Assembly (NCBI GenBank): GCA_947259225.1
Contig: CAMYLK010000009.1
Span: 17,599 to 81,598, forward strand
Length of the DNA: 64,000 bases
DNA from: an uncultured Desulfobulbaceae bacterium
Lineage (GTDB): Bacteria; Desulfobacterota; Desulfobulbia; Desulfobulbales; Desulfobulbaceae
Reading direction: 5' to 3'
Shown here: one piece after another, positions 1 through 64,000 of the stretch
Numbering within the stretch: position 1 is the stretch's first letter
Layout: the number at the start of each line of letters is the position of its first letter
The notes under the pieces: model-generated
Seen by the model: the letters and a program-made list of their open reading frames with translations, nothing else
What the model was told of the DNA's origin: nothing
The model's database searches: none
Position numbers and translations under genes: made by a program

Positions 1-114
1 TTCATTTCTCTCACCTTTGTCAGGATATTTTTCTAACTGGCGGGAATGATAAATGGATAATGAAAAATAAACGAGTATACCAATGGTGATCAGCAGTAGA
101 GTACGTGGTGTCAT
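1..114 (-). CDS. Partial CDS, 5' end only (runs off the left edge); small membrane protein N-terminus
   Basis: ATG at 114-112 lies 29 nt downstream of the glgB stop. It translates to MTPRTLLLITIGILVYFSLSIYHSRQLEKYPDKGERNE, which has a hydrophobic helix. No family recognised. Confidence 0.3.
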   Translation of the reverse strand, partial: MTPRTLLLITIGILVYFSLSIYHSRQLEKYPDKGERNE

Positions 115-142
115 GTGTCGGTCTGGATATTGTGAGGGCAGT

Positions 143-2071
143 TTAAACCGGTTTCAGAAATATTGTTGCCAGAGGGGGCAGAGTCAGGTCCAGGCAGTGG
201 TTATATTCGTAAGAGGGTATATCGAGACTTTGCAATTCATCGTGATTAGTAACATTACTGCCCCAATACACATCCTTGTCACTGTTAACCAGTTCAATAT
301 ATTTCCCCCCCCTCGGCACTCCTACTCTATAGTTATGGCGGACCATAGGTGTGAAGTTACAGATGATGATCAGGAAATCCTCTGGGGATTTTGCATAACG
401 GACAAATGAGAATACGGAGTTGTCCGTATCGCTGGCGTTTATCCAGTCGAAGCCGCTCCATTCAAAGTCGTTCTCGTAGAGCGCAGGTTCAGCGCGATAC
501 ACCAGGTTAAGGTCGCGAACAAACCGTTTCATTCCCTGGTGGTTATTTGCTGTCAGGGCTTCCCATTCAAGGCTTTTGTCGTGGTTCCATTCCTGCCATT
601 GTCCGAACTCACATCCCATAAAGAGGAGTTTCTTGCCCGAGTATCCCCACATGAAACCATAATAAGCTCGCAATCCTGCAAATTTCTGCCAATCATCTCC
701 GGGCATTTTATTCAGCAGAGAGCCTTTTCCATGGACGACTTCGTCATGGGAGAGGGGGAGAATGAAATTTTCGTGAAAGGCATAGAGCATCCCAAAGGTC
801 ATCTGGTTATGGTGAAATTTACGGTGGATGGGGTCCTGCTTCATATAATTCAAGGTATCGTGCATCCAGCCCATGTTCCACTTCAGGCTGAAACCAAGTC
901 CGCCAAGATAAGTAGGTTGAGAAACCATGGGCCAAGATGTTGATTCCTCGGCTATGGTCAGTATGCCAGGAAAGACACCATGCAGAACTTCGTTTGTTTT
1001 CTGGAGAAAACTAATGGCGTCGAGATTTTCCCGGCCCCCGTACCGGTTAGGAATCCATTGGCTTTCATCCCTGGAATAATCAAGATAAAGCATGGATGCA
1101 ACTGCATCTACACGCAGCCCGTCAATATGATACTTGTCCAGCCAGAACAGGGCATTGGAAATGAGAAATGAACGGACTTCCATGCGTCCGTAGTTGAAGA
1201 TCAGAGTTCCCCAGTCCTGATGTTCGCCCTGGCGAGGGTCGACATGGGAATAAAGATGGGTGCCATCAAAAAAATTGAGCCCTGCTCCATCCTTTGGAAA
1301 ATGAGCAGGTACCCAGTCAAGAATAACACCGATTCCATGTTGGTGACACTTGTCAATAAAGTACATGAAATCTTCAGTTGAACCGAAACGACTGGTTGGG
1401 GCGAAGAAACCGAGAACCTGATATCCCCATGATCCGTCGAAGGGATACTCAGCAATGGGCAGTAGCTCGATGTGGGTGTATCCCATCTCCAAGACATATG
1501 GGATGAGAGTCTCTGTGAGTTCCCTGTATGACAGGTAACGTGAACCCCATTGTTCATCTGGCACTTTGCTCCAGGATCCGAGGTGCACTTCATAAATGGA
1601 AATCGGAGCTTCAAGTGACTGGTTCTTCTGGCGGGAAATCATCCAGGCTTCATCATGCCACTGGTATTGGTCGATATCCACCACAACTGAGCCGGTGCGG
1701 GGACGTTCCTCCATGGCAAAACCAAAAGGATCGGACTTGTCAAACACCTGGTTGTCCTGAGCTGTTATGCGAAATTTGTATACACTGTATTCAGGAAGGT
1801 CTGGGATGAAAAGAGTCCAGATGCCTGAATTACTCGAAACCATCACATGACTGTCACCATTCCAGCCATTGAAGTCGCCGATGATGGATATTTTTCTGGC
1901 GTTTGGAGCCCAGACCGCAAATGCTACGCCCTGAACATCGTCAACAGTTATGAGGTGGGCACCGAACTTTTCATATGCCCGTTCGTGCGTACCTTCATTA
2001 AACAGATATTTATCAAGTTCAGTCACCCAGTTTTCAGCCTGAGTGTCCCTGGAAAGCTTTTTTTTCGTCAT
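143..2071 (-). CDS. glgB: 1,4-alpha-glucan branching enzyme (GH13)
   Basis: 642 aa. GH13 signature blocks [23 protein letters not shown] and [11 protein letters not shown]-terminal CBM48-like segment [10 protein letters not shown]. Confidence 0.95.
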
Positions 2072-2232
2072 GATGAATGTAAGCCTGGTATCAGTTATGA
2101 TTATGATATGATTAATTTAATATTATCGCAGTATTGAACAAATGTCATTGATTTTGAGCTACAAGATTGCTTGCTACACTTCAGAGTCAGTACTGCCGCC
2201 ATGTATGAAGAAACAGTGAAAAGATATTTAAC

Positions 2233-3396
2233 CTAACGGCAGAGTGTCAGTATTCCCTCGATTGTTTCCCGTGAGTATTGGTCGAGTCGCCAAATTTTAG
2301 CCAGTCGCAGGGCATTTTCAGCTATCAGGGGAATATCTTCAGGGGGAATATCAAACTCGGCAAGCCTGATAGGACTGTTGATTCTGGTGAACCAGTTTTC
2401 AAGGATTTTAACTGTTGCATTTGACGTAGGTTCAATACCGCGCAGTTCAAAATTGAAAATGCGTGAGCCGAGCTGAATGATTTTGCGGGCATCCACTATA
2501 GAATGCCATCGCAGCCAGCCGGGAATAATGACGGAAAGTCCGGCCCCATGAGGTACATCATAAAGAGCACTGAGGGAGTGCTCTATCATATGCATGGGGA
2601 AGCCTACCCTGCCAAGCCCTGCACCGGTCATCCCGTTGAGCGCCAGAGTGGCAGCCCACATCAGATCGGCCCGGGCGTTGTAATCACGAGGGTTTACCAG
2701 ACATCGATCACAGCTGTCCATCGCATTTATTATTAACCCTTCTATGAAACGGTCCTGAACCGGTGTGGCCGGGTCTTTTGTGGTCATGTAGTATTCGAGT
2801 ACATGGGCAATGGCATCAACCGCTCCATAGGCAGTGTAATCCATGGGAACAGTAAAAGTCGCTTCCGGATCGAGGATGGAAACCTTCGGGAAAAGGAGCT
2901 TGTGGCCGAAACCGAATTTTTCCCTGGTAGCGTCATGGGTAATGACCATGCCGGAATTCATTTCTGATCCTGAGGCGGCAAGGGTGAGTACCGCTGTCAT
3001 GGGAAGGGTACTTTTAATGCTTTTTTTCCCGGTAAAGAATTTCCAGACGTCGTGGTTGACAACTGATCCGGCACAGACAGCCTTGCCGCTGTCAAGAACG
3101 CTTCCTCCTCCTACCGCGACCACAACATCAATTTTATGGGCTTTGACCTTGTTTATTCCTTCCTTGACATGTGAGAGAAGCGGATTCGTTTGAACCCCGC
3201 CATGCTCTACAATTTCAAGACCTGCCTCCTTGAGCGATGAGAAAACCTGGCCGTAAACTCCATTTTTTTTAATACTTCCGCAACCATACAGGAGGAGACA
3301 TTTTTTTCCCCATAGGATCGTTTCCGGACCGATAGAAGGAATGGTCCCCCTGCCGAATATGATTTTAGTAGGGTTATGAAACACAAAGTTCTGCAT
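2233..3396 (-). CDS. Iron-containing alcohol dehydrogenase (YqhD/butanol dehydrogenase-like)
   Basis: 387 aa. GGGSVLDSGKA nucleotide-binding motif and His-rich metal site HMIEHSLSALYDVPHGAGLS. Confidence 0.85.
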   Translation of the reverse strand: MQNFVFHNPTKIIFGRGTIPSIGPETILWGKKCLLLYGCGSIKKNGVYGQVFSSLKEAGLEIVEHGGVQTNPLLSHVKEGINKVKAHKIDVVVAVGGGSVLDSGKAVCAGSVVNHDVWKFFTGKKSIKSTLPMTAVLTLAASGSEMNSGMVITHDATREKFGFGHKLLFPKVSILDPEATFTVPMDYTAYGAVDAIAHVLEYYMTTKDPATPVQDRFIEGLIINAMDSCDRCLVNPRDYNARADLMWAATLALNGMTGAGLGRVGFPMHMIEHSLSALYDVPHGAGLSVIIPGWLRWHSIVDARKIIQLGSRIFNFELRGIEPTSNATVKILENWFTRINSPIRLAEFDIPPEDIPLIAENALRLAKIWRLDQYSRETIEGILTLCR

Positions 3397-3421
3397 GATT
3401 CACCTGCTTGCAGTTATTAAT

Positions 3422-4297
3422 TCAACTGTTTACCCGAGAAGAACGAAGGGATTGTATACAGTTTGTCAGGGTAACAAACTGTACAAGGGAAAGTCGCTCA
3501 GCCCGTTCTGAAACTGAAAGGCCAGCATGTGTAATGGTCTCCGCCATGGTTTTTTTATCAGGCGCGAGGTTGGCTGAACTGAGTGCATTGAGCAGTGTCT
3601 TTCGACGCTTGCCAAAAGCAGCGTTGACAACCTGCCTGAAAAGTTTGCGGTTAAAAGCTGGTGATTTACTTACCAGGTCAGGTACAGGCAGAAATGAGAG
3701 TTTGACTACCATTGAGTCAACTTTTGGCCTCGGATGAAATTCACCTGCCTTGACATTTAAAAGAGGGGTGATGGTGGCGCAACTCGCCATGAGGACAGTC
3801 GGTGCGCCATAAACCTTGGTACCGGGTTCGGCAGCAAGTCGCAGCGCAACTTCTTTCTGGAGCATAATGACAGCCCAGTCCATAAGCTCGTAATGTTCAA
3901 TCAGGCGGAAAAGAAAAGGAGATGAAATCGAGTAGGGCAGGTTGGCCAGTATCTTCAGGTGGCCGCCGCATATTCTGGCAAGTTCATGAAAGTCGGCTTT
4001 CAGGATGTCCTGATGTATCAGCTGGACATTATCAGGAAGGTCGTTTTCCTGTTCATGGAATCGAATGAGACCTGAATCGGTTTCTATACCTATGATCTGT
4101 TTAACTCTTAACGATAACGGATGTGTCAAAGCTCCCAGCCCAACTCCTACTTCAATGACAGTATCATCCGAGTTCAAGTCGGCATGCTCAACGATTCGCT
4201 CAGCTGTATGACGATGGACCAGGAAATTCTGTCCCCTTTTTTTATGGGGAGCCAGGCCCTGTTGTTCAAGAACTGATTTTGTATTCTGGTAAACCAT
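3422..4297 (-). CDS. rsmA: 16S rRNA (adenine1518/1519-N6)-dimethyltransferase
   Basis: 291 aa. SAM motif VIEVGVGLGALT, NLPYSISSP motif, KRGQNFL near the N-terminus. Confidence 0.93.
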   Translation of the reverse strand: MVYQNTKSVLEQQGLAPHKKRGQNFLVHRHTAERIVEHADLNSDDTVIEVGVGLGALTHPLSLRVKQIIGIETDSGLIRFHEQENDLPDNVQLIHQDILKADFHELARICGGHLKILANLPYSISSPFLFRLIEHYELMDWAVIMLQKEVALRLAAEPGTKVYGAPTVLMASCATITPLLNVKAGEFHPRPKVDSMVVKLSFLPVPDLVSKSPAFNRKLFRQVVNAAFGKRRKTLLNALSSANLAPDKKTMAETITHAGLSVSERAERLSLVQFVTLTNCIQSLRSSRVNS

Positions 4298-4305
4298 TCG
4301 GCTTT

Positions 4306-4809
4306 TCAGTTGAGCAACTGCTTTTGTCGACGTTTTTCCCTGATTTTGATGAAAAAGCGCAGGGAATAATAATAGGTTAAAAAAGTAAAGGGCAGTGCGA
4401 CTAGTATACCGCCGGTCATCATGACAAGAACTGCATCAACACTCAAGTGGCTGATGGTTTTGAGGCTGTCCGCAATCCCCTGGGTTGTAAGTACATCCAA
4501 AACTTCCTTGATCCGTTCCCAGGTTAAACGGTCCGGCAGGATGGTGTCACCGACTTTCCAGCTGATGTAATATTGCGGAACAAAAGTCAGTGGATTGCTG
4601 ACAACGGTTGCAGCAATAAGTGCGGCAATGGTACTTACCCTCATCAGGAGGGTAACTCCGATGATGGCGACAGTATGTAATGGCAGGGTCGGAGTAATGC
4701 CAATGAACACACCCACCGCCGCTCCCAGGGCAAGTGATCTCGGGTCGCCGCGCAGCCTTTTGAAGCGCAGTGAGTAATAGCGTGCGACTCTTTGCAGATT
4801 AAAAGCCAT
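4306..4809 (-). CDS. DUF2062-like integral membrane protein
   Basis: 167 aa. GDPRSLALGAAVGVFIGITPTLPLH followed by several hydrophobic helices. Confidence 0.55.
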   Translation of the reverse strand: MAFNLQRVARYYSLRFKRLRGDPRSLALGAAVGVFIGITPTLPLHTVAIIGVTLLMRVSTIAALIAATVVSNPLTFVPQYYISWKVGDTILPDRLTWERIKEVLDVLTTQGIADSLKTISHLSVDAVLVMMTGGILVALPFTFLTYYYSLRFFIKIREKRRQKQLLN

Positions 4810-4811
4810 TG

Positions 4812-5816
4812 TCAGTGAAGTGGTGACCGGGAATAGACGTCATCGTCAGGAGAGACAAAATGTCCACGTTGATAGCTGTAATAACCTGCCAGCCCGATCA
4901 TGGCGGCGTTGTCCGTGCAGAAAACTGGGCGGGGAATATACAGGTCAAAATTCTCTGCATCGCAACGTTGTCTCATCATGTTCCGCAGCCTCTTATTAGA
5001 TGCGACTCCGCCGCCAAGAACAACCGTATTAATTTCGTTCCTGACAGCGGCGCGTATTGTTTTTTCAACCAGAACGTCAACAACAGCTTCCTGGAAAGAA
5101 GCACAGATATCCTCAACAGGAAGTAAGGCACCTTGCTGTTGAAGTTTGTGAACATGATTGACCACTGCTGTTTTCAGTCCGCTGAAACTGAAGTCAAGGC
5201 TGTCCTTGTCCAGCCATGCCCGGGGAAAAGATATTGACTGGGGGTCACCATTTTCTGCAATTTCACTGACTATCGGGCCGCCGGGGTAACCGAGATCAAG
5301 AAGTTTTGCTACCTTGTCAAAGGCCTCACCGGCAGCATCATCACGAGTTCGCCCCAGGCAGTGGAATGTGGCATGATCAGCCACTTTGTATATGGAAGAG
5401 TTACCCCCTGATACCACAAGAGCTACATAAGGAAAACCGGGGCCGGGATGATCGAGAAAAGAAGAGAGGAGGTGACCAGCCATATGATCTATTCCTACAC
5501 AGGGAATATCTTGAACAAGGGCGAGTCCCTTGGCAAAAGTAAATCCGACCAGAAGCGACCCGATCAGTCCGGGACCCTGAGTTGCCGCAATGACATCTAT
5601 CTGGTCAAGTTCGACATCTGCTTCTGCCAGGGCTTCCAGGACAACCGGCCAAATCGACTCGATGTGACAGCGAGATGCCAGTTCCGGTACTATTCCACCA
5701 AATCGTGCGTGGACATCAAACTGGCTGCTCACAACATTTGAAAGGACAGTTTTGTCATCTTCCAGGACGGCCGCGGCTGTATCATCACAGGAGCTTTCAA
5801 TGGCAAGTATCAGCAT
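4812..5816 (-). CDS. tsaD: tRNA N6-adenosine threonylcarbamoyltransferase
   Basis: 334 aa. ILAIESSCDDTAAAV N-terminus, GIDHMAGH metal motif, Kae1/TsaD fold signature throughout. Confidence 0.95.
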   Translation of the reverse strand: MLILAIESSCDDTAAAVLEDDKTVLSNVVSSQFDVHARFGGIVPELASRCHIESIWPVVLEALAEADVELDQIDVIAATQGPGLIGSLLVGFTFAKGLALVQDIPCVGIDHMAGHLLSSFLDHPGPGFPYVALVVSGGNSSIYKVADHATFHCLGRTRDDAAGEAFDKVAKLLDLGYPGGPIVSEIAENGDPQSISFPRAWLDKDSLDFSFSGLKTAVVNHVHKLQQQGALLPVEDICASFQEAVVDVLVEKTIRAAVRNEINTVVLGGGVASNKRLRNMMRQRCDAENFDLYIPRPVFCTDNAAMIGLAGYYSYQRGHFVSPDDDVYSRSPLH

Positions 5817-6314
5817 TTGGGCTAATCCGTTTTGGAATCAGTAGTGTCCAGTGGTAACAATCTGAATACATTTGTTCATCAATATAAAGTATGATGTGGT
5901 AAATGACAACTGGAACAGATGACGCTATTACGAATCATGAAGAATATAGAATATCCATCTGCGCCAGAAAATTGAAGTCTGGATGATGGGTTGTGAAGAA
6001 CGATCTCTTATCTTCGGCTTTTTCTGTCAAATCGATGTAATCTCAGGCGTTTCTATTGTAAACAGGAAGATCAGTCCCATGCCGAAAGTTAAATTTTGTA
6101 GGCACGGTCCGGCTTTTCCGGTTTGGAAATGGAAGCGGGGTTGTCGGACTCATTGGATTCATAAGCGGCTGAGCTTTCATTACGTGAAAGCAAGCAACAG
6201 CCAGGTGGCAACTTCTGAAGGAAAATTATGGTCCGGTCTGCAAAATTATGAAAAGGTAAGCGTTACTGCCCTCTCTGCTGTTAGGAAAAAATCGGCGGGT
6301 AACGGCAGACCCCC

Positions 6315-7400
6315 TTATTCCAGAACACCTGCCTGGGGATAGGATCCCAGCCATTCGTAGTAGGAACAGGTCTGACGCAGAATATTACAGGCCTCTCCAA
6401 TAACAGGATCTTCCATATGTCCAAGCATATCCAGGAAAAAAAGGTAGGTCCACTGTTTTCCTTTTACAGGTCGTGATTCGATTTTTGCCAGGTTGATATT
6501 TTTCGAAGACAGGATTGTCAGGACCTCGTTTAGAGCTCCTGGACGGTCAAGCAGCCCAAGGAGCAGGGACGTTTTATCGTTGCCGCTGGTATTGGGCGAT
6601 TTTTTGCCGATCACCAGGAAACGGGTTGTATTGCCCTGATAGTCTTCTATTCCCTTGACCACGACCTGCAATTCATATGTTTTGATTGCCAGTGAACTGG
6701 CAATGGCACCGATATTTGGATTGTTTGCAGCCATCTGCGCGGCAGCACCGGTTGAGAAAACAGGTAGAGTAGGAATGCTGGGCAGGTTTTTTTTCAACCA
6801 TTCCCGGCATTGTGCCAGTGGTTGCGCATGGGAGGCTACCGTCTGGATGTCTCCTATATTTCCTGAACGGCATACCAGATTATGCGTTATGGGAAGTTGG
6901 ATTTCACCGCATATTTTAACGCTGTATTTCATGAATGAGTCAAGCGTGGAGAATACCGCTCCTTCTATTGAATTCTCAACCGGAACAATGCCGTATTGGG
7001 TTCGGCTTTTATCCACCTCGCTGAAAACTTCATCGATCGATTCCAAGGCCTTGTAGCTCGCTGAATGCCCGAAATATCTAACACCGGCAAGGTGAGTAAA
7101 GGTTGCCTCCGGGCCAAGATAGGCAACTTCAATTTTTTTCTGGGACAACCGGCAGCTGGTGATGATTTCATGAAAAATAGAGATGAGTGATTTTTCCGGA
7201 AAAACATTGTCGTTTTCCTCAATGAGGCGCGAGTAAATATCCCGTTCCCGTTTAGGGTCCCATTTAGCTCTTTTGGTTTCTGCTTTCAGTTTGCCGATCT
7301 CCTGGGCGTAGCCTATACGGTATTTGAGGAGTTCGAGAATTTTATCATCACCTGCATCTATTTTTTGACGCAAGTCTCTGATTGTCGGTTTTTTCGTCAT
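6315..7400 (-). CDS. pheA: Bifunctional chorismate mutase / prephenate dehydratase
   Basis: 361 aa. N-terminal CM helix (IRDLRQKIDAGDDKILELLKYR), PDT block VAYLGPEATFTH, ACT domain with the DRPGAL and ESRP motifs. Confidence 0.93.
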   Translation of the reverse strand: MTKKPTIRDLRQKIDAGDDKILELLKYRIGYAQEIGKLKAETKRAKWDPKRERDIYSRLIEENDNVFPEKSLISIFHEIITSCRLSQKKIEVAYLGPEATFTHLAGVRYFGHSASYKALESIDEVFSEVDKSRTQYGIVPVENSIEGAVFSTLDSFMKYSVKICGEIQLPITHNLVCRSGNIGDIQTVASHAQPLAQCREWLKKNLPSIPTLPVFSTGAAAQMAANNPNIGAIASSLAIKTYELQVVVKGIEDYQGNTTRFLVIGKKSPNTSGNDKTSLLLGLLDRPGALNEVLTILSSKNINLAKIESRPVKGKQWTYLFFLDMLGHMEDPVIGEACNILRQTCSYYEWLGSYPQAGVLE

Positions 7401-7604
7401 AGCTCTGGGTTAGATATAAAAAGATTGATATGTTTTTTATTACTTGTTCATTTATTGGAGCCGATTTTTTCATGCTAAAGCATCTTACCGAACTTGCAAA
7501 GAAAAAATTGAAAAGGCTTGCGCTTCACATGTTTTTCAATAATATAGCCTGAGCGGGTAGAGAGTGTACCCTTGTCTTAAAAAAATTACTGGAGCGCTGG
7601 AACC

Positions 7605-8798
7605 ATGAGCGAATATAAGGTGAAAAAAAGCTACGCTGAAATTAATGCCCGCATTAAAGCCGGAGAGGCTGTTGTGGTCACCGCCGAGGAAATGATTGAC
7701 ATTGTCGATCAAAATGGGCCGGTGGAAGCGGCACGTAAGGTTGATGTGGTGACCACCGGTACATTTTCAACAATGTGTTCTTCAGGGGCTTTCTTCAATT
7801 TTGGCCAGACAACCCCGACTATCAAGGCTGCAAAAGTATGGGTCAATAAGGTTCCGGCTTATGCAGGACTTGCCGCAGTTGATATCTATCTTGGGGCCAC
7901 GGAACCGTCTGAAGATGATCCACTTAACAAGGTATACCCGGGCGAGTTTCGTTACGGCGGTGGACATATTATAGAAGACCTGGTTGCCGGTAAGAAAATA
8001 TTTCTTGAAGCAAAAGCCTATCCCACTGACTGCTACGCAAACAGAAAATGCAAGAAAGAGCTTACGCTGGCAGATTTACCCTATGCTCTTCTATGCAACC
8101 CACGTAACGGTTATCAGAATTATAACTGCGCTGTGAATTTATCAGACAGAACCATTTATACGTACATGGGAACACTGAAACCGCAGTGCCGTAATGCAAA
8201 TTACTGCAGTGCAGGTGAATTGAGTCCGTTGATGAATGATCCTTTTTACAGGACAATCGGTTTGGGAACCAGGATATTTCTTGGAGGGGGAATCGGGTAT
8301 GTAACCTGGAACGGCACCCAGCATAATCCCGGCACCCCGAGGAGTGAAAACGGAACCCCGAGACGGCCTTCCGGAACATTAATGGTCCAGGGTGATCTGA
8401 AACAGATGTCTGCCCGGTGGCTTCGCGGGGTAAGCCTGCAGGGTTACGGCTGTTCAATTGCGGTGGGCCTGGGGATTCCCATTCCTGTTCTTGATGAGGA
8501 AATGGCCATGTTTACCGGTGTGTCGGATAAAGATATCTACACCCAGGTAGTCGATTATGGCAATGATTATACCAACGGCATCCAGCGGAATTACGGTGAA
8601 GTCAGCTATGCGCAACTTCGATCCGGAGAGATTGAAGTGGCTGGTAAAAAGGTGCCTACAGCTCCTTTGTCCAGCAGAGTAAAGGCCCTGGAAATTGCCG
8701 AGTGTCTGAAAAAATGGATTGTAGACAGGAAGTTCGAACTGGGAGAACCGGTGGCGCATTTCCCCACGGTTGATTACTCTACGGATATTAAAGAATAA
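7605..8798 (+). CDS. COG1900/DUF39 family protein (homocysteine biosynthesis-type sulfur incorporation enzyme)
   Basis: 397 aa. N-terminal block AVVVTAEEM...VDVVTTGTF and overall resemblance to the methanogen/Desulfobacterota COG1900 family. No fused CBS or ferredoxin domain visible. Confidence 0.7.
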   Translation: MSEYKVKKSYAEINARIKAGEAVVVTAEEMIDIVDQNGPVEAARKVDVVTTGTFSTMCSSGAFFNFGQTTPTIKAAKVWVNKVPAYAGLAAVDIYLGATEPSEDDPLNKVYPGEFRYGGGHIIEDLVAGKKIFLEAKAYPTDCYANRKCKKELTLADLPYALLCNPRNGYQNYNCAVNLSDRTIYTYMGTLKPQCRNANYCSAGELSPLMNDPFYRTIGLGTRIFLGGGIGYVTWNGTQHNPGTPRSENGTPRRPSGTLMVQGDLKQMSARWLRGVSLQGYGCSIAVGLGIPIPVLDEEMAMFTGVSDKDIYTQVVDYGNDYTNGIQRNYGEVSYAQLRSGEIEVAGKKVPTAPLSSRVKALEIAECLKKWIVDRKFELGEPVAHFPTVDYSTDIKE

Positions 8799-8828
8799 CC
8801 GTGCACTTATTATTCAGGTGATATAGGC

Positions 8829-9629
8829 TTGCATTTAACGGAAAAGAAAAAAAAACTTTTTCAGATTCTTGAAGAATACGGCAGTGTTGCTATTGCCTTT
8901 TCCGGCGGAGCCGACAGTTCTCTGCTTCTCCGGTGCGCCATTGAATCGCTGGGGACGGACAGAATATTAGCTCTTACTTCCAGGTCCTGCCTGCTTACTC
9001 AACAGGAAATTGTCAGGGTAAGCGACTGGTTTCCCCGTAACACTCCTCATTTGGATATTGATCACGAGTTTGTAGATTTTGATCCGCTTGCCCGGGATGA
9101 ATTTGTCTCTAATCCGGCAGACCGCTGTTATCTCTGTAAAAAAAGAGTATATGGCCTGTTTTTTGACAGGGCCGTAAAGAAAGGGTTTCATACCCTGATT
9201 GACGGAACAAATGCAGACGATATGAAAAGTGATCGTCCCGGATTAAAAGCATTGCGGGAACTCCAGATAGGTACGCCCCTTGCCGATGCCGGTTTTTCAA
9301 AAGATGAGGTGCGGACCCTGAGTAAAGAAATCGGATTGAGCACGTGGGAGCAGCCGACATCATCTTGCCTGGCAACCCGAATACCAAGCGGGCTTCAAAT
9401 AACCAGGCAGAGAATTAATACTGTTGAAAGGTGTGAATCGGCCTTGATTGAAATGGGGTTTGCAGGTTGCCGGTTCCGTCTTGACCGACTTGATCCTGAA
9501 ACCGGATATGTTCAAGTGCAAACACAAGATGTTGTACGCATATCACAGGATGAAGCCCGCTGTAAACTACTTGGGATTTTTAATGATTTCGGTATGAAGC
9601 GGGTGTATATCGATATGTATGGCCGATGA
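8829..9629 (+). CDS. LarE-like ATP-dependent sulfur transferase (PP-loop ATP pyrophosphatase, TIGR00268-like)
   Basis: 266 aa, TTG start. PP-loop AFSGGADSS. The LarE-type SSCLATR cysteine plus an upstream CYLC pair gives three conserved Cys. Confidence 0.75.
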   Translation: MHLTEKKKKLFQILEEYGSVAIAFSGGADSSLLLRCAIESLGTDRILALTSRSCLLTQQEIVRVSDWFPRNTPHLDIDHEFVDFDPLARDEFVSNPADRCYLCKKRVYGLFFDRAVKKGFHTLIDGTNADDMKSDRPGLKALRELQIGTPLADAGFSKDEVRTLSKEIGLSTWEQPTSSCLATRIPSGLQITRQRINTVERCESALIEMGFAGCRFRLDRLDPETGYVQVQTQDVVRISQDEARCKLLGIFNDFGMKRVYIDMYGR

Positions 9630-9835
9630 TCTATATCGAGGTTTAGAGGAAACAATATAGTTACATTCGTCTAAAAACATGCACTGTTGGGAGAAAACGC
9701 ATTTTTTCCTTTGACAAAGTATTTTGTTTTGTATTAAATCAAACAATATCGATGACAGGTTGTAAAAAAGGATTTACACCTGACCAGCCTTTGGTGCCTC
9801 GGTGGCAATACTCTTAAAAAGAACGGGAGGGAAGT

Positions 9836-10111
9836 ATGAACAAGAAGGAATTAGTTGAAGCTATGGCAGGTGCAGCGGATATTAGTAAAGCCGCAGCAGA
9901 AAAAGCACTGAACGGCATGCTGATGTCCGTTACAAAAGCCCTGTCCAAGGGTGACAAGGTAACACTTGTTGGTTTTGGTACCTTTTCTGTTGTGAAACGC
10001 GCCAAGCGTAAAGCCAAAAACCCGCGTACCGGCGAAATGATTAAAATTCCTGCCAAGAAAGTTGCAAAGTTCAAACCAGGTAGCAAGCTTGCCGATGCTG
10101 TAAAAAAATAA
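9836..10111 (+). CDS. hup: DNA-binding protein HU
   Basis: 91 aa. [37 protein letters not shown] arm motif. Confidence 0.95.
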
Positions 10112-10137
10112 TTTTTTACAGAAAGAATTTTTTAAAA

Positions 10138-10170
10138 CAGCTGGCAATTTTGCCGGCTGTTTTTTATTTT
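10138..10170 (+). terminator. Rho-independent terminator after hup
   Basis: CAGCTGGCA-ATTT-TGCCGGCTG stem (9 bp, one G-U) followed by TTTTTTATTTT. Confidence 0.8.
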
Positions 10171-10183
10171 GGAGTATCGAAGT

Positions 10184-10260
10184 CGGGAAGTGGCTCAGTC
10201 TGGTAGAGCACAGCGTTCGGGACGCTGGGGTCGGAGGTTCAAATCCTCTCTTCCCGACCA
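10184..10260 (+). tRNA. tRNA-Pro (anticodon CGG)
   Basis: Hand-folded 77-nt cloverleaf. Acceptor CGGGAAG/CTTCCCG, U8, D arm GCTC/GAGC, anticodon stem CAGCG/CGCTG with loop TTCGGGA (CGG, G37), T arm GGAGG-TTCAAAT-CCTCT, discriminator A, encoded CCA. Confidence 0.92.
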
Positions 10261-10581
10261 GTTTTCAACTCAAACCACCAGCACAGAAAAGACTCTACCA
10301 ATCACAGCACAGCATTTATTTCTTCTTTTTCTCGAAGAGCAGTTTCTCCCCATCGAAATTGACATTTCTCAGTCAAAATTCATATAATTTAAACAGGGTA
10401 TAACTTTTATTCCATAACGGTTTATATGAATGGATGAAATGATTTTTTTATTTGTTTCATCCTTTTATACAAGTACGTATCATGTATGGGGAAGTAAGGA
10501 TGGGTTAAGCAGCCGAAGCTTATTTTTGGGTCAGTCTAAATTGAAGATGTTTTGACAGTAAAACTTTTCAATGAGGTGGAT

Positions 10582-12000
10582 ATGAATTTATTTCTTCTCC
10601 AGAAAAATGATAAAGGTCCTGGTTCTGTTTTTGCCCGAATTTTTCAATTTGTATTTTGCGGTGCCTTTATTTCTTTAATTATGTCATGCAATGCTCCAGT
10701 TACATCAGGTACATCTGGTATGATGAATGGTGCACGGTCAACTGCCTCTTCCCCTGTAACTGCTCAGGGTGATTATCAGGCTTCGTCTACCTGTAAGAAC
10801 TGCCATGCTCATATCTTTGAACAGTTTCTTGAATCAATGCATGCAAATTCATATAAGAACCCGGTGTTCAATGCTGAATTTTACAAGATTCTGTTACCGC
10901 GCTTTGAAGATGGTGAAGACCTCTCAGGTGAAGTGAGGGCTTGTATAGCATGCCATTCACCTGTAACCTATAGCCAGAACAGTGGAAATATTTCTTCGGT
11001 TAAGGGTGTTGGGCGTGATTTGTCAGGTGTTGAATGTGATCTTTGCCATACAATAAGAGGGTATGATGGTTCAAAACCGGAAGGTGGAAATTATATATCA
11101 AGTCCCAGTGAACAGAAATTAGGACCCTTTCAATATGAGAGCAGTCATCACCGTGCCTACTCAGAATTGCAGACAAAAAGTGAAATTTGTGCAATATGCC
11201 ATAACAGAACTAACCGTTTCGGCCTTGAAATAATATCAACCTTCTCGGAATGGAAGAAGAGTCAGTACTCCAAAAGGGGCATCGAGTGCCAGAGCTGTCA
11301 TATGAATATACAGGGATTCCTTACAGCCGGACAACCTGTATATGAGTCCGGCGAAGCAGCGCAGGCAACCTTGATCAAACCCAAAAACAGATCCAAGATT
11401 TACACACATCGTTTTCCAGGAGCACATTCAGAGTCTCAGGTGAACGGAGCTATTCAGTTGGACATACAGGTCAATGAGCCTGCAGTTGAAGCCGGCAAAG
11501 AGATGATGATTTATGTGAATGTGGACAACTCCAGGTCAGGTCATAAACTTCCGACGGGGAGCGCTGAACTCCGGCTGCTGTACCTTGATCTTGTCGCGGA
11601 AGTCGCGGGGGAAACAATTCCTCTTGCGGCTAATTCACTTGATAAGGAAATGTTTGACGTTTCTGGTAAGGGAAAATTTGATTCAATTGTTCTGAAAAAT
11701 GATATACCCGAAGGCAGGCGAGTTTACCGTGCCATCTGTCTAGATAATGAAGGACAACAGACAGTTTTTTCATTTGATGCCAAGGAAATTTCCTTTGATA
11801 ACCGTTTGCAGGCAAGTGAAGTCAGGAAGGAATTCTTTACATTTCAGGTGCCGGATGATGTTGGTTCGGAATTTTATCTTGTCGCCACTTTAAATTATCT
11901 CCGCTATCCCAGCTCCTTTGCCTATGAACTGGGCGTTCCCAAGGCAAAGACCGTTGAATTGGCAAGTGTTCGAAAAAAAGTGGTGTTAAACAGGCACTAA
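10582..12000 (+). CDS. Membrane-anchored pentahaem c-type cytochrome with non-haem C-terminal domain
   Basis: Five CxxCH motifs (CKNCH, CIACH, CDLCH, CAICH, CQSCH) and an N-terminal hydrophobic anchor. ATG at 10582 is preceded by GAGGTG. The ORF-track start at 10552 is a TTG without an RBS. Confidence 0.8.
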   Translation: MNLFLLQKNDKGPGSVFARIFQFVFCGAFISLIMSCNAPVTSGTSGMMNGARSTASSPVTAQGDYQASSTCKNCHAHIFEQFLESMHANSYKNPVFNAEFYKILLPRFEDGEDLSGEVRACIACHSPVTYSQNSGNISSVKGVGRDLSGVECDLCHTIRGYDGSKPEGGNYISSPSEQKLGPFQYESSHHRAYSELQTKSEICAICHNRTNRFGLEIISTFSEWKKSQYSKRGIECQSCHMNIQGFLTAGQPVYESGEAAQATLIKPKNRSKIYTHRFPGAHSESQVNGAIQLDIQVNEPAVEAGKEMMIYVNVDNSRSGHKLPTGSAELRLLYLDLVAEVAGETIPLAANSLDKEMFDVSGKGKFDSIVLKNDIPEGRRVYRAICLDNEGQQTVFSFDAKEISFDNRLQASEVRKEFFTFQVPDDVGSEFYLVATLNYLRYPSSFAYELGVPKAKTVELASVRKKVVLNRH

Positions 12001-12354
12001 TAAGAGACGGCTGGTCCAGTGCCTGGCAAATTATATTTTCGTTATTTTATTAATTAGGGTCCCCTCTATAATTTAAGGACGAGCAGTCTGGTTTCAGTTG
12101 GTGCCCTTATTCGTTTGTCCTATGTTTATCTGACTTACCCGTCTTCCTGCCCTGATATTTTCTTCACACAGTATTTACTGGGCCATTAATTGTTGCGAAA
12201 CACATCCTGTTTTCTTGCACATGACTTTATTGGTGCGATCCATGTCAAACGGCCCAATTAATCTTTTGACCTGCAGTTAGTAATGATTACTCTTCTAGGA
12301 AAGGGCAACGGTAATATGTTTGTTTGCTATATACTTGGAGTGTGCTCGGGAGGT

Positions 12355-13419
12355 ATGAAAATGAGTATGTTGAGCCTTATTTTATCAGTTTCTGCGGTTC
12401 TTTTTTTTGGTGTCAGTCCGGTATACGCTACCAGAACAAGGACAGCCGTTTTTGCAGGAGGCTGTTTCTGGTGCATGGAACCTCCTTTTGAAGAGATCGA
12501 TGGAGTCATAGACGTCAAGGCAGGCTATACAGGTGGTGATGTGGAGAATCCTACCTATGAGCAGGTCACCGGAGGAGCGACCGGTCATTATGAAGCAGTT
12601 CAGGTTGTGTATGATCCTGATGTTGTGGACTATGACGAACTCCTGAATGTATTCTGGCGCCAGATTGATCCCACTGATGACGGAGGGCAATTTGCAGACC
12701 GTGGATCACAGTATTTCACGGCTATTTTTTATCTGGACGATGAACAGAAAGAAAAAGCTGAGGAATCAAAGAAACAGCTTGATGCTTCAGGAGTATTTGA
12801 TAAACCGGTAATGACTGCTATCCTGCCGGCGGTTCCATTCTATCCAGCCGAAGAATATCATCAGGATTATGCCCGGAAAAATGTTTTACCTTATTCAAGG
12901 TATAAAACAGGTTCCGGACGTACCGGGTTTCTTGAGAGAACATGGAAAAATAATGAAGATGTGAATTTATCCACCAGCACCTTTCACAAGCCATCCGCTG
13001 ATGAACTGAAACAAATACTTTCTCCCATTCAGTATAAAGTAACCCAGAAGGAAGGTACGGAACCACCCTTTAATAACGAATACTGGAATAACAAAGAAGC
13101 GGGAATATATGTTGATATCGTTTCCGGTGAACCTCTATTTTCTTCTACTGACAAGTTTGATTCAGGAACTGGATGGCCCAGTTTTATCAGACCTGTGACT
13201 GAAAACAATGTTCGTGAAAAGAAAGACCGTAAATTGTTTTCTGTGAGGACAGAGGTGAGAAGCCGTACTGGAGACTCACACCTGGGGCATGTGTTTGAGG
13301 ACGGCCCGAATCCGACCGGTTTGCGGTACTGCATAAATTCCGCATCCCTCCGTTTTATCCCGGTTGATAAGCTTGAGGAGGAAGGCTTTGGCCAATTTCT
13401 TGATCTGTTTGAAAAGTGA
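12355..13419 (+). CDS. msrAB: Exported bifunctional peptide-methionine sulfoxide reductase MsrA-MsrB
   Basis: MsrA motif GGCFWCME. MsrB motifs [13 protein letters not shown] and RYCINS. The N-terminal signal/anchor is [28 protein letters not shown] 12355 is preceded by GGGAGG. Confidence 0.88.
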
Positions 13420-13435
13420 TTTTATTTGCTGATAT

Positions 13436-14002
13436 TCAGGGCATTATTGATTTTTTACTGCGGTTGTCTATTTCGTTCTGGTAACGACTAAGGACACCGT
13501 AAAGCATATCAGGAAGATCATTTTTCTGGCGCGAGGAACGTTGGATCTGCTTCAAACATTTACCCATTGTCAGTGGTTCGTAAAGAAAAATGTGGCGCAG
13601 GATCAGAGATATGAGACGGGTGATAGTGGTCAGGTTTGAAATGCGCGATTGCAGTTCATGGTTTCGGTCAAAGGCCGTTGACGCAAAAACCTCAACCGGG
13701 TTTCCATCTACCTCGCTGACAGAAAGATACCATTTGTTCTGATCACGGTCTACAGCTCTGTAGCGCTTGCCGTCAACAACGTCAGGTAATTCTTCCGGTT
13801 GCGGAATGGGGATTGAAACCGGCTCCGGCAGCACAGGTTCATCATGAAAGTGAAGCCACAGCTTTTTTATCTCTTCCGGATGGTTTTTGACATTAGCTAT
13901 TATCGTTTTGCATGTTGAGCATGCAGCGAAGCCACTTGTGTTATGGATTTTTTTTGCGGCTCCACATATCTGACAGGTTGATTTTTTTTGCTCTTCAGGC
14001 AC
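13436..14002 (-). CDS. Hypothetical protein: N-terminal Cys4 ribbon plus degenerate TSCPD-like (class II RNR C-terminal-like) domain
   Basis: 188 aa, GTG start with AAGGAG 9 nt upstream. Has CQICG...CSTCK. PVEVFAS...TRLISLILRH...NDLPDMLYGVL resembles the RNR class II/TSCPD block, but the TSCPD cysteine is replaced. Confidence 0.4.
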   Translation of the reverse strand: MPEEQKKSTCQICGAAKKIHNTSGFAACSTCKTIIANVKNHPEEIKKLWLHFHDEPVLPEPVSIPIPQPEELPDVVDGKRYRAVDRDQNKWYLSVSEVDGNPVEVFASTAFDRNHELQSRISNLTTITRLISLILRHIFLYEPLTMGKCLKQIQRSSRQKNDLPDMLYGVLSRYQNEIDNRSKKSIMP

Positions 14003-14173
14003 GACTCCAACTCCTTTACATTATTTGATCACTCTTGACAGGGTTGTCATTCAACTCTTGGCAGAGTAAAGATAACTGGTCAGTATGAAAAGAGTCAACA
14101 TGAAAAGTCTCAGGGCCGTACCAGAGGAGTGGAGCTTTCTTGAAATGATTTTGGAAGAACAGGAGCAGGGAAT

Positions 14174-14713
14174 ATGACCAAAAGTGAAAGCCGATCAAAC
14201 GGCCTGCTGATGCTTTTTACCGGGAACGGTAAAGGCAAGACGACATCAGCACTTGGTCTTGCGTTCAGGGCCATAGGGCATGGATTTCCAGTCTGTATGA
14301 TTCAGTTTATCAAGGGAAGTTGGAAGTACGGTGAGCTTGAAGCAGCCAAACATTTTGCCCCGCTTATGGAGGTGCATGTCATGGGCAGGGGCTTTACGTG
14401 GAAATCGGCAGATTTGACCAAGGATGTTGCTGCAGCAAGAGAGGCCTGGGATTTTGCCAGGAAGATTATAAGAGAGGGCAAGCACCGCATAGTTATCCTG
14501 GACGAACTCACATATCCTGTTTCTTACGATATGATAGATGAAAAGGAAGTTATTGAAACCATCAGTTCAAGACCGGAAAATATGCATGTCATTATTACCG
14601 GCAGGGGAGCATCAGAAAAACTTGTGGATGCGGCTGATCTTGTTACTGAAATGCTTGATGTAAAACATCCTTATGAAAATGGTATTAGTGCCCAAAAGGG
14701 TGTTGAGTTCTGA
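14174..14713 (+). CDS. cobO: Cob(I)yrinic acid a,c-diamide adenosyltransferase
   Basis: 179 aa. P-loop GNGKGKTTSALG and the ILDELTY block. Confidence 0.9.
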   Translation: MTKSESRSNGLLMLFTGNGKGKTTSALGLAFRAIGHGFPVCMIQFIKGSWKYGELEAAKHFAPLMEVHVMGRGFTWKSADLTKDVAAAREAWDFARKIIREGKHRIVILDELTYPVSYDMIDEKEVIETISSRPENMHVIITGRGASEKLVDAADLVTEMLDVKHPYENGISAQKGVEF

Positions 14714-14946
14714 TAATCCGGAAAGAAAATTTTGAGTTTGATCAATCCAGCCGCAATTCAACCTTTGCTTCACATAAACTGCCTGTAGAGCACCTGTTCA
14801 GCAAGTCGATAATCCTTATCTGATATTTTTGTTGCAGGTTTCCGGCTTTTCTGCTGTTTGGGCTTGCATCTTTCCGCCCGCTTGTTATTATTTTTAGTTT
14901 TGCAACCAAATAATTTACGATTTTATTATTCTCCTGGAGATATACA

Positions 14947-17763
14947 ATGGACTACCGGGATACACTGAATCTTCCCAAAACAAAATTCAAAATGAAGGCC
15001 AACCTGACGCAGAAGGAGCCTGAATTTCTCAGGCGTTGGGAAAAGACAGGCCTTTATCAGAGATTGCAGGAGTCGGCCTCGGACAAGCCTCTTTTTGTGC
15101 TTCATGACGGTCCGCCATATGCCAACGGTCATATTCATCTTGGCACCGCGTTTAACAAGGTGCTTAAAGATATAATTCTCAAGTCCCGCCGGATGTCAGG
15201 GTTCAATGCGCCATATATTCCCGGATGGGATTGTCACGGCCTGCCCATTGAACACAATGTTGACAAGGAGCTTGGCGGGAAGAAAGAACAGATATCCACC
15301 CTGGCAAAACGAGGAGCCTGTCGTAAGTATGCGGAAAAGTGGATTAAAACCCAGAAGGCAGAGTTCAAACGCCTCGGTGTGCTTGGTGACTGGGATAATC
15401 CCTACCTCACCATGAATTATGGGTTCGAAGCTGATATTGCCCGTGAGTTCAATAAATTTCTACTTTCGGGCTCGGTAGTTCATTCCAAAAAACCTGTCTA
15501 CTGGTGCGCGACCTGCGGTACGGCCCTTGCTGAGGCTGAAGTTGAATACCATGACCATTCGTCACCTTCGGTCTATGTCAAATTTCCATTGGCTGATAAC
15601 ATCTCCGATGTGGTTTCCCTTCCTGAGGATAAGGAAGTTTATATCCTGATCTGGACAACAACACCCTGGACTCTCCCGGCAAACATGGCAATCGCATTTC
15701 ATCCGGATTTTGTCTACGCCGCTGTTGAGGTGAATAATGAGGTATGGATACTGGCCGAGGAACTGGTTGGAAATTGTTTCAAGGAGTTTGGAATTGACAA
15801 TTACAGTGTATTGGCGACCTTTTCGGCAGCTGGCTTGGAAGGGAAAAAATGCAGACATCCATTCATGGGCCGTGACTCGCTGATGGTGCTGGCCGATTAT
15901 GTTACTGCAGACAGCGGTACAGGATGTGTACATACTGCTCCCGGACACGGAGCAGATGATTATCTCACCGGCCTGCGATATGGTTTGGAAATCATGTCAC
16001 CGGTTGACGAGCAGGGAACATATACGGCAGAGGCCGGGCAATATGAAGGGCAGAAGATACCAGGCGTAAACCGCCAGATCAATGATGATATGAAAGCCGA
16101 TGGCGTGCTGGTCCGTGAAACAGATATAGTCCACAGCTACCCGCACTGCTGGCGCTGTAAGAAACCCGTTATGTACAGGGCTACGGAACAGTGGTTTATC
16201 TCCATGCAGGAAAACAAACTGCGGGAAAAGGCTTTGAAAGCCATCAAAGACGTGAGTTGGACACCCGATTGGGGAATGCAGAGAATTTACGGCATGGTGG
16301 AAGCACGGCCTGATTGGTGCTTATCCAGGCAGAGGACCTGGGGAGTGCCCCTTACGGTCCTGACCTGCGAACAGTGCGGTGAAGTTGTCAGGGATAAGAA
16401 CGTCTGCGAGATAATCGAGTCGCTCTTTGAAAAGGAAGGAGCTGATGCCTGGTTTAAATATAGTGCCGAGGAACTGGTTCTAAAGGATACAAGGTGTAAG
16501 GGTTGCGGATCACAATCTTTTAAAAAGGAAAATGATATCCTGGATGTCTGGTTCGATTCCGGTGTCACCTATGCAGCTGTATGCGAGGTGCGGAAAGAGC
16601 TTTCTTCACCTGCAGACCTGTACCTTGAAGGTAGTGATCAGCATCGCGGCTGGTTCCAGAGTTCCCTGCTGGCATCTGTCGGGACCCGGGGGCATGCTCC
16701 CTACAAAGGAGTGCTGACACACGGTTATGTTGTGGACGGCCAGGGCAAAAAAATGTCGAAAAGTGTTGGCAACGTAGTCGCACCGCAGGAGGTCATCGAC
16801 AAGTATGGTGCCGAGATTCTCCGTTTGTGGGTGTCAAGTGAGGATTACCGCGATGATGTCAAGGTGTCTGATGAAATCCTCAGGCATGTTTCCGACGCCT
16901 ATCGTAAAATGCGTAATACAATACGCTTTATGCTCAGCAACCTTTATGATTTTGACCCAACTTCCGACACGGTAGCCTATGGTGAACTGACAGATCTGGA
17001 TCGCTGGGCCCTGGACCGGTTCGCCGGGCTTTGCAAACGAGTAACCAGAGCATATATGGACTATGAGTTTCATGCAATTTACCATCGGCTGCATAATTTT
17101 TGCGGCACGGATATGTCCAGCCTGTACCTCGACGTCCTCAAGGACCGCCTCTATGTGTCAGAACCTGATTCTGTTGAGCGACGGGCGGCGCAGACTGTGA
17201 TATATAGGATACTGGACGGCCTGCTCAAACTCATGGCACCGATACTCAGTTTCACAGCGACAGAGGCCTGGGAAAACTTGCACGGTCTTACACCGGACAG
17301 TCCACCTGAAAAAAATGTCTTTTTTGCCCAGTTTCCTTCGGTAGAGGATATTCCGGAAGATTTAAGCTTTACAGAGACCTGGTCAAAATTACTGGAAATT
17401 CGCAGTGAAATAACCAGGGTCCTGGAAACGGCGCGAAGGGAAAAGGTAATCGGCCTTTCCCTGGATGCTGAAGTCCTTGTACAGGCAGATGGGGAAACAT
17501 CAACGTTTCTTGCGGACAAGTTGGAACAGCTGAGAGAACTCTGCATTGTTTCGAGCCTCCGGCAAACATCCGATCTTAGTGAAATCACTGGTGTCGAGAT
17601 TGTCGAAGCTGAAAATATACCGGGTCTGAAAATTGGTGTGCGACAGGCTCCGGGAGAGAAATGTGAACGCTGCTGGACAATCTCAACGAGCGTTGGCCAG
17701 GACAGTGGGCATCCGGCAGCTTGCAAACGTTGTGCCGGCGTTGTTCGTGCATTGAGTGATTAA
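14947..17763 (+). CDS. ileS: Isoleucine--tRNA ligase
   Basis: 938 aa. HIGH-type PYANGHIHLG, KMSKS (KKMSKS), editing-domain blocks, C-terminal CERCW...CKRC zinc knuckle. Confidence 0.97.
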   Translation: MDYRDTLNLPKTKFKMKANLTQKEPEFLRRWEKTGLYQRLQESASDKPLFVLHDGPPYANGHIHLGTAFNKVLKDIILKSRRMSGFNAPYIPGWDCHGLPIEHNVDKELGGKKEQISTLAKRGACRKYAEKWIKTQKAEFKRLGVLGDWDNPYLTMNYGFEADIAREFNKFLLSGSVVHSKKPVYWCATCGTALAEAEVEYHDHSSPSVYVKFPLADNISDVVSLPEDKEVYILIWTTTPWTLPANMAIAFHPDFVYAAVEVNNEVWILAEELVGNCFKEFGIDNYSVLATFSAAGLEGKKCRHPFMGRDSLMVLADYVTADSGTGCVHTAPGHGADDYLTGLRYGLEIMSPVDEQGTYTAEAGQYEGQKIPGVNRQINDDMKADGVLVRETDIVHSYPHCWRCKKPVMYRATEQWFISMQENKLREKALKAIKDVSWTPDWGMQRIYGMVEARPDWCLSRQRTWGVPLTVLTCEQCGEVVRDKNVCEIIESLFEKEGADAWFKYSAEELVLKDTRCKGCGSQSFKKENDILDVWFDSGVTYAAVCEVRKELSSPADLYLEGSDQHRGWFQSSLLASVGTRGHAPYKGVLTHGYVVDGQGKKMSKSVGNVVAPQEVIDKYGAEILRLWVSSEDYRDDVKVSDEILRHVSDAYRKMRNTIRFMLSNLYDFDPTSDTVAYGELTDLDRWALDRFAGLCKRVTRAYMDYEFHAIYHRLHNFCGTDMSSLYLDVLKDRLYVSEPDSVERRAAQTVIYRILDGLLKLMAPILSFTATEAWENLHGLTPDSPPEKNVFFAQFPSVEDIPEDLSFTETWSKLLEIRSEITRVLETARREKVIGLSLDAEVLVQADGETSTFLADKLEQLRELCIVSSLRQTSDLSEITGVEIVEAENIPGLKIGVRQAPGEKCERCWTISTSVGQDSGHPAACKRCAGVVRALSD

Positions 17764-18268
17764 GGTGACAGTGCCTGTAAGGTTCGGGGCAGTAATAGCC
17801 CTTGTTATTTTTTGTGATCAGGTAAGTAAGTTCTGGATCGTCAGCAATTTTGCATTATATGAGACACGCCCGGTTCTGCCTGGTTTTTTTAACCTGACAT
17901 ACCTGACGAATACCGGAGCCGCATTCGGTATTCTGGCAGGTCAGCCCGCCGTATGGCGCCAAGTCTTTTTTGTCGGTGTCGCGTTGGTTGCTCTGTGTGT
18001 CATTATAACTATGTTTTGGCGGTTGCGGCATGAGTCCTATTTCTATGAGTTGAGTCTCGGTCTCATTGCCGGAGGTGCATTGGGCAATCTGGTCGACAGG
18101 ATTCGTCTCGGGTCAGTAGTCGATTTCCTGGATGTTTACGTTGGGCGCCACCATTGGCCCGCTTTTAATGTTGCCGACTCAGCCATTACGGTGGGGGTGA
18201 CGATTTTTATAGTTTACAGTTTTTTCTTTGATAACAACAAAGAACGTATGGAAAACACCAGGAGCTGA
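17756..18268 (+). CDS. lspA: Lipoprotein signal peptidase II
   Basis: 170 aa. NTGAAFG and VVDFLD...FNVADSAI motifs. Overlaps the ileS stop, which is the classic ileS-lspA arrangement. Confidence 0.92.
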   Translation: MIKVTVPVRFGAVIALVIFCDQVSKFWIVSNFALYETRPVLPGFFNLTYLTNTGAAFGILAGQPAVWRQVFFVGVALVALCVIITMFWRLRHESYFYELSLGLIAGGALGNLVDRIRLGSVVDFLDVYVGRHHWPAFNVADSAITVGVTIFIVYSFFFDNNKERMENTRS

Positions 18269-18366
18269 AACCTCATCATGCAGATTCAGTGTGTAAGTTT
18301 GTAATATACAGCTGCGAACATTTCTGAGATGTGAAATACTGAAAAAAATCAAACAGACAGAAACCT

Positions 18367-19311
18367 ATGAAAAAAACAGCGATAATTTTTCCGGGTCAGG
18401 GCTCCCAGTTCGTAGGAATGGGCAGTGAATTCCTTGATGAATATGCAGGTGCTCGGGAACTCATGGAACTTGCTGAAGAAAAAAGCGGATTCCCAATACG
18501 TAAACTCTGTCTTGACGGCCCGCAGGAGGAACTGACCCGGGTTCTGCATTTGCAGCCGGCTATGACCGTGACCAACATGATTTGCTGGCAGGCCCTGGAG
18601 AAGGCAGTTCCTGATTTAAAACCCTTTTTTTTTGCTGGTCACAGCCTGGGGGAATACAGTGCTCTTTTTGCAGCAGGAGTCATCAGCGCGGAGGATTGCC
18701 TTGCTCTGGTAACCCGGCGAGGTGAACTGATGGAGCGTGAAGGAGAGGTTCATGCAGGCGGCATGAGAGCAGTGCTTGGTATGACGATAGGGGAGATCGA
18801 TTCTCTCCTTGACAGCTATTCGGGTCCCGGAGTGGTTGTGGTTGCAAACCATAATTCAGAGAAACAGGTGGTTATATCAGGTGATCAGGAAGGGCTTGAC
18901 GGTTTCAATGCGCTCTGCGAGGACCAAGGTGCAAAGGTAGTCCCCCTCCAGGTCAGTGTCGCCAACCATAGCCCACTGGTGGCCGGGGCGGTAGATGATT
19001 TTGACCTGTTATTGAGAGAAATCAGTTTTACTCCTCCAGGGGCGCCTGTCCTTTTTAATGTTACAGCTGCCACAGAAAATGAGCCGACTGTAATACGTGA
19101 TATCATGGCCAGGCAGATAGCATCCCGGGTGAGATGGTTCGAGTCTGTGAACAAAATGCTGGAAGATGGCGTTGAGTTGTTCATAGAAGTCGGTCCCAAG
19201 AAAGTTTTAACAGGTCTTATGAGAAAAATTGTCCCGCGGGGAACCGCCACCTGTATTCAGTTTGATACCCAGGAAGGTTTGGAAAAGGTGGTTTCCAAGC
19301 TCATGGATTGA
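18367..19311 (+). CDS. fabD: Malonyl CoA-ACP transacylase
   Basis: 314 aa. FPGQGSQFVGMG and the GHSLGEYSAL active-site serine motif. Confidence 0.95.
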   Translation: MKKTAIIFPGQGSQFVGMGSEFLDEYAGARELMELAEEKSGFPIRKLCLDGPQEELTRVLHLQPAMTVTNMICWQALEKAVPDLKPFFFAGHSLGEYSALFAAGVISAEDCLALVTRRGELMEREGEVHAGGMRAVLGMTIGEIDSLLDSYSGPGVVVVANHNSEKQVVISGDQEGLDGFNALCEDQGAKVVPLQVSVANHSPLVAGAVDDFDLLLREISFTPPGAPVLFNVTAATENEPTVIRDIMARQIASRVRWFESVNKMLEDGVELFIEVGPKKVLTGLMRKIVPRGTATCIQFDTQEGLEKVVSKLMD

Positions 19312-19459
19312 GCGTCTTTTCAGCGTGTTACGCTTCATGCTTGACATTGGAAGTGAGTTCGATTAAAAATTATCTGTTTAATCAGTTGAAAGTTTTGGCT
19401 GAAATATTTTGTATCTTCTCCGGTTTGATAATGTGCCGGTTATAAAGAGAAAAAGATAG

Positions 19460-20809
19460 ATGTTCGAGAATTTGACAGATCGCCTGGAAGGCGTATTTAA
19501 AAAACTTCGCGGTCATGGAAAACTGACCGAGGAGAATATTCAGGAAGCTATGCAGGAAGTGCGGAGAGCACTTCTTGAGGCTGATGTCAACTTCAATGTT
19601 GTCAAAGAGTTCATCGCTGCTGTCACAGAAAAATCTGTGGGCAGGGAGGTTCTGTCCAGCCTGTCGCCTGGTCAGCAGGTTGTCAAAATTGTCCATGATG
19701 AACTGGTGGAGCTTCTCGGCAGTTCGACATCGGCATTGCGTCTTGACGGCAGGCAGCCGATAATTATCATGCTGGCTGGCCTGCAGGGTTCGGGTAAGAC
19801 AACCACGGCAGCAAAGCTTGCCTCAAGCTTAAAGAAGCAGGGGCGTAAGCCGTTTCTTGTTCCGGCTGACGTCTACAGACCGGCAGCTATCGATCAACTG
19901 CAAGTGCTTGCAGAGCAGATCCAAGTCCCGGTTTTCAGCTCCACCACTGACGATGATCCGGTGGATATCAGTCGTCGGGCAGTTGCTGAGGCAGGCAAAG
20001 AGCAGTATGACACTGTCATCATCGATACAGCAGGCCGGCTGCATGTAGACGAGGCCCTGATGGAAGAGCTTAAGGGGATCAGCAAGGCGATTCCTTTGTC
20101 CGAAGTTCTATTTGTAGCCGATGCGATGACCGGCCAGGATGCGGTAACGGTAGCGGACAAGTTCAATACTGATCTGGAAATAACCGGTGTCATTCTGACG
20201 AAGATGGAGGGAGATGCACGGGGCGGTGCAGCACTTTCCGTTAAAAAGGTAACCGGTAAACCCATTAAATTTGTCGGTGTCGGTGAAGCGGTCGATGCGC
20301 TTGAGGTTTTTCATCCGGACCGTGTAGCTTCCCGTATACTGGGTATGGGTGACATGCTCTCTCTCATAGAGAAGGCAGAAGCGGTTGTTGATGAGAAGAA
20401 AGCAAAGAAGCTGGCTAAGAAAATACAGAAAAATGCCTTTACCCTGGAGGATTTTCTTGACCAGATTCAGCAGATAAAAAAAATGGGCAACCTGGAACAG
20501 TTGATGGGTATGATTCCTGGAGTCAGTAAGCTCAAACAATTGAAGGATGCTCCAAAGCCTGATGAAAGCGAATTGAAAAGGACAGAAGCTATTATTCTGT
20601 CTATGACCAGGAAAGAAAGACAGGCCCACCAGATCATTAATGCCAGTCGCAGGCAGCGGATTGCAAAAGGTTCAGGCACTTCGGTCAACGATGTGAACAG
20701 GGTGCTGAAAAGCTATACCATGATGTTGAAAATGATGAAGAAATTCAAAGGCAAAAGTATGGTACGCGGTGGAAGACGACGTAAATTGCCCAAGGGACTT
20801 GTTCGGTAA
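19460..20809 (+). CDS. ffh: Signal recognition particle protein
   Basis: 449 aa. GLQGSGKTTT, DTAGRL, and a Met-rich M domain (MGNLEQLMGMIPG). Confidence 0.97.
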   Translation: MFENLTDRLEGVFKKLRGHGKLTEENIQEAMQEVRRALLEADVNFNVVKEFIAAVTEKSVGREVLSSLSPGQQVVKIVHDELVELLGSSTSALRLDGRQPIIIMLAGLQGSGKTTTAAKLASSLKKQGRKPFLVPADVYRPAAIDQLQVLAEQIQVPVFSSTTDDDPVDISRRAVAEAGKEQYDTVIIDTAGRLHVDEALMEELKGISKAIPLSEVLFVADAMTGQDAVTVADKFNTDLEITGVILTKMEGDARGGAALSVKKVTGKPIKFVGVGEAVDALEVFHPDRVASRILGMGDMLSLIEKAEAVVDEKKAKKLAKKIQKNAFTLEDFLDQIQQIKKMGNLEQLMGMIPGVSKLKQLKDAPKPDESELKRTEAIILSMTRKERQAHQIINASRRQRIAKGSGTSVNDVNRVLKSYTMMLKMMKKFKGKSMVRGGRRRKLPKGLVR

Positions 20810-20976
20810 ATAATTATTCCGGAATATTCCGGATTGAACTATTGTTGGTTTCGCCAAATAAAGTGCGAAGAAAGACAATTCATTGTTGTAACTGTTTGCA
20901 ATATCGAAGTGCTCGTTTACTTTAATTGGTTTTCCACGAGTACATCACAATTGACCATTGGAGGAAAAGAAAAATA

Positions 20977-21219
20977 ATGGCTGTACGAATTCGCCTGACA
21001 AGGTTAGGAAGAAAAAAGAAACCGTTTTATCGTATTATTGTAGCTGACGGTGAAGCAAAACGTGACGGGAAGTTCCTGGATATTATAGGAACATACGATC
21101 CAATGCAGGATCCGGCTGTAGTTAAAATTGATAGTGAAAAATTGAATGACTGGCTCGGCAAGGGTGCTACGCCCTCAGTGACTGTCAGCAACCTTATCAA
21201 GAAACATGCTGCCGCTTAA
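20977..21219 (+). CDS. rpsP: 30S ribosomal protein S16
   Basis: [24 protein letters not shown]. Internal ATG chosen over the longer ORF-track start at 20926. Confidence 0.95.
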
Positions 21220-21233
21220 CTAGAGATTAATCT

Positions 21234-21464
21234 ATGAAAGATCTTATTAGCTACATTGTCGACAAACTGGTTGACAACCCTGATGCTATAGAAGTGACCG
21301 AAAGGGAAGAGGGTGATACGATCATTGTCGAATTGAAGGTTGCCAAAGAGGATCTCGGCAAAGTAATCGGCAAACAGGGAAGGACGGCAAAAGCCATGCG
21401 GTCAGTCCTGTCCGCCGCCGCAGGAAAGCTGGAAAAACGTTCCCGTCTAGAGATCTTAGAATAG
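21234..21464 (+). CDS. KH-domain RNA-binding protein (UPF0109)
   Basis: 76 aa. GKVIGKQGRTAKAMR GxxG loop. Conserved position between rpsP and rimM. Confidence 0.85.
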   Translation: MKDLISYIVDKLVDNPDAIEVTEREEGDTIIVELKVAKEDLGKVIGKQGRTAKAMRSVLSAAAGKLEKRSRLEILE

Positions 21465-21466
21465 CG

Positions 21467-22006
21467 ATGACTTCTACCGGTCAGGACACCGGAGATTTTA
21501 TTCTGCTCGGTAAGGTTACCAAGCCTCACGGTATCCGGGGCGAGGTAAAAGTATACCCTTACTCAAAGCAGCCGGAAAACTTTCTTGTCTACAAGGAAGT
21601 TTTTGTTGCTTCCGGCAACGAGAAAGAATGGATACTGTACAGTATTGAAAAAAGCAGGGTCCAGGGGAAACAGGTTGTCCTGAAGTTTTCCGACTGCTCG
21701 ACCAGGAGTGTTGCCGAAGAATTTGTCGGAAGTGAAATCTGGTTGCAGCGTGAAGACTTGCCGGAACTGGATGGCAGTGAGTTTTACTGGCTGGATTTTG
21801 AAGGAAAAAAGGTCGTTACTGAAGACGGCCAGGAGCTTGGCAGGGTCACAGGAATATTTGAAACTGGTGCGCATGATATTCTTACAGTTTCAGATGCCGA
21901 CAACGAGTACCTGATACCTGTACAAGAAAATTTTATAGCAAGTTACGATAAGAACAAGGTGGTGTTGAGTTTGCCGCCGGGGCTGCTTGATATTAACAAG
22001 AAATAA
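21467..22006 (+). CDS. rimM: Ribosome maturation factor RimM
   Basis: 179 aa. GKVTKPHGIRGEVKV block plus a PRC-barrel C-terminus. Confidence 0.9.
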   Translation: MTSTGQDTGDFILLGKVTKPHGIRGEVKVYPYSKQPENFLVYKEVFVASGNEKEWILYSIEKSRVQGKQVVLKFSDCSTRSVAEEFVGSEIWLQREDLPELDGSEFYWLDFEGKKVVTEDGQELGRVTGIFETGAHDILTVSDADNEYLIPVQENFIASYDKNKVVLSLPPGLLDINKK

Positions 22007-22029
22007 CCGCTTAACGGTTGTATGGGCCC

Positions 22030-22794
22030 ATGCTGTTTGACATTTTAACAATTTTTCCGGAGCTATTCGCTTCGCCGTTTCAAGATGGAATCCTGAGACG
22101 GGCGATAGGCAGCGGTAAGATTTCGGTCAATCTGCACAATATCCGAGATTATGCGACTGATAAGCATAAGATGACCGATGATCGCCCCTTCGGAGGGGGT
22201 GAAGGGATGGTTATGAAACCTGAACCCTTAATAACCGCTATTGAAGATGTTCAGCAGACAGAACCCAGGGGACATGTTGTTCTTATGTCGCCCCGCGGAA
22301 GAACCTATAATCAGGAGACCGCTGAGAGGTTAGCAGGTTTTTCGAGGTTGATTCTGGTTTGCGGCAGATACGAAGGTGTTGATGAACGGGTAACCGGATG
22401 CTGCATTGACGAAGAGATTTCGATAGGTGACTACATTCTTACCGGAGGTGAGTTTGCGGCAATGGTCATCGTCGATTCTGTAACGAGACTTATTCCCGGG
22501 GTTTTGGGATCGGAAGATTCTGCAACTAACGATACTTTCAGCCGCGGGTTGTTGAAGCATCCGCAATATACCAGGCCGCGTATGTATCAAAGTATGGACG
22601 TCCCGGAGATTCTGTTGTCCGGAGATCATACGGAAATAGAGCAGTATCGGTTTTTGGAATCGGTAAGGGAGACATTGGCCAGAAGGCCTGATCTTCTTAA
22701 AAAAGTAGAATTTACAGCCAGGGAAAAAAGACTGCTCGACAAGGCAGATCTTTTGGCTGGAGTAAAGGAAGTGTGCAAGGGGAATGGAGGATAG
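22030..22794 (+). CDS. trmD: tRNA (guanine37-N1)-methyltransferase
   Basis: MLFDILTIFPELF, GGGEGMVMKPEP, LVCGRYEGVDERV and SIGDYILTGGE. ATG 22030 chosen over TTG 22018. Confidence 0.95.
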   Translation: MLFDILTIFPELFASPFQDGILRRAIGSGKISVNLHNIRDYATDKHKMTDDRPFGGGEGMVMKPEPLITAIEDVQQTEPRGHVVLMSPRGRTYNQETAERLAGFSRLILVCGRYEGVDERVTGCCIDEEISIGDYILTGGEFAAMVIVDSVTRLIPGVLGSEDSATNDTFSRGLLKHPQYTRPRMYQSMDVPEILLSGDHTEIEQYRFLESVRETLARRPDLLKKVEFTAREKRLLDKADLLAGVKEVCKGNGG

Positions 22795-23365
22795 CGGGTC
22801 ACTGAAGATTGATGTGGCGCTTGTTCATTACCCGGTGGTAAACCGAACTGGCGAACTCATTGGCTCTGCTGTTACGAATCTTGACCTGCATGATATAGCC
22901 AGGGCTGCATGCACTTATGGAGTCGAGACCTACTGGGTGGTGACTCCTGATGCGCAGCAGCAGGAATTGGTCGGGAAGATTGTTGCTCACTGGACTCAAG
23001 GTTACGGTGGTTCTGTGAATCCGAACCGAAAGGATGCTCTGTCATTGATCCGGAGCAGTACATGCCTTGATGATGTAATCAATGGGATAACCGAGAAATG
23101 GGGAGTCCGACCCCTGATTCTGGCAACCTGCGCCCGCCCAGGACAGAGTACGATAGAATGCTCAGCTGTCCGTAAGATGATTGTGGCCGACAGGCCGCTG
23201 CTTCTGCTTTTCGGAACAGCCTGGGGTTTAGCTCCGGAGATACTGGCGCGGGCTGATGAAATACTTCCTCCAATAAGAGGAATTGGTAAGTATAATCATC
23301 TTTCAGTGCGATCCGCTGTGTCCATTATCCTGGACCGCTTGCTGGCACCTGAGGTGGAGAGATGA
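22784..23365 (+). CDS. SPOUT-superfamily putative RNA methyltransferase (COG4752/PF09936-like)
   Basis: 193 aa. VALVHYPVVNRTGELIGSAVTNLDLHDIARA N-terminal block. Sits between trmD and rplS and overlaps the trmD end by 11 nt. Confidence 0.55.
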   Translation: MEDSGSLKIDVALVHYPVVNRTGELIGSAVTNLDLHDIARAACTYGVETYWVVTPDAQQQELVGKIVAHWTQGYGGSVNPNRKDALSLIRSSTCLDDVINGITEKWGVRPLILATCARPGQSTIECSAVRKMIVADRPLLLLFGTAWGLAPEILARADEILPPIRGIGKYNHLSVRSAVSIILDRLLAPEVER

Positions 23366-23505
23366 TTGCACATAAAAAAGAGTATAAACTGAAGTAACAT
23401 TTTTAGAATAATTTTATAAGCATACTATAAAAACTGCGAATATTAAGCAGTCAGGTGATGGATGATGTGGAGGCATCCTTCGGGGCAAGCCCGTAAAAAT
23501 GAGTT

Positions 23506-23859
23506 ATGACCATGAATATTATTGACAGAATAGACCAGGAACAGATGCGGTTTGATCACCCTGATTTTCGTCCGGGTGATACAGTAAAAGTTTACATTCG
23601 TATTGTTGAAGGCAATAAGGAACGTGTCCAGGTATTTCAGGGTATTGTGATCAAGAGGAAACGCGGCAAAATGAATGCAACATTTACCGTTCGTAAAATT
23701 TCCCACGGGGTGGGTGTTGAAAAAACATTTGCATTGCATTCACCACGTCTTGAGAATGTTGAGATTGTCAGCCGTGGTAAAGTCCGCCGCTCCCGCCTGT
23801 TCTATCTCCGCGAGCGTCGGGGCAAGGCAGCACGTATCAAGGAACGCGGCATCATTTAA
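23506..23859 (+). CDS. rplS: 50S ribosomal protein L19
   Basis: 117 aa. [29 protein letters not shown]. Confidence 0.96.
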
Positions 23860-23873
23860 AGTTCTTATCCAGG

Positions 23874-24614
23874 TTGAATTTTCAGGGGCACAGAGTAACA
23901 TTGCCTAAGGACAACGGACTTTGTGCCTCTCTCTCTTTTAACAACCCTGCAAAGACGGATACTTTTCACATTGAACGCTCACTTGTTCGTTCAGGTTACA
24001 GGTGTATAGCCGGTCTGGATGAAGCCGGGCGTGGCCCGTTGGCAGGCCCTGTGGTTGCCGGTTGTGTAGTTCTCCCGCAGGACTGCGAATACCAACGGTT
24101 CAAAGATTCAAAAAAGCTGAGTGCTCCTGAACGCCAGAATCTTTTTAATTTCCTTCACACCTGTGGGGCAAAAATCGGCTATGCTGTAGTCTCACCAGAG
24201 GAAATCGATCAAATCAATATTCTCCAGGCCTCCCTGAAAGCAATGGCGAGGGCAGTTTCCAACCTCACCCGGCAGTTTAATTCGGAGCCGGATTTTCTTC
24301 TTGTTGACGGTAAGTTTACCACTCCGGTCAATCTCCCGCAGGAGGCCCTTGTAAAAGGTGAATCAAAAAGCGCCTCCATTGCAGCAGCTTCAATTATTGC
24401 AAAAGTGACTCGTGACAAGCTGATGGAGAAGTTTCACACAAAATACCCTGAATACAACTTTAAGCAGAACAAGGGCTATCCGACTGCTGACCATCGCCAT
24501 GCCATCAAAACGCACGGTCCCTGTGTGATCCATCGCCGTACATTTAAAGGGGTCCGGGAGTTTCTGGCTGATGTTCCTCCACGTATCCAGACCAGTCAGA
24601 CGGAGTTGTGGTGA
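23874..24614 (+). CDS. rnhB: Ribonuclease HII
   Basis: IAGLDEAGRGPLAGPVV and DSKKL motifs. Start is uncertain: TTG at 23874, with no ATG before the catalytic block. Confidence 0.88.
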   Translation: MNFQGHRVTLPKDNGLCASLSFNNPAKTDTFHIERSLVRSGYRCIAGLDEAGRGPLAGPVVAGCVVLPQDCEYQRFKDSKKLSAPERQNLFNFLHTCGAKIGYAVVSPEEIDQINILQASLKAMARAVSNLTRQFNSEPDFLLVDGKFTTPVNLPQEALVKGESKSASIAAASIIAKVTRDKLMEKFHTKYPEYNFKQNKGYPTADHRHAIKTHGPCVIHRRTFKGVREFLADVPPRIQTSQTELW

Positions 24615-25033
24615 AAGAGGCAATCCTTGGTTTTTTTTCAAGTAAGTTGAACAGTGCCAACGGTATGGCAGGGAAAAGCACCGGCCATTACGGTGAGGAA
24701 GTCGCAGTCGCATACCTGAAACAAAAAGGGTATTCGATTGTTGAACGTAATTATCGCAAACGTTTCGGTGAGATTGATATCATTGCAGAAAATGGGGAAA
24801 CAGTTGTTTTTGTCGAAGTGAAAACCAGAAGGTCAACCCGCTATGGAAGTCCCTTTGATGCAGTTGACGACCGCAAACAAAAGAAGATGTCGCGCGTTGC
24901 CCTTGCATACCTGAACAGCAGGAAACTGTTTGACAAGCTGGCCCGTTTCGATGTTGTAGCAGTTATGCTTCGTGACGGCTCTCCACCTGAAATTGAGATC
25001 GTGCAGGATGCTTTTGAAATTTACGATGAATAA
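24608..25033 (+). CDS. yraN: YraN-family endonuclease (UPF0102)
   Basis: GEEVAVAYLKQKGYSIVERNYR...GEIDIIA...VVFVEVKTR. The true start may be ATG 24665. Confidence 0.85.
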   Translation: MVKEAILGFFSSKLNSANGMAGKSTGHYGEEVAVAYLKQKGYSIVERNYRKRFGEIDIIAENGETVVFVEVKTRRSTRYGSPFDAVDDRKQKKMSRVALAYLNSRKLFDKLARFDVVAVMLRDGSPPEIEIVQDAFEIYDE

Positions 25034-25060
25034 AACAGGCTGCGAAAATGTTTATAAAAG

Positions 25061-26059
25061 GTGTCTGCCATGATCGGGATCACAATGGGATGCCCCGTTG
25101 GCATTGGCCCGGAAATTCTCCTGAAATTTTTTTCCTCGATACCGGAGGATCAAGGTGTACAACCTGTTATTTTAGGCGATCTGGGAGTATTGCAACATGC
25201 TTCATCAACACTTGGTATTCCCGCGGAAATTGTACCATGGAAACCAGGAGAGGCAATTGAGAGAGGTACTGTGCCTGTTTATAACCTTTCATCTCTGGAC
25301 AGCACTGAATTACGCTGGGGGAAGCCAGATGAGAAAACAGGCAAGGCCATGGCGCTATATATTGAAGAGGCGGTGAAGCTCACAGGAGACGGGATTCTGG
25401 CCGGCATGGTAACCTGTCCCATAACAAAAAAAACATTGAGCATGGCTGGCTATCATTACCCCGGACACACTGAAATGTTGGCGGATCTGACCGGGACAGA
25501 AAATTATCTCATGATGATGGCCGGCCGGCAGCTGAAAGTAACACTTGTCACTATACATGAACCGTTAAGTCGTGTCGCGGAGATGATCTCTGTAGAAAAG
25601 ATCGAAAAATGTATTAGAATGACCAATCTGGCACTCAGGGAAGATTTCGATATGATAAATCCAAGGATAGCTGTGGCCGGGTTGAACCCCCATGGAGGAG
25701 AGGAGGCAATGTTCGGCCGGGAAGAGGAACAGATCATTATCCCTGCTGTTCACGCAACGTCGGGTGAATGCAATGTCAGCGGACCCTGGGCACCGGACAC
25801 GGTTTTTTATCACGCTGCACAAGGGAGGTTTGACGCTGTCATCGCCATGTATCACGATCAGGGGTTGATACCTTTTAAGCTTCTTCATTTTGCTGACGGG
25901 GTAAATGTCACACTGGGGTTGCCAATAGTGCGTACGTCCGTCGATCATGGCACGGCATATGATATTGCGGGTCATGGTGTCGCGGACTGCTCAAGTCTTG
26001 TGGAAGCTTATGTCATGGCGGGTAAAATTATTATAAACAGGATAAATAAGGATAGTTGA
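25061..26059 (+). CDS. pdxA: 4-hydroxythreonine-4-phosphate dehydrogenase
   Basis: 332 aa. ITMGCPVGIGPEI, YPGHTEML, GLNPHGGE, YHDQGLIPFK and RTSVDHGTA. Confidence 0.93.
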   Translation: MSAMIGITMGCPVGIGPEILLKFFSSIPEDQGVQPVILGDLGVLQHASSTLGIPAEIVPWKPGEAIERGTVPVYNLSSLDSTELRWGKPDEKTGKAMALYIEEAVKLTGDGILAGMVTCPITKKTLSMAGYHYPGHTEMLADLTGTENYLMMMAGRQLKVTLVTIHEPLSRVAEMISVEKIEKCIRMTNLALREDFDMINPRIAVAGLNPHGGEEAMFGREEEQIIIPAVHATSGECNVSGPWAPDTVFYHAAQGRFDAVIAMYHDQGLIPFKLLHFADGVNVTLGLPIVRTSVDHGTAYDIAGHGVADCSSLVEAYVMAGKIIINRINKDS

Positions 26060-26697
26060 TAAAGACAATGAGCAGGGGCATACTCATAGCTGTAGAAGGA
26101 ATAGACGGTACTGGAAAGTCTACGCAGGTGGGGTTGCTGGCAGAATACCTGCGGGAAAAGGGGTGCGCAGTGATTCAAACCCGCGAACCTACCGATGGGC
26201 CACATGGAAAAAAAATCAGGGAGTTGTATTCTGATCGAGGACAGGTATCCATTGAAGAAGAGCTGGAGCTGTTTATTGAAGACAGGCGTCAGCATGTTCA
26301 TGATGTCATCGGACCGGCACTGGCAGCGGGACATATAGTTCTGACTGATCGATATTACTATTCCACAGCAGCCTATCAGGGAGCTGCCGGACTTGATCCT
26401 GAGGAAGTCTTTGTAAAAAACAGTTTCGCTCCTGAGCCTGATTTGGTTATTCTTCTTACAATGAATCCGGAAGCAAGCCTTGCGAGGATCAAAGAGCTTC
26501 GCGGCGATGAACTCAACGAATTTGAACAGGAAGGGCAGTTACGTAGGGTTGCGGCTCTCTTTGCATCATTTAACAATGAGTGTATTGCCAGAATAAATTC
26601 AGACGCACCCCTGGACAAGGTTGGGGAAGAAATCCGGGCTACGGTAAATACTTTGCTGCAGGAAAAGAATTATCAATGCGAACCAGTAAAAAACTGA
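26056..26697 (+). CDS. tmk: Thymidylate kinase
   Basis: 213 aa. IAVEGIDGTGKSTQ P-loop and DRYYYSTAAYQG. Confidence 0.93.
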   Translation: MIKTMSRGILIAVEGIDGTGKSTQVGLLAEYLREKGCAVIQTREPTDGPHGKKIRELYSDRGQVSIEEELELFIEDRRQHVHDVIGPALAAGHIVLTDRYYYSTAAYQGAAGLDPEEVFVKNSFAPEPDLVILLTMNPEASLARIKELRGDELNEFEQEGQLRRVAALFASFNNECIARINSDAPLDKVGEEIRATVNTLLQEKNYQCEPVKN

Positions 26698-28409
26698 TAC
26701 ATCAATTTATATATCCTGTTGTTTTGCTGCAGATTATTATTTTTCTGTCAGCCTGCCAGCCCCAGGGTTCCATGCATTCTGTCGATCTGGTTGAAGAAAC
26801 GGATTACGGTTGCGCATACTTTTATTTTTTGTGGGGCAGACAGGCTGAGCTTGCCATGCAGTTTGAAGAGGCTCTGGAAGCATATGAAAAAGCACTGATC
26901 TGCGATCCGGAAGCGGATTATATAATACGAAAGATTCCCGTAATGCTCCTGAGGATGAAACGAGGTGATGAGGCTGTAACCTTGTTGAACAACTATCTTA
27001 ATGATAAGCCACATGATACAGGTGTCCGAAGGCTTCTGGCCCGTGTATACATCGGTCTTGGGTCATATGATGAAGCAGCGGAGCAGTATAGAGTTATTCA
27101 TAGTCAGAACCCGGAAGAGGTCAGTTCCCTCCTTCTTCTGAGTGAACTGTACCTGAACCTGAACAAAAGCGATCAAGCCGAACAGGTATTGAATGAGCTT
27201 TTGACAGTCAGCAGCAACTCCTATCCTGCCCATGTTATGCTGGCCCGTATCCACCTGAATAATAAAAAGTACCAACAGGCTGTTGATGAATACCAGAAAG
27301 CTCTGGACATGAGCTGGTCAGTAGATCTGCTTATGGAAATGAGCGAGGTGTACATACAGCAGAAGGAATTCGACAAGGTCATCGGGATATACAGTGAGAT
27401 TCTTAAGCAGGATGGGGATAACGAAAGAGTGTCCCTCGCCCTGATAAATTTTCTGCTCCTGCAGAACAAAGAGAAAGAAGCCCTTGCAGAACTTAACAGG
27501 TTGAAAACTCTCACTGGTGAACCTGACAGGGTAGATCTTTCCATTGCCCGTCTTTATGCCAGGCTTGAGAAATATAACCAGGCTGTGGAGATTTTACAAA
27601 AATACCTGGAGAGAAAGAATACAGCTGATGCCCGCTATCTTCTGGCAGTAATTTTGACCCAGGCCGAGAAATACGACCAGGCCGTATACGAACTGCAAAG
27701 GATTGACAGTACTGCAGAAGAATTTGAAAGTGCGGTTATTTTACAGGTAAGGGTTCTTCGTTTTCTTGACAGGCCGGAACAGGCAGTTGAAGTTCTTGAA
27801 AAGGCTATAGAGAATGAACAGGACCGCCGCCCTGATATGTTCGTCATGCTGGCAGCTCTGTATCAGCTGCAGGGTAAGACCGACCTTGGCAGAACTACTT
27901 TTGACAGAGCGTTGTCAGCGTTTCCTGATAATGATGAACTCTTGTACGATTATGGTCTTTTTCTCGACACTCTGGGTTCCCAGGAAGAAGCCATGTCTTT
28001 AATGCAGGAACTCATTAAGCGACAGCCCGAACATGGTGAGGCCCTGAATTATGTTGGATACTCATGGGCGGATAAAAGCATTCATCTTGACAAGGCGCTA
28101 GAATATATCCAGCGTGCCGTCAAACTGAAACCGGACAATGGATATATTCGAGACAGCCTGGGGTGGGTATTTTACAAGCTGGGAAGGATTGAGGAGGCAA
28201 GGCAGGCACTCGAGGAAGCGGTCAGACTTTCTAAAGACGAGGATTATGCTATTTATGACCACCTTGGTGATGTCTATCTCGAACTGGGACGAAAAGAAGA
28301 TGCTCTTGATGCCTATGAAAAGGCCTATGCACTTGTGGAGGAAAATAACAAGGAAAGAAAAAAAGTGCTGCTGGATAAAATAAAACTCCTTGAAAATCAG
28401 AAAGAATAA
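26676..28409 (+). CDS. Exported tetratricopeptide-repeat protein
   Basis: Start moved to MRTSKKLIHQF, which is followed by a hydrophobic signal and LSAC. The ORF-track start at 26580 lies inside tmk. Repeated TPR-like A..Y...L helices throughout. Confidence 0.75.
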   Translation: MRTSKKLIHQFIYPVVLLQIIIFLSACQPQGSMHSVDLVEETDYGCAYFYFLWGRQAELAMQFEEALEAYEKALICDPEADYIIRKIPVMLLRMKRGDEAVTLLNNYLNDKPHDTGVRRLLARVYIGLGSYDEAAEQYRVIHSQNPEEVSSLLLLSELYLNLNKSDQAEQVLNELLTVSSNSYPAHVMLARIHLNNKKYQQAVDEYQKALDMSWSVDLLMEMSEVYIQQKEFDKVIGIYSEILKQDGDNERVSLALINFLLLQNKEKEALAELNRLKTLTGEPDRVDLSIARLYARLEKYNQAVEILQKYLERKNTADARYLLAVILTQAEKYDQAVYELQRIDSTAEEFESAVILQVRVLRFLDRPEQAVEVLEKAIENEQDRRPDMFVMLAALYQLQGKTDLGRTTFDRALSAFPDNDELLYDYGLFLDTLGSQEEAMSLMQELIKRQPEHGEALNYVGYSWADKSIHLDKALEYIQRAVKLKPDNGYIRDSLGWVFYKLGRIEEARQALEEAVRLSKDEDYAIYDHLGDVYLELGRKEDALDAYEKAYALVEENNKERKKVLLDKIKLLENQKE

Positions 28410-28411
28410 CC

Positions 28412-29224
28412 GTGTTTTATAGAACCTGGCCGCTTTACCCGTATTGCCTGATACTTGTCTGTTGTATTCTCCTGGCCGGTTGCTCAGCCAAACTCCCGCA
28501 AACAACCCCGGTGGAGGGCAAGGAAAGGGAATATCTCCTGGACCGATACCAGGTATTGCATAACAGGGCATGCGCAAAGTCAATTGACGCTGATGTTTCT
28601 TTTGTGCTGAAGACATTTGGTAAACATCAAAAAGCTGCCGGGTTTCTCCAGGTTCTGCCGCCATCATCTTTGCGGGTCACAATATTTGATCAAATCGACA
28701 GACCGATTGTTATTTTCGTCTCCACCGGTGAAACCTTTACCTTGGTGGATAGTATGAATGGACAGGGTATTGTGGGATCAGTTGAATCCATTACGAAACA
28801 TGAGGGAGCTTCCCTGTATCTCCAGCCGGATGAAGTAATCACTTTATTGCAGGGAAGATTAACACCTGAAACGTCTTGCTTGCTTGAGGTCCGGAAAGAC
28901 AAAAATAACAGTGAACTGGCATGGCTTATTTTTTCACCAAACGAAAAAAACAGGCACAATGTTTTATTCGATGCTGAAGCAGAGCGTATACATCGTTATG
29001 TGATTGGAAACAGCATGGGAAAAATTCTTCTGGATATCAAGTACACATGGCGCGATGTAATTGAAGGTGATTGCATTCTCCCTGATGAATTAAAGGTTAC
29101 GGGAGCCGTTCTCAAGGGAGATGTTACCCTGAAATATGATCATGTTATCGTTGATGCTGTAATCCCGGAAAGTATTTTCAAGCTCACTTTACCTGAGCAC
29201 TACAATATCAAAGTAATTGAGTAA
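28412..29224 (+). CDS. Outer-membrane lipoprotein, LolB/DUF4292-like
   Basis: 270 aa, GTG start, lipobox LLAGC. Size and position after the TPR gene fit LolB-like proteins, but the family call is tentative. Confidence 0.4.
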   Translation: MFYRTWPLYPYCLILVCCILLAGCSAKLPQTTPVEGKEREYLLDRYQVLHNRACAKSIDADVSFVLKTFGKHQKAAGFLQVLPPSSLRVTIFDQIDRPIVIFVSTGETFTLVDSMNGQGIVGSVESITKHEGASLYLQPDEVITLLQGRLTPETSCLLEVRKDKNNSELAWLIFSPNEKNRHNVLFDAEAERIHRYVIGNSMGKILLDIKYTWRDVIEGDCILPDELKVTGAVLKGDVTLKYDHVIVDAVIPESIFKLTLPEHYNIKVIE

Positions 29225-29299
29225 GGTGAATTAACCCCTCCGCAGATCAGTGATGCCAGAGAAAAATGGTAAATTTGCCTTACCATAAATTAAAGAATA

Positions 29300-30415
29300 T
29301 TAATTAACGACTTTTTCTCCGGTGGCGTTGATAATAATCATGAACAGGCTGTCTTCCTTGAAAAAAATCTGTTGGAGATCGTAGTTCTTTCCAGGTATCA
29401 GGTCAAGAACGACCCTGATGTTGTCCGGGTCCCGGTATTTTCCTATTTTGATACTCTTAATAAACCTGCCTCCTGATTCAATGAGTTCTTCAAGGTCATC
29501 GGAGGCGCTTGTATCCTTAAAGAAACAGACGATCCGGGGAATGTCCTCTTCGATACCGAAAACGACCGGAGGGTTAAATGAATTGAGCTTAAAGGCTACA
29601 ATTTCACCACGATGAGAGGTATCATCAAATTCAACAGAAATGAGGGTGGGTGTTTTTTCAGCGGCCTCTTTTTCTGTTTCTCCAATTTCAGACAAAGGCT
29701 GAATGACGGTTGATTCCTCAACCTCAGGTTTTGCCATTTCTTCCGTACCTGCTGGAGGGACACTGGCGATTTGGGTTGGTTCCTGAGGCGCCTCTTCCTC
29801 CTCCTGCTTCACACGCTCAGGTTCAGCCACAGGTATCGGTTCAACAGGTGTTGCTTCTACGGTCTTCTGCTCAGGTTCCCGCGATTCTGTCTCCACAGGT
29901 TTTTCTGCAGCCTTAACTTGGTCAGTTTTTTCTTTCGGTACCGCTTCCGGTTCTTCAAGTTCCTCAGTGATGGGTTCCAGCGTCATGCCAGCAGCAGAGA
30001 CACGGATTACAAGCGTATTTGTTTCTTCATCAAAGTCCTGATCATAGTCAATTAACATACCGGGCTTTAAATCAAACACAATCCTGGTTTTCGGGTTATT
30101 TCCCTTGTGAATCCCAGTTCTTATACTTTTAACAAAGGTACCATCAGCCTGGATAGTGTTCCTGACTTTTTTCGTCGGCACGACTTCAGAGAAATCGAAC
30201 ACTACACGCGGCCTGTCGCCTTTCAGGGCAAATGATGTGGGTAAATGGGCTCCATTCAACTTGAAAATTATCCGATCTTCATTGGGGCCCGGGGTTTCAA
30301 ACTGAATTTGCTCAAGAAGTGGTTTGGCGAAGGCTGATGTCAAACCGGTATGAACAAGGAGGATCATGAGGCAAACAGTTATGATGGAAGCTCTTTTTTT
30401 CATGGTCAGTCTCAT
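29300..30415 (-). CDS. AMIN-domain protein (two AMIN-like domains joined by an acidic Pro/Glu-rich linker)
   Basis: 371 aa with a signal peptide. RVVFDF...IRTGIH...TRIVFDL and RIVCFF...IKIGKY...IRVVLDL repeats. The linker is rich in E, P and K. Confidence 0.6.
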   Translation of the reverse strand: MRLTMKKRASIITVCLMILLVHTGLTSAFAKPLLEQIQFETPGPNEDRIIFKLNGAHLPTSFALKGDRPRVVFDFSEVVPTKKVRNTIQADGTFVKSIRTGIHKGNNPKTRIVFDLKPGMLIDYDQDFDEETNTLVIRVSAAGMTLEPITEELEEPEAVPKEKTDQVKAAEKPVETESREPEQKTVEATPVEPIPVAEPERVKQEEEEAPQEPTQIASVPPAGTEEMAKPEVEESTVIQPLSEIGETEKEAAEKTPTLISVEFDDTSHRGEIVAFKLNSFNPPVVFGIEEDIPRIVCFFKDTSASDDLEELIESGGRFIKSIKIGKYRDPDNIRVVLDLIPGKNYDLQQIFFKEDSLFMIIINATGEKVVN

Positions 30416-30561
30416 TGTATGCTGAAGCTTTGCAGAAAATTGATTAGTATTGATGATGGTTTTAACATTTCCTTATAATATTTTGAATTAAACATCGTGG
30501 AAGCTTGATATGTCAACATTTTTCACTAAATCAACACAGTTAACTGCAACTCATTTTGGTT

Positions 30562-33129
30562 ATGTACAATCAAATTTCTCTTGATCAGGTTTTACCCCTG
30601 GTCCGTAAGCCGGGGAGATACATAGGCGGAGAACTTCATGCTGTCACAAAGAACTGGGACGAGGTAAGCTCCCGTTTTGCCATTGTTTTTCCGGATCTTT
30701 ACGAGATCGGTATGTCGCATCAGGGTTTACAGATACTGTATCATATTCTGAACGGCAAGAAGGAATTTTTAGCTGAAAGGTCTTATTGTCCTGATATTGA
30801 TATGGAAAACGAGATGCGCCGCCGTGATATTCCAATGTTTACTTTGGAATCCAGAAGACCGCTCAGCAGTTTCGATGTCATAGGTATAACTCTTCCATAT
30901 GAACTCTGCTACACGAATATTCTGACGATCCTTGACCTGGCCGGCATTCCCACAAGGGCCGAGAAACGTACCTTGCCCTTTCCCCTTGTTCTGGGAGGCG
31001 GCTCCTGTAGTTTGAATCCGGAACCGGTGGCGGATTTTTTTGACGCTATTGTCCTTGGAGATGGTGAGGAGATTATCCTTGATATAGCAGAACTGGTAGC
31101 GGCTGCCAAGCAATTGGATATTTCCCGACAGGAACTCCTCCAGCAACTGGCTGATATTGAAGGAGTATATGTACCTTCTTTTTTTATGCCGAAATATGCC
31201 GGGTCGGAATTGATAGAGATTCAATCTCTCAAGCCCGGATATTCTGCAGTTCAAAGAAGAGTTATTCCTGGTCTCCCGAGACCTGATACATTGAGCAAGC
31301 CGCTGGTTCCGATCGTGAAGCCAATTCATGACCGTCTTGGCCTGGAAATTGCCAGAGGATGTACCCGCGGCTGCCGCTTCTGCCAGGCCGGTATGATCTA
31401 TCGGCCAGTCCGTGAACGAACGGTCAAGGATATTATGGCCATCGCGGAACAAGGAATAAAAAGTAGCGGTTTTGACGAAATGGCACTGCTTTCACTTTCT
31501 TCAGGTGATTTTTCCTGTCTTCCTGAACTCATGGTCAGGCTTATGGACCGCTTTGCAGATCAGTACGTTTCTGTATCCATGCCTTCCATGAGGGTGGGTA
31601 CTTTGACGGACGATATTATGAGCCAGATAAAACGTGTTCGCAAAACCGGCTTCACAGTAGCACCAGAGGCTGGAACAGACAGGTTGCGGGAAGTCATAAA
31701 TAAAGGAATTAGTGAAGAAGATCTGCTCGAAACATGCCGCAGTGCCTTTGCCATGGGCTGGAATCTGATAAAGTTTTATTTTATGATCGGCTTGCCGACT
31801 GAGACGTTAGAGGACGTGAAAGCAATTGTGGAACTAGCGGGGAAAGCACGTCAAACTGCCGGTCCGGATGTCAGAAAAGTAAAGATTAACGTCAGTGTAG
31901 GTACTTTTGTGCCAAAACCGCATACGCCTTTTCAGTGGCAGAGGCAGTTGTCACTTGAAGAGTCGCGTGAACGGATAGACCTTTTGAAAAAGCTGCTGCC
32001 GCGTCGGGGTTTTAACCTGAAATGGCATGATCCCTGTCAAAGTATGATGGAGGGTGTTTTTTCTCGTGGAGACCGCCGCCTGTCACACCTGGTTGAAAAG
32101 GCATGGAACAATGGGGTTCGGCTTGACGGGTGGTCGGAACACTTTCGCCTGGAAAACTGGCAACAGGCTGCGAAGGAGTGCAGGTTAGACCTGGATGGGT
32201 ATTTGCTGGCCCGGGATCCGGACAAACCACTTCCCTGGGATCACCTTGGATGCGGAGTTGAAAAGGACTTTTTTGTCCAGGAATACCATAAAGCCCTTGC
32301 AAGGGAATATACTCCGGACTGCCGGACCAACGGATGTCAGTTGTGCGGATTGTGTGATTTCAAAGTGATCCGCCCGGTGGTCAATACCACGTCAGAAATT
32401 CAGGTTAAGGCTGCGCAAAGTGACACTTCCGGAATGAAAGACGGTGAACAAGAAAAGGGGAAAAATTATTCCTACCGAGTCCGATATACCCGTCTCGGAG
32501 ACACCAGGTTTTTCGGTCACCTGGAAGTACTACAGCTTATTTTCAGGGCCATCACAAGGGCCGGTATCCCGGTTCGCTATTCACAGGGTTATAATCCGTC
32601 TCCTCGTGTGTCTTTCAGTCCCGCCCTGCCGGTAGGGTTAGAGAGTGAGGTTGAATATTTTGATATGGTCCTGGCTTTGCGTATCGATGACTTTAGTGTC
32701 GCAATCGAGAAACTGAACAGTCAACTGCCTGAAGGCATGAATGTTTATACTTTGGAAGTCAAACCGGATACGGAAGCAGGGGCACAGATAATTTCTTACC
32801 GGGCTCATGTTAACAAGCCGCTAAACAGCACCCAGAGGAAAGGGGTAAAAAAATTTTTTGAACAGGAAAGTTTTGTTATTGAACGGGTACGGAAAAAGAA
32901 AAAGAAAAAACTGGATATAAGGCCACTGGTCAATCATATAGGTGTGGATGGAACAGATATTTACTTTGAACTTTTTACTGTTCCGGGTATGGCTGGTGTG
33001 AATCCCAGAGAGGTGTTACAGCATATTTTTCAGCAGGATGAGGAAGATGTCTTATTGGCACGGGTGAGAAAAACAAACATCGTTGATGTATCCTCAACTC
33101 CTGACAGATCATCGAGTGTTGTAAATTAA
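30562..33129 (+). CDS. Radical SAM protein, TIGR03960-like fused to a TIGR03936/DUF2344-like C-terminal domain
   Basis: CTRGCRFCQAG (CxxxCxxC) cluster motif, preceded by a B12-binding-like N-terminal region. The C-terminal ~230 aa are YRVRYTRLGDTRFFGHLE-type. The start could be TTG 30556. Confidence 0.75.
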   Translation: MYNQISLDQVLPLVRKPGRYIGGELHAVTKNWDEVSSRFAIVFPDLYEIGMSHQGLQILYHILNGKKEFLAERSYCPDIDMENEMRRRDIPMFTLESRRPLSSFDVIGITLPYELCYTNILTILDLAGIPTRAEKRTLPFPLVLGGGSCSLNPEPVADFFDAIVLGDGEEIILDIAELVAAAKQLDISRQELLQQLADIEGVYVPSFFMPKYAGSELIEIQSLKPGYSAVQRRVIPGLPRPDTLSKPLVPIVKPIHDRLGLEIARGCTRGCRFCQAGMIYRPVRERTVKDIMAIAEQGIKSSGFDEMALLSLSSGDFSCLPELMVRLMDRFADQYVSVSMPSMRVGTLTDDIMSQIKRVRKTGFTVAPEAGTDRLREVINKGISEEDLLETCRSAFAMGWNLIKFYFMIGLPTETLEDVKAIVELAGKARQTAGPDVRKVKINVSVGTFVPKPHTPFQWQRQLSLEESRERIDLLKKLLPRRGFNLKWHDPCQSMMEGVFSRGDRRLSHLVEKAWNNGVRLDGWSEHFRLENWQQAAKECRLDLDGYLLARDPDKPLPWDHLGCGVEKDFFVQEYHKALAREYTPDCRTNGCQLCGLCDFKVIRPVVNTTSEIQVKAAQSDTSGMKDGEQEKGKNYSYRVRYTRLGDTRFFGHLEVLQLIFRAITRAGIPVRYSQGYNPSPRVSFSPALPVGLESEVEYFDMVLALRIDDFSVAIEKLNSQLPEGMNVYTLEVKPDTEAGAQIISYRAHVNKPLNSTQRKGVKKFFEQESFVIERVRKKKKKKLDIRPLVNHIGVDGTDIYFELFTVPGMAGVNPREVLQHIFQQDEEDVLLARVRKTNIVDVSSTPDRSSSVVN

Positions 33130-33426
33130 GTATCAACAGGTACTAATGAGTATTTCATGTAAAATATGGTTAATCTTTTTACACGTTCAGCAACAATCCC
33201 TTGAGCTACTGCTTTGTAATGTGGTATGTGTTTTGTTTAACATCCCAGAACCAAAAGAAGTTGTTGTGGCAATCGATATTGCATAAATCTGTGCCGCTGA
33301 AAATATGAACCGAAAAGCATGTGCAGGGCAGACAACTCAGATAGTTATTTAGAAGTGAAGGTCAGTACAGATGAGTTCCCACTGGCTTTTTAATACCGTT
33401 GATTTTTCCATGAAAAAGGAGAAAAC

Positions 33427-34773
33427 ATGAGCAAAAAGGTTTTTTTGTGTGACGACGAAATGCCCACCAGCTGGTATAATGTAGCTCCGGATATTCCGAA
33501 CGGACTGCAGCCTCCTTTGGATCCGGAAACAATGCAGCCCATGGCTCCTGAAAAGCTTGCGGCTATTTTTCCAATGGGTCTTCTGGAACAGGAAATGAGC
33601 CCTGACCGTCACATCCCTATCCCTGAAGAAGTCCTTGAGATCTATAAAATATGGCGCCCGTCTCCTTTGGTGAGGGCTTTTAAACTGGAGCAGGCTCTCG
33701 GCACCAAAGCAAAAATATTTTTTAAAAATGAGGGTGTTTCTCCTGTGGGAAGCCATAAGCCGAACAGTGCAGTCGCACAAGCCTATTTTAATATGCGTGA
33801 AGGTGTCAAACGACTGGCAACCGAAACTGGGGCAGGGCAGTGGGGCAGCGCACTTGCCATGGCTACCAGTATGTTCGGTCTGAAGTGTAAAGTGTATATG
33901 GTACGAGTGTCATATGACCAGAAGCCTTACCGTAAATCGGTCATGCAGACTTTTGGCGCAGAAATTGTTCCCAGCCCTAGCCAGTACACAAATTACGGCC
34001 GTTCCGTCCTTGAGCAGGATCCGGACAATAACGGCTCGCTGGGTATTGCCATCAGTGAAGCTCTCGAAGATGCTGTGACAAGCGAGAATACAAATTACGC
34101 GCTGGGGTCGGTTCTCAACCATGTTATTCTCCATCAGACCATCATAGGTCTGGAAGCGAAAAAGCAGATGGAGATTGCCGGGGAGAGTCCCGATGTCATT
34201 GTCGGTTGCTGCGGCGGCGGGTCAAATTTTGCCGGCCTGGCTGTTCCCTTTATCCCTGACAAGCTCGAAGGGAAAAATATTCGCCTTGTCGGTGTGGAAC
34301 CGGCATCATGCCCGACAATGACTGAAGGAAAGTTTGCTTATGATTCCGGTGATACGGCAGGAATGACACCGCTTCTACAGATGCACACACTGGGGCATGA
34401 TTTTATGCCGCCGGGTATCCATGCAGGCGGACTGCGGTATCACGGCATGGCACCTATTGTGTCTGCACTGGTCCGGGAAAATCTTGTGGAACCTGTTAAT
34501 GTCCACCAGCTTGAATGTTTTGAAGCTGGAGTGCTTTTCGCAAAAACAGAAGGAATTATTCCGGCACCTGAAACCTGTCATGCAATCAGGGGTGCAATTG
34601 TAGAGGCGACCCAAAACCTGAACGAGCCGAAAACAATCCTGTTTAACTTCTCCGGTCATGGTCTTATTGATATGGCAGCATATGACAGTTATTTTGCAGG
34701 TGAACTGCATAACTACTCTCTGCCGACCGAGCAGATTGCCGAATCACTGGCCAACCTTCCCAAGGTAGGTTAA
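33427..34773 (+). CDS. trpB2: TrpB-like PLP-dependent enzyme (tryptophan synthase beta, type 2)
   Basis: 448 aa. [11 protein letters not shown]-lysine motif, GGGSNFAG. The long N-terminal extension is typical of TrpB2. Confidence 0.88.
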
Positions 34774-34792
34774 AGAGAATTTTCGGAGATAA

Positions 34793-36034
34793 GTGAAAAA
34801 AGGAAGTTTTTCTGCACTTCTGTCATTTCTGGTTGTTTTTTTATTTATTTGTTCCCCAAGGCAGGCTGCCCTCGCATCCTGCCTTTCTTTTTCCGATGTC
34901 ATAAAAAACGGCAGTTACATTGTAGCTGATCTGAACGGGCAGATTATTTCATCCTGCAATCCGGACAAACCATTTATCCCGGCAAGTATTGTCAAGATTC
35001 AGACTGCGCTTGCGGCATTTCATATACTTGGCAGGGACTTCCGATTTCAGACGGCATTTTATGCTGACCAGCAGAGCAATCTCTATATAAAGGGATATGG
35101 AGATCCTTTTCTTGTATCAGAAGAGATAGATATAATACTCGACAGGTTGCTTGAACGGGAAATAAAAACAATAAATGGAATTTATATTGATAACGGCTTA
35201 TTTGATCTGCACGGACAGGTCCCCGGCCTGGGAAAGAGTGACAACCCCTACGACTCACCGGTGGGTGCTCTGGGAGTGAATTTCAATACTATCAACTTCA
35301 AAGTTGATGGGCGCGGAAAGATTATCTCCGCTGAACCCCAGACCCCAACATTGCCACTGATGAAAGAACTGGGCAAAGGATTTCGAGAAGGGGAATATCG
35401 AGTAAACATCTGCAAGGAGGCATGTCATCCGGAGGCGCAATCTGCACGATATGCAGCCGAGCTTTTCCGTGAACTGCAGAGAAGAAAAGCAATACCAGGT
35501 CATGGACGGGTCGGCGTCAGAGAGGTGCCTGAAGATGCAAGGCTGATTTATATACATAGAAATACCAGGTCTCTTGATGAAGTTGTTTATTCCTTTCTCA
35601 AATACTCCAATAATTTCGTGGCAAATCAGGTGTATCTTGTTAGCGGAGCTGAAAAGTCCGGATACCCTGCAACCTGGCAAAAAGCTGACATGGCGGCGCA
35701 GGAAACACTGGCAGATATGATCGGTGTGCGTTCAGCGGACAAGATACACATGGAAGAAGGATCAGGCTTGTCCAGGCAAAACAGTATGACCGCTCAGGCC
35801 ATGATGCAGACATTACTGGCTTTCAGGCCATTCATGCAGCTCATGCAGGAAAAAAAAGGGGCAAATATCAAGTCCGGTACCTTGAAAGACGTCTATAATT
35901 ACGCTGGATATCTCAACGATGGGAAGCCATTTGTCATTATGCTTAATCAGGAGAAAAATACACGGGACACGATTCTGAAGCGTTTGCAAAAAATATCCGC
36001 AGTCAATAACGAATATCTACCACAATCTGATTGA
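34793..36034 (+). CDS. dacB: D-alanyl-D-alanine carboxypeptidase/endopeptidase (PBP4, peptidase S13)
   Basis: 413 aa, GTG start, signal peptide. SxxK (ASIVK), SxN (YSNNF) and K[ST]G (KSGT) motifs. Confidence 0.8.
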   Translation: MKKGSFSALLSFLVVFLFICSPRQAALASCLSFSDVIKNGSYIVADLNGQIISSCNPDKPFIPASIVKIQTALAAFHILGRDFRFQTAFYADQQSNLYIKGYGDPFLVSEEIDIILDRLLEREIKTINGIYIDNGLFDLHGQVPGLGKSDNPYDSPVGALGVNFNTINFKVDGRGKIISAEPQTPTLPLMKELGKGFREGEYRVNICKEACHPEAQSARYAAELFRELQRRKAIPGHGRVGVREVPEDARLIYIHRNTRSLDEVVYSFLKYSNNFVANQVYLVSGAEKSGYPATWQKADMAAQETLADMIGVRSADKIHMEEGSGLSRQNSMTAQAMMQTLLAFRPFMQLMQEKKGANIKSGTLKDVYNYAGYLNDGKPFVIMLNQEKNTRDTILKRLQKISAVNNEYLPQSD

Positions 36035-36035
36035 A

Positions 36036-36509
36036 ATGAAGACGATCCAACTGTGTACCATAACTGCAATTCTGGTTATATTATTATTCGTGCCAGCCTG
36101 CGGTAATGGAGATTCTCCTGAAGAACAGATCAGCCGATTTGTCAAGGCAGGAGAAGAAGCGTCAGAAAACCGGGATATCGGTGAAATTAAAAAGTTGATT
36201 TCAGATCAATACAGTGATGAAAACGGCCGTACCAAACGTGAAATTACAGCCGTTGCTGCCCGATATTTTTTTACAAACAAGAATATTCATATATTCACCC
36301 GGACAGGAGAATTGACTTTTCCGGAAGAAAAAAAGGCGCATCTTCAACTCTTCGTTGCCATGACCGCCCAGAATGTCTCCGACCTGGATGCGTTGTTGAA
36401 CATGCAGGCAGAACTGTATCGTTTTGACATGGTGCTGGCACAGTATGACAAAGAGTGGAAACTGATCAGCGCACAATGGCGCCGGGCCAGGTCGGAAGAT
36501 TTTTTTTAG
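36036..36509 (+). CDS. Hypothetical lipoprotein
   Basis: 157 aa with lipobox FVPAC. No family recognised. Confidence 0.5.
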   Translation: MKTIQLCTITAILVILLFVPACGNGDSPEEQISRFVKAGEEASENRDIGEIKKLISDQYSDENGRTKREITAVAARYFFTNKNIHIFTRTGELTFPEEKKAHLQLFVAMTAQNVSDLDALLNMQAELYRFDMVLAQYDKEWKLISAQWRRARSEDFF

Positions 36510-36547
36510 GTAATCTCAAGCTGGTCAGGTGATGGAAATTATTCGAG

Positions 36548-36805
36548 CTATAACCCTTCTAAAAAATTTCTGATCTCTGCTTCATTCAGAAGAATCCCGC
36601 TGAGTATTTTATTTCCTGATTTGAGGGCCGGGACCATGCGGATGTTATCGTTCCATGCCTGGACCGGATGGGCCACGACGTCAATTTCTTCAACTTCCAG
36701 GTAAGGGTATTTCTGCAGGAGTTTTGTCAGCACACGGCCAGCCATCATACAGCGGGGTCAGATTGATGATTTGTAATAAACGATCTTTTTTTTCTGGTGT
36801 TCCAT
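36548..36805 (-). CDS. Glutaredoxin/thioredoxin-fold protein with predicted selenocysteine (U-P-R-C redox motif)
   Basis: The 66-aa track ORF extends in frame through TGA (36760-36758) to ATG 36805. Full reading: MEHQKKKIVYYKSSI-U-PRCMMAGRVLTKLLQKYP.... The beta1 strand (KIVYY) followed by the redox motif at the start of helix 1 matches the Grx CPxC position. Confidence 0.65.
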
Positions 36806-37353
36806 TGTTCTGTCAAAACATTTTTTTATATTAATATCTTTGTAATTTAATGGGCGGTCATATAAATTATTACCCCGACGGTTCAGTCTTGTAAACACCT
36901 TAATTACTATAGAGTTTTTGACCCTGCCCGGCTTTTTACAAGGTGACCTTTATTTGAATTGACTTGCAGCTGGAAAGCTTATACACCGAAATCAGGAGGT
37001 ATTTTTCTCAGGCTGATCATGACAACTCATCCCTGCATAACAATTGTTACCCGATCCCTTATTTTTAAAACATGACACCTGAGGGGGCGAGCACCCTGAT
37101 GTACCGGAACGGTTACAGGTAATTGACAACCATCAGCAATTCGGTTCTGTGGCCCGTTTACTGAAGTATGAAAAACCAATACCGGCAGCAAGGGAGTAGC
37201 TGCTTACGTATCATACCGAAGCGTGGTTCTTTCGTTTTGAAGAGGCTGTTTCATCCGGGCGTTCATTTATAGATCACCAGGACAACCAGGTCGGTTTTGA
37301 GGTATATTCGCTTGTAGCGGACCCTGACGAAAAAAGTTAAGGATAAATCTATC

Positions 37354-39471
37354 ATGCTGGATAAATTATTTTCACCAAGTACGGTTGCTGTTGTTGGTGC
37401 TTCCCGCAGTCCAGGGAAAGTGGGACACGATATTCTGGCCAATCTTGTCGCTGGCGGTTTTGCTGGAAAAATAATACCGGTAAATCCTTCCGGCGGTGAA
37501 ATGTTTGACCTGAAAGTATTTAAAAAGCTAGCAGACTACCGGGGAAAAATCGACCAGGTAATTATCGCGGTTCCCAGCAAATATGTGCTTGATCTTGCCA
37601 GAGATGCGATCTCGAAAAAAGCCTTTAGTATTATTGTCATATCTGCCGGTTTCAGGGAAACTGGAGAAACGGGCAGCCAACAGCAGGATGAGCTCGCCGA
37701 TATCTGTAAAAGAGGAGGAGCGAGGCTTCTCGGACCCAACTGTCTCGGCCTTATAAATACGGATGCAAATTTGAACAGTTCCTTTGCCGGACGAATGCCG
37801 CAGGCAGGATCAATTGCTGTTTTTTCGCAGTCAGGGGCATTATGCACTGCCATGCTTGATCTTGCTGAGAATCGTCATATCGGTCTTTCCAAACTCATAT
37901 CCATTGGCAACAAGGCAGACCTGTCCGAGGTTGATATGCTGATCGCTCTGGCCCGGGATGAGCAGACCCGTGTTATTGTCGGCTACCTGGAGGACATCAG
38001 TTCAGGCGACAACTTCATAAAGGCCGCAGAAGAGGCGAGTAACAGGAAACCGGTCATCATCCTCAAATCCGGCACTACAGTCGCAGGGCAGAAAGCGGCA
38101 GCCAGCCATACCGGGGTGCTGTCGGGTGCTGATACCGCCTATGGTGCTGCGTTTAAGCGCTCAGGGGTCTGCCGGGCCGACACCTTCGACGCTATGTTTG
38201 ATTACGCTACCGCTTTCAATCTGCAGCCCTTGCCCATGGGGAACCGGGTCCTGATCATCACTAACGCCGGCGGACCTGGAACTATGGCAGCTGATGCTGT
38301 GGAAAAATCCGGTCTGCAGGTTGCGGTTCTTGACCGAAATGCCTCGACAGCTCTTCGGGCCCAATTGCCGGTTGCGGCCAGTATTGCCAACCCGGTAGAT
38401 GTTCTCGGCGATGCAGGACCGGATAGGTATGTTGCCGCTCTCCAGGCTGCTCAAAAGGATCCTGCCGTTGATGCAGTCCTTATTATTCTGACTCCGCAAG
38501 CCATGACGCGGCCTGGTGAAACAGCCCGGGCCATTATCGACCATATGGACGGATCAAAACCGGTCCTTGCTTCATTTATGGGTGGAAAGGATGTCATGCC
38601 CGGCCGCAGGGAACTTGCTGCCGGTGGGTTGCCGGATTACGAGTCCCCTGAACGTGCGGTAGCGGTCCTGAAGGCCATGCACGAGTATAGCGTCTGGCGA
38701 AACCGTCCGCCGCGGATGGTTACCAGATTTCCGGTCAACCGCCGGCGGGTTGAGCGGATCATCAGCCGGCGACAGCGTACAGGAAGACTGCAGCTTGGTG
38801 AAGTCAGGGCCAAGAATATTCTTCGGGCATACGGGTTTCAAATTCTTGATGGCCGCCAGGCGACAAGCCCGGAAGAGGCAGTTGAAATTGCCCGCTTCGT
38901 TGGTTTTCCTGTGGCCATGAAAGTTGTTTCGCCAAATATTATCCACAAGACAGACCTGGGAGGAGTTCGCCTTGATGTCACTTCGAGCCAGGAAGTTGAC
39001 GATGCCTATGAACTTATGATGCTCCGCATCAGGAAACAGGCTCCTGAGGCAATCATTGAAGGTGTTTATGTTGAGAAAATGGCCGACCCGGGGCTGGAAG
39101 TCATCGTGGGTATGACGCGGGACCCGCAATTCGGGCCCATGCTTATGTTCGGCCTGGGAGGCATTTTTGTGGAGGTGTTGAAAGACGTAACGTTCCATCT
39201 TGCTCCCATTACTGAAGATGAGGCTGTTCAAATGCTGCAGTCAACGCGCTCGTACGAAATGCTGAAAGGCAAAAGGGGCCAGAAGGAAGTAGATATAGCT
39301 GCCATTGCGGCTGCATTGCAGCGTATCAGTCAGTTGACAACTGATTTTCCCCAGATCATTGAGCTTGATATCAACCCAATGATTGTCGGTGAGATGGGTA
39401 CGGAACCTGTTGTTGCTGATGCCCGCATGACATTGTCGGCTTTAATAAAACAGAACCATTCCCACAACTGA
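37354..39471 (+). CDS. ADP-forming acyl/acetyl-CoA synthetase family protein (fused alpha/beta, CoA-binding + ATP-grasp)
   Basis: 705 aa. VAVVGASRSPGKVG CoA-binding Rossmann, succinyl-CoA-synthetase-like flavodoxin domains, C-terminal ATP-grasp (GFPVAMKVVSP...HKTDLGGV). Confidence 0.85.
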   Translation: MLDKLFSPSTVAVVGASRSPGKVGHDILANLVAGGFAGKIIPVNPSGGEMFDLKVFKKLADYRGKIDQVIIAVPSKYVLDLARDAISKKAFSIIVISAGFRETGETGSQQQDELADICKRGGARLLGPNCLGLINTDANLNSSFAGRMPQAGSIAVFSQSGALCTAMLDLAENRHIGLSKLISIGNKADLSEVDMLIALARDEQTRVIVGYLEDISSGDNFIKAAEEASNRKPVIILKSGTTVAGQKAAASHTGVLSGADTAYGAAFKRSGVCRADTFDAMFDYATAFNLQPLPMGNRVLIITNAGGPGTMAADAVEKSGLQVAVLDRNASTALRAQLPVAASIANPVDVLGDAGPDRYVAALQAAQKDPAVDAVLIILTPQAMTRPGETARAIIDHMDGSKPVLASFMGGKDVMPGRRELAAGGLPDYESPERAVAVLKAMHEYSVWRNRPPRMVTRFPVNRRRVERIISRRQRTGRLQLGEVRAKNILRAYGFQILDGRQATSPEEAVEIARFVGFPVAMKVVSPNIIHKTDLGGVRLDVTSSQEVDDAYELMMLRIRKQAPEAIIEGVYVEKMADPGLEVIVGMTRDPQFGPMLMFGLGGIFVEVLKDVTFHLAPITEDEAVQMLQSTRSYEMLKGKRGQKEVDIAAIAAALQRISQLTTDFPQIIELDINPMIVGEMGTEPVVADARMTLSALIKQNHSHN

Positions 39472-39484
39472 AAGGACATGTATC

Positions 39485-41365
39485 ATGCAGTATGATGTTG
39501 ACTGGCAAAACCGATTTGCCGACATGGTCTCCACCCCTAAAAATGCTGTGGACAATGTTCGCCCGGGCAATAGAGTCTTTGTGGGTACCGGTTGCGGTGA
39601 ACCTGTGGATCTTGTGTCCGCTTTGACCTCCCGGGCCGGGGAACTGGCAGATGTCGAAATAATTCAGCTTTTCACAAAGGGAGACGCTCCTTACGCCGAA
39701 ATAAAGCTCTCTGATTGCTTTAAAGTCAACAGCTTTTTTGTCGGCAGCAATGTCAGGCAGATGATACAGGAAGGTTTGGGCGACTATACACCGATTCTGA
39801 TGTCTGATATTCCCCGCCAGTTCCATAGTGGACGCATTCCAATCGATGTTGCCCTTATACAGGTAACTCCTCCCGATTCAAGTGGAAAAGTCAGTCTCGG
39901 AATATCTGTTGATATCGTGAAGAGTGCAGCTGAAAACGCGTCTCTGGTCATAGCACAGGTGAATCCGCGGATGCCCTGGGTGCACGGTGACAGTGTGATA
40001 GATGTGTACGACCTTGATATACTGGTGCCGGTAGAATCGGAATTAATAGAAAGAAAATCGAGCCCTGTTCCTGAAATTAGTGAAAAAATTGGCAGCAATG
40101 TTGCCGGTCTCATACCTAACGGCTCCACAGTGGAGTTCGGTCTTGGGAGAATACGAGGAGTAGGACGGTTGCCCCAGGCTATGCAGAATTTCCTTTATGA
40201 CAAAAAGGACCTGGGGGTTCATACCGAAATGCTGACTGATGGGATCATCGACCTGATTGAATCCGGCGCTGTAACCGGTGCAAGAAAAACCATGGACAGG
40301 GGGAAGATTACAGCGAGTTTTTGCATGGGTACGAGGAGGTTGTACGATTATATTAATGACAATCCCCTGTTCAGTTTTCGACCGACTGAGTATGTAAACG
40401 ACTCAAATATAATTGGCAAACAGAAACGGATGGTATCCATCAATATGGCCCTGGAGATAGATCTGACCGGACAGGTGTGTTCCGACTCTGTGGCCGGAAA
40501 GTTCTACTCCGGCATCGGAGGGCAGGTTGATTTCAATCGAGGCGCGGCAAGATCGGAAGGAGGGCGGGCGATAATTGTGATGCCATCTGTAAATGCCAGT
40601 GGAAACAGGTCAAGGATTGTTTCAATCCTGCAGTCGGGTTCCGGAGTCGTTATCTCAAGAGGAACTGTTCATTTTGTTGTTACCGAGTATGGAGTTGCGT
40701 ATCTGCATGGTAAAGCGATACAGGAGCGAGTCATGGCCCTCATCTCCATCGCTCATCCAAACTACCGTGAAAAGCTTTTCCAGGAAGCTGTTGATGCAAG
40801 GTATATCAGCCCTGAACTGGCAGGTCTCGGTGACAGGTTTATGGTCCCCGGAGAGGAATCAATGCGATCCTCTTATCTGCTTGATAATGGAACCCAGGTC
40901 AGCTTCCGATCCATAAGACCGGTAGACGAGCCAAATATGCGTGACCTGCTGTATGATCTTTCTCAGGAGACCGTGTATTATAGGTTCATGAGCAGGCAGA
41001 AACGCTTTACCCACAGGCAGATCCATGACTTTGTCTATATCGATCACCGCAAAGACGTTGCGGTTGTTGCCACCGTTCCTGAGGCAAGTGGAGAGGAAAT
41101 AATAGCGGTTGGGCGTTATTTTCTTAATGAGAGGACCAACAAGGCTGAGGTTGCCTTTGTAATACGTGACGACTGGCAGAACATGGGGATTGGCAAGTTT
41201 TTGTTCAATCATCTGATCTCAATTGCCAGGCGCAACGGTATAGCAGGATTCACAGCGGAAGTCCTCCGGGATAACAAGCGGATGCAGAATATCTTCAACC
41301 ACTCGGGCTACAAGGTTAAAAGTGTTATCGAGGAAGGAGTGTACAGCTTTGTGATCGATTTCTGA
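39485..41365 (+). CDS. Acetyl-CoA hydrolase/transferase family domain fused to a C-terminal GNAT acetyltransferase
   Basis: 626 aa. N-terminal ~430 aa resemble 4-hydroxybutyrate/acetyl-CoA transferases (GIGGQVDF block). The C-terminal part has a GNAT motif A (WQNMGIGKFLFNHLISIARRNG). Confidence 0.8.
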   Translation: MQYDVDWQNRFADMVSTPKNAVDNVRPGNRVFVGTGCGEPVDLVSALTSRAGELADVEIIQLFTKGDAPYAEIKLSDCFKVNSFFVGSNVRQMIQEGLGDYTPILMSDIPRQFHSGRIPIDVALIQVTPPDSSGKVSLGISVDIVKSAAENASLVIAQVNPRMPWVHGDSVIDVYDLDILVPVESELIERKSSPVPEISEKIGSNVAGLIPNGSTVEFGLGRIRGVGRLPQAMQNFLYDKKDLGVHTEMLTDGIIDLIESGAVTGARKTMDRGKITASFCMGTRRLYDYINDNPLFSFRPTEYVNDSNIIGKQKRMVSINMALEIDLTGQVCSDSVAGKFYSGIGGQVDFNRGAARSEGGRAIIVMPSVNASGNRSRIVSILQSGSGVVISRGTVHFVVTEYGVAYLHGKAIQERVMALISIAHPNYREKLFQEAVDARYISPELAGLGDRFMVPGEESMRSSYLLDNGTQVSFRSIRPVDEPNMRDLLYDLSQETVYYRFMSRQKRFTHRQIHDFVYIDHRKDVAVVATVPEASGEEIIAVGRYFLNERTNKAEVAFVIRDDWQNMGIGKFLFNHLISIARRNGIAGFTAEVLRDNKRMQNIFNHSGYKVKSVIEEGVYSFVIDF

Positions 41366-41606
41366 AATGCCTTGGTAAAGCAAGAAGCAGAACCAATTCT
41401 TGACGTGAGCAATGTGCAAACAGATTTTGCAGAATATTCAGGTCAGTGATGTGTATGATACTGAAATTTAGTTAATAGAAACTTCGTTTAACTGAACCAT
41501 TACAACTTCAGAAACAGCAATGGTATACCCTTCTTCTTTTTAGACACAATTCTCACTTCTTTAGGTTCAAATTCTACCTCAGTGTGTCTCTTAATTCATG
41601 TCCTGT

Positions 41607-42298
41607 TTATGTCCCATCAGGTCTGACGTCGAACATATTGGCTGGAACCAGAGGATCGGTAACCAAAGTAAGGGCGATTGTACTTTTCATCAGCTTGCCG
41701 TAACTGATAGCAAAGGTGTCGCCAATCCCGACCACACAAAGATCCATGGGAATATGAACAGTAAGGGTATCATCCGTATTGTTGATGATCCTGTAACTGA
41801 CCATTGGTTGAGGCGTGTCAGGAAAAACAACTAGTCCTGCAAAGGTGTCCGGCGTCCAGCGGGAACTAGATTTTGTAATAGTGGTTAGCGTAACCCCGGT
41901 GGAAGTTTCTTCGTAAAGATAACTTGCTGACCCGTATGTCTGGGCCTGTTTCTGGATGTGCGGATCGTGACAGAATCGTCATTCAACAGTCCAGCTGCCT
42001 TAATCATCATCGGTCTGCAGGCTGGAGAGGGGTTCTACTCTGAGGGCGTCAAGATCGTTGTAGCAGCTCCAGCAGAGGGAGTTGAACCGGTGTCGTCGAT
42101 GTGTGCCGGATCGTGAATTGTCCTGAGAGGAAGAAGCTTTGCTTCGGTACCATAGACGTAATGACAGGAATCACATTCGATGTTGTTCTGAAAAAAATGC
42201 GGATAACCGTCGGCACGTAGATCTTGGAATGGAACACTCAAAACAAAAACTGCGACCAGGATATTATAAATCCTCGACAGGAATTTTGCGAAAGGCAT
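41607..42298 (-). pseudogene. Decayed partial paralogue of the N-terminal ~230 codons of the giant cytochrome gene
   Basis: The 87-aa ORF (..ADGYPHFFQNNIECDSCHYVYGTE..) and the 65-aa ORF (MVSYRIINNTDDTLTVHIPMDL..FAISYGKL) match residues ~28-230 of 42618..47429. Reading across them needs a 1-nt frameshift (GGTTC versus GGTTTC). It also crosses in-frame TAA and TGA stops, and haem motif 2 has become CWSCY. Confidence 0.85.
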
Positions 42299-42559
42299 GG
42301 CCCTCCTCCTTCCTGACCTGTATTGTTCCCATACTTCCCTGCAAAGCTTTGAACGTTATTGGCTTTGAGAATGCAGTAACAGATATTGCCTTTTGACAAG
42401 GCAGCCCCCAAAAGATAAAGAATCGAAATTCATTTATTCAAAATATATTGCTACTAATATGATTTAAATGTCAAAAAAAACTTAAATACGAGATGATAAA
42501 GTTTTCTCTCGGCAAGAGGAGGGGAAGAATCGGCTTCTATACTATACCGTCGATATTTA

Positions 42560-42593
42560 AAGAAAAAGGGGTGGTCAGGAAGACCACCCCTTT
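42560..42593 (-). terminator. Rho-independent terminator of the giant cytochrome gene
   Basis: On the minus strand, GGGGTGGTC-TTCCT-GACCACCCC is followed by TTTTTCTTT, ~25 nt after the stop. Confidence 0.85.
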
Positions 42594-42617
42594 GAGCATG
42601 TTGAAGACAAATACTGA

Positions 42618-45600
42618 TCAGGGTATTTGAAAGTTGGAACTGAATGGTGAGGTGTTATTGGATGGGTCAAGGCGTATGGATGTCACCCACTGTCCAATAG
42701 CAACACCGGAACCGCTGACATCAACATCCACAGAACTCCCGGATGCAGTGGTAGAACCGATAAAGATCTTGCCCTCACCGTACGCAGTTCCTGTTCCGTC
42801 GTAATCAGAGATATACACTTCAACAGTATCTCCAGAAACCACATTGTCAACTGTAATCCATGAGGTGTCGGCTGCTGTAATGGTCGGCCGGATAATACTA
42901 TTGTTTGCAGTGCCATCCAGGTAGATACCGTCGTCACTCAGTGCACCTTCAGTCCCATTATTATAGAAGGAATTACGAATTATCCTGACTTCATTAGCTC
43001 CATCTGCCACATAGACACCATTGGCGGTCATATTGGCAAACACATTACCGGCCCCATCGGGATCATCATCTGTAGAGCCTCCAACCAGAGTATAGGACCC
43101 CCTGAATCCAGTGAGATAGACCCCGTATTTTCCAGGAAAAATCTCATCCAGTTCCGGATTGGTGCCGAAGAAATTGCCATATATCTTGGTAGGGCTGGCA
43201 TTATTATGGTAAACACTGATTGCCGAACCTTGGTTTCCAGTGCCGCTTGCTTTAACACTAAAGACATTGCTGTCATTCAATGTGTTGTCATCGGTCGCCA
43301 CATTTGGCCCACCGATGGTGATGTTGCCGGCCGAGGTACTGTTGATCCGGATGGCCCAGTAGTTCTGCTGGACCCTGTCATGCCATGTTGTTCCGTCAAA
43401 ATAATAACCGAATATGTTACCAGTGATGGAAAGTGGACCGGTGGTGCTGCCCACATAGATGCCTGTACCATTACCGGATATAATATTATCCTTGATAACA
43501 CCATTGGAGCCGGAAAGGCCGATTCCGTCATAACTGAAACCATTGCTCATGGCTGCCCCATCAGGCAACAGCCCGATATAGTTGTTCTGGATAGTCACAT
43601 TGGATGAACTTGGAACGTACATCCCGTCTCGGATGTTTCCGCTGATATAATTCCTGTCAAAAACATCCTCATCACCGCCAGCCCGGCAGTTGGCACCATT
43701 GACTTTTACACCGTAGTAATTCGAACCGCCTGTTTTGGTGTAGCCCGAGTTGCTGTCCGACCAGAAGCCGACATGGTTACCTTCAAGGACACAGTTATTG
43801 GCACTACTCATATCGATGCCGTAAAAGTAAAAGTTTGTGACCTGCAGTCCCCTGACCGTAACATTGTCACCAGTAACATTAAGGCCGTCAAAGCCATAGG
43901 TGCCGTGAATACGGATTTCCGGTCCTTTTGGATTGGTATCTCCATGCAACGCAGCCTGGGAGCCGCCGTCAATGGTGACCCCGTCAGCTGCTACGGTCGG
44001 CAGAATAGTGGCCACGTTGATCAATGCTACCCCGTTGGTCAGTGACCCTGGAGCAATATCGAACCAGATCGAATCATCACCGCCAGCTATTTCCAGGTCA
44101 GTGATAGCCTGTCGCAGAGAACCTCCACCGGAATCGTTCGTATTGGTCACGATATAGGCAGCAGGCGGTTTGATCAGAAAATCCGCATCCGAGCTGTCCG
44201 AAGTCTGGTTGCCTGCCTTATCCGTCACAGTCAGTTGCACACGGGTCCTGTAGCTGGCTGGTTTGGGGATCGGGTTCCAATCGTAGCTGCCGTCGTTGGC
44301 CTCGTTCGCTGCAATAGAACCAGGAAAAGTAGAACCGGAGTCAACCGAGTAATCCAGCATTATTGGACTGGCCTTCAGGTTGCCTTCAGTGTCGGAAATA
44401 TCACCGTTGGCCCAGGTGATCTGCCTGGTGGTGTCACCTTCCTGCCAGACCTCAGCACCGTTCGGTGAAAGGAGGTCATCCGCTGCAACATTGGGCGCAC
44501 CACGGTCCAGCTCAATTGTATAATTTATGGTGCCTGATTCACCAGCCTCGTTTCTCACCTTTATGTAGACAGTTTTTTCTGCATCGCTGTCGGACAGTGT
44601 ATACGTTGTGGAATCATTGTAGGGTATCCAGCCGGTGCTGTTCTGGCTGAATCCGGAGTCCTCGGCCAGGATCATTTCGTCCGGATAAGCTTGTGCTGTG
44701 ATGGCAACGTCAACAGTCCGATTATTTGTGAATCCTGTCTCTGCTGCAGCAGGGTCGGCGCTGTTGTCAGTCAACGTAAAGTCCCATAGGGACGGGGTAA
44801 ATGCCTGGATAGTAAAATCAGCGTTTGATTCATCAGAATTCTGATTCCCGGCCCGGTCTGTAGCCGTGATCTTAACTCGCACGGTGCTGCTTACAATCAA
44901 GGGTACCGATACCCAGGTGTAAGTCCCATCGTTGCCTTCACTGGAGGAAATGCTGAAGGGATAGCTGGTTCCGCTGTCGGTCGAGTAAACCAGATTTATG
45001 GGGAAGGGGCTCTTCAGATTGGTATCACTGATACCGCTCCAGGTGATGAAGCGGGTGGTGCCCTGGTTCCATATTTCGGAGCCGTTAGGTGAGGTAAGCG
45101 CAGAGGTGCCGACTGTGGGGATGGTTGTGTCAAGGGTGATGGTATCATTGCGCGGCAGGGATTCACCAAGAGCGTTGCGTGTCTTGCAAAAGATAGTATA
45201 GGAACCGTCAGTACCCGATATTGGGTAGGTAAAAGAAGAGGCATAGGGCCCCCAGCCATCACCACCGTTGTCAGGCTGAAGGTTTATGGAAAAAGCACCG
45301 TCCTGGGCACAGATCATCTCTGTTGGATCGGCATACCCGTCTAATGTAACGGTGATATTATTATTATTGGTGTAATTGGTTTCTGCAGGTAACGGATCGC
45401 TGCTGTTGTTGTCCTCTATTGCAATACTGGCCAGGCCAGGCGGGGCAATATAGTAATACTTACCCCCGCCGCCACCACCGTGACAATTTAAACAATTAAA
45501 GGCACTGTCCGGGCCATCGGCACCGTAATCACCAGAAGCATCATTACTATGGACAATATCTAGGCTAGTCCGGGTCATTTTTATAGTTGGCCCCCCACTT

Positions 45601-47429
45601 ATCCGAGAAGCACCATGAACATTATGACAGGTAATACACGTCGTTTCGGAATCATAACTATCAATACCATCAGAGTTCCAGGTATTGGTAAAGCCTATGT
45701 TGTGTATATCAACAAGATGGTCCCAGTGAGCATTTGCAGGAGGGGCCCCATAGCCATCTTCGCTCAAGTTACGAAACCCTGTCGAGATAGTCCCCGCATT
45801 TTTGTAGGGGTTGGTCGAGCAATTATATAACCCGCTTGCCTTCGTATCACTCAGCAGGTTATTTTCGCTGTGACATTCAAAACAAAGCCTGTAATCATTG
45901 CTGTCGTAGCCGCATTGGTCGCCTGTTTTGGGTATAGCCATGGGGGGCTGCCCGCCAACTGATTTAAGACGAAATGCTGCCTGATAATTATTGGAGGCTG
46001 CAGCATACGACCTGGCGTTATCAAAATTATGGTCCAAGGTGACCCCGTGACATTCACCACATTCTTTAGCTGCACCGGCTCGGCCGTGACCGGATGCATA
46101 GTAACCCCAGGTGGAATTGTTTCCTGCCACATCAGGTGCCTGGCGACCATTAATTACCGAATTGCCCGAGTCATGACAGGTGACACACCATTTCTCTTTT
46201 CCTGCAGTGAGTGATATGCCGGTATAGACACCGTTAACCCAGTTGCTCTTGGCGCCGACAACAGCATCATCAACGCCGTCAAAGCCCCCTCCGGGGCTGT
46301 GACAGTCATTACAGATGTCTGTCTGGGCCAGGGTAAGTTCAGCGTTCGGGTCAGCCTTGGACCGAAAAAACGGGAAGTTGGTTGTGTTATGACAGTCTTC
46401 ACAGTCAAGAATCGGACGGGGGCCTATAAGTTCATCGTCGCTTTCCGTGTGAATGGAATGCGTCTCATAAGTCCCTGCTCCTCCTGTCAATCCACCGTAT
46501 CCGGCATCATGACCATGACATTCACCGCATCCTGTTCCAGAGCCTCCTCCATGGGCAAAGCCACCTTTGTGGCTGTGGCAGTCAATACAGTCCGTTTCTG
46601 ATGCTCCTCCCACGTTTGTATGGTATTGGTCACCGCCTGACCCGTCATTCCTGAAATGCGTTGTCTCAGTATGACAAACCTCACAAATACCATCATAAGT
46701 CGTGTCACCATCGACAAAAGAGTTCGTACCGGTACTGCTGAATAACTTGACGGTCATGATGTCAGTTTTGTCCTGGGGAACGAGCGGATCTGTGATAGCA
46801 GCAAGATCAATGGAACTCTTGACCAGCTTACCGTAACTGATGGCAAAGGTATCACCAGCACCAACGATCCCAAGATCCATGGGTATATGCACAGTCAATG
46901 TATCTGTAGTGTTGCTTGTAATCCTGTAGCTGACCATTGGCTGGGATGTGTCCGGGAAAACAACCAGCCCAGCAAACTCATCCGGTGTCCAGCCAGCGCC
47001 ACTTTTGGAGATCGTGGTCAGGGTGACGCCGGTAGATACATTCTCGTAGAGATAGCTCGCGGAAGCGAATGTCTGGGCCTGCTCATGAAAATGCGGATCA
47101 TGGCAGACTATGCATTCAACCGTCCAGCTGCCGTAGTCGTCATCAATCTGGGAACTGGAATGGGTCATAACCTGGACGGCATCGAGGCCGTTATGACAAC
47201 TCCAGCAGAGTGAATTGAACTGGGTATCGTCGTCAACCGGATCACGATGAGTCCATGGTGGCAGAAGTTGTGGTTCGGTACCATAAACGTAATGACACGA
47301 ATCACATTCGATGTTGTTCTGAAAAAAATGGGGATAGCCATCAGCAATGGCCGAAGTTGTAAAAAGACAAAAAATAATTACTGCTGCAGGGATTGACATA
47401 AACCCCGCAACTGGTTGTGCGGCCCTCAT
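42618..47429 (-). CDS. Secreted 13-haem c-type cytochrome fused to tandem Ig-like modules and a C-terminal parallel beta-helix region
   Basis: 1603 aa, GGAGGAG RBS, signal peptide. 13 CxxCH motifs, all within aa ~40-660. Gly-rich inter-haem loops (CIDCHSHKGGFAHGGGSGTGCGECHG). Two ~210-aa repeated modules, then PbH1-type repeats (NNYIGL..., DNIISGNGTGIYV..., GNIFGYY...). Confidence 0.85.
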   Translation of the reverse strand: MRAAQPVAGFMSIPAAVIIFCLFTTSAIADGYPHFFQNNIECDSCHYVYGTEPQLLPPWTHRDPVDDDTQFNSLCWSCHNGLDAVQVMTHSSSQIDDDYGSWTVECIVCHDPHFHEQAQTFASASYLYENVSTGVTLTTISKSGAGWTPDEFAGLVVFPDTSQPMVSYRITSNTTDTLTVHIPMDLGIVGAGDTFAISYGKLVKSSIDLAAITDPLVPQDKTDIMTVKLFSSTGTNSFVDGDTTYDGICEVCHTETTHFRNDGSGGDQYHTNVGGASETDCIDCHSHKGGFAHGGGSGTGCGECHGHDAGYGGLTGGAGTYETHSIHTESDDELIGPRPILDCEDCHNTTNFPFFRSKADPNAELTLAQTDICNDCHSPGGGFDGVDDAVVGAKSNWVNGVYTGISLTAGKEKWCVTCHDSGNSVINGRQAPDVAGNNSTWGYYASGHGRAGAAKECGECHGVTLDHNFDNARSYAAASNNYQAAFRLKSVGGQPPMAIPKTGDQCGYDSNDYRLCFECHSENNLLSDTKASGLYNCSTNPYKNAGTISTGFRNLSEDGYGAPPANAHWDHLVDIHNIGFTNTWNSDGIDSYDSETTCITCHNVHGASRISGGPTIKMTRTSLDIVHSNDASGDYGADGPDSAFNCLNCHGGGGGGKYYYIAPPGLASIAIEDNNSSDPLPAETNYTNNNNITVTLDGYADPTEMICAQDGAFSINLQPDNGGDGWGPYASSFTYPISGTDGSYTIFCKTRNALGESLPRNDTITLDTTIPTVGTSALTSPNGSEIWNQGTTRFITWSGISDTNLKSPFPINLVYSTDSGTSYPFSISSSEGNDGTYTWVSVPLIVSSTVRVKITATDRAGNQNSDESNADFTIQAFTPSLWDFTLTDNSADPAAAETGFTNNRTVDVAITAQAYPDEMILAEDSGFSQNSTGWIPYNDSTTYTLSDSDAEKTVYIKVRNEAGESGTINYTIELDRGAPNVAADDLLSPNGAEVWQEGDTTRQITWANGDISDTEGNLKASPIMLDYSVDSGSTFPGSIAANEANDGSYDWNPIPKPASYRTRVQLTVTDKAGNQTSDSSDADFLIKPPAAYIVTNTNDSGGGSLRQAITDLEIAGGDDSIWFDIAPGSLTNGVALINVATILPTVAADGVTIDGGSQAALHGDTNPKGPEIRIHGTYGFDGLNVTGDNVTVRGLQVTNFYFYGIDMSSANNCVLEGNHVGFWSDSNSGYTKTGGSNYYGVKVNGANCRAGGDEDVFDRNYISGNIRDGMYVPSSSNVTIQNNYIGLLPDGAAMSNGFSYDGIGLSGSNGVIKDNIISGNGTGIYVGSTTGPLSITGNIFGYYFDGTTWHDRVQQNYWAIRINSTSAGNITIGGPNVATDDNTLNDSNVFSVKASGTGNQGSAISVYHNNASPTKIYGNFFGTNPELDEIFPGKYGVYLTGFRGSYTLVGGSTDDDPDGAGNVFANMTANGVYVADGANEVRIIRNSFYNNGTEGALSDDGIYLDGTANNSIIRPTITAADTSWITVDNVVSGDTVEVYISDYDGTGTAYGEGKIFIGSTTASGSSVDVDVSGSGVAIGQWVTSIRLDPSNNTSPFSSNFQIP
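44165..45440 (-). repeat. Tandem in-frame duplication of a ~210-aa two-domain module inside the giant cytochrome gene
   Basis: Module A has LTSPNGSEIWNQGTTRFITW...DRAGNQNSDESNADFTI. Module B has LLSPNGAEVWQEGDTTRQITW...DKAGNQTSDSSDADFLI. The boundary lies near 44790. Confidence 0.75.
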
Positions 47430-47571
47430 TGTTCTCCTCCGATCAAAACTGTTCCGCTCTCATACACCCTGAAGAGGTCAAGGAAAGTAATAGCTTAGAG
47501 AGAGCAGCAACAGGTTTTTGCCTTCTGTAAAGGCAGTCCCTCAAACACGTATGATACTTTATTCATCATTA

Positions 47572-47601
47572 ATGTTACATCTATGCAACTTGTGAAGTCA
47601 A
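47572..47601 (-). promoter_or_regulatory. Putative sigma-70 promoter of the giant cytochrome gene
   Basis: Minus strand TTGACT-18 nt-TAACAT, ~140 nt upstream of the ATG. Pattern match only. Confidence 0.35.
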
Positions 47602-47704
47602 GGATTGTGGAAAAATGGGCTCAATTTTATCAGGAATAAGGGAGGGATGGTGAAGCAGGGTTGGTAAGCTGTGAAATAATCTGCTGGACAGTTATTATCA
47701 GATT

Positions 47705-47735
47705 ATGGTCGGCAGCCTTGTTGACTGCCGACCAT
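47705..47735 (-). terminator. Hairpin terminator after the rhodanese gene
   Basis: Perfect 11-bp inverted repeat ATGGTCGGCAG-N9-CTGCCGACCAT, 12 nt past the stop. The U-tract is weak. Confidence 0.55.
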
Positions 47736-47746
47736 AAATGTAGATG

Positions 47747-49060
47747 TTATTCTTCTATTTCACATTCTTTTCCTTCGCATTCAACATCAGCGACCAGAAA
47801 CGAAGCCTTATATCCGTCTTTCTTCAGTTGCTTGTAGGCCATTTCAGCCCTGGCACCAGTAGAACAGTGGATATAGATTTCTTTGTCTTGGGGGAGCTCA
47901 CTTACTCTTTTCGGCAGTTCATCCAGAGGAATGGTAACGGCTGCGGGATACTTTCCTGCTGCAATTTCATCGTTTGTCCGGACATCAAGAATGACAGCTT
48001 TTGATGACCCGGCTGCCGCTTTTTCAAAATCAGCAGCACTAACTTCGCCCTTGCCAAGTTTTCTTTTCCAGTTAATTTCGGTCACAACCGGCCCTGACTC
48101 AAAATTGCCGTCTGATTTCAGCCAGCGATTGAGATCTCCATAAACCAGTGATGCTTTTTTAAAACCTTCCTTGCGGAGTTTTTCGAGAGCCTTGAGCGCC
48201 TGTTTTTCATCGTCGCTGTATAGGACGACTGGAGCTTTTGTCGGGATATCTTCGAGCTTGTCACCCAGAGTATCATAAGGGATTGTAACTGATCTTGGGA
48301 TACGGGATTTTTCCGATTTTTCAACTGATCGCAGGTCAATAAGAACAATATTTCCCTTGCTGACAAAACCAGTGGATGCATAAGTCGGGTTCCCGTCTTT
48401 GATCCAGGCAGGTTCTCCCGCAAGCATGACCTTTACGTTTTTGTATCCTGCTTTTTTCGCCAGACCGGCGGATTTCGGGCTCATGCCTCAGGTGTAGCCC
48501 CCGCAGTAAAATACCAACAACTTGTCCTTGTCAGCAGGTAGGAGTTCAGGTAACTTGGTTTTCATCTGCTCGACAGTGATGGATATCGCTCCGGGAAGAT
48601 GAGATTGAGCGTAGCGCTTTGTCGGTCGGGAGTCGATGATCACCATTGCGGCGTTCTTGTCAATAAGCTTTTTTACCTCTTTCGGCTTGATTTCAACAAT
48701 ACCCTCAGGCAGTTTGGCAAGCTTGGGTTTAACAACGGTTGCAACTTTATCACTGCCCCGCATTTCCCATGTAATTATTGTTGCCTCTCCTTTTCGGGCA
48801 TGATCCATTCCCTTGGTCTTGCCGTCAAACTTGACCATCATGGTTTTGGCTTTATCACCCTTGCCAACCTCAATTGAAATGGTTTTTGCTTTTTTTGATT
48901 TGCCGACAATTTTACCTTTGTAAACGTTAGCAGCCTGCTTTTCTGCAGCAGGATTCATAGCCGTGTCAGGGGGAGCTGTTTTGTTCTGCGCGCATCCCCA
49001 TGTTAACACCGTTAACATGATGCATAACGGTATAAACTTTGTCAATTTTTGCCTCATCAT
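47747..49060 (-). CDS. Triple-rhodanese lipoprotein with predicted selenocysteine in the first active-site loop
   Basis: The 190-aa and 245-aa track ORFs share one frame and are separated only by TGA (48490-48488). Joined reading: ..LLVFYCGGYT-U-GMSPKSAGLAKKAGY... U-GMSPKS aligns with the rhodanese C-xxxx-[RK]-S loop. Lipobox LTWGC. Domain 2 is inactive (LYSDDE). Domain 3 has IHCSTGARAE. Confidence 0.7.
48458..48470 (-). promoter_or_regulatory. SECIS-like hairpin downstream of the in-frame UGA
   Basis: mRNA CGCC-GGUCU-GGCG. The GGUCU apical loop starts 25 nt from the U of UGA. The E. coli fdhF SECIS carries GCA-GGUCU-GCA with the loop one codon closer. Confidence 0.45.
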
Positions 49061-49432
49061 TTTACCTCCGAAAAATTAAGTTTTTCTTTCCCCCTCATAA
49101 CTATCTATAAAAACAAAAAAACAGTTTGATATGATATGCCCTCAATGTGGCATTACGGTACAATGTTTCCATTTGGAATTATTGAAAATATTTTTTAAAA
49201 AAAACTCAAAATACAAAAAAAATACAAATAATAACAATTAATTATACGTTTCATATTACACTTTTGTTATTTGCGAAGTCAAGGTGATTTGCCGTTATAA
49301 AAAGAAAATTTCAGTGAGGGGCGAGTCTCACCTTTTATTCCTGTTCATTCGGTATGTTATCTGATAGAATTTATAGTATCGCTAAAGCAACAGCAGTTGC
49401 ACATTCTTTTCTTTTATTTAAGGAGGTATGTT

Positions 49433-49651
49433 ATGGCAGGGAGCGTTTACAAGCTTATCGAACTCGTAGGAACCAGCAAGAAATCCTGGGAGGATGCAGC
49501 CAAGAATGCTGTTGAAACAGCAGGAAAGTCATTAAAAGACCTGCGGATTGCCGAAGTAACAAAGCTTGATATGCAGATAAATAAGGGAAAAGTGGTAGCC
49601 TATCGCGCCCGGATCAGTGTTTCGTTTAAGTATTTAATGAAAAAGAAATAG
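49433..49651 (+). CDS. Dodecin-family flavin-binding protein
   Basis: 72 aa. MAGSVYKLIELVGTSKKSWEDAAKNAVETAGKSLKDLRIAEV. AGGAGG RBS 6 nt upstream of ATG 49433. Confidence 0.8.
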   Translation: MAGSVYKLIELVGTSKKSWEDAAKNAVETAGKSLKDLRIAEVTKLDMQINKGKVVAYRARISVSFKYLMKKK

Positions 49652-49701
49652 AGGTACAACGAACACTAGTCTAAGACAATTTTCTAAACTTAATTGAATC
49701 T

Positions 49702-49731
49702 AAAAACCGGCTTGTTGGGCCGGTTTTTTTT
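49702..49731. terminator. Bidirectional rho-independent terminator between convergent genes
   Basis: AAAAA-AACCGGC-TTGTTGG-GCCGGTT-TTTTTT, with an A-run on one side and a T-run on the other. Confidence 0.75.
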
Positions 49732-49760
49732 ATGTTGATTAACTGGAGAACAAGGAAGGG

Positions 49761-50882
49761 CTAATGTTCAAGGGCCTGGAATTTTTTCATGAATTTGCGG
49801 TCTATATAATCCTTTAACAGGAATGCCGGTCTCCCGCCGAAGAGAAAACATTTTTTACGAAAAATTCCGGTTCCGTCTCCAAGGTTGAATATGAGCAGGT
49901 AGTCACCCCCGGGCTTGAATTCCATGAGTTCTGTTCCGTCCAGAGAGGCCATTATGTTATGGAGGATGATCGGATTTTCGCGTACAGCATACACGCCCAC
50001 CTTATCAAGAGGTTTTTCTTTAAAGTGGATACAGTCACCTCCACCGAATATATTCGGGTAATCAGTGCTCTGGAGGTATTTGTTGACCATAAGCCCTCCA
50101 TCAGGCCCAACAGCAAGTCCTGACTCTTTGAAAACAGGGGAGGGCTGAACCCCAACAGCTACAAAGATGATGTCTGCTGGAAATGTCTGGCAGGATTCCA
50201 GCTCAATGATACCGTGTTGGATAGTTGAAACATTGCTCTGCTCGAGAATTTCGATGTTGCGGCTGACAAGGGATTGAATAGCCCTGGCACGGACCCGCTG
50301 CGGAAAGCCAGCCATAATGGTGGATCGGGAAAATATCTTGATGTCAGCAGGATGAATATTTGACTTGTTGGTCAACCCCCATACATTACCTGCAATTTCC
50401 ACTGCTGACGGCCCGCCACCTATAACACAGACTTTCACAACGTTATCAGCAGACAGTTGCAGGATTTTTTTCCTGGCTTCCGCCAGACGTTCTATGGGCT
50501 TAACAGGAAAAATGTTTTCAGAGTTGTCTGTAATTATTGATTCCGGAACATAGCTCCCGATGTTGAAAGAGATCGTATCGTAAGGGACTGTTTCCCCAGA
50601 TTCAAGATGTATGATGCAGGCATCAGGGTCAACCTTCACAACTTTGCCCAGGATGAAAGTGCCGCCATGCTTGTCGACAACGTGCCGGGTCGAAAAGCGT
50701 ATCTCTTCCGGGGAGTACATATTGCCGAGCATTCCCGGGCCCATACCAGAATAATAGTGGTATGGTGAAGGCTGGATAACAGTGACCTGATACCCTTTTT
50801 CAACAAACTCATTAAGGTGGGCCAGGGCCATCATGTGAGCATGCCCCCCGCCTGCGAGCACGAGCTGCTTTGTCATATCCAC
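49761..50882 (-). CDS. FAD-dependent pyridine nucleotide-disulfide oxidoreductase (type found N-terminally fused to SelD; TIGR03169-like)
   Basis: 373 aa. LVLAGGGHAH dinucleotide motif, YYSGMGPGML block, second Rossmann VIGGGPSAVE, GGGDC near the C-terminus. Confidence 0.65.
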   Translation of the reverse strand: MDMTKQLVLAGGGHAHMMALAHLNEFVEKGYQVTVIQPSPYHYYSGMGPGMLGNMYSPEEIRFSTRHVVDKHGGTFILGKVVKVDPDACIIHLESGETVPYDTISFNIGSYVPESIITDNSENIFPVKPIERLAEARKKILQLSADNVVKVCVIGGGPSAVEIAGNVWGLTNKSNIHPADIKIFSRSTIMAGFPQRVRARAIQSLVSRNIEILEQSNVSTIQHGIIELESCQTFPADIIFVAVGVQPSPVFKESGLAVGPDGGLMVNKYLQSTDYPNIFGGGDCIHFKEKPLDKVGVYAVRENPIILHNIMASLDGTELMEFKPGGDYLLIFNLGDGTGIFRKKCFLFGGRPAFLLKDYIDRKFMKKFQALEH

Positions 50883-50894
50883 CTCTGATGTGGT

Positions 50895-51725
50895 TTACAG
50901 GTGCTGGAAAAGTTCACCCAGCTGTTTCAGGTGAGACTGTTCCTCCCGGGCTATCTGGTCAAGTACCTCGCGGCTCTCTTTGTTGGAGTTGTTTTCCGCA
51001 GCCCTGCTGTAGAGGTCAAAGGCCTGGGCTTCTATTGACATGGCCATGCCGATGACGTCCTCTTCTGAGTTTACATCAGCACCGAATTTTTGAATAAATT
51101 CTTCTGTGTTGATTCCACCCTCCATCACTGGTGAGACTATATCCCTGTCAAATTTTTCAACATCAAGGTCGTCTCCGGTTATTCTTTTATATTCTTCAAA
51201 GAGCCGGTTCTGGTGAAGTATCTCTATGGCAAAGAGCTGGTGAAAAAGTTCCTGTGACTTGGCATTGTGTATTCTGGGAATCATCTTTTTGTAAAATTCA
51301 CGCAGCCCCTTTTCCAGTGAATAAGCGACGATGAGCACTTCTTTCGGAGTTTCATTGCCGTCAAACAGATCAAGGCCCTGATCTTCAGGGCCGACAGCAT
51401 AATTACCTGTCCAAGCCTTTAATCCGCCGCTGAGGTTATAGACTCTGCTAAAATTTTTTCCGGCCAGCATTTGGGCCGCAACTCTGCTTCGTCCACCAAT
51501 AGCGCAGTATACTAACGCAGGTTTTTCCGGATCAATTTCAGATAACCGATCCTTGAGTTCAGGGAGAGGGATAAGTTTGGAACCGGGGATATGCCCGGCC
51601 TCGTATTCCTTGGGCTGTCGTACATCAAGCAGGGTGTATGAATCCGGTACGTTTTCATCAATGAATTTTTTTGCCTGAACGGCGTCCATTGATTCAACAG
51701 GTGTGAAAAATTGTTTCCAGCGCAT
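50895..51725 (-). CDS. Rhodanese domain fused to a rubrerythrin/ferritin-like diiron four-helix-bundle domain
   Basis: 276 aa. Rhodanese active loop VYCAIGGRSRVAA. The C-terminal half carries the E / ExxH / E / ExxH ligand pattern (SLEKG, IEILH, SIEAQ, EEQSH). Confidence 0.7.
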   Translation of the reverse strand: MRWKQFFTPVESMDAVQAKKFIDENVPDSYTLLDVRQPKEYEAGHIPGSKLIPLPELKDRLSEIDPEKPALVYCAIGGRSRVAAQMLAGKNFSRVYNLSGGLKAWTGNYAVGPEDQGLDLFDGNETPKEVLIVAYSLEKGLREFYKKMIPRIHNAKSQELFHQLFAIEILHQNRLFEEYKRITGDDLDVEKFDRDIVSPVMEGGINTEEFIQKFGADVNSEEDVIGMAMSIEAQAFDLYSRAAENNSNKESREVLDQIAREEQSHLKQLGELFQHL

Positions 51726-51740
51726 AGTCTTCTCAAAGTT

Positions 51741-52097
51741 TTATTTTTTTTGTTGTTGGAGCCACATATAAATATCGGCAGCATCCTGGTCTGACACCTG
51801 CTTCGATTCAAATGTTGGCATAATGGCTGAATTAGGATTTCTCAGTTGTTTGAGAAAACGAGTGTAACTCAGAGAAGTCCCGGCAATGACAGGCGCTTTG
51901 CCGCCAGTTCCTTTTTCGCCATGGCAGCCGTTGCACCGGTTCATCCTGAACCATCTTTCACCATTTGCGGCATTACCTTCAGGCACCTTGCCGCAAGCAG
52001 ACAACATAAGAAGAAATACAGCAGACAATGCACATAATAAAGCTCTGATCTTCAGTTTCACAATACAATTCCTGCAATTGTATAAGACAAAGGTCAA
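51741..52097 (-). CDS. Monohaem class I c-type cytochrome (lipoprotein/exported)
   Basis: 118 aa. One CNGCH motif, a distal Met candidate (AIMPTF), and an LMLSAC lipobox-like signal. The start codon is uncertain. Confidence 0.75.
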   Translation of the reverse strand: MTFVLYNCRNCIVKLKIRALLCALSAVFLLMLSACGKVPEGNAANGERWFRMNRCNGCHGEKGTGGKAPVIAGTSLSYTRFLKQLRNPNSAIMPTFESKQVSDQDAADIYMWLQQQKK

Positions 52098-52253
52098 TCA
52101 CCAAAGGCAAGTATAAGACTCATATTATTCTAGCTTCTCTGAGTGTTCCATCCAAGGAGTTTTTATGTAAAAGAAGTGCTGTTGAGTAGCTTATTTATTC
52201 CATGTCCGGTTTTCGCCTGACGTATTCCACACGAGGGAGACCGCTCTTGAACT

Positions 52254-53162
52254 CTATGTTGACCTTGATTGATTTAAGAGGTCCTCAAGGGCACCTGAAA
52301 GGTTTTGAAAAGAAAAAGGGTATCCTGATTGGATGATTTTTTCGGGAATAACCCTCTGTGACCCTGTAACAACTGTGGCAAATTCCCCAAGTGCTGCCCG
52401 GAGGACAAAATCCGGTACTGGAAGAATGGCTGGCCGATGGAGTGCCCCGGCAATCTCACGTGTAAACTGCCGGTTGGTGACTGGTGACGGAGATACGCAG
52501 TTTAACGGTCCATGCAGTGTTTTGTCTGCCGCGGCATGAAGCATAATTCCGATCATGTCATCTATGTGTATCCAGGACATGTACTGATGACCATTTCCCA
52601 GCCTGCCGCCCAGTCCCAGTTTAAAGGGAAGCAGCATTTGTGACAGGGCACCGCCATCGGCTCCCAGTACGACCCCTATGCGAAGAGACACGACCCGTAC
52701 ACCAAACTCTTCAGCTCTTCCGGCCTCATTTTCCCAGGCAACGCAGACTTCAGAAAGGAAATCGTTGCCGGGCTTTGAGTTCTCTGTCAATTCTTCGTCA
52801 CCGCGTGATCCGTAATACCCGATGGCAGAGGCACAAATCAATGTTCGAGGCGGGTGCTCGAGCTCTCCCATGGCACTCACAAGGGAACGCGTTCCTTCCA
52901 CCCGGCTTTTTTTTATGCGTTTTTTCTTGGCCGCATTCCATCGTCCTTTATACACAGATTCTCCAGCCAGGTGAAAAACCGTGTCAACTCCATCAAATAT
53001 CTTGTGTGAAAATGGTTCATCAGGATTCCACTGAAAGGGTGTAACGTTACCCAAAAGCTGTTTGATTCTCTCAGGGTTCCTGCCAACAACGACGGGATGG
53101 TCAAGTTTTCGTATTAAATGCTGACCGACAAAGCCTGTACCGCCGGTAACCAGACAGTGCAT
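52254..53162 (-). CDS. TIGR01777-family NAD-dependent epimerase/dehydratase (SDR with DUF1731 C-terminus)
   Basis: 302 aa. VTGGTGFVG Rossmann motif, and the size and C-terminal block are typical of YfcH-like proteins. Confidence 0.8.
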   Translation of the reverse strand: MHCLVTGGTGFVGQHLIRKLDHPVVVGRNPERIKQLLGNVTPFQWNPDEPFSHKIFDGVDTVFHLAGESVYKGRWNAAKKKRIKKSRVEGTRSLVSAMGELEHPPRTLICASAIGYYGSRGDEELTENSKPGNDFLSEVCVAWENEAGRAEEFGVRVVSLRIGVVLGADGGALSQMLLPFKLGLGGRLGNGHQYMSWIHIDDMIGIMLHAAADKTLHGPLNCVSPSPVTNRQFTREIAGALHRPAILPVPDFVLRAALGEFATVVTGSQRVIPEKIIQSGYPFSFQNLSGALEDLLNQSRST

Positions 53163-53299
53163 AATTTACTCCAAGTTAGTAGTTTTTACGCCGAAGGACT
53201 GTTCTCGATGATCCAGATGAATGAAAACACTCAAAACGTAATCAATTACGTATTCTAACCCATGACATAACAATTCACAAAATGATATTAATGAGTGGT

Positions 53300-56200
53300 T
53301 TACTCTACACGAAGACAGATATTTTCTACATCCAGCCATTTTTTTTGTAATCGTTTTTCTGAAACAGGTATTTTGGTACCAATTTCAGGTGCAAAAACTG
53401 AAATCCTGTACTCATCAACCAGCACTTTATATTCATCGATAACCTGCTTACACTCTGAAGATTCATGCTGGATTTCAGGAAAATTTTTTAGCCGATGGGC
53501 AGCCTTCATGATAAGTTCTGCTTTGCGGGTGTCTTTGGCGGGAGAATGCTTTGCCCGTTCAATACGAATTTCCAGGGCTTTGAGGTACCTTTCGGTTTCA
53601 GCAAGATCGCTGAATTTTTTCTCAGAAAGAAATGTTTGCGGCAGCAGGAGTTCAAGATGATCCTTGAAATCAGTTGATTTTACGTAAACAGCCCCTTTTA
53701 TCCCTGATCCTTCGGTAATAAGAGTATTTAATCTGCGTCGCAAAGCAAGCAGCTTGAGGATATGTTCTATGTGACTGCGACCACACCGGATGAGTCCTTT
53801 TTTTGCTGTTTGCGCAGTTATCCTTTCAAAGGTATTTCTATCAGGTAAAATGTCAGGGTGAATATCAAATATGTCGTTAAGGATAAAGTGCAGAATCAGC
53901 TTCTTCAGATCTCCGGGAGTAGATGACAGCCCGAGGGAAAGCCATGAAGCGGAATGGCTGGTGAGTGCAGCCTTGCATTCCCTGGCAAGTGCTTTAATTT
54001 CTGTTTTAAACTGCAAACCATACAGAAAACGCATTCCGTTCATGTTGTGTTCTATACTTTTGTCCTTTTCCGCAATATAAGTGAGTTCTACACACCTGCC
54101 TGTTTCGTTGACTATCAATGCCGGGTAAAAAAGATTCTGTCCAATGTCACCGTGGTGGTTAGTTGAGAGTGGTTTTGGCGGGACATCAAATTCCCAACTT
54201 GTAAATTGTATAACATCGGGCAGGGTGATTTCCTCCAAAGTATCTTTGCCTGGGGAGCGAGAATCAAAAGGACAGCTGAGCAACTCGTTGAATGAACGAG
54301 TGAGGATAACAATGTCACCATTATTGTCTCTCAGGCGAAATCGCATTTTCAGGTGAAGAGAAAGCTTGCCAGGCTGCCAGTCGGTTCGATGCACCTTGAT
54401 CTGATACATTTTGAAAATAGTTTTCTCAAGAGCTGCGTAAAGTGATCCCTTATACAATTCAAGCGAGTCCAATATATTTTCTGCAGCTTCGGGAAGGGGA
54501 ATCAGGCGCCGCCGCAGTTTTTTTGGCAGGTACTTGAGCAGGGTATGAATCTTTTCACCGAGCAGTCCCGGTACAAGCCATTCGAACTGAATCGGATTTA
54601 TGGTCCGCAGGTGAGATAAGGGGATATCAACAGTTATGCCGTCAGCCTCATGGCCCGGTTCAAAGCGGTAGGAAAGCGGCAGGGTAAGTGCCATGGTTTT
54701 GAGTGATTGAGGATACTGGTACAGCTCATTGTCCAACGGTTGATCTCTGCAGATATCACTTTCACTCATTTTAAGAAAGTCATCGCCCCTGCTTTTTTTG
54801 ATAGCCCTGTTTAAAGTATAACGATCATAAACCGGGCCAAGCCGCTTATCGTAAAAGTCATACAGGGCAAAATCATCGAGGACGATGTTCTTCCTCCGGG
54901 TCCTGTCTTCCATGTTCCGGAATTTTTTCAGAAGTGAAATGTTGTGTCGCAGAAAAGCATATCTTCCACCAAGATCTCCACGCAACAGGGCCTGATGGAT
55001 AAATATTTCGCGGGATTCGCCGGCAGTTGTCTTGTTGATCCTGCCATAGTTGACCCTTCGACCTGCGATAATGATCAGGCCAAATAAAGAGACCTTTTCA
55101 AATGCGACTACCTGGCCTGATTTTTTTTCCCAGTGCGGATCTGACCAGCTTCGTTTACAGAGTTCTCCGCCGATTATTTCCAGCCAGTCCGCGTCAATGA
55201 CAGCTATATTCAACGCGTAAAGTCTTTTGGTCTCCATGAATGAAGCGGACATGATCCACTGGCCGGCCTTGTTAAAGAGAGCAGAGCCCGGGAATATCAT
55301 AGCCTCCCTGTTGCCTCGGATTCTGTAAATATTTTTTTCCTTTTTCTGGGCTATATTCCTTAAGAATCCGCTGAGCAGGGATTGGTGTATAGCTTCATAT
55401 GTTGCAGGTTTTTCATTATCATGAAATTTTTTGTTATGTTTGGTCAGGTCGGTGATCTGCTCATGAATATCAAGCCATTCCCGCATGCGCTGCCAGGAGA
55501 GATAATGACTTGCGCAGAATTTTCTGAGTTTTGCCTGTGACCTGACCTTTCTCTCCGTGGAGTGAAAGGTTTCCCAGATTTTCAAAAGTCCGAGAAAATC
55601 AGATTTTTTATCCAGAAAACGACGATGCATTTCGTCGGCCTTGTCTTCTTTTTCTGCCGGTCGAATACGGGGATCCTGTATGGATAGCCCGGCGGCAATA
55701 ACTTTGACCTCTTTGAGGGCACCGAGTTCTGCTGCCTCAATAATGATCCTGGAGATTGAAGGGTCAAGAGGGAGCCCAGCCATGATTTTCCCTCTTCTTG
55801 TCAACCTGTTATCGTGTGAAATGGCCCCAAGTTCCAGCAAGACCTTGAATCCGTCACGCACAGAATGAACAGAGGGCGGATCGATAAAAGGAAATTCCCG
55901 TGGGTCTCCGAGTTGCAGGCTGACCATCTGCAGAATTACTTCTGCAAGGTTTGAACGTTGGATTTCCGGCTGGGTATACTCTGGCCTTGTGAGATAATTA
56001 TCCTCGTCATAAAGCCGTATGCAGCGACCGGGACCGGTCCGGCCACATCGTCCTCTTCTCTGATCACTGCTGGCCCGTGAAATTTTTGAGACCTTCAGGC
56101 TGGTAGTCCTGGAACGTGGATTGTATTTTGATATACGGGCAAGCCCGCTGTCAATGACATACCTGATACCAGGTACTGTAATTGATGTTTCCGCGATGTT

Positions 56201-57037
56201 TGTGGCTACTATGATCTTGCGCAGCCTGGCCGGTCGGAATATCTTTCGCTGATCAACAGCATGAAGGCGTCCGAAGAGAGGGAGAACCAGGGCCGTGTTG
56301 GGAAATTTCTTCTGCAATGTTGCAACGGTATCCAGGATGTCGCGCTCTGTCGGCATAAAAATAAGGATATCGCCTAACGGAGAATGGTTCGAGATATTTA
56401 CCGTTTCTTTGACTGCCAGGTCCACATATGCTTCCGAATCCATAAAATCAGGATCGTCGCAGTCCCTGTATTCTGTATCAATGGGATACGTACGTCCGGA
56501 AACATTTATTATGGGAGCGTTGTCAAAATGAGCACCGAATTTTTCCGTGTCAATGGTTGCCGAGGAGATAATTATCTTAAGATTCGGCCGTTCCGGAATG
56601 AGGGTTTTGAGGTAACCGAGGAGAAAGTCAATGTTCAGGCTCCTTTCATGAGCTTCATCAATAATAATGGTATCATATTGATTTAATTTCCTGTCTTTTC
56701 TGGTCTCTGCGAGCAGGACTCCGTCGGTCATAAATTTGATAAGAGTCTGCGGGGTTGTCCGGTCCCGGAACCTGATCTTGTATCCTACTCTGGATTTATC
56801 AATTATTTCTGTTGCCACTCTTTCGGCAACTGAAACAGCAGCTATCCGGCGCGGCTGGGTGCAACCAATAATTCCATTTTTCCCTTGACCAGCCTTAAGG
56901 CACATTTTGGGTATCTGAGTGGTTTTGCCAGAGCCTGTATCGCCGGCAATGATCAGGACCTGATTGTACCGTATTGCATTGATGATGGGATCCTCGAGCG
57001 AGGATATCGGCAGCTCAGCCGGACAAGACAAAAGCAT
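53300..57037 (-). CDS. hrpA: ATP-dependent RNA helicase HrpA (DEAH box)
   Basis: 1245 aa. GDTGSGKTTQ, DEAHERS, SATID, TNIAETSITV, QRRGRCGR, plus the long HrpA-specific C-terminal extension. Confidence 0.93.
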   Translation of the reverse strand: MLLSCPAELPISSLEDPIINAIRYNQVLIIAGDTGSGKTTQIPKMCLKAGQGKNGIIGCTQPRRIAAVSVAERVATEIIDKSRVGYKIRFRDRTTPQTLIKFMTDGVLLAETRKDRKLNQYDTIIIDEAHERSLNIDFLLGYLKTLIPERPNLKIIISSATIDTEKFGAHFDNAPIINVSGRTYPIDTEYRDCDDPDFMDSEAYVDLAVKETVNISNHSPLGDILIFMPTERDILDTVATLQKKFPNTALVLPLFGRLHAVDQRKIFRPARLRKIIVATNIAETSITVPGIRYVIDSGLARISKYNPRSRTTSLKVSKISRASSDQRRGRCGRTGPGRCIRLYDEDNYLTRPEYTQPEIQRSNLAEVILQMVSLQLGDPREFPFIDPPSVHSVRDGFKVLLELGAISHDNRLTRRGKIMAGLPLDPSISRIIIEAAELGALKEVKVIAAGLSIQDPRIRPAEKEDKADEMHRRFLDKKSDFLGLLKIWETFHSTERKVRSQAKLRKFCASHYLSWQRMREWLDIHEQITDLTKHNKKFHDNEKPATYEAIHQSLLSGFLRNIAQKKEKNIYRIRGNREAMIFPGSALFNKAGQWIMSASFMETKRLYALNIAVIDADWLEIIGGELCKRSWSDPHWEKKSGQVVAFEKVSLFGLIIIAGRRVNYGRINKTTAGESREIFIHQALLRGDLGGRYAFLRHNISLLKKFRNMEDRTRRKNIVLDDFALYDFYDKRLGPVYDRYTLNRAIKKSRGDDFLKMSESDICRDQPLDNELYQYPQSLKTMALTLPLSYRFEPGHEADGITVDIPLSHLRTINPIQFEWLVPGLLGEKIHTLLKYLPKKLRRRLIPLPEAAENILDSLELYKGSLYAALEKTIFKMYQIKVHRTDWQPGKLSLHLKMRFRLRDNNGDIVILTRSFNELLSCPFDSRSPGKDTLEEITLPDVIQFTSWEFDVPPKPLSTNHHGDIGQNLFYPALIVNETGRCVELTYIAEKDKSIEHNMNGMRFLYGLQFKTEIKALARECKAALTSHSASWLSLGLSSTPGDLKKLILHFILNDIFDIHPDILPDRNTFERITAQTAKKGLIRCGRSHIEHILKLLALRRRLNTLITEGSGIKGAVYVKSTDFKDHLELLLPQTFLSEKKFSDLAETERYLKALEIRIERAKHSPAKDTRKAELIMKAAHRLKNFPEIQHESSECKQVIDEYKVLVDEYRISVFAPEIGTKIPVSEKRLQKKWLDVENICLRVE

Positions 57038-57163
57038 GGATATTATTTAGACATATTGTGAATATCAAGGTACTATACAGGATGTAACTTTATTATGTAT
57101 CCGTGTATATACAGGATATGAAATCGAAAAACATGGAAAACAAGCACGATTGGCAAAGAACAG

Positions 57164-58042
57164 ATGAAAAAAATTCGTAAAGCAGTTATTCCGGTTGCCG
57201 GACTCGGCACCCGTTTTCTGCCGGCAACCAAAGCTATCCCCAAGGAGATGCTCACCATCGTTGACCGGCCGACAATCCAGTATATTGTAGAGGAAGTTGT
57301 TGCTTCAGGTATTGATGAAGTAGTTCTGATCACCAGTGAAGGTAAATCAGCCATTGAAAATCATTTCGACTACGATTTTCAGCTTGATACGGTGCTTAAT
57401 GAAAAGAATAAGTATCAGTTAAGAGAAGAACTCAACAATATCTCCAACCTCATTGATATTGTTTCCGTACGCCAGAAAAAACCCCTCGGTCTTGGCCATG
57501 CGATTTGGATGGCTCGAAATGTTATTGGTAACGAGCCATTCATGGTCCTGCTCGGTGACGATCTCGTGAGAAGTGAGATTCCATGCTGTAAACAGATGAT
57601 AGACCTGTATAACAATGTTCAGCAGTCAATAGTCGCTATTCAGAGAGTGCCGATGGACCAGACGAACCAATACGGAATAGTGGAAGGGAATCCGACTGAA
57701 TTTGAGAGGACCTATATGGTCGAGAATATGGTTGAAAAACCTGCTCCCGGTACATCAAAATCAGATATGGCGATCATCGGCCGATATCTACTTATGCCCG
57801 AGGTGTTCGACTTTCTTGAAAAAACCCAACCAGGGCATGGTGGTGAAATACAGTTGACTGATGCCCTTGTCCAGCTCGCCAATAAAGGTGGAATGTATGC
57901 CTACGAGTTTGAGGGAAACAGGTATGATGCCGGGGATAAACTGGGTTATCTGAAGGCAGTTGTTGACTTTGCCATGCAGCATCAGACACTGGGTGAATCA
58001 TTCAGAGAATTCATTTGCTCGGTCTGTGACGAGAGCGAATAA
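57164..58042 (+). CDS. galU: UTP--glucose-1-phosphate uridylyltransferase
   Basis: 292 aa. AVIPVAGLGTRFLPATKAIPKEML. Confidence 0.95.
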   Translation: MKKIRKAVIPVAGLGTRFLPATKAIPKEMLTIVDRPTIQYIVEEVVASGIDEVVLITSEGKSAIENHFDYDFQLDTVLNEKNKYQLREELNNISNLIDIVSVRQKKPLGLGHAIWMARNVIGNEPFMVLLGDDLVRSEIPCCKQMIDLYNNVQQSIVAIQRVPMDQTNQYGIVEGNPTEFERTYMVENMVEKPAPGTSKSDMAIIGRYLLMPEVFDFLEKTQPGHGGEIQLTDALVQLANKGGMYAYEFEGNRYDAGDKLGYLKAVVDFAMQHQTLGESFREFICSVCDESE

Positions 58043-58161
58043 CTTTTCCGGAAAATCTATTCTCTACCTTTGCATTCCATTTTACAATTTTCCAGTTATA
58101 TATGGGATGATCTGCCATAAAAAAGATTTTACGCGCTTCTAGAGAGCTTCCTGTCTGATAT

Positions 58162-60678
58162 ATGAAAATGTATGAAGTCGCTGTTATTGCTCCTCTTTTA
58201 AATACTCTTACCTATTCTGAGCCGGTTGATAACAGAGGTCAGCTCCAGCCAGGCCACCGAGTTCTTGTTCCTCTGGGCAGGAGGTTTATTACCGGATATA
58301 TACTTGGGCCTGTCGAAAGCAGGACTGAGGGAAATGGATACACCGTCAAGCCCATTTCTGAACTGCTTGACCCGGAACCTGTTTTTCCAACGGATCTCAT
58401 CCCTTTTTATCGCTGGATAGCAGATTATTACCATTATCCCATAGGTGAAGTAATTCGTACTGCTTTGCCCGGAGGCCTTACATCAGCAAGCGGTAAAAGG
58501 ATCCGACTGGTCTTGGAATGTCGTGAACAGGTCCTCCAGACCCTGCCAAAGTTGCAACTCAAAGACACGGCATGGATTGACCGGCTTCTTGATAAAGGTG
58601 AACTCTCGCCCTCATCTGTTTCTCTTCTTCTTAAACAAACCGCCAGCAGGAGCACTATCCATAAATGGGAGCGGAACGGGTGGATTTTGATCGAAAATGA
58701 GGTCAGCCGTAAGCAATTCAACGTAAAAACGCAGGTGCAGGTTTGCCTGTCGCGCGAACTTCAGGAGAAAGTTAAATTTCCCGGTCCGGATGGGAAAGAG
58801 CAGTTTCTTGAGTACTGCCGTAACTGTTTCTCCGGTTTAAAGAAAACGGAGCAGAAGACACTTTCCCTGATATATGAACATGAACAAATCGGAGAAGGTG
58901 ACATGCTCTTTAGGCCAGAGTTAACCCGTGTGTACTCAGGGGCTGGCAAGGCCCTGCTCAACCTTGAGAAAAGAGGGGCCCTTACCCTGGAGAAACGGCG
59001 GGTATACCGTGATCTTTTCGGCCAGGATCTCCCGTTTCATCCAGAGCCTGAGGTACTTACACCTGATCAACGGAATATTTTAAATAAATTATTCCCGGCC
59101 ATCGAAAACCGTTCGTTCCAGGCATACTTGTTGCACGGCATCACAGGCTGCGGCAAGACAGAAATCTATCTCAGGGCGACAGCAAAAACACTTGATGAGG
59201 GGAGATGCGTCCTGGTGCTGGTACCTGAGATTGCCCTGGCATCCCAACTGGAAGCTCATTTTTTTTCCAGGTTCGGTGACCGGCTTGCCCTCCTGCACAG
59301 CGGGCTTACAACAGGAGAACGTCATGATCAGTGGCAGCGCATCCTCACCGGTAAAGCTAAAATTGTCATAGGTGCCCGTTCTGCCGTTTTTGCTCCTTTT
59401 CCCGACCTGGGTCTTATAGTGGTCGACGAGGAACATGAACCTGCCTATAAACAGGAGGATGGCCTGCATTATAACGGGAGAGACCTTGCTGTTCTCAGGG
59501 GGAAATTCTCCAACTGTCCCGTACTGCTAGGTTCTGCAACACCTTCAATTACCAGTTATTATCACGGTAAGGCAGGGAAGTATGAATTGCTGGAAATGAA
59601 GCGACGTGTTCAAGATCAGCAGCTTCCCGAAGTCAGTATTGTCAATCTTGCCGAGGACAGAACTTCCCGTCCGGACTTGTATTTTTCAGATCAACTGACA
59701 AACGCATTGTGGGAAAACATGGAAAAAAGGCAGCAAAGCCTTCTGTTTGTTAACCGTCGTGGTTTTGCCAGTTTCATGATCTGCGATGATTGCGGACATA
59801 TAATCCAGTGTCGTCATTGCCATGTCTCCCTTACCATGCACCGCAGAGAGCAGAGATTGGTCTGTCATTACTGCGGATACAACACCACCACAAAGATAGT
59901 ATGTCCTCAATGCAGTTCAAAGCAAATGCGGGGTTTAGGGGTTGGCTCGGAACGGATAGAGGAAGAAGTGCGACAGATTCTCCCTCATGCTAGGGTTGCG
60001 CGTTTAGATAGCGATACAGCATCAAACAGGAGACATTTTCTCCAAACCATAAAATCTATGTACTCACAGGATGTGGATGTCCTTATCGGTACACAGATGA
60101 TAGCCAAGGGGCTTCATTTTCCAAATTTGACTCTCGTCGGAGTCGTGTGGGCTGACAGTGGACTCGGCATACCTGATTTTCGGGCTTCGGAAAGAACTTT
60201 TCAGCTTCTTGCACAGGTTACAGGCCGGGCCGGTCGCGGTGATCATCCGGGCAGGGTCATTATTCAAACCTACCATCCGGAACATTATTCAGTCCAATAT
60301 GCGAAGCAGCATGATTATGTGCAATTTTATAAACAGGAGATAGCTCTTCGGCATGGACTCCTCTATCCCCCTTTTTCAAGACTGGTCAATATCAGGCTCA
60401 GTTCAAAGGACGAGAAAATGGTCGAGAAATGTGCAAAGGCGGTAGCCGCCTTGCTAAGAAATAGTATAGATGCAAAATCCCCGTATGTAGAAGTTTTAGG
60501 ACCTGCCCCGGCCCCGCTTGTCCGTATTAAGGATCAGACACGATGGCAGGTGCTGATAAAAAGCAGCCAGGTATCAATACTGCATGAGCTTTGCAGGAAA
60601 CTGCAGGAAAGGTCCAGTAAAATATGTTCCGGCAAGGTTAAAATGACTGTGGATGTGGATCCGGAGAATATGATGTAG
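58162..60678 (+). CDS. priA: Primosomal replication-restart helicase PriA
   Basis: 838 aa. GITGCGKTE Walker A, VVDEEHE, and a Cys-rich zinc region CDDCG..CRHC..CHYCG..CPQC. Confidence 0.95.
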   Translation: MKMYEVAVIAPLLNTLTYSEPVDNRGQLQPGHRVLVPLGRRFITGYILGPVESRTEGNGYTVKPISELLDPEPVFPTDLIPFYRWIADYYHYPIGEVIRTALPGGLTSASGKRIRLVLECREQVLQTLPKLQLKDTAWIDRLLDKGELSPSSVSLLLKQTASRSTIHKWERNGWILIENEVSRKQFNVKTQVQVCLSRELQEKVKFPGPDGKEQFLEYCRNCFSGLKKTEQKTLSLIYEHEQIGEGDMLFRPELTRVYSGAGKALLNLEKRGALTLEKRRVYRDLFGQDLPFHPEPEVLTPDQRNILNKLFPAIENRSFQAYLLHGITGCGKTEIYLRATAKTLDEGRCVLVLVPEIALASQLEAHFFSRFGDRLALLHSGLTTGERHDQWQRILTGKAKIVIGARSAVFAPFPDLGLIVVDEEHEPAYKQEDGLHYNGRDLAVLRGKFSNCPVLLGSATPSITSYYHGKAGKYELLEMKRRVQDQQLPEVSIVNLAEDRTSRPDLYFSDQLTNALWENMEKRQQSLLFVNRRGFASFMICDDCGHIIQCRHCHVSLTMHRREQRLVCHYCGYNTTTKIVCPQCSSKQMRGLGVGSERIEEEVRQILPHARVARLDSDTASNRRHFLQTIKSMYSQDVDVLIGTQMIAKGLHFPNLTLVGVVWADSGLGIPDFRASERTFQLLAQVTGRAGRGDHPGRVIIQTYHPEHYSVQYAKQHDYVQFYKQEIALRHGLLYPPFSRLVNIRLSSKDEKMVEKCAKAVAALLRNSIDAKSPYVEVLGPAPAPLVRIKDQTRWQVLIKSSQVSILHELCRKLQERSSKICSGKVKMTVDVDPENMM

Positions 60679-60696
60679 GGAGAATCAAAAAGGAGA

Positions 60697-60732
60697 CCCC
60701 GGCGGGCAAAAGGAGGGGGGAACCCGCCGGGG
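60697..60732. terminator. GC-rich hairpin between convergent priA and the zraP-like gene
   Basis: Perfect 10-bp stem CCCCGGCGGG / CCCGCCGGGG with a 16-nt loop. On the minus strand it is followed by TCTCCTTTTT. Confidence 0.5.
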
Positions 60733-60784
60733 TTGAAGGAGGAGGAAAATTTTTTGTTACTTGCAGTACGTGTTACTTTCTTTG

Positions 60785-61279
60785 TTAAAGTTGTTTCTGA
60801 TTATATCCGCCAGGACCATTACATCCGCGTCCCGACCCGCGGCCATATCCCATACCAGGTCCACGTCCATATCCCATGCCTCTGAACCCTGCATTTTCGA
60901 TACCGCTTTCTTCCACTTTGGATCTTAACTGTTCATTTATGTCGAAAATTTCACTGGTCAGCTGGGCGACCCGTTTGGCATCAGGGTTATCACTGATCAT
61001 GAGTGCTTTCTTTTCAGCCCTCTTGGTTGCCATGTCTTTACGTAACTGAACTGTGTCGGTCATAAATTTGTCTTGTGCCTTCTGAGATTCTTCAGTCAGC
61101 GGCTGACGACCATACCCATAAGCACCATAACCACCGCAATCTTCACATTGAGGACCGCCCAAGCCATATGAACCGCCTCCGCGGGGACCGGCTCCGGCAG
61201 TTTGCATGCCGGCGAGGGCAACTGCACCAATCAGGGCAAGTCCCAGTATGATTTTCTTTTTGTTGCCATTCATTTTCAT
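60785..61279 (-). CDS. Periplasmic Spy/CpxP/ZraP-family stress or metal chaperone with Gly-rich termini
   Basis: 164 aa with a signal peptide. LTEESQ (LTxxQ) motif, helical core, and GYGRGPGMGYGRGSGRG tails. Confidence 0.65.
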   Translation of the reverse strand: MKMNGNKKKIILGLALIGAVALAGMQTAGAGPRGGGSYGLGGPQCEDCGGYGAYGYGRQPLTEESQKAQDKFMTDTVQLRKDMATKRAEKKALMISDNPDAKRVAQLTSEIFDINEQLRSKVEESGIENAGFRGMGYGRGPGMGYGRGSGRGCNGPGGYNQKQL

Positions 61280-61328
61280 TGTAATTTCTCCTTAAATAAA
61301 GGGTTTGTGTTTGCCTTTACTCTCTATT

Positions 61329-61345
61329 AGCGAATACTGTGCCAG
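61329..61345 (-). promoter_or_regulatory. Sigma-54 (-24/-12) promoter of the zraP-like gene
   Basis: Minus strand CTGGCAC-AGTAT-TCGCT. GG and GC have canonical spacing (TGGCAC-N5-TTGC consensus, one mismatch), ~50 nt upstream of the ATG. Confidence 0.65.
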
Positions 61346-61474
61346 AAAATATTGTCGAGCTTTAACTTGTTTGATTTATTGTAAAAATATTAACGAGAAG
61401 TCGTTTGTTGAAGAAAAATAGACAAAATGATGTGTATGGGCTGTATAAAAAGTATCCACTACAAAACTCCAGGT

Positions 61475-61489
61475 GTGTAAACTTTACAC
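61475..61489. promoter_or_regulatory. Perfect 15-bp palindrome, candidate enhancer-binding-protein site
   Basis: GTGTAAA-C-TTTACAC, ~130 bp upstream of the -24 element and within the divergent intergenic region. Confidence 0.4.
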
Positions 61490-61599
61490 ATTCATGCTTT
61501 CAACCTTTACTTTTTTTTCTCGTAAATCCTGGGTGTTTCTAGTAATTGGCCCTAAGTAATGCTTCCGGAGCGTTTTTTGCAAAGTAGGAATTGTAAAGG

Positions 61600-63474
61600 A
61601 TGATTATGATGAGAATTTTTTCACGACCACAACTTTTTTATGTTTCCCCATGGCTGTTGGCAGCTGCAACAGGTCTTCTGGTGCTTATTGTGGTTACGTT
61701 TACGTTAAATAATGTCCAACGAGAAAAGTATCTCATGAAGCAGGCATTGATCCAGAAAGCCGACACTATAATAAGGGTTGTCCACTCCGGTGCGAGGTCT
61801 TCTTATTTCTCAGACGTGCGAAAGGGTATCTGGAGTACGGAACCATGGAATGAGTATGCGCAACGAGTTGTAGATCATGTCGCCGAGGACCCCAGTATCA
61901 AATTTCTTGCTGTTGTGAATGAATCCGGCACCATCGAGATTCACAGCAACCAGGCTGAAATAGGTGGAACTCTCGATTTCACTTTGCCTGAAATACCTAA
62001 GGGGCCACAGCCCAAAGGCCCCCCTGTTATATCGCATCGCATAATTGAAAAGAGCCTGGAAGGCAGAACTTTTGCGGCGGTTCGACTTTTTTTCCCCTAT
62101 CTTTCCTTATCAAGGTCCATGTCTCAAAACCGGCAGGGAAGAATGCGCAGAATGCATAAGTCTGGAGGTATGATGCTTCCACGGCGGCTTGAAGAAAAGG
62201 GCCGGGTTGAGGAACACGCAGGCCTGCATAAAAAGTATTTCATTGTAGTCGGTCTTGACATGAGCGCCTTTGATGATTCTCTTCGTCGCCAGAAACTCCA
62301 GGGGCTCATTCTGTCTATTACCATGCTTCTGGTCGGCATAGGCGGTTGGCTTTCTCTTTCAGCCGTGCAGGGTTTCAGGATATCGCAGAAAACGCTCAGT
62401 GAGATGAAGGCTTTTACAGGTCTTCTCGTGGCAAAACTCCCCGTGGGGATAATAGCGACAGACCAGCAGGGGAGAATTACAACATGGAATACCGCTGCAT
62501 CTGAGATGACAGGAATCAGGGAAGAAGATGCTTCCGGTAAACAGCCTGAGAATATATTACCGGATGAATTTTCCGTTTTTTTTACGAAGCGTGACCAGGA
62601 TATGGAGAAAATTGACAACAGGCAGGGAAGGGAAAAGGAAATCTCAGTCACCTTGAATACAAAACTTCAGAATTTTCTATGCCATATCAATGCAGTCCAG
62701 GATGATGAGATGGAATACAAGGGTCAGGTTCTCCTCATATCCAACCTTACCCAGTTAAAGGCGCTGGAAAAAGAAATGCGGGAGCATGAACGCCTGGCTG
62801 CTGTTGGCAGGATGGCTGCGGGAGTTGCCCATGAAGTTCGCAATCCCCTCAGTTCCATAAAAGGACTCGCCCTTCTGTTAAAGGGGAAATTTGAGACCGA
62901 CAGCCGTGAGAGCGAAACCGCTGCCTTATTGATACAGGAAGTTGAAAGGATGAATCGAACTGTATCAGAGTTGCTCAGTTTCGCCCGCCCGGCATCACTG
63001 GAACTGAAAGAAGTCTCTCTTAAGGACCTTCTGGATGAAAACATACGGCTGGTCTCGTCGGATGCGCAAAGCGGCAATGTGACAATTGACCTGAGGGCCG
63101 GGAGCAACCTGAAAAGTGTTCTGGCTGATAGGGACAGATTGAACCAGGTCTTTATAAACCTCCTGCTCAATGCCCTGCAGTCAATGGATAAGGGAGGCAA
63201 GTTGTCCGTACGGGCTGAAAACAGTGAATCCGGCAGCTCCGTAATCATACACATCCGCGATACAGGATGCGGAATTGCCCCGGAGAATATGGAACAACTA
63301 TTTTACCCGTATTTCACAACCAAGGATGGCGGGACAGGAATCGGGCTGGCAATATCTCAGAAGATCATCAGTGATCATGGTGGATCAATTAAAATTGACA
63401 GTGTCCCGGATCGGGGGACTAGTGTAACGGTTGAAATGCCTGCATATGTGGAACTCAATGGCAGCAGCGATTAA
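61600..63474 (+). CDS. Sensor histidine kinase (NtrB/ZraS-type: periplasmic sensor, PAS, HisKA, HATPase_c)
   Basis: 624 aa. Two TM segments flank a ~190-aa periplasmic domain. PAS (GIIATDQQGRITTWN), H-box AHEVRNPLSSI, N/G boxes (LLLNALQS, DTGCGI, GGTGIGL). Confidence 0.88.
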   Translation: MIMMRIFSRPQLFYVSPWLLAAATGLLVLIVVTFTLNNVQREKYLMKQALIQKADTIIRVVHSGARSSYFSDVRKGIWSTEPWNEYAQRVVDHVAEDPSIKFLAVVNESGTIEIHSNQAEIGGTLDFTLPEIPKGPQPKGPPVISHRIIEKSLEGRTFAAVRLFFPYLSLSRSMSQNRQGRMRRMHKSGGMMLPRRLEEKGRVEEHAGLHKKYFIVVGLDMSAFDDSLRRQKLQGLILSITMLLVGIGGWLSLSAVQGFRISQKTLSEMKAFTGLLVAKLPVGIIATDQQGRITTWNTAASEMTGIREEDASGKQPENILPDEFSVFFTKRDQDMEKIDNRQGREKEISVTLNTKLQNFLCHINAVQDDEMEYKGQVLLISNLTQLKALEKEMREHERLAAVGRMAAGVAHEVRNPLSSIKGLALLLKGKFETDSRESETAALLIQEVERMNRTVSELLSFARPASLELKEVSLKDLLDENIRLVSSDAQSGNVTIDLRAGSNLKSVLADRDRLNQVFINLLLNALQSMDKGGKLSVRAENSESGSSVIIHIRDTGCGIAPENMEQLFYPYFTTKDGGTGIGLAISQKIISDHGGSIKIDSVPDRGTSVTVEMPAYVELNGSSD

Positions 63475-63678
63475 CTAACGGCTGCATTTTGAGGATATTT
63501 CGGTAAAATTATTGTTCAGGAACTCGCATTCGCGTGGAGTCAGGTCAAAACGAAGCTCAGCCTCCTTGATTACCGCATCCCGTTTTTTGTCAGGAGAGTT
63601 CTGTACCGTCTCACTTATCCAGCAGACAGCCTTTTTCAGGTTCGTTGATAAACCCTGTACATATTGAGTGTCACCCAT
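63475..63678 (-). CDS. Small hypothetical protein (67 aa)
   Basis: ATG 63678 is preceded by AAGGAG. MGDTQYVQGLSTNLKKAVCWISETV...LRFDLTPRECEFL. The longer 128-aa track ORF upstream looks non-coding. Confidence 0.45.
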   Translation of the reverse strand: MGDTQYVQGLSTNLKKAVCWISETVQNSPDKKRDAVIKEAELRFDLTPRECEFLNNNFTEISSKCSR

Positions 63679-64000
63679 AATGCTCCTTAAAATAGAAAAA
63701 AGGATGTATTGTTTTTCTATTAAACATTTGTTTACTATACCAACAAATCGCATGTAAGAATATATTTCTTTTCCCGCTCCAGGTTTTCGAACACCATTCA
63801 TCTCGTCGCCAAATACAAAATTGTAAATAAATAGGATTTTTTTCCTGCGATTCCTTCTCATTTATTTTTTTTTGTGATACAAGTATACCACAATGTATCT
63901 CATGTATGGTTTTGCTGATTATGTAATACCCTGAAATTAAAACGAAAGGTAACCAAGTACAAGATGTCAAGTAATCTCAAGTTTGTTTTGCGTGTAGTTG

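Follow-up and report, generated by a model that had tools for sequence, protein, structure and literature searches.

Positions 42618..47429 (minus strand) of the 64,000-nucleotide stretch of DNA analysed here, which comes from an uncultured Desulfobulbaceae bacterium and is referred to as the window, hold a complete gene for a 1603-aa multihaem cytochrome that also carries Ig-like domains and a parallel beta-helix. The locus raises the question of where such a protein acts and what its large non-haem part does for the haems. We put the probability at roughly 60% that it is a functional Sec-exported 13-haem c-type electron-transfer protein, most probably located outside the outer membrane, with a C-terminus that serves in tethering.

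The gene call is supported by the ORF, the haem motifs, and full-length co-linear homologues. Its reading frame is a single ORF, open throughout 4.8 kb. A Shine-Dalgarno sequence, GGAGGAG (47434..47440, minus strand), lies 4 nt 5' of the ATG at 47429, and this placement favors Met-1 over Met-11 as the start. The database entry P0001 is 1593 aa long, 10 residues shorter, as a start at Met-11 would give, and the paralogue-like P0009 begins with an equivalent MRAV... sequence. Comparison with homologues indicates that the gene is not an assembly artefact or a frameshift fusion of separate genes, a concern raised in the initial annotation; P0004 (1603 aa), P0005, P0006, and P0002 are co-linear with the cytochrome at 99–100% coverage, and full-length co-linear homologues with 44–50% identity exclude an artefact of assembly.

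Residues 1–29 (47343..47429, minus strand; MRAAQPVAGFMSIPAAVIIFCLFTTSAIA) read as a Sec-type signal peptide with predicted cleavage before DG (AIA/DG). Its sole Cys lies within IIFC and no lipobox was found, which ruled out a lipoprotein anchor. Apart from the signal peptide, no hydrophobic stretch occurs in the 1603-aa protein, and it has no membrane anchor. The mature protein of 1574 aa has a computed mass of 166.6 kDa without haems, or ~174.6 kDa with 13 haems, and a computed pI of 4.3. An intrinsic-terminator-like hairpin (42565..42593, minus strand), with a T-rich tail behind its 12-bp stem (7 G-C pairs), begins 25 nt past the stop codon, indicating that the gene is monocistronic. In the 317-bp gap between the upstream rhodanese gene and the cytochrome gene, a promoter-like site (TTGACT, 18-nt spacer, TAACAT; 47572..47601, minus strand) was recognized by its match to the consensus only, and promoter-like sites around the gene were no more numerous than in shuffled sequence.

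A motif scan located 13 CxxCH motifs at residues 42, 75, 106, 249, 281, 301, 343, 373, 415, 457, 516, 598, and 646. They are identical to the 13 motifs listed in the initial annotation for the first ~660 residues, and all fall before residue 650. The protein's own Cys and His content would give ~0.02 such motifs by chance, and no CX3-4CH motif occurs in the sequence beyond these 13. Haems 1–3 (CDSCH, CWSCH, CIVCH) occupy residues 30–120 (47070..47342, minus strand), and their motifs are kept in 56–61 of the 61 relatives aligned. Haems 4–13, delimited by motifs, alignment, and Pfam, span residues 246–659 (45453..46694, minus strand) and represent the most conserved core of the protein; Sideroxydans and Thiodiazotropha have decahaem proteins of ~790 aa in which this core stands by itself. 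The haem region terminates in CLNCHGGGGGGKYYY, as originally described. Pfam assigned Cytochrome_C7 (52.9 bits, cut-off 24.8) and Cytochrom_c3_2 (35.4 bits, cut-off 25).

In the 61-sequence alignment, each of the 13 haem sites is conserved as CxxCH or CX3-4CH, site 6 also occurring in longer-spaced variants, and the mature protein is predicted to carry haem covalently at 13 c-type sites. Fifteen non-motif His residues and Met-618 are conserved in at least 66% of these sequences, a number of potential distal ligands sufficient for 13 haems. With the insert described below left out of the count, the haem density is ~1 per 38 residues, a spacing as close as a haem wire should have. The AlphaFold2 model of the haem module, built without haems, reached a moderate pLDDT of 69.9; Foldseek returned no significant match to it, the insert barrel alone being matched at E >= 0.01. 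The single cytochrome sequence had 0 matches among solved structures in the PDB. A family profile gave a weak best match to chain 6r2q_A (E 4e-5) over ~130 residues only; we take this chain to be MtrA, the periplasmic-facing decahaem protein of the Shewanella baltica Mtr complex (the label in the match table differs).

Motifs 3 and 4 are set apart by a 138-residue stretch without haem, in good agreement with the ~130-aa insert noted earlier. Most of it is modeled by AlphaFold2 as a small beta-barrel insert of ~125 aa (residues 121–245; 46695..47069, minus strand), in which residues ~125–230 form the barrel with pLDDT above 90 (92–98 for ~125–210). Foldseek with the insert gave weak matches to small beta-barrels only, and a Pfam scan gave none.

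Beyond the haem region, the model of residues 660–1603 (mean pLDDT 92.4) comprises four Ig-like domains, a beta-helix, and a beta-sandwich. Spacer module A (residues 660–875; 44805..45452, minus strand) and its tandem duplicate, module B (residues 876–1092; 44154..44804, minus strand), are ~215 aa each and share 47% identity (E 2e-57). Each was modeled as two Ig-like beta-sandwiches, with pLDDT ~90 for A, and Foldseek gave matches to tandem Ig/FN3 arrays. The two ~210-aa Ig/Kre9-like modules proposed in the initial annotation were therefore borne out as duplicated Ig-like pairs by the model, whereas the Kre9 assignment stayed below threshold: Kre9_KNH (PF10342) scored 16.9 bits (E 0.011) on residues 771–875 against a cut-off of 24.6. 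Module A also has a weak Pfam match to Big_13, and PF10342 is present in non-cytochrome relatives of the spacer modules. Cys-707 and Cys-748 are both present or both absent in 10 of 10 sequences; this perfect covariation suggests a Cys-707–Cys-748 disulfide. Surface- or secretion-type Pfam domains, presumably T9SS sorting, SLH, and FlgD-Ig domains, are found in those relatives of the Ig and beta-helix parts that are not cytochromes.

Both Pfam and AlphaFold2 identified a right-handed parallel beta-helix at residues 1093–1505 (42915..44153, minus strand), with the N-terminal cap motif NTNDSGGGSLRQAI. The model consists of coils of short strands with pLDDT mostly above 90, and Pfam Beta_helix (PF13229) scored 44.8 bits, and 46.2 bits on the isolated segment, over a cut-off of 25.9. 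The fold claimed for the C-terminus is thus real, but its length is ~415 aa instead of ~500 aa. A beta-sandwich of ~98 aa, not distinguished in the initial annotation, follows (residues 1506–1603; 42621..42914, minus strand; model and alignment). The order of haem array, spacers, and beta-helix agrees across motifs, Pfam, and model. Against a cut-off of 23.6 bits, Pfam NosD reached 23.4 bits with the whole protein and 31.1 bits when the helix segment was scanned in isolation, and the C-terminal family profile found nothing significant in the PDB (solved NosD, E 0.11). By our own reading of the alignment, conservation in the helix falls mostly on Gly, Asn-ladder, and hydrophobic positions, with no acidic catalytic cluster. 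In Foldseek, the C-terminal model matched extracellular Ig/FN3 arrays best, along with extenders of large bacterial adhesins or of the 'grappling hook' type; because the Ig arrays dominate its ranking, Foldseek is silent on beta-helix function. The final beta-sandwich had no Pfam match and finishes in a conserved ...TSPFSSNFQIP. This motif lies internally in P0002 and P0007 and so is not strictly a C-terminal sorting signal; with no Pfam or NCBIfam match either, a C-terminal sorting signal was dismissed.

As first noted, no porin or periplasmic cytochrome gene is adjacent; the surrounding genes serve housekeeping or sulfur transfer and include those for rhodaneses, a CoA-ligase, and a helicase. 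In the whole 64-kb window, we found no genes for a porin-cytochrome conduit, for type II secretion, or for another partner. Directly upstream, the same strand carries three rhodanese-domain genes and one Pyr_redox_2 gene. An operon with these rhodanese and disulfide-reductase genes was rejected, as a hairpin and the 317-bp gap intervene and the neighborhood is not conserved; across 78 related loci, no non-cytochrome neighbor is conserved.

Just downstream lies a decayed tandem copy of cytochrome residues ~2–224 (41625..42307, minus strand), recognized by tblastn (72% identity over 155 aa and 58% over 73 aa, E 6e-81) and by ORF fragments. It has one frameshift and two in-frame stops, has lost haem motifs 2 and 3, and ends before haem 4; its Shine-Dalgarno sequence, signal peptide, and haem motif 1 are retained in an 87-aa ORF at 42035–42298. 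A decayed paralogous fragment adjoining the gene points to gene turnover at this locus. At least two large cytochrome genes stand in tandem at 21 of 74 related loci, and tandem arrays together with a decayed copy form a pattern typical of diversifying surface proteins.

The haem-module family comprises 452 clusters at E<=1e-30, counted at 50% identity. Its hosts include sulfate reducers, sulfur and iron oxidizers, Nitrospirota, Planctomycetota, and Acidobacteriota. The full-length co-linear homologues (44–50% identical, four phyla) come from Desulfarculales, Desulfuromonadales, Sedimenticola and other Gammaproteobacteria, Polarisedimenticolaceae (Acidobacteriota), and Planctomycetota. Among the 120 best-matching relatives of the haem module, we counted by hand ~33 proteins with Pfam Beta_helix, ~22 with Laminin_G_3, ~13 with Big_5, ~13 with GEVED, and 3 with F5/8-type-C domains. 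Across the family, the haem module is constant while the C-termini vary among beta-helix, LamG, Ig, GEVED, and discoidin types.

The initial annotation had not recognized the architecture as a characterized family. This holds in that no characterized homologue was found, including any with a defined periplasmic enzymatic role in the PDB or literature, but the architecture is far from unique, as judged from sequence; it is one combination in a large modular family, and the idea of a cytochrome–beta-helix fusion has been published (PMC9012536). Our searches of the literature on multihaem cytochromes with beta-helix or Ig-like parts, Desulfobulbaceae included, did not find this architecture, papers on cytochrome diversity, fusions, and extracellular electron-transfer pathways held nothing relevant to the family, and neither the PDB nor the literature yielded a structure or publication covering the haem-module family.

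The closest published precedent, set beside our protein by its published description, is the ANME archaeal MHC-C (Chadwick et al. 2022, PMC9012536), which joins a cytochrome and a pectin-lyase-like domain in one protein and whose beta-helix was proposed to mediate carbohydrate attachment or recognition of a partner cell wall. Both proteins combine many CxxCH motifs and a large right-handed beta-helix in one polypeptide, without an S-layer domain or a transmembrane anchor (PMC9012536). In contrast, MHC-C is archaeal with an N-terminal beta-helix, while the protein described here is bacterial with a C-terminal one, and its Ig-like spacers have no counterpart in the description of MHC-C (PMC9012536). 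No archaeal proteins occur among the named relatives of the cytochrome.

Shewanella MtrC, OmcA, and MtrF, extracellular decahaem electron-transfer proteins of the outer surface, are likewise multihaem and contain beta-barrel or beta-sandwich domains beside those that bind haem. PF22113 (MtrC-MtrF_II-IV) occurs in several relatives of the cytochrome, with no match at E<=1 in the cytochrome itself. Unlike MtrC, OmcA, and MtrF, it is a non-lipoprotein with 13 rather than 10 haems and a ~940-residue non-haem tail, and genes for an mtrAB-like porin and periplasmic decahaem protein are not adjacent. The MtrA/DmsE decahaem proteins share its high haem density and ...C-x-x-C-H-N-P/V-H-G... motifs; however, the profile match to 6r2q_A covers only ~130 residues, and our protein is about five times larger, has non-haem domains, and lacks a porin neighbor. 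In concept it corresponds to the unanchored cytochromes PgcA and OmcZ of Geobacter, in which non-haem parts or matrix binding place haems outside the cell. OmcZ is held in the exopolysaccharide matrix of Geobacter, and PgcA, the subject of PMC10570954, has been called 'hemes on a string'. The linkers of PgcA are Pro-Thr repeats. No sequence relationship to either was found, neither has a beta-helix, and the PgcA linkers are not Ig domains. NosD, which acts in the periplasm in N2O-reductase maturation, shares the PbH1-type right-handed beta-helix, with the Pfam score near threshold, but in our protein a cytochrome and Ig domains belong to the same chain as the helix, and the nos context and the NosFY partner are absent.

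Taking these observations together, we propose that the protein is exported by Sec and acts as a c-type 13-haem cytochrome beyond the cytoplasm, most probably beyond the outer membrane, which it would cross presumably by type II secretion. The N-terminal ~630 residues, with 13 mostly bis-His haems, would form the part that conducts and stays constant. A rigid or semi-flexible spacer could be provided by the four Ig-like domains, with a length estimated at 15–20 nm from the textbook Ig domain size of ~4 nm. The beta-helix and beta-sandwich would then form a targeting or tethering module that fixes the haem module to a polymer, either the surface glycan or the matrix of the producing cell itself, or a surface that belongs to a partner or is associated with a mineral. 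Electrons could be exchanged with an outer-membrane conduit encoded elsewhere, with neighboring cytochromes, and with external acceptors or donors. The extracellular place, the attachment to matrix, mineral, or partner cell, and the electron-transfer role are probable assignments; export across the outer membrane, the beta-helix ligand, the direction of electron flow, and the partners are likewise inferred. For the extracellular location we counted the surface-type domains of relatives, the Cys-707/Cys-748 covariation, the pI of 4.3, and the absence of a membrane anchor. On ecological grounds, the family member in the Desulfobulbaceae MAG B4-01, described below, also speaks for the proposal. 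Lacking a lipid or transmembrane anchor, a matrix- or surface-tethered redox carrier is the physically most coherent version, and a protein that binds a mineral and reduces it would be geometrically awkward with four Ig domains between the haem module and the beta-helix tip.

The match of the beta-helix at threshold to the periplasmic NosD family counts against an extracellular place. It fits instead a periplasmic redox protein or enzyme whose NosD-like helix binds a metal, a sulfur species, or a polymer that the haems reduce or oxidize, a reading that we consider unlikely. The NosD scores of 23.4 bits (whole protein) and 31.1 bits (segment), the family-profile match to 6r2q_A, and the lack of an anchor or a recognized outer-membrane sorting signal agree with it, and it might connect to the rhodanese and disulfide-reductase genes directly upstream on the same strand. 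Matches to the NosD model are, however, generic to PbH1 repeats, the E-value of solved NosD was 0.11, and no nosZ, nosF, nosY, or nosL was present among the scanned ORFs of the window; the hairpin and gap before the gene and a neighborhood not conserved at 78 related loci speak against the sulfur connection. Moreover, relatives of the Ig and beta-helix parts bear extracellular sorting or anchoring domains, the conserved helix residues do not form an acidic catalytic cluster, and the family freely swaps its C-terminal modules for lectin-like and Ig-like domains, which fits targeting better than a fixed active site. Should the protein be periplasmic after all, a PbH1 domain would here be paired with an unusual redox partner.

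Rather unlikely, too, is an adhesin to cells or minerals that works mainly in attachment, for example to a syntrophic partner, with haems for local contact in direct interspecies electron transfer. Its Ig extenders and beta-helix tip resemble large bacterial adhesins in Foldseek, and the pectin-lyase-like domain of MHC-C was proposed to recognize partner cell walls (PMC9012536). In addition, a family member (locus L025) is encoded by the Desulfobulbaceae MAG B4-01 from ANME-2a enrichments, proposed by its authors to be an Fe(III)-reducing partner of ANME-2a. This explanation overlaps with the tethered carrier and differs in emphasis alone. With no cell anchor of its own, the protein could bridge two surfaces only by docking its haem end on the producer. 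Members of the family are also present in the sulfur and iron oxidizers Sideroxydans, Thiodiazotropha, and Sedimenticola, for which we know of no syntrophic partnership of this kind. A subunit of a polymerizing cytochrome nanowire, comparable to OmcS, OmcE, or OmcZ, would account for many close haems, a secreted, unanchored build, and a missing porin partner, yet it is highly improbable: the single-sequence and profile searches matched none of these filament subunits, nor did the sequence match any solved chain, known filament subunits have nothing comparable to its ~940 residues of bulky non-haem domains, and none of our results favors polymerization. Least credible is an inactive product of a decaying gene or an assembly chimera, suggested by the decayed paralogous fragment directly beside the gene, given the 4.8-kb uninterrupted frame, intact haem motifs and conserved ligands, full-length co-linear homologues, and the identical P0001 on a 121-kb contig in the public database.

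Extending the tethered-carrier reading from this protein to its family, it is possible, though doubtful, that a conserved 13-haem wire is recombined with lectin, Ig, or beta-helix targeting modules into a toolkit of 'addressable' cytochromes, through tandem duplication, decay, and horizontal transfer. If so, the C-terminus would set which polymer, mineral surface, or partner cell is wired, a molecular specificity code for extracellular and interspecies electron transfer in at least five phyla. Extracellular electron transfer is understood mainly through a few proteins of Shewanella and Geobacter, and the haem-module family, with at least ~450 clusters, has no name, structure, or experiment to its credit. 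A constant wire with a variable address would explain how haems are placed in a matrix or on partners without an adjacent porin-cytochrome operon; C-terminal modules could then predict an organism's wiring target, and the haem module would be a candidate part for targeted bioelectronic interfaces.

Elsewhere in the window, a CcmH-like TPR match considered as a sign of nearby cytochrome c maturation genes was found to belong to a TPR protein among the housekeeping genes. The sole other multihaem ORF is a pentahaem c554-like protein at 10552–12000, ~30 kb from the cytochrome gene.

The giant cytochrome gene (42618..47429, minus strand) is intact and encodes a secreted protein. It is a single uninterrupted ORF of 1603 aa, with the Shine-Dalgarno sequence GGAGGAG ahead of the ATG at 47429. 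Residues 1–29 constitute a Sec-type signal peptide ending in AIA/DG, and inspection of the whole protein revealed neither a lipobox nor a second hydrophobic segment. The mature protein has 1574 residues, a pI of 4.3 and a mass of 166.6 kDa without haems, or ~174.6 kDa with 13. A terminator-like hairpin (12 bp, G+C-rich, followed by a T-rich tail) begins 25 nt past the stop codon, and a hairpin also follows the upstream rhodanese gene before the giant cytochrome gene; flanked by hairpins on both sides, the gene is therefore monocistronic. An identical protein (P0001) is found in the public database on a 121-kb contig. Its 1593 aa, 10 residues short of the ORF, would fit translation from M11; M1 is the likelier start, supported by both the ribosome-binding site and the homologue P0009.

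The CxxCH motifs number exactly 13 by script count and lie at residues 42, 75, 106, 249, 281, 301, 343, 373, 415, 457, 516, 598, and 646, and these match all 13 sequences listed in the initial annotation. With the Cys and His composition of this protein, a calculated ~0.02 motifs would be expected by chance, and a script search for longer-spaced variants found none in the protein. The seven non-motif Cys comprise one in the signal peptide and three within-domain pairs. Both Cytochrome_C7 (52.9 bits) and Cytochrom_c3_2 (35.4 bits) exceeded their curated Pfam cut-offs. All 13 haem sites were kept in a 61-sequence alignment, some as CX3-4CH and site 6 also as longer-spaced variants, and 15 non-motif His together with Met618 were conserved at a level of at least 66%, enough conserved ligands for a predicted, mostly bis-His ligation of the 13 haems. 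The haem module was modelled with moderate confidence (pLDDT 69.9), as expected because haems were omitted, and the insert between haems 3 and 4 formed a confident small beta-barrel (pLDDT 92–98). A Foldseek search with the haem-part model gave no significant match.

Residues 660–1603 were modelled by AlphaFold2 with a mean pLDDT of 92.4 as four Ig-like beta-sandwiches, a cap helix, a long right-handed beta-helix (residues ~1093–1505), and a final beta-sandwich. The two spacer modules (residues 660–875 and 876–1092) are tandem duplicates sharing 47% identity (E 2e-57), and their Foldseek matches were extracellular Ig/FN3 arrays and bacterial giant adhesin-like extenders. The second Ig domain, scanned as a segment, gave a sub-threshold Kre9_KNH match (16.9 bits, E 0.011). 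On the whole protein the Beta_helix model scored 44.8 bits, above its curated cut-off, in agreement with the modelled fold, and NosD fell just under its own; the beta-helix segment alone gave 46.2 and 31.1 bits, respectively. Across the 10 aligned homologues, Cys707 and Cys748 always occur or are missing as a pair, a pattern suggestive of a disulfide. All that the initial annotation described is confirmed, including its order of haem array, Ig-like modules, and beta-helix.

Four homologues, P0004 (1603 aa), P0005, P0006, and P0002, aligned over 99–100% of their length at 44–47% identity with the domain order unchanged; given these and the identical P0001, the fusion is not an assembly artefact. 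Genome scans disclosed co-linear genes in Sedimenticola sp., other Gammaproteobacteria, Polarisedimenticolaceae (Acidobacteriota), Desulfarculales, and Desulfuromonadales, and a Planctomycetota homologue (P0010) is co-linear with an incomplete C-terminus. Near-50% identity spanning four phyla points to horizontal transfer.

The conserved unit of the family is the N-terminal haem module, a constant part joined to C-termini that vary among its relatives. When 1.84 billion representative proteins were scanned exhaustively with HMMER, 1180 relatives of the haem module passed E ≤ 1e-3, of which 826 also passed E ≤ 1e-10 and 452 passed E ≤ 1e-30; they measure between ~330 and ~4200 aa. Among the best 120, hand counts from precomputed Pfam lists gave Beta_helix in ~33, Laminin_G_3 in ~22, Big_5 and GEVED in ~13 each, and F5/8-type-C in 3. 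Sideroxydans and Thiodiazotropha MAGs encode ~790-aa decahaem proteins that have the haem 4–13 core alone and a ~400-aa haem-free C-terminus; their genes (about 9800–12200 in each of the loci L067, L075, and L076) are likewise 'orphans', isolated amid housekeeping genes. Clustering of all ORFs from 78 related loci revealed no conserved neighbour other than same-family cytochromes, and at least two large cytochrome genes stood in tandem at 21 of 74 loci. P0009 (890 aa), which carries the haem module and a single Ig module without the beta-helix, matches the window protein almost residue for residue over the first ~120 positions, and identity across the whole haem module is 64%. It may be a paralogue, encoded either by this genome or by a sister one. 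The giant cytochrome itself is no great surprise to a specialist, as metagenomes commonly contain giant fusion cytochromes. The haem-module family is wholly unstudied, large in number and wide in phylogenetic range; its pattern of constant wire and variable address is a testable idea.

The window IleRS is 80% identical to those of Desulfobulbaceae MAGs and 71–74% to those of Desulfobulbus species; the host is therefore an uncultured, outer-membrane-bearing member of the Desulfobulbaceae. Upstream on the minus strand lie a rhodanese-rubrerythrin fusion (50895-51725), a Pyr_redox_2 disulfide oxidoreductase (49761-50882), a rhodanese protein (48488-49060), and, directly adjacent, a double-rhodanese protein (47747-48484). 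This sulfur-transfer-type run (47747-51725) is set off from the cytochrome gene by the hairpin and a 317-bp gap, and its arrangement is not conserved beside homologues elsewhere. Two plus-strand genes (37354-41365) converge on the locus, the first for a 705-aa ADP-forming acyl-CoA synthetase-like protein (CoA-binding, succinyl-CoA-ligase-like, and ATP-grasp domains) and the second for a 626-aa acetyl-CoA hydrolase/transferase-GNAT fusion. The other neighbours are housekeeping genes. The window contains just one further multihaem ORF, ~30 kb away beside a tRNA (10184-10257); its product (10552-12000, plus strand) is a 482-aa pentahaem protein that has a cytochrome c554-like domain and weak MtrC/MtrF-domain similarity.

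No solved structure related by sequence was found in the PDB, where the family profile gave only a weak match, to chain 6r2q_A (E 4e-5). This 333-residue chain is rich in CxxCH, and its table name, 'Cystathionine beta-synthase', is unfitting and looks wrong; we take 6R2Q to be the Shewanella baltica MtrCAB complex with MtrA as chain A. Unlike MtrC/OmcA, the giant cytochrome has no PF22113 match, lipobox, or mtrAB neighbours, and it resembles MtrA-type conduits in part only, with no porin. A full-text literature search found no paper on a bacterial multihaem cytochrome fused to a beta-helix. The initial interpretation is supported in part: the architecture and the lack of characterised homologues stand, and location and function are inferred. 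Uniqueness was overstated, as the protein belongs to a large modular family and its cytochrome-plus-beta-helix idea has an archaeal precedent. That precedent, ANME MHC-C with its N-terminal pectin-lyase-like beta-helix (PMC9012536), is the nearest published concept, alike by description rather than by sequence comparison; the present family is bacterial, has additional Ig spacers, and reverses the domain order. Desulfobulbaceae MAG B4-01, a proposed Fe(III)-reducing partner of ANME-2a with 43 reported multihaem cytochromes, encodes a member of the family at locus L025, and the report on this MAG does not describe the giant cytochrome's architecture (PMC10052568).

Pfam domains that we take to be T9SS sorting, SLH, or FlgD-Ig domains occur in non-cytochrome proteins related to the Ig and beta-helix parts. 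These, together with the Cys707/Cys748 pair and the high acidity, support an extracytoplasmic and probably extracellular location. We consider the best explanation, at a probability of about 0.6, to be a secreted electron-transfer protein in which the haem module would conduct, the Ig domains, usually ~4 nm long each, would hold it off by an estimated 15–20 nm, and the beta-helix and beta-sandwich would tether or target it. Such a matrix- or surface-tethered carrier could pass electrons to and from external partners and a conduit whose genes lie elsewhere; export is presumably by type II secretion, and ligand and redox partners are likewise putative. With no anchor of its own and a binding tip far from the haems, the protein fits the geometry of a tethered carrier better than that of a device that grabs a mineral and reduces it.

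A periplasmic redox role like that of NosD would draw on the near-threshold NosD score, but the nos gene context is absent from the window and the match to solved NosD is not significant, and we regard this role as unlikely. A mainly adhesive function in partner contact, to which the adhesin-like matches of the spacers could be related, overlaps with the electron-transfer reading and is rather doubtful as the principal role. That the haem array belongs to a nanowire subunit appears highly improbable, and a dead gene or artefact is scarcely credible for an ORF of this length with its start signals and haem sites in place.

A decayed copy of residues ~2–224 of the giant cytochrome lies directly downstream (41625-42307, minus strand). 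It carries one frameshift and two in-frame stops, its haem motifs 2 and 3 are destroyed, and it is cut short before haem 4. This copy is a local trace of the tandem-paralogue dynamics of the family. Within it, an 87-aa ORF (42035-42298) retains one CxxCH together with a signal peptide and a Shine-Dalgarno sequence, and could thus in principle give rise to a small monohaem peptide.

Follow-up and report, generated by a model that had tools for sequence, protein, structure and literature searches.

Introduction

Rhodanese selenoproteins are a class already known. A 'rhodanese-related sulfurtransferase' is listed among the selenoproteins in selenoproteome surveys (PMC1976440, PMC1088965), and five forms have been catalogued, including TsoB with its U-x4-U motif (PMC13188914). 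Within the Desulfobulbales, Desulfotalea has 12 selenoproteins, including SelD (PMC1794560). The bacterial selenocysteine insertion sequence (bSECIS) is defined as a stem-loop that lies directly 3' of the UGA and carries a G-rich apical loop (PMC9312934).

Escherichia coli YnjE, which contains three rhodanese domains, Wolinella Sud, and the periplasmic rhodanese (pRho) of cable bacteria and Desulfobulbales are exported rhodaneses regarded as carriers of sulfane sulfur or polysulfide. Among Desulfobulbales, the pRho genes are conserved and reach high expression (PMC13047784). None of the three is described as a selenoprotein, and a search of the literature returned no paper linking the rhodaneses of cable bacteria or Desulfobulbaceae to selenocysteine (Sec). 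MccSep, a periplasmic Sec polysulfide reductase, is annotated as two genes (PMC13510729), as is the gene described here.

This gene lies within a 64-kb stretch of DNA from an uncultured Desulfobulbaceae bacterium, termed the window. Taken in its entirety, the evidence makes it very probable that the locus is one gene for an exported triple-rhodanese protein, with UGA codon 191 read as Sec and with a function in periplasmic sulfur handling. The protein is an unannotated member of the known class, and the preliminary description was correct that rhodanese-related selenoproteins have precedent in the surveys (PMC1976440, PMC1088965, PMC13188914).

Gene organization and reading frame

Public records split the gene into a 190-aa protein named 'rhodanese-like' or 'hypothetical' and a 245-aa protein (Table 1). 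The downstream ATG lies two codons past the TGA with the frame unchanged, and the minus-strand reading at the junction is ...TAC TGC GGG GGC TAC ACC TGA GGC ATG AGC CCG AAA TCC GCC GGT CTG GCG.... Read-through joins the two open reading frames (ORFs) into 437 codons. The best Pfam Rhodanese stretch (aa 126-221) spans codon 191, and the split between the ORFs therefore falls inside a domain. The sole Shine-Dalgarno-like match at the downstream ATG is a GAGG, which shares bases with the TGA and stands 1 nt from the ATG, so that this ORF is without a properly spaced ribosome-binding site.

The preliminary description had proposed that the two ORFs are a single gene, the second of them beginning in the middle of a rhodanese domain and lacking a ribosome-binding site. 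Both points are borne out: the frame is shared; the Pfam stretch crosses the TGA; the GAGG is mis-spaced; and homologues with Cys at this site are continuous. Past the stop codon, the inverted repeat resembles a terminator stem, with the U tract absent.

Table 1. Features of the locus, in coordinates of the window
Feature	Position	Strand	Remarks
Predicted single gene, 437-aa exported triple-rhodanese selenoprotein	47747..49060	minus	two called ORFs joined via UGA-191
Upstream called ORF	48488..49060	minus	190 aa; TGA stop at 48490..48488
Downstream called ORF	47747..48484	minus	245 aa
Sigma-70-like promoter candidates, upstream	49241..49282	minus	consensus matches only
Ribosome-binding site GGAGG	49065..49069	minus	4 nt 5' of ATG at 49060; read directly
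Signal peptide ending L-T-W-G|C	48992..49060	minus	Cys23 codon 48994..48992
N-terminal five-stranded OB-fold beta-barrel, aa ~45-112	48725..48928	minus	CusF/SilF-like at fold level
Rhodanese domain 1, aa ~120-226	48383..48703	minus	enlarged loop C186-G-G-Y-T-U191-G-M-S
TGC codon of Cys186, canonical catalytic Cys	48503..48505	minus	invariant in 60 homologues
UGA codon 191, predicted to be read as Sec	48488..48490	minus	TGA in 14 orthologues, TGC in other homologues
Candidate bSECIS apical hairpin C-G-C-C [GGUCU] G-G-C-G	48458..48470	minus	21 nt after UGA; encodes (x)-A-G-L-A
Rhodanese domain 2, aa ~233-322	48095..48364	minus	Ser/Asp at Cys-equivalent position after strand PVVLY281
Rhodanese domain 3, aa ~338-425	47786..48049	minus	standard six-residue loop C399-S-T-G-A-R-A; Cys399 codon 47866..47864
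C428-x4-C433 motif on C-terminal beta-hairpin	47762..47779	minus	C433 invariant
TAA stop	47749..47747	minus	end of joined gene
11-bp inverted repeat (ATGGTCGGCAG...CTGCCGACCAT)	47705..47735	minus	12 nt past stop; read directly
Syntenic neighbour, flavoprotein	49761..50882

Conservation of the UGA codon

In the comparison with homologues, the aligned column carries TGA in 14 different orthologues (55-84% identical to the window gene), TAA or TAG in none, and Cys in more than 90 full-length homologues. The column thus holds either TGA or Cys, and the Cys-containing homologues are continuous rather than two genes, in line with the earlier proposal. Across a 60-sequence homologue alignment, C186 and C191 are both invariant. 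The ratio pN/pS is 0.32 upstream and 0.28 downstream of the TGA, with pS at ~0.75; the two halves are under equal purifying selection.

A genetic code in which TGA is a sense codon is rejected, as TGA is the ordinary stop in 7 of the 24 named window genes; it occurs in frame 0 times in their 12,858 codons. A scan of the window for other gene pairs separated by an in-frame TGA gave none that was convincing. Within the 64 kb, no gene for tRNA-Sec, SelA, SelB or SelD was found, and NCBIfam annotation of the 20 larger window ORFs likewise returned no SelA, SelB or SelD.

The rhodanese selenoprotein form is widespread in Desulfobulbales. Sequences that end exactly at ...FYCGGxT make up 37 of the 147 representative clusters of the clade, which indicates many further Sec forms. 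Judged by these termini, about one quarter of the clade's sequence clusters appear to be Sec forms that present annotation splits in two.

The candidate SECIS hairpin

The position of the hairpin, a stem-loop 21 nt after the UGA, agrees with the bSECIS definition. All 14 TGA forms share it letter for letter, four synonymous third positions included. In a codon alignment of 13 TGA genes, 119 degenerate codon columns encode an invariant residue; only five of these use a single codon, namely the TGA and the hairpin codons GCC GGT CTG GCG. By this count, the hairpin is under constraint at the nucleotide level. In the distant Cys forms, A-G-L-A is likewise encoded but through different codons (GCC GGC CTC GCG in L020; GCC GGC TTG GCA in L021), and the hairpin is therefore broken. 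The two closest Cys forms (L018 and L019) keep the identical hairpin, and both nest in the Sec clade. This pattern fits a recent replacement of Sec by Cys. It also means that the hairpin alone is no proof of decoding.

The CGCC-GGUCU-GGCG hairpin is present in the minimum free energy (MFE) fold, and the single-sequence fold does not differ significantly from shuffled sequences (z = -0.58). RNAalifold returned the invariant 4-bp hairpin only, with neither a lower stem nor covariation; as the stem is invariant, covariation is impossible. Searches of Rfam gave no match, either for the whole window at gathering thresholds or for 48380..48540 at a permissive E-value, a result that is uninformative because no matching bacterial SECIS model was reported.

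The closest described element is the SECIS of E. coli fdhF, which shares the apical GGUCU, the same GGT-CTG codons, and a location within the ORF just 3' of the UGA. Relative to fdhF, the distance between UGA and GGUCU is greater by one codon in the window gene (nt 25 vs nt 22, counted from the U of UGA), and the stem consists of 4 G-C pairs without a bulged U and without a conserved lower stem. The calculated stability of the hairpin is -6.4 kcal/mol, as compared to -4.2 kcal/mol for the fdhF 17-mer. The earlier suggestion of an fdhF-like GGUCU hairpin at about the fdhF distance is consistent with these values and with the MFE fold. Together, the conservation of TGA where other homologues have Cys and a hairpin frozen at synonymous sites uphold the original reading of the TGA: Sec decoding of UGA-191 is strongly supported by these comparative data, and Sec is presumably inserted at this position.

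Domain architecture and the active-site loop

Pfam Rhodanese (PF00581) matches the joined protein in three stretches, with 137.6 bits against a gathering threshold of 22.2. The AlphaFold (AF2) model used for structural comparison is that of the closest Cys orthologue of the window protein; it has a pLDDT of 89 and is continuous across the UGA site. At the catalytic-Cys position of the rhodanese loop, domain 1 carries C186, domain 3 carries C399, and domain 2 carries Ser or Asp; by its sequence, domain 2 is predicted to be catalytically inactive. In domain 3, the loop residues G402, R404 and A405 are invariant among homologues, at least 90% of which keep C399. The Pfam stretches, homologue alignment and AF2 model agree with the preliminary picture of an exported protein with three rhodanese domains: Sec-bearing, inactive, and Cys-active.

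The placement of Sec within the loop requires revision. The preliminary description had aligned U-G-M-S-P-K-S-A with the canonical C-R-S-G-N-R-S-A. Alignments with rhodaneses of known structure, 6mxv (YCGGGFRS) and BH2092 (YCWGPACNGATK, without gaps), together with the AlphaFold model instead identify the canonical Cys as C186 (FYC), the first loop residue past the central strand LLVFY. By the same alignments and model, Sec191 is at +5 from Cys186, the loop is two residues longer, and Sec191 caps the active-site helix. As the canonical Cys186 is retained, the site constitutes a Cys-x4-Sec dyad.

At the N-terminus, members of the family typically have the lipobox L-x-x-G|C and, after it, a disordered tether of low pLDDT; a few have SPI-type signals without the Cys. 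The lipobox of the window protein, LTWG|C, has an atypical Trp at -2 relative to [LVI][ASTVI][GAS]C. It is probably a lipoprotein signal, which would place a lipid anchor at Cys23. The ~90-aa N-terminal domain that had been left unassigned resolves, by the AF2 model and Foldseek, into a ~20-aa disordered tether and a ~68-aa OB-fold barrel. No Pfam family matched the barrel. The Foldseek matches are 2vb2 (E 7e-4, TM(target) 0.76) and SilF (0.69), followed by generic OB folds, with marginal E-values. CusF has conserved Met/His(/Trp) metal ligands. The small OB-fold barrel is common to CusF, SilF and the window protein, but conservation of these ligands is not seen: the residues of aa 45-112 conserved at 90% or more are G49, S55, I61, D79, T82, G84 and A107, and neither Met nor His is among them. 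At the C-terminus, C428 and C433 probably form a structural disulfide in the periplasm.

Comparison with known rhodanese selenoproteins and sulfur carriers

The window protein resembles the surveyed rhodanese selenoproteins in four respects: the PF00581 domain; Sec in the active-site loop; the existence of Cys homologues; and occurrence in anaerobic Deltaproteobacteria-type lineages. In the surveyed forms, however, Sec occupies the catalytic position (UxxS/UxxG) or is part of CxU or UxxxxU, whereas the motif here is C-x4-U with the canonical Cys kept. The combination of signal peptide, OB-fold and three rhodaneses also differs from these forms, as judged by their descriptions. The U-G-M-S string of the window fits the 'UxxS' motif of form 1, a comparison by motif only with the Geobacter example WP_010941598.1; the named best matches of the window protein include none from Geobacter.

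In TsoB (NF045694, UxxxxU), two chalcogen residues of a rhodanese loop are likewise spaced by x4, and the DsbD fusion of TsoB suggests, by analogy, that such a chalcogen dyad may be redox-active outside the cytoplasm. Domain 1 of the window protein (aa 124-229) matches the rhodanese region of the NF045694 model, and the match is confined to that region. Identity with TsoB is rejected: the score of 55.3 bits falls below the cutoff of 805; a DsbD-like membrane domain is missing; the motif is C-x4-U rather than U-x4-U, with one Sec instead of two; and the overall architecture is different. The best-scoring selenoprotein-type model is rhodanese_LYCAU (NF041203, CxU), which likewise pairs a canonical Cys with a nearby Sec. 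Here too identity is rejected, as the score of 70.8 bits falls below the cutoff of 115 and the motif is C-x4-U, not C-x-U. Sec is at +5 in the window protein as compared to +2 in the LYCAU family, whose members are small and single-domain.

The loop itself is most directly comparable to that of BH2092 from Bacillus halodurans (PDB 3nhv/3o3w): YCWGPACNGATK aligns ungapped with YCGGYT(U/C)GMSPK, with equal loop length and a Cys at +5. Unlike the window protein, BH2092, which came from structural genomics and has no assigned function, is cytoplasmic, consists of one domain and lacks Sec; the match has an E-value of only about 2e-7, and a literature search returned no paper on it. YnjE is among the structural matches of the modelled family protein, with TM-scores of ~0.2, and the domain packing therefore differs from that of known multi-rhodaneses. 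pRho, known here by description, is an exported rhodanese of the same order as the window protein.

Alternative explanations

Gene callers and public records treat the locus as two real genes, in which translation would stop at the TGA and a coupled downstream start would yield a 190-aa lipoprotein and a 245-aa cytoplasmic protein. An ATG two codons past the stop in all TGA forms is compatible with such coupling. The boundary, however, would cut rhodanese domain 1 between the central strand and loop and its helix; the second product would have no signal peptide though it is part of an exported protein; and its start lacks a properly spaced ribosome-binding site. In more than 90 homologues the protein is uninterrupted and has Cys at this site; the stop is TGA in 14 lineages and never TAA or TAG; and the four codons of the hairpin do not vary at synonymous positions. 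With the split inside the domain and the hairpin codons frozen, two separate genes are rejected as hardly credible. A decaying gene or a sequencing error would require only one base change (TGC to TGA), and Cys forms do occur in the close relatives L018 and L019. The chance of this is practically negligible: the same TGA is present in 14 divergent, independently assembled genes; pN/pS is about 0.3 on both sides with synonymous sites near saturation; and there are no further stops or frameshifts. The pS of about 0.75 also means that the TGA lineages are not a single recent clone. The shared TGA and the equal purifying selection of both halves effectively refute decay. Recoding to something other than Sec, whether structure-stimulated read-through with Trp, Cys or Arg or regulatory termination/attenuation without Sec machinery, is very unlikely. 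The hairpin is short, and the Sec machinery was not found in the 64-kb window. Yet every homologue without TGA has at this column an invariant Cys that is functionally paired, the classic Sec/Cys pattern; in its loop and its distance from the UGA, the hairpin matches the element of fdhF that SelB binds; decoding of Sec has been documented for Desulfobulbales (PMC1794560); and curated rhodanese selenoproteins with the same x4 spacing exist.

The remaining alternative is compatible with Sec decoding and concerns function. The protein may handle selenium rather than sulfur, as a periplasmic selenite/Se0-binding protein or perselenide carrier that supplies Se together with the adjacent flavoprotein. 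This neighbour matches TIGR03169 ('Nterm_to_SelD') over its full length, and oxidoreductase-SelD fusions of the TIGR03169 type have been described (PMC4561486). The flavoprotein-rhodanese synteny recurs in L006, L013 and L019, and MccSep also reduces selenite (PMC13510729). The TIGR03169 score, however, is 250 bits, under the curated cutoff of 310, and the neighbour is therefore a relative rather than a member; it lacks a signal peptide whereas the rhodanese is exported; and the synteny is lost in the distant Cys forms L020 and L021. Members of the family abound in Desulfobulbales that cycle sulfur, and the periplasmic rhodaneses of these organisms track sulfur metabolism. Selenium handling is thus considered unlikely.

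Proposed mechanism and implications

If UGA-191 is decoded as Sec and the protein handles sulfur, its synthesis and function likely involve: a monocistronic mRNA with a minimal fdhF-like SECIS hairpin inside the coding sequence; binding of this hairpin by SelB and Sec-tRNA(Sec), which would insert Sec at codon 191; and export through the N-terminal signal, with a probable lipid anchor at Cys23. The exported product would then comprise, in order, the tether, the OB-fold barrel, three rhodaneses and a CX4C hairpin. Within the Cys-x4-Sec dyad, Cys186 would be the persulfide-forming residue, and Sec191 would take the N-cap position of the active-site helix. Once in the periplasm, the selenolate, a strong nucleophile, could attack the S-S bonds of polysulfide, S0 or thiosulfate; alternatively, it could resolve the Cys186 persulfide via a Se-S intermediate. 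Cys399, or partner enzymes that act in dissimilatory sulfur metabolism, might next receive the sulfane sulfur. Such a protein would act in periplasmic sulfane-sulfur handling as a carrier of the Sud/pRho type with a redox-active S/Se pair, and the persulfide/perselenide carrier function first suggested for it is plausible. Lipidation, Se-S chemistry and the physiological substrate are presumed elements of this scheme.

A bolder and rather doubtful extension is that the dominant exported rhodanese of Desulfobulbales, including cable-bacteria relatives and sulfur disproportionators, is a selenoenzyme. Here, a Cys186-x4-Sec191 selenenylsulfide would support reductive S-S cleavage, making the protein a cofactor-free periplasmic polysulfide/thiosulfate reductase-transferase and not a passive persulfide carrier. 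If so, periplasmic sulfur cycling in Desulfobulbales would be selenium-dependent.

As public records split the gene, genomic studies of Desulfobulbales sulfur metabolism miscount and mislocalise a conserved periplasmic rhodanese and miss its probable selenium dependence. The family comprises Sec forms, Cys forms with a fossil SECIS and Cys forms without a SECIS, and thus provides a natural series for Sec/Cys exchange. In parallel with the recently discovered periplasmic Sec polysulfide reductase MccSep, the Cys-x4-Sec dyad would offer a testable handle on the activation of periplasmic sulfane sulfur and polysulfide in sulfur-disproportionating and sulfide-oxidising Desulfobulbales.

A probable single gene interrupted by an in-frame TGA

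The triple-rhodanese locus is called as two ORFs (table); very probably these form a single gene in which a Sec codon is read through. On the minus strand, the sequence is TAC TGC GGG GGC TAC ACC TGA GGC ATG AGC CCG AAA TCC GCC GGT CTG GCG, and reading across the TGA gives 437 codons. Pfam identifies rhodanese homology in three stretches (137.6 bits), and the strongest of them covers aa 126-221, so that the TGA (codon 191) falls within rhodanese domain 1. Read directly and with a domain that spans the TGA, the sequence agrees with the preliminary description of the ORF pair, the TGA, and the frame. A GGAGG lies 4 nt 5' of the first ATG, and consensus matches to promoter-like sites are found exclusively 5' of the upstream ORF. 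The downstream ORF had been described as lacking a ribosome-binding site; indeed, the sole motif preceding its internal ATG is a GAGG that overlaps the TGA and is 1 nt away.

Features of the triple-rhodanese locus and its neighbours
Feature	Position	Strand	Remarks
Inverted repeat, 11 bp, perfect	47705..47735	-	12 nt past TAA; no U tract after; terminator-like, atypical
Downstream ORF	47747..48484	-	245 aa; starts two codons past TGA, frame unchanged
C-terminal C-x4-C, beta-hairpin	47762..47779	-	conserved family-wide; C433 invariant; C-D-C variant in one subclade
Hairpin CGCC-GGUCU-GGCG	48470..48458	-	forms in MFE structure
Upstream ORF	48488..49060	-	190 aa; TGA terminus at 48490..48488
Dodecin	49433..49651	+	adjoins triple-rhodanese gene
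Pyr_redox_2 flavoprotein	49761..50882	-	373 aa; syntenic
Rhodanese-rubrerythrin fusion	50895..51725	-	276 aa; no signal peptide
Monohaem cytochrome c	51741..52097	-	upstream

The preliminary description had proposed that homologues would reveal whether Cys or Sec occupies this column; both Cys codons and TGA occur there. A search of ~5.8 billion proteins returned 812 homologues at E <= 1e-10, and the best 120 were sorted into two classes: full-length proteins of ~430-450 aa, with no more than 65% identity to the query; and 17 fragments of ~245 aa, 72-100% identical, each opening with MS[PT]K[SA]AGLA. Every full-length protein among these 120 contains FYCGGxTC-G[ML]S, placing Cys at the TGA column. 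In an alignment of 60 sequences, every member has C186, S194, and, in the TGA column, C191. At the DNA level, 14 distinct genes, 55-84% identical in protein to that of the window, carry TGA at exactly the codon-191 column: the window gene and those of the related loci L001, L002 (same as L010), L003, L005-L009, and L013-L017. None of the 14 has TAA or TAG there. The codon is TGC in L004/L011, L018, L019, L020, and L021.

Other origins of the TGA were weighed against these data. Across 13 TGA genes, pN/pS is 0.32 before the TGA and 0.28 after it, with pS ~0.75; constraint is thus equal on the two halves, in lineages saturated at silent sites, which rules out a pseudogene or sequencing error. 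A genetic code in which TGA is sense is likewise ruled out, as TGA is the stop codon in 7 of the 24 genes that could be named confidently in the window, and the 12,858 codons of these genes include no in-frame TGA.

Within the 64-kb window, SelA, SelB, and SelD are absent among the 20 larger ORFs annotated, tRNA-Pro is the only tRNA gene, and there is no second gene with an in-frame TGA. For another member of the Desulfobulbales, Desulfotalea psychrophila, 12 selenoproteins are listed, SelD among them (PMC1794560). Elsewhere in the window, a 482-aa ORF (10552..12000, plus strand) has far sub-threshold NCBIfam matches to two '(seleno)protein' models, the multihaem cytochrome ExtKL (41.6 bits vs 250) and the UshA-like PCGU (26.5 vs 275), which are probably due to nothing more than similar haem motifs. 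The methionine sulfoxide reductase at 12283..13419 (plus strand), an MsrA/MsrB fusion extended by ~50 aa at its N-terminus, is an ordinary uninterrupted ORF; in some anaerobes, MsrA is a selenoprotein.

The SECIS-like hairpin

The fdhF-like hairpin of the preliminary description is present, with GGUCU at its apex. The single-sequence fold of this region is no better than that of shuffled sequences (z = -0.58); the comparative signal is decisive. In a codon alignment of 13 TGA genes, the amino acid is invariant and degenerate at 119 columns, of which just five are confined to one codon: the TGA column and those of the four consecutive hairpin codons GCC GGT CTG GCG. The remaining 114 each use at least two. 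L003, outside this alignment, also retains the hairpin. As a control, distant Cys-type genes encode the same A-G-L-A as GCC GGC CTC GCG (L020) and GCC GGC TTG GCA (L021), which destroys the stem. Because the stem never varies among the TGA genes, it offers no covariation to score.

In the E. coli fdhF element, verified in >5,400 genomes, GGUCU begins at nt 22 counted from the U of UGA; that of the window begins one codon later, at nt 25. Both elements use GGT-CTG codons, and the minimal hairpin of the window is at least as stable (-6.4 vs -4.2 kcal/mol for fdhF). Under the conserved apical hairpin, several Sec forms may have a variable lower stem (48473..48487 with 48443..48451, minus strand, in the window). 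Here, and likewise in related loci, the CC of Ser-Pro/Ser-Thr codons could pair with the GG of a downstream Gly codon; L002 is a strong case (GGUAUGUCC...GGGAUAUACC). A consensus lower stem is not supported by RNAalifold.

The two closest Cys forms, L018 (position 736) and L019 (2363), have TGC at the column yet an identical GCC GGT CTG GCG hairpin. In a neighbour-joining tree without support values, they either nest within the window's Sec clade or branch at its base. With the hairpin retained, they look like recent Sec-to-Cys replacements carrying a fossil SECIS. The same unsupported tree intermingles another set of Sec forms with Cys forms, a pattern suggestive of repeated Sec/Cys exchange.

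Predicted position of Sec191 and protein architecture

In a sequence alignment to solved rhodaneses, the canonical catalytic Cys of 6mxv (YCGGGFRS) aligns with C186 of the FYC motif, and the query has a loop longer by two residues than the canonical one. BH2092 (3nhv/3o3w, YCWGPACNGATK) aligns to it without gaps and thus has the same C-x4-C loop. The AlphaFold model of P0001, the closest Cys orthologue (65% identical, mean pLDDT 89), has the order strand LLVFY, loop C-G-G-Y-T-C-G, helix. By this alignment and model, Sec191 is not the canonical nucleophile but the residue at +5, which caps the N-terminus of the active-site helix and makes up a predicted Cys-x4-Sec dyad with C186. The preliminary description, which had set Sec in the place of the catalytic Cys, was wrong in this detail.

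Domain 2 has Ser/Asp where Cys is expected, after the invariant Y281, and is thus predicted to be catalytically inactive. Domain 3 has the standard loop C399-S-T-G-A-R-A. At the N-terminus, a predicted signal peptide ends L-T-W-G|C (L-x-x-G|C in the family, with a few SPI-type members), followed by a disordered tether of ~20 aa and a five-stranded barrel (aa 46-112, pLDDT 96-98). The barrel's top structural matches are CusF and SilF, then generic OB folds (E ~1e-3, TM on target 0.69-0.76). It has no Pfam family, and no conserved Met/His ligands in the 60-sequence alignment. The C-terminal C-x4-C is probably a periplasmic disulfide staple. Whole-protein fold searches return rhodaneses only, including the three-domain periplasmic YnjE; the TM of ~0.2 indicates that domain packing differs.

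Relation to known rhodanese selenoproteins

Reports of rhodanese selenoproteins date back to the mid-2000s (PMC1088965, PMC1976440), so the kind is already known. Five forms are listed in a 2026 review (PMC13188914): UxxS, UxxG, CxU (NF041203), UxxG, and TsoB UxxxxU (NF045694). The window protein scores 70.8 bits against NF041203 (cutoff 115) and 55 bits against NF045694 (cutoff 805), and membership in either is rejected as both scores are under the curated cutoffs. TsoB shares the x4 spacing, and U-G-M-S fits the notation of form 1 (UxxS) when compared by motif string alone. As far as established, the exported C-x4-U family with an OB-fold and three rhodaneses is neither curated nor annotated, and the window protein is very probably a new, unannotated rhodanese selenoprotein.

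An exhaustive search with query aa 113-190 against 1.84 billion cluster representatives gave 1,536 hits; of the best 150, 147 were new representatives. In 37 of the 147, the sequence stops precisely at FYCGGxT; these are upstream fragments, mostly carrying signal peptides, and judging from where they stop they are probable Sec forms. Internal CGGxxCxLS is found in 70, and the other 40 are rhodaneses of the canonical CxxGxR type. The fragments are recorded under the names 'rhodanese-like domain-containing protein' and 'hypothetical protein', and the named sources are MAGs of Desulfobulbaceae, Desulfobulbus, and Desulfobacterales. No record containing 'U' occurs among the best hits; public annotation thus splits the Sec forms systematically. 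The distant Cys-type locus L021 carries tandem triple-rhodanese paralogues (906-2234 and 2327-3673; 442 and 448 aa) beside a Nitro_FeMo-Co-type small protein.

Genomic context and proposed function

Close relatives keep the dodecin, the flavoprotein, the rhodanese-rubrerythrin fusion (covered by no NCBIfam family), and the monohaem cytochrome c as neighbours; the fusion, cytochrome, and dodecin also adjoin the gene in L006 and L015. Distant Cys forms no longer show this synteny. Directly downstream (42618..47429, minus strand) is an unusual giant multihaem protein of 1603 aa, secreted, with many CxxCH motifs (cytochrome c7/c3-type matches), and, at the C-terminus, a right-handed beta-helix/NosD-like region with repeated Ig-like modules.

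The flavoprotein matches TIGR03169 ('Nterm_to_SelD') over its full length (model 2-365/365), though at 250 bits, below the cutoff of 310, and also matches TIGR04369 (oxidoreductase/SelD-related fusion). Oxidoreductases of the TIGR03169 family occur as fusions with selenophosphate synthetase, and the match is a possible link to selenium. Alternatively, the flavoprotein may be just a generic NDH-2/SQR-like relative and, with the match sub-threshold, a selenium-handling role for the locus is a minority possibility.

Exported rhodaneses of sulfur-respiring bacteria are carriers of sulfane sulfur or polysulfide. In cable bacteria, Desulfurivibrio, and Desulfolithobacter, periplasmic rhodaneses are both conserved and strongly expressed (PMC13047784). 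In MccSep, which was likewise annotated as two genes, periplasmic Sec can be essential to cleave polysulfide S-S bonds (PMC13510729). The triple-rhodanese protein is most likely a periplasmic sulfane-sulfur transferase, in which the Cys/Sec dyad would attack or resolve S-S bonds.

Follow-up and report, generated by a model that had tools for sequence, protein, structure and literature searches.

Do three closely spaced genes, encoding a haem protein, a rhodanese joined to a diiron bundle and a flavoprotein, form one redox relay, and is this relay concerned with selenium? The question arises from an operon in the window, i.e. the whole analysed stretch of 64,000 nucleotides from an uncultured Desulfobulbaceae bacterium. 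A preliminary description, made from the window's sequence alone, proposed that the three proteins together mobilise or detoxify sulfur or selenium species. We have addressed the conservation of the genes, the compartments and domains of their products, and the explanations compatible with them.

Organization of the locus

The three genes are co-directional on the minus strand, separated by gaps of 15 and 12 nt, and the coordinates and motifs initially given for them were verified. No terminator-like sites were found between them. A bidirectional intrinsic-terminator hairpin (49702-49728, assigned to neither strand), built of 12 pairs with T-runs on both sides, closes both the operon and the dodecin gene (49397-49651, plus strand; PF07311, E = 8.6e-26), which indeed converges on the operon. 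Dodecin likely starts at ATG 49433, giving a probable length of 72 aa, and its synteny is limited to the window's own genus. An Rfam scan of positions 47000-54000 returned no match at E ≤ 0.1.

The first gene, as listed, is an ORF at 51741-52097 that extends to a TTG codon at 52097. GTG 52061, preceded by AGGAA at a distance of 8 nt, is the more probable start and yields a protein of 106 aa (51741-52061, minus strand). This form carries a classical lipoprotein signal (MKLKIRALLCALSAVFLLMLSA-C, lipobox LSA-C), the strongest hydrophobic segment among the three operon proteins. A single CNGCH motif, an AIMPTF segment with the distal Met, and matches above cut-offs to PF13442 (Cytochrome_CBB3, E = 1.1e-10) and PF00034 (E = 4.1e-8) characterize it as a class I c-type cytochrome, in agreement with its first description as an exported monohaem protein. 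The cytochrome is thus periplasmic, while the fusion protein and the flavoprotein have no export signal. Because of this difference in compartments, the suggested direct relay among haem, flavin and diiron site is unlikely.

The cytochrome c gene is found 5' of the fusion gene in all five other genomes of the same genus with a readable upstream side, and it is absent from this position in all other genera and phyla compared. It is a genus-specific first gene outside the conserved core, and its annotation as part of a conserved system needs to be corrected. The lipoprotein may serve as a periplasmic accessory that would be co-transcribed in this genus only.

The rhodanese-diiron fusion protein

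The second gene (50895-51725, minus strand), defined by profile matches and homologue alignment, encodes 276 aa. The rhodanese domain occupies residues 17-106 (51408-51677; PF00581, 73.7 bits), and the ferritin-like diiron four-helix domain residues 127-276 (50898-51347), with the Rubrerythrin/Ferritin_2 profile matching residues 129-270 (PF02915, 38.1 bits; cut-off 22.8). A search disclosed 2456 homologues at E ≤ 1e-3. Residues C74, E138, E168xxH171, E232 and E262xxH265 are invariant in sets of 22 and of 31 homologues. The rhodanese (VYCAIGGRSR) and the bundle with a full diiron ligand set, as originally recognized, are therefore borne out, all six ligands and Cys74 being retained. Tyr145 and Tyr239, each located seven residues after the first Glu of its diiron half, are also invariant. 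Cys74, encoded by TGC at 51504-51506, is the sole cysteine of the window's fusion protein. The E/ExxH/E/ExxH bundle corresponds to that of rubrerythrins, while the single cysteine leaves no place for their FeCys4 rubredoxin-type domain. As expected of a rhodanese sulfurtransferase, the loop CAIGGRS does not vary, and each of the 80 loci encodes either Cys or Sec at position 74.

The fusion was modelled with AF2 (pLDDT 79, pTM 0.77). Its rhodanese domain is structurally nearest to those of CoADR-RHD, Npsr, CoAPR and PRF. Matches to the diiron domain are tied at Z 14-16.6 among COG1633-type proteins (2fzf, Z 16.6), mini-bacterioferritin, thioferritin, TM1526 and symerythrin, so that the fold search could not place it in one ferritin-like subfamily. 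Ferritins, Dps and COG1633 proteins match as well as erythrins do, so that the fold speaks no more for peroxide reduction than for iron handling.

Two candidate gene fusions were discarded. The 736-aa P0122 seems to join the two genes but results from a frameshift or a gene-call error, with no matches for its residues 210-287 and its tail, and P0121 (rhodanese plus OpgC) is probably an artefact of the same kind.

Cysteine and selenocysteine at position 74

The fusion family alternates Cys and Sec at the rhodanese active site, since 22 of the 80 orthologues have TGA as codon 74, followed by a SECIS-like hairpin. The hairpin, GCAGC-N6-GCUGC, lies 16 nt downstream of codon 74 and is intact in 21/22 Sec forms vs 2/58 Cys forms. 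The two forms were distinguished by the specific 5-bp stem but not by the minimum free energy of the 52 nt that follow codon 74. Cultivable carriers include Desulfocicer vacuolatum DSM 3385, with Sec, and Desulfamplus magnetovallimortis, with Cys. Selenocysteine in place of a catalytic Cys is typical of redox catalysts (catalogue in PMC13188914).

The alternation in orthologues is an observation additional to those of the preliminary description.

The flavoprotein

The third gene (49761-50882, minus strand) encodes an FAD/NAD(P)H oxidoreductase of 373 aa, assigned by profile and fold matches to the NDH-2 fold and to a TIGR03169-like clade. Homologues indicate ATG 50876 (MTKQLVLAGGGHAH) as the likely start, in which case the gap to the fusion gene is 18 nt. 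The Pyr_redox_2 profile matches with E = 1.6e-30. The family TIGR03169, to which the flavoprotein had been assigned, is the nearest curated model and aligns over its full length (model positions 2-365 of 365); in this respect the assignment stands, but 250.1 bits against a curated cut-off of 310 do not make the protein a member. Nor is the cut-off reached by eight other members of the clade (191-295 bits) or by the partial second copy (164 bits). The label “SelD-associated” is unjustified for this flavoprotein and should be corrected.

The predicted structure (AF2, pLDDT 95.5) has the fold of bacterial NDH-2, with Foldseek TM 0.86-0.90 to YjlD, the C. thermarum and S. aureus NDH-2 and YutJ, and phmmer links it to YjlD with E = 2.5e-18. 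The NDH-2 architecture is represented by two Rossmann folds with motifs LAGGGHAH and VIGGGPSAVE. Identity to NDH-2 is about 20%, and the C-terminal helix 351-372 is amphipathic, with conserved charged residues.

Solved SQRs have a catalytic cysteine pair that faces the flavin. No redox-active cysteine pair was found in the flavoprotein: C284, within the GGGDC FAD motif, is the only cysteine conserved in sets of 56 and of 31 orthologues, unlike in SQR. Features of CoADR, Npsr and CoAPR are also missing, with no conserved Cys in residues 1-283 and no Pyr_redox_dim domain detected by Pfam. The best structural and HMM neighbours are NDH-2, FSP1, NorW and rubredoxin reductase, and the restriction of conserved Cys to C284 therefore indicates a hydride/electron transferase similar to these enzymes.

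Conservation and distribution of the gene pair

The fusion gene followed by an adjacent, co-directional flavoprotein gene was observed in 62 of 80 independent genome loci of Desulfobacterota and Scalindua, and the adjacency is therefore far above chance. Among loci with enough sequence the ratio is 62/78, with a median gap of 47 nt, and the paired loci range over Desulfobulbaceae, Desulfobacterales and Scalindua. In the family sample, the fusion is patchy (22/81 genomes), which fits an accessory stress function, and the two genes are adjacent in 18-19 of the 22 genomes that carry it. The window's genome carries the pair once more, in diverged form, on contig C275, and in one locus (L015) the flavoprotein gene lies between two fusion paralogues.

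The trio envisaged as a conserved unit is thus reduced to a core of two genes; cytochrome c, like yfcH and dodecin, accompanies the pair in the window's genus only. When neighbourhoods were clustered, no further gene proved to be conserved alongside the pair; the commonest neighbour after these two is a divergent 237-aa ORF without a family match, present in 13 related loci. In four Desulfobacteraceae loci the pair is preceded by TrxC and followed by a DedA-fused MerA/RclA/GR-like reductase. Scalindua-type loci have a PAS kinase and a sigma-54 regulator upstream in two or three cases and cytochrome c' downstream in 4/4. Each stress-related neighbour is limited to 4-7 related loci.

The genes also occur separately. 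The fusion has no adjoining flavoprotein in 16/78 loci, and seven of those genomes have no flavoprotein orthologue at E ≤ 1e-40; conversely, seven family genomes carry flavoprotein orthologues (52-56% identity) and no fusion.

The two-gene module is present in hundreds of anaerobe genomes, including sulfate reducers and marine anammox bacteria, and it joins flavin, diiron and persulfide/selenol chemistries in a previously undescribed arrangement. The literature searched, with partial coverage, yielded no papers on the fusion or the cassette, in accord with the initial impression that no system of such composition has been characterised.

Proposed function and alternative explanations

We tentatively favour, at somewhat less than even probability, a cytoplasmic two-protein, NAD(P)H-driven redox-stress module as the functional unit in place of a three-protein relay. 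We infer its electron path, substrate and physiological role as follows. The flavoprotein, its flavin reduced by NAD(P)H, would hand electrons on to the fusion protein, in the way that diiron proteins are served by NADH:rubredoxin or flavorubredoxin reductases. Between the flavin and the diiron site, neither rubredoxin nor any other electron-transfer domain is present, and direct transfer is therefore assumed. The reduced diiron site and the neighbouring Cys/Sec74, as thiol/selenol or persulfide in a loosely defined role, may then reduce an oxidant, with H2O2, O2, NO or oxidised sulfur species as candidates, and so could protect oxygen-sensitive anaerobes. The variable neighbours (TrxC, the MerA/RclA/GR-like reductase, cytochrome c', dodecin) point to oxidant stress. 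Prediction of a complex between fusion and flavoprotein scored 0.06 (mark 0.32), a value that weighs neither for nor against.

A possible, although rather unlikely, alternative is a split persulfide/polysulfide (or perselenide) reductase, in which Cys/Sec carries sulfane sulfur, the flavoprotein and NAD(P)H release it as sulfide, and the diiron site is auxiliary. Npsr, CoADR-RHD and CoAPR carry out NAD(P)H-driven persulfide reduction in one chain. The relationship of the rhodanese domain to those of these enzymes and of the PDO-rhodanese fusion, its sulfurtransferase-type catalytic loop CxxGGRS, and the membership of the flavoprotein in the same superfamily are consistent with this explanation, as is P0349 of a sister clade, a TIGR03169-like flavoprotein covalently joined to a rhodanese. 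However, where Npsr and CoAPR have the redox Cys that attacks the persulfide, the flavoprotein reads HYYSGMGPG, it has no dimerisation domain, and the invariant diiron site would go unexplained.

An undescribed enzyme type, with a flavoprotein-driven diiron centre acting directly on a Cys/Sec-bound chalcogen (persulfide or perselenide), is unlikely, at roughly one chance in five. If true, it would represent diiron-dependent S/Se redox chemistry without a characterised precedent in sulfate reducers and anammox bacteria.

Improbable, but in line with part of the structural data, is mobilisation of iron and sulfur for Fe-S repair or assembly. Here the ferritin-like domain would hold or oxidise iron, the rhodanese would give sulfur, and both Fe(III) and S(0) would be reduced with electrons from the flavoprotein. 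The analogues are bacterioferritin/Bfd/reductase and YtfE, a diiron protein of repair. Mini-bacterioferritin, thioferritin and Dps-like cages are among the best structural matches, the ligands are those found in the ferroxidase centre of bacterioferritin, and flavoprotein-less loci have MntP and ZIP metal transporters downstream. On the other hand, the conserved neighbourhood includes no Fe-S scaffold, cysteine desulfurase or ferredoxin, and a one-Cys protein is unable to scaffold a cluster by itself.

The selenium proposal of the preliminary description is retained as a rival in which flavoprotein and rhodanese would reduce and carry selenium for SelD, or reduce As/Se species for detoxification, and we consider it very improbable. 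TIGR03169 is the best model for the flavoprotein, and Ndh-SelD fusions are documented (PMC2398784). The flavoprotein also has relatives with ties to organoarsenic genes, through fusion to arsenosugar glycosyltransferase families (P0316) or through a position beside an ArsS-like radical SAM gene or a radical-SAM/methyltransferase/DUF5714 gene. The selD gene co-occurs with the fusion in 44/50 genomes, but it is near-universal in these Desulfobacterota and the co-occurrence therefore says little. The supposed linkage to SelD did not hold: in addition to the score below the cut-off, a SelD fusion was found in none of the best 150 representatives, selD never adjoins the cassette (in the window's genome it is on contig C4, and the window on C9), and all five Scalindua genomes with the Cys-form cassette lack a selD above cut-off. 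Moreover, no ars or sel genes are present in the conserved neighbourhood. In preference to a selenium-supply pathway, the cassette is probably a stress-related redox enzyme.

Finally, it is hardly probable that the two genes are mere neighbours with unrelated functions, the flavoprotein being a general NDH-2-like quinone reductase, as its fold and amphipathic C-terminal helix, its orthologues located elsewhere after ureFG or lpxB, and the sometimes solitary fusion might suggest, because order, strand and tight spacing are held across two phyla (54-70% protein identity) while all other neighbours change, the cassette is duplicated within the window's genome, and the L015 flavoprotein gene has a fusion paralogue on each side.

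Comparison with known systems

Rhodanese-like UxxG selenoproteins (forms 2 and 4 in PMC13188914) resemble the fusion orthologues in VY-U-AxGG and the SECIS-like hairpin. The window copy differs as a Cys form, and neither a fusion to a diiron domain nor a flavoprotein partner is named in the catalogue entries consulted. TIGR03169/Ndh-SelD flavoproteins (PMC2398784) share the best curated model end to end and the HYYSGMGPG and GGGDC blocks with the flavoprotein, which differs in its score (250 bits vs the cut-off of 310), in having no SelD fusion or adjacency, and in a cassette that occurs also where selD was not found.

Persulfide dioxygenase-rhodanese fusions (BpPRF 5ve3, CstB) likewise combine a non-haem iron domain with a similar rhodanese. 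Their iron domain is mononuclear with a metallo-beta-lactamase fold, in contrast to the diiron helical bundle. They are often found beside an SQR-type flavoprotein, whereas the partner here is without SQR cysteines and the cassette hosts, unlike theirs, are strict anaerobes.

Npsr of Shewanella loihica (3nta), CoADR-RHD (3icr) and CoAPR (8a56) also couple a two-dinucleotide-fold flavoprotein with a catalytic rhodanese, and among solved structures their rhodanese domains come closest to that of the fusion (30-36% identity, rmsd 1.6-2.2 Å). Unlike in these enzymes, the functions are divided here between two proteins, the flavoprotein is without the redox Cys, evidence of a CoA-type site and the dimerisation domain, and the rhodanese shares its chain with a diiron domain.

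Rubrerythrin/erythrin with NADH:rubredoxin oxidoreductase, and flavorubredoxin with NorW, differ from the cassette in that no rubredoxin domain or gene is present here and the accessory position is taken by a rhodanese; for the diiron domain, erythrin and mini-ferritin could not be told apart by fold search. These systems share with the cassette the E/ExxH/E/ExxH plus Tyr diiron site, an NAD(P)H flavoprotein and occurrence in anaerobes, and NorW and rubredoxin reductase are among the HMM and fold neighbours of the flavoprotein.

Organization of the operon

Three closely packed ORFs lie on the minus strand of the window's contig; the gaps between them, 15 and 12 nt, contain no terminator-like site. 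The co-directional arrangement given in the preliminary description is confirmed. The first ORF (51741-52097) encodes an exported monohaem c-type cytochrome, as proposed there (one CNGCH; PF13442, 1.1e-10). Translation probably begins at GTG 52061, which an AGGAA box precedes by 8 nt; from this codon the protein reads MKLKIRALLCALSAVFLLMLSA followed by C, a lipoprotein signal and the sole strongly hydrophobic segment among the three operon proteins. The second (50895-51725) encodes a fusion protein of 276 aa, comprised of a rhodanese domain (residues 17-106) and a ferritin/rubrerythrin-like domain (129-270). The third (49761-50882) specifies an FAD/NAD(P)H flavoprotein of 373 aa (Pyr_redox_2, 1.6e-30), whose homologues point to ATG 50876 as the start. 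The dodecin ORF (49397-49651, plus strand) is convergent on the operon, as originally described, and a bidirectional 12-bp hairpin (49702-49728) stands at the end of both. ATG 49433, with an AGGAGG box, is the likely dodecin start (72 aa); the mechanical starts of this ORF and of the cytochrome c ORF are probably too far upstream.

The description of a rhodanese fused to a bundle with a full diiron ligand set held in two homologue alignments (22 and 31 sequences, 53-82% identity). Ligands E138, E168xxH171, E232 and E262xxH265 are invariant in both, as are C74 (VYCAxGGRSR), the only cysteine of the protein, and Tyr145 and Tyr239, each seven residues past the first Glu of its half-site. Model confidence is low in the linker (residues 101-121), which nevertheless contains several invariant residues, A110, G112, G117 and F121 among them, and may be a docking or lid segment.

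Conservation of the gene pair

At E<=1e-3 the fusion family numbers 2456 proteins, and searches by pattern and tblastn gave 409 genome loci. Among the best 80 of these loci, 62 have the flavoprotein gene directly downstream of the fusion gene and co-directional with it (median gap 47 nt), and two more stop at a contig edge. Their hosts are Desulfobulbaceae, many Desulfobacterales and five Candidatus Scalindua genomes (Planctomycetota). The pairing, though frequent, is not absolute. Different genes follow the remaining 16 fusion genes; a flavoprotein homologue is located elsewhere in nine of these genomes, and seven have none at E<=1e-40. Of 80 additional genomes sampled from the window's family, 21 have the fusion and one has it cut at a contig end; the flavoprotein gene adjoins it in 18-19 of these 22. 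Seven family genomes carry the flavoprotein (52-56% identical) without the fusion, after ureF-ureG, lpxB or a radical-SAM/methyltransferase/DUF5714 gene.

Of the original trio, the pair is conserved, but cytochrome c upstream of the cassette is confined to the window's own genus, accompanied in most of its genomes by yfcH and dodecin. Neighbours other than the pair differ from lineage to lineage. Four Desulfobacteraceae loci (L057, L058, L076 and L077, about 7100-12540) show the order TrxC, fusion, flavoprotein and DedA(VTT)-fused MerA/GR/RclA-like reductase on one strand; the L058 flavoprotein gene is apparently split or frameshifted. In four of four Scalindua-type loci (L050, L053, L056 and L070) a cytochrome c' gene comes after the flavoprotein gene, giving the cassette another, independent link to a c-type cytochrome. 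Upstream, L050 and L070 carry both a PAS histidine kinase and a sigma-54 response regulator, and L056 carries the regulator; L053 and L056 begin too near a contig end to show the missing genes.

Another, diverged copy of the pair (L110, G000:C275:1-2050; 46% and 50% identity) is present in the window's genome, on a 2-kb contig whose start truncates it. A frameshift may interrupt its flavoprotein gene close to the 3' end, and the copy may represent a paralogue or contamination of the bin (reported at 5%). In one Desulfobacterota MAG (L015:8001-10956), the flavoprotein gene stands between two fusion genes, the upstream one a Sec form and the downstream one a paralogue with 31% identity. A divergent 237-aa ORF without a Pfam or NCBIfam match is conserved in 13 related Desulfobacterales loci (L002, L005-L015 and L018), lying on the opposite strand some 550 nt upstream of the fusion gene. 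The Sec-containing triple-rhodanese lipoprotein (47747-49060, minus strand, in the window) is encoded downstream of the cassette on the same strand in L001 and L034, both of the same genus, and in L001 no dodecin gene intervenes. This lipoprotein and cytochrome c are both periplasmic and perhaps form a group of their own, apart from the cytoplasmic pair.

Cysteine and selenocysteine at codon 74

TGA occupies codon 74, with no other stop in frame, in 22 of the 80 fusion loci (L015, L017, L023, L027, L032, L035-L037, L047, L048, L051, L054, L055, L059, L064, L072-L074, L076, L077, L079 and L080), L077 being the cultured Desulfocicer vacuolatum DSM 3385. The Ala83 codon is GCU in all 22 Sec forms and completes a GCAGC-N6-GCUGC hairpin 16 nt past the UGA. 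The stem is wholly paired in 21/22 Sec forms vs 2/58 Cys forms, in a comparison that ignores relatedness. The TGA codon and matching hairpin together indicate that the catalytic residue of the rhodanese alternates between cysteine and selenocysteine within the family; the window's copy is a Cys form. Standard ORF calling breaks Sec-form genes into pieces of 73 aa and about 190 aa. The alternation was not part of the preliminary description.

Affiliation of the flavoprotein

The SelD-associated family TIGR03169, to which the flavoprotein had been assigned, is its best curated model, but the score of 250 bits falls short of the cut-off (310), as do the scores of eight more full-length members of the clade that were tested (191-295 bits). 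The AlphaFold model (pLDDT 95.5) superimposes on bacterial NDH-2 with TM 0.86-0.90, ahead of SQR and FSP1. An exhaustive search gave 1276 representative clusters of relatives at E<=1e-30, and no SelD fusion was detected in the best 150. Among 50 fusion-bearing genomes selD is never next to the cassette. It exceeds the cut-off in 44, and in none of the five Scalindua genomes with a complete Cys-form cassette, one of which has a sub-threshold AIR-synthase-family match only. In the window's genome selD, with one in-frame TGA, is on a different contig. Because selD is near-universal in Desulfobacterota, its co-occurrence with the fusion there is uninformative. Altogether, the results point largely to an NDH-2-type protein without SelD linkage, which goes against the preliminary assignment.

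Possible function

The cassette is securely a cytoplasmic two-protein module with a flavin, a diiron site and one catalytic Cys/Sec. Since cytochrome c is exported, it is no direct partner, and it is genus-limited. Both the haem-containing trio and the SelD-type assignment of the flavoprotein are downgraded. We tentatively favour a scheme in which the flavoprotein, with NAD(P)H as donor, would reduce the fusion protein, whose diiron site would, together with Cys/Sec74, reduce an oxidant. Contextual support comes from the anaerobic hosts, the rubrerythrin-like diiron site, the use of Sec, a typical trait of redox catalysts, and stress-type neighbours in separate lineages: TrxC and the DedA-fused MerA/RclA/GR-like reductase flanking the pair in the four Desulfobacteraceae loci, PAS kinase, sigma-54 regulator and cytochrome c' among the four Scalindua-type loci, and dodecin in the window's genus.

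A split persulfide reductase is a possible but doubtful alternative. Among the flavoprotein's cysteines only C284, part of the GGGDC flavin motif, is conserved, so this protein cannot by itself perform the disulfide or persulfide chemistry known from SQR, CoADR and Npsr. Iron or Fe-S mobilisation appears improbable. Among solved proteins, TM1526 and a Pyrococcus COG1633 protein are nearest to the diiron domain in sequence. In structure, mini-bacterioferritin, thioferritin, Dps-like proteins and symerythrin match it equally well (Z 14-16.6), and the fold thus fits peroxide/oxygen reduction and iron handling alike.

Selenium or arsenic trafficking by the cassette is judged very unlikely, selD being absent beside it. 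The tie of the flavoprotein superfamily to selenium and arsenic metabolism genes remains a real lead, reported for selenium at superfamily level (PMC2398784). One relative among the best 150 (P0349) has a C-terminal rhodanese and, in locus L085, neighbours ArsS-like (Radical_SAM+DUF3641) and DedA/DUF547 (VTT+DUF547) genes; another (L112:3253-5994) is beside a gene for a 913-aa radical-SAM/methyltransferase/DUF5714 fusion, and the neighbours at both loci are organoarsenic-type genes. A third (P0316), likewise among the best 150, is fused to both arsenosugar glycosyltransferase families, TIGR04282 and TIGR04283. Equally remote is the view that fusion and flavoprotein are neighbours without related functions.

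In agreement with the preliminary description, no characterised system of such composition, and no rhodanese-diiron fusion with a dedicated NDH-2-fold partner, was found in the literature searched or in curated libraries. The cassette is uncharacterised, widespread and open to experiment. Its component domains and the Sec-rhodanese class are already known; the nearest published class for the Sec form is that of the UxxG rhodanese selenoproteins in a 2026 catalogue (PMC13188914).
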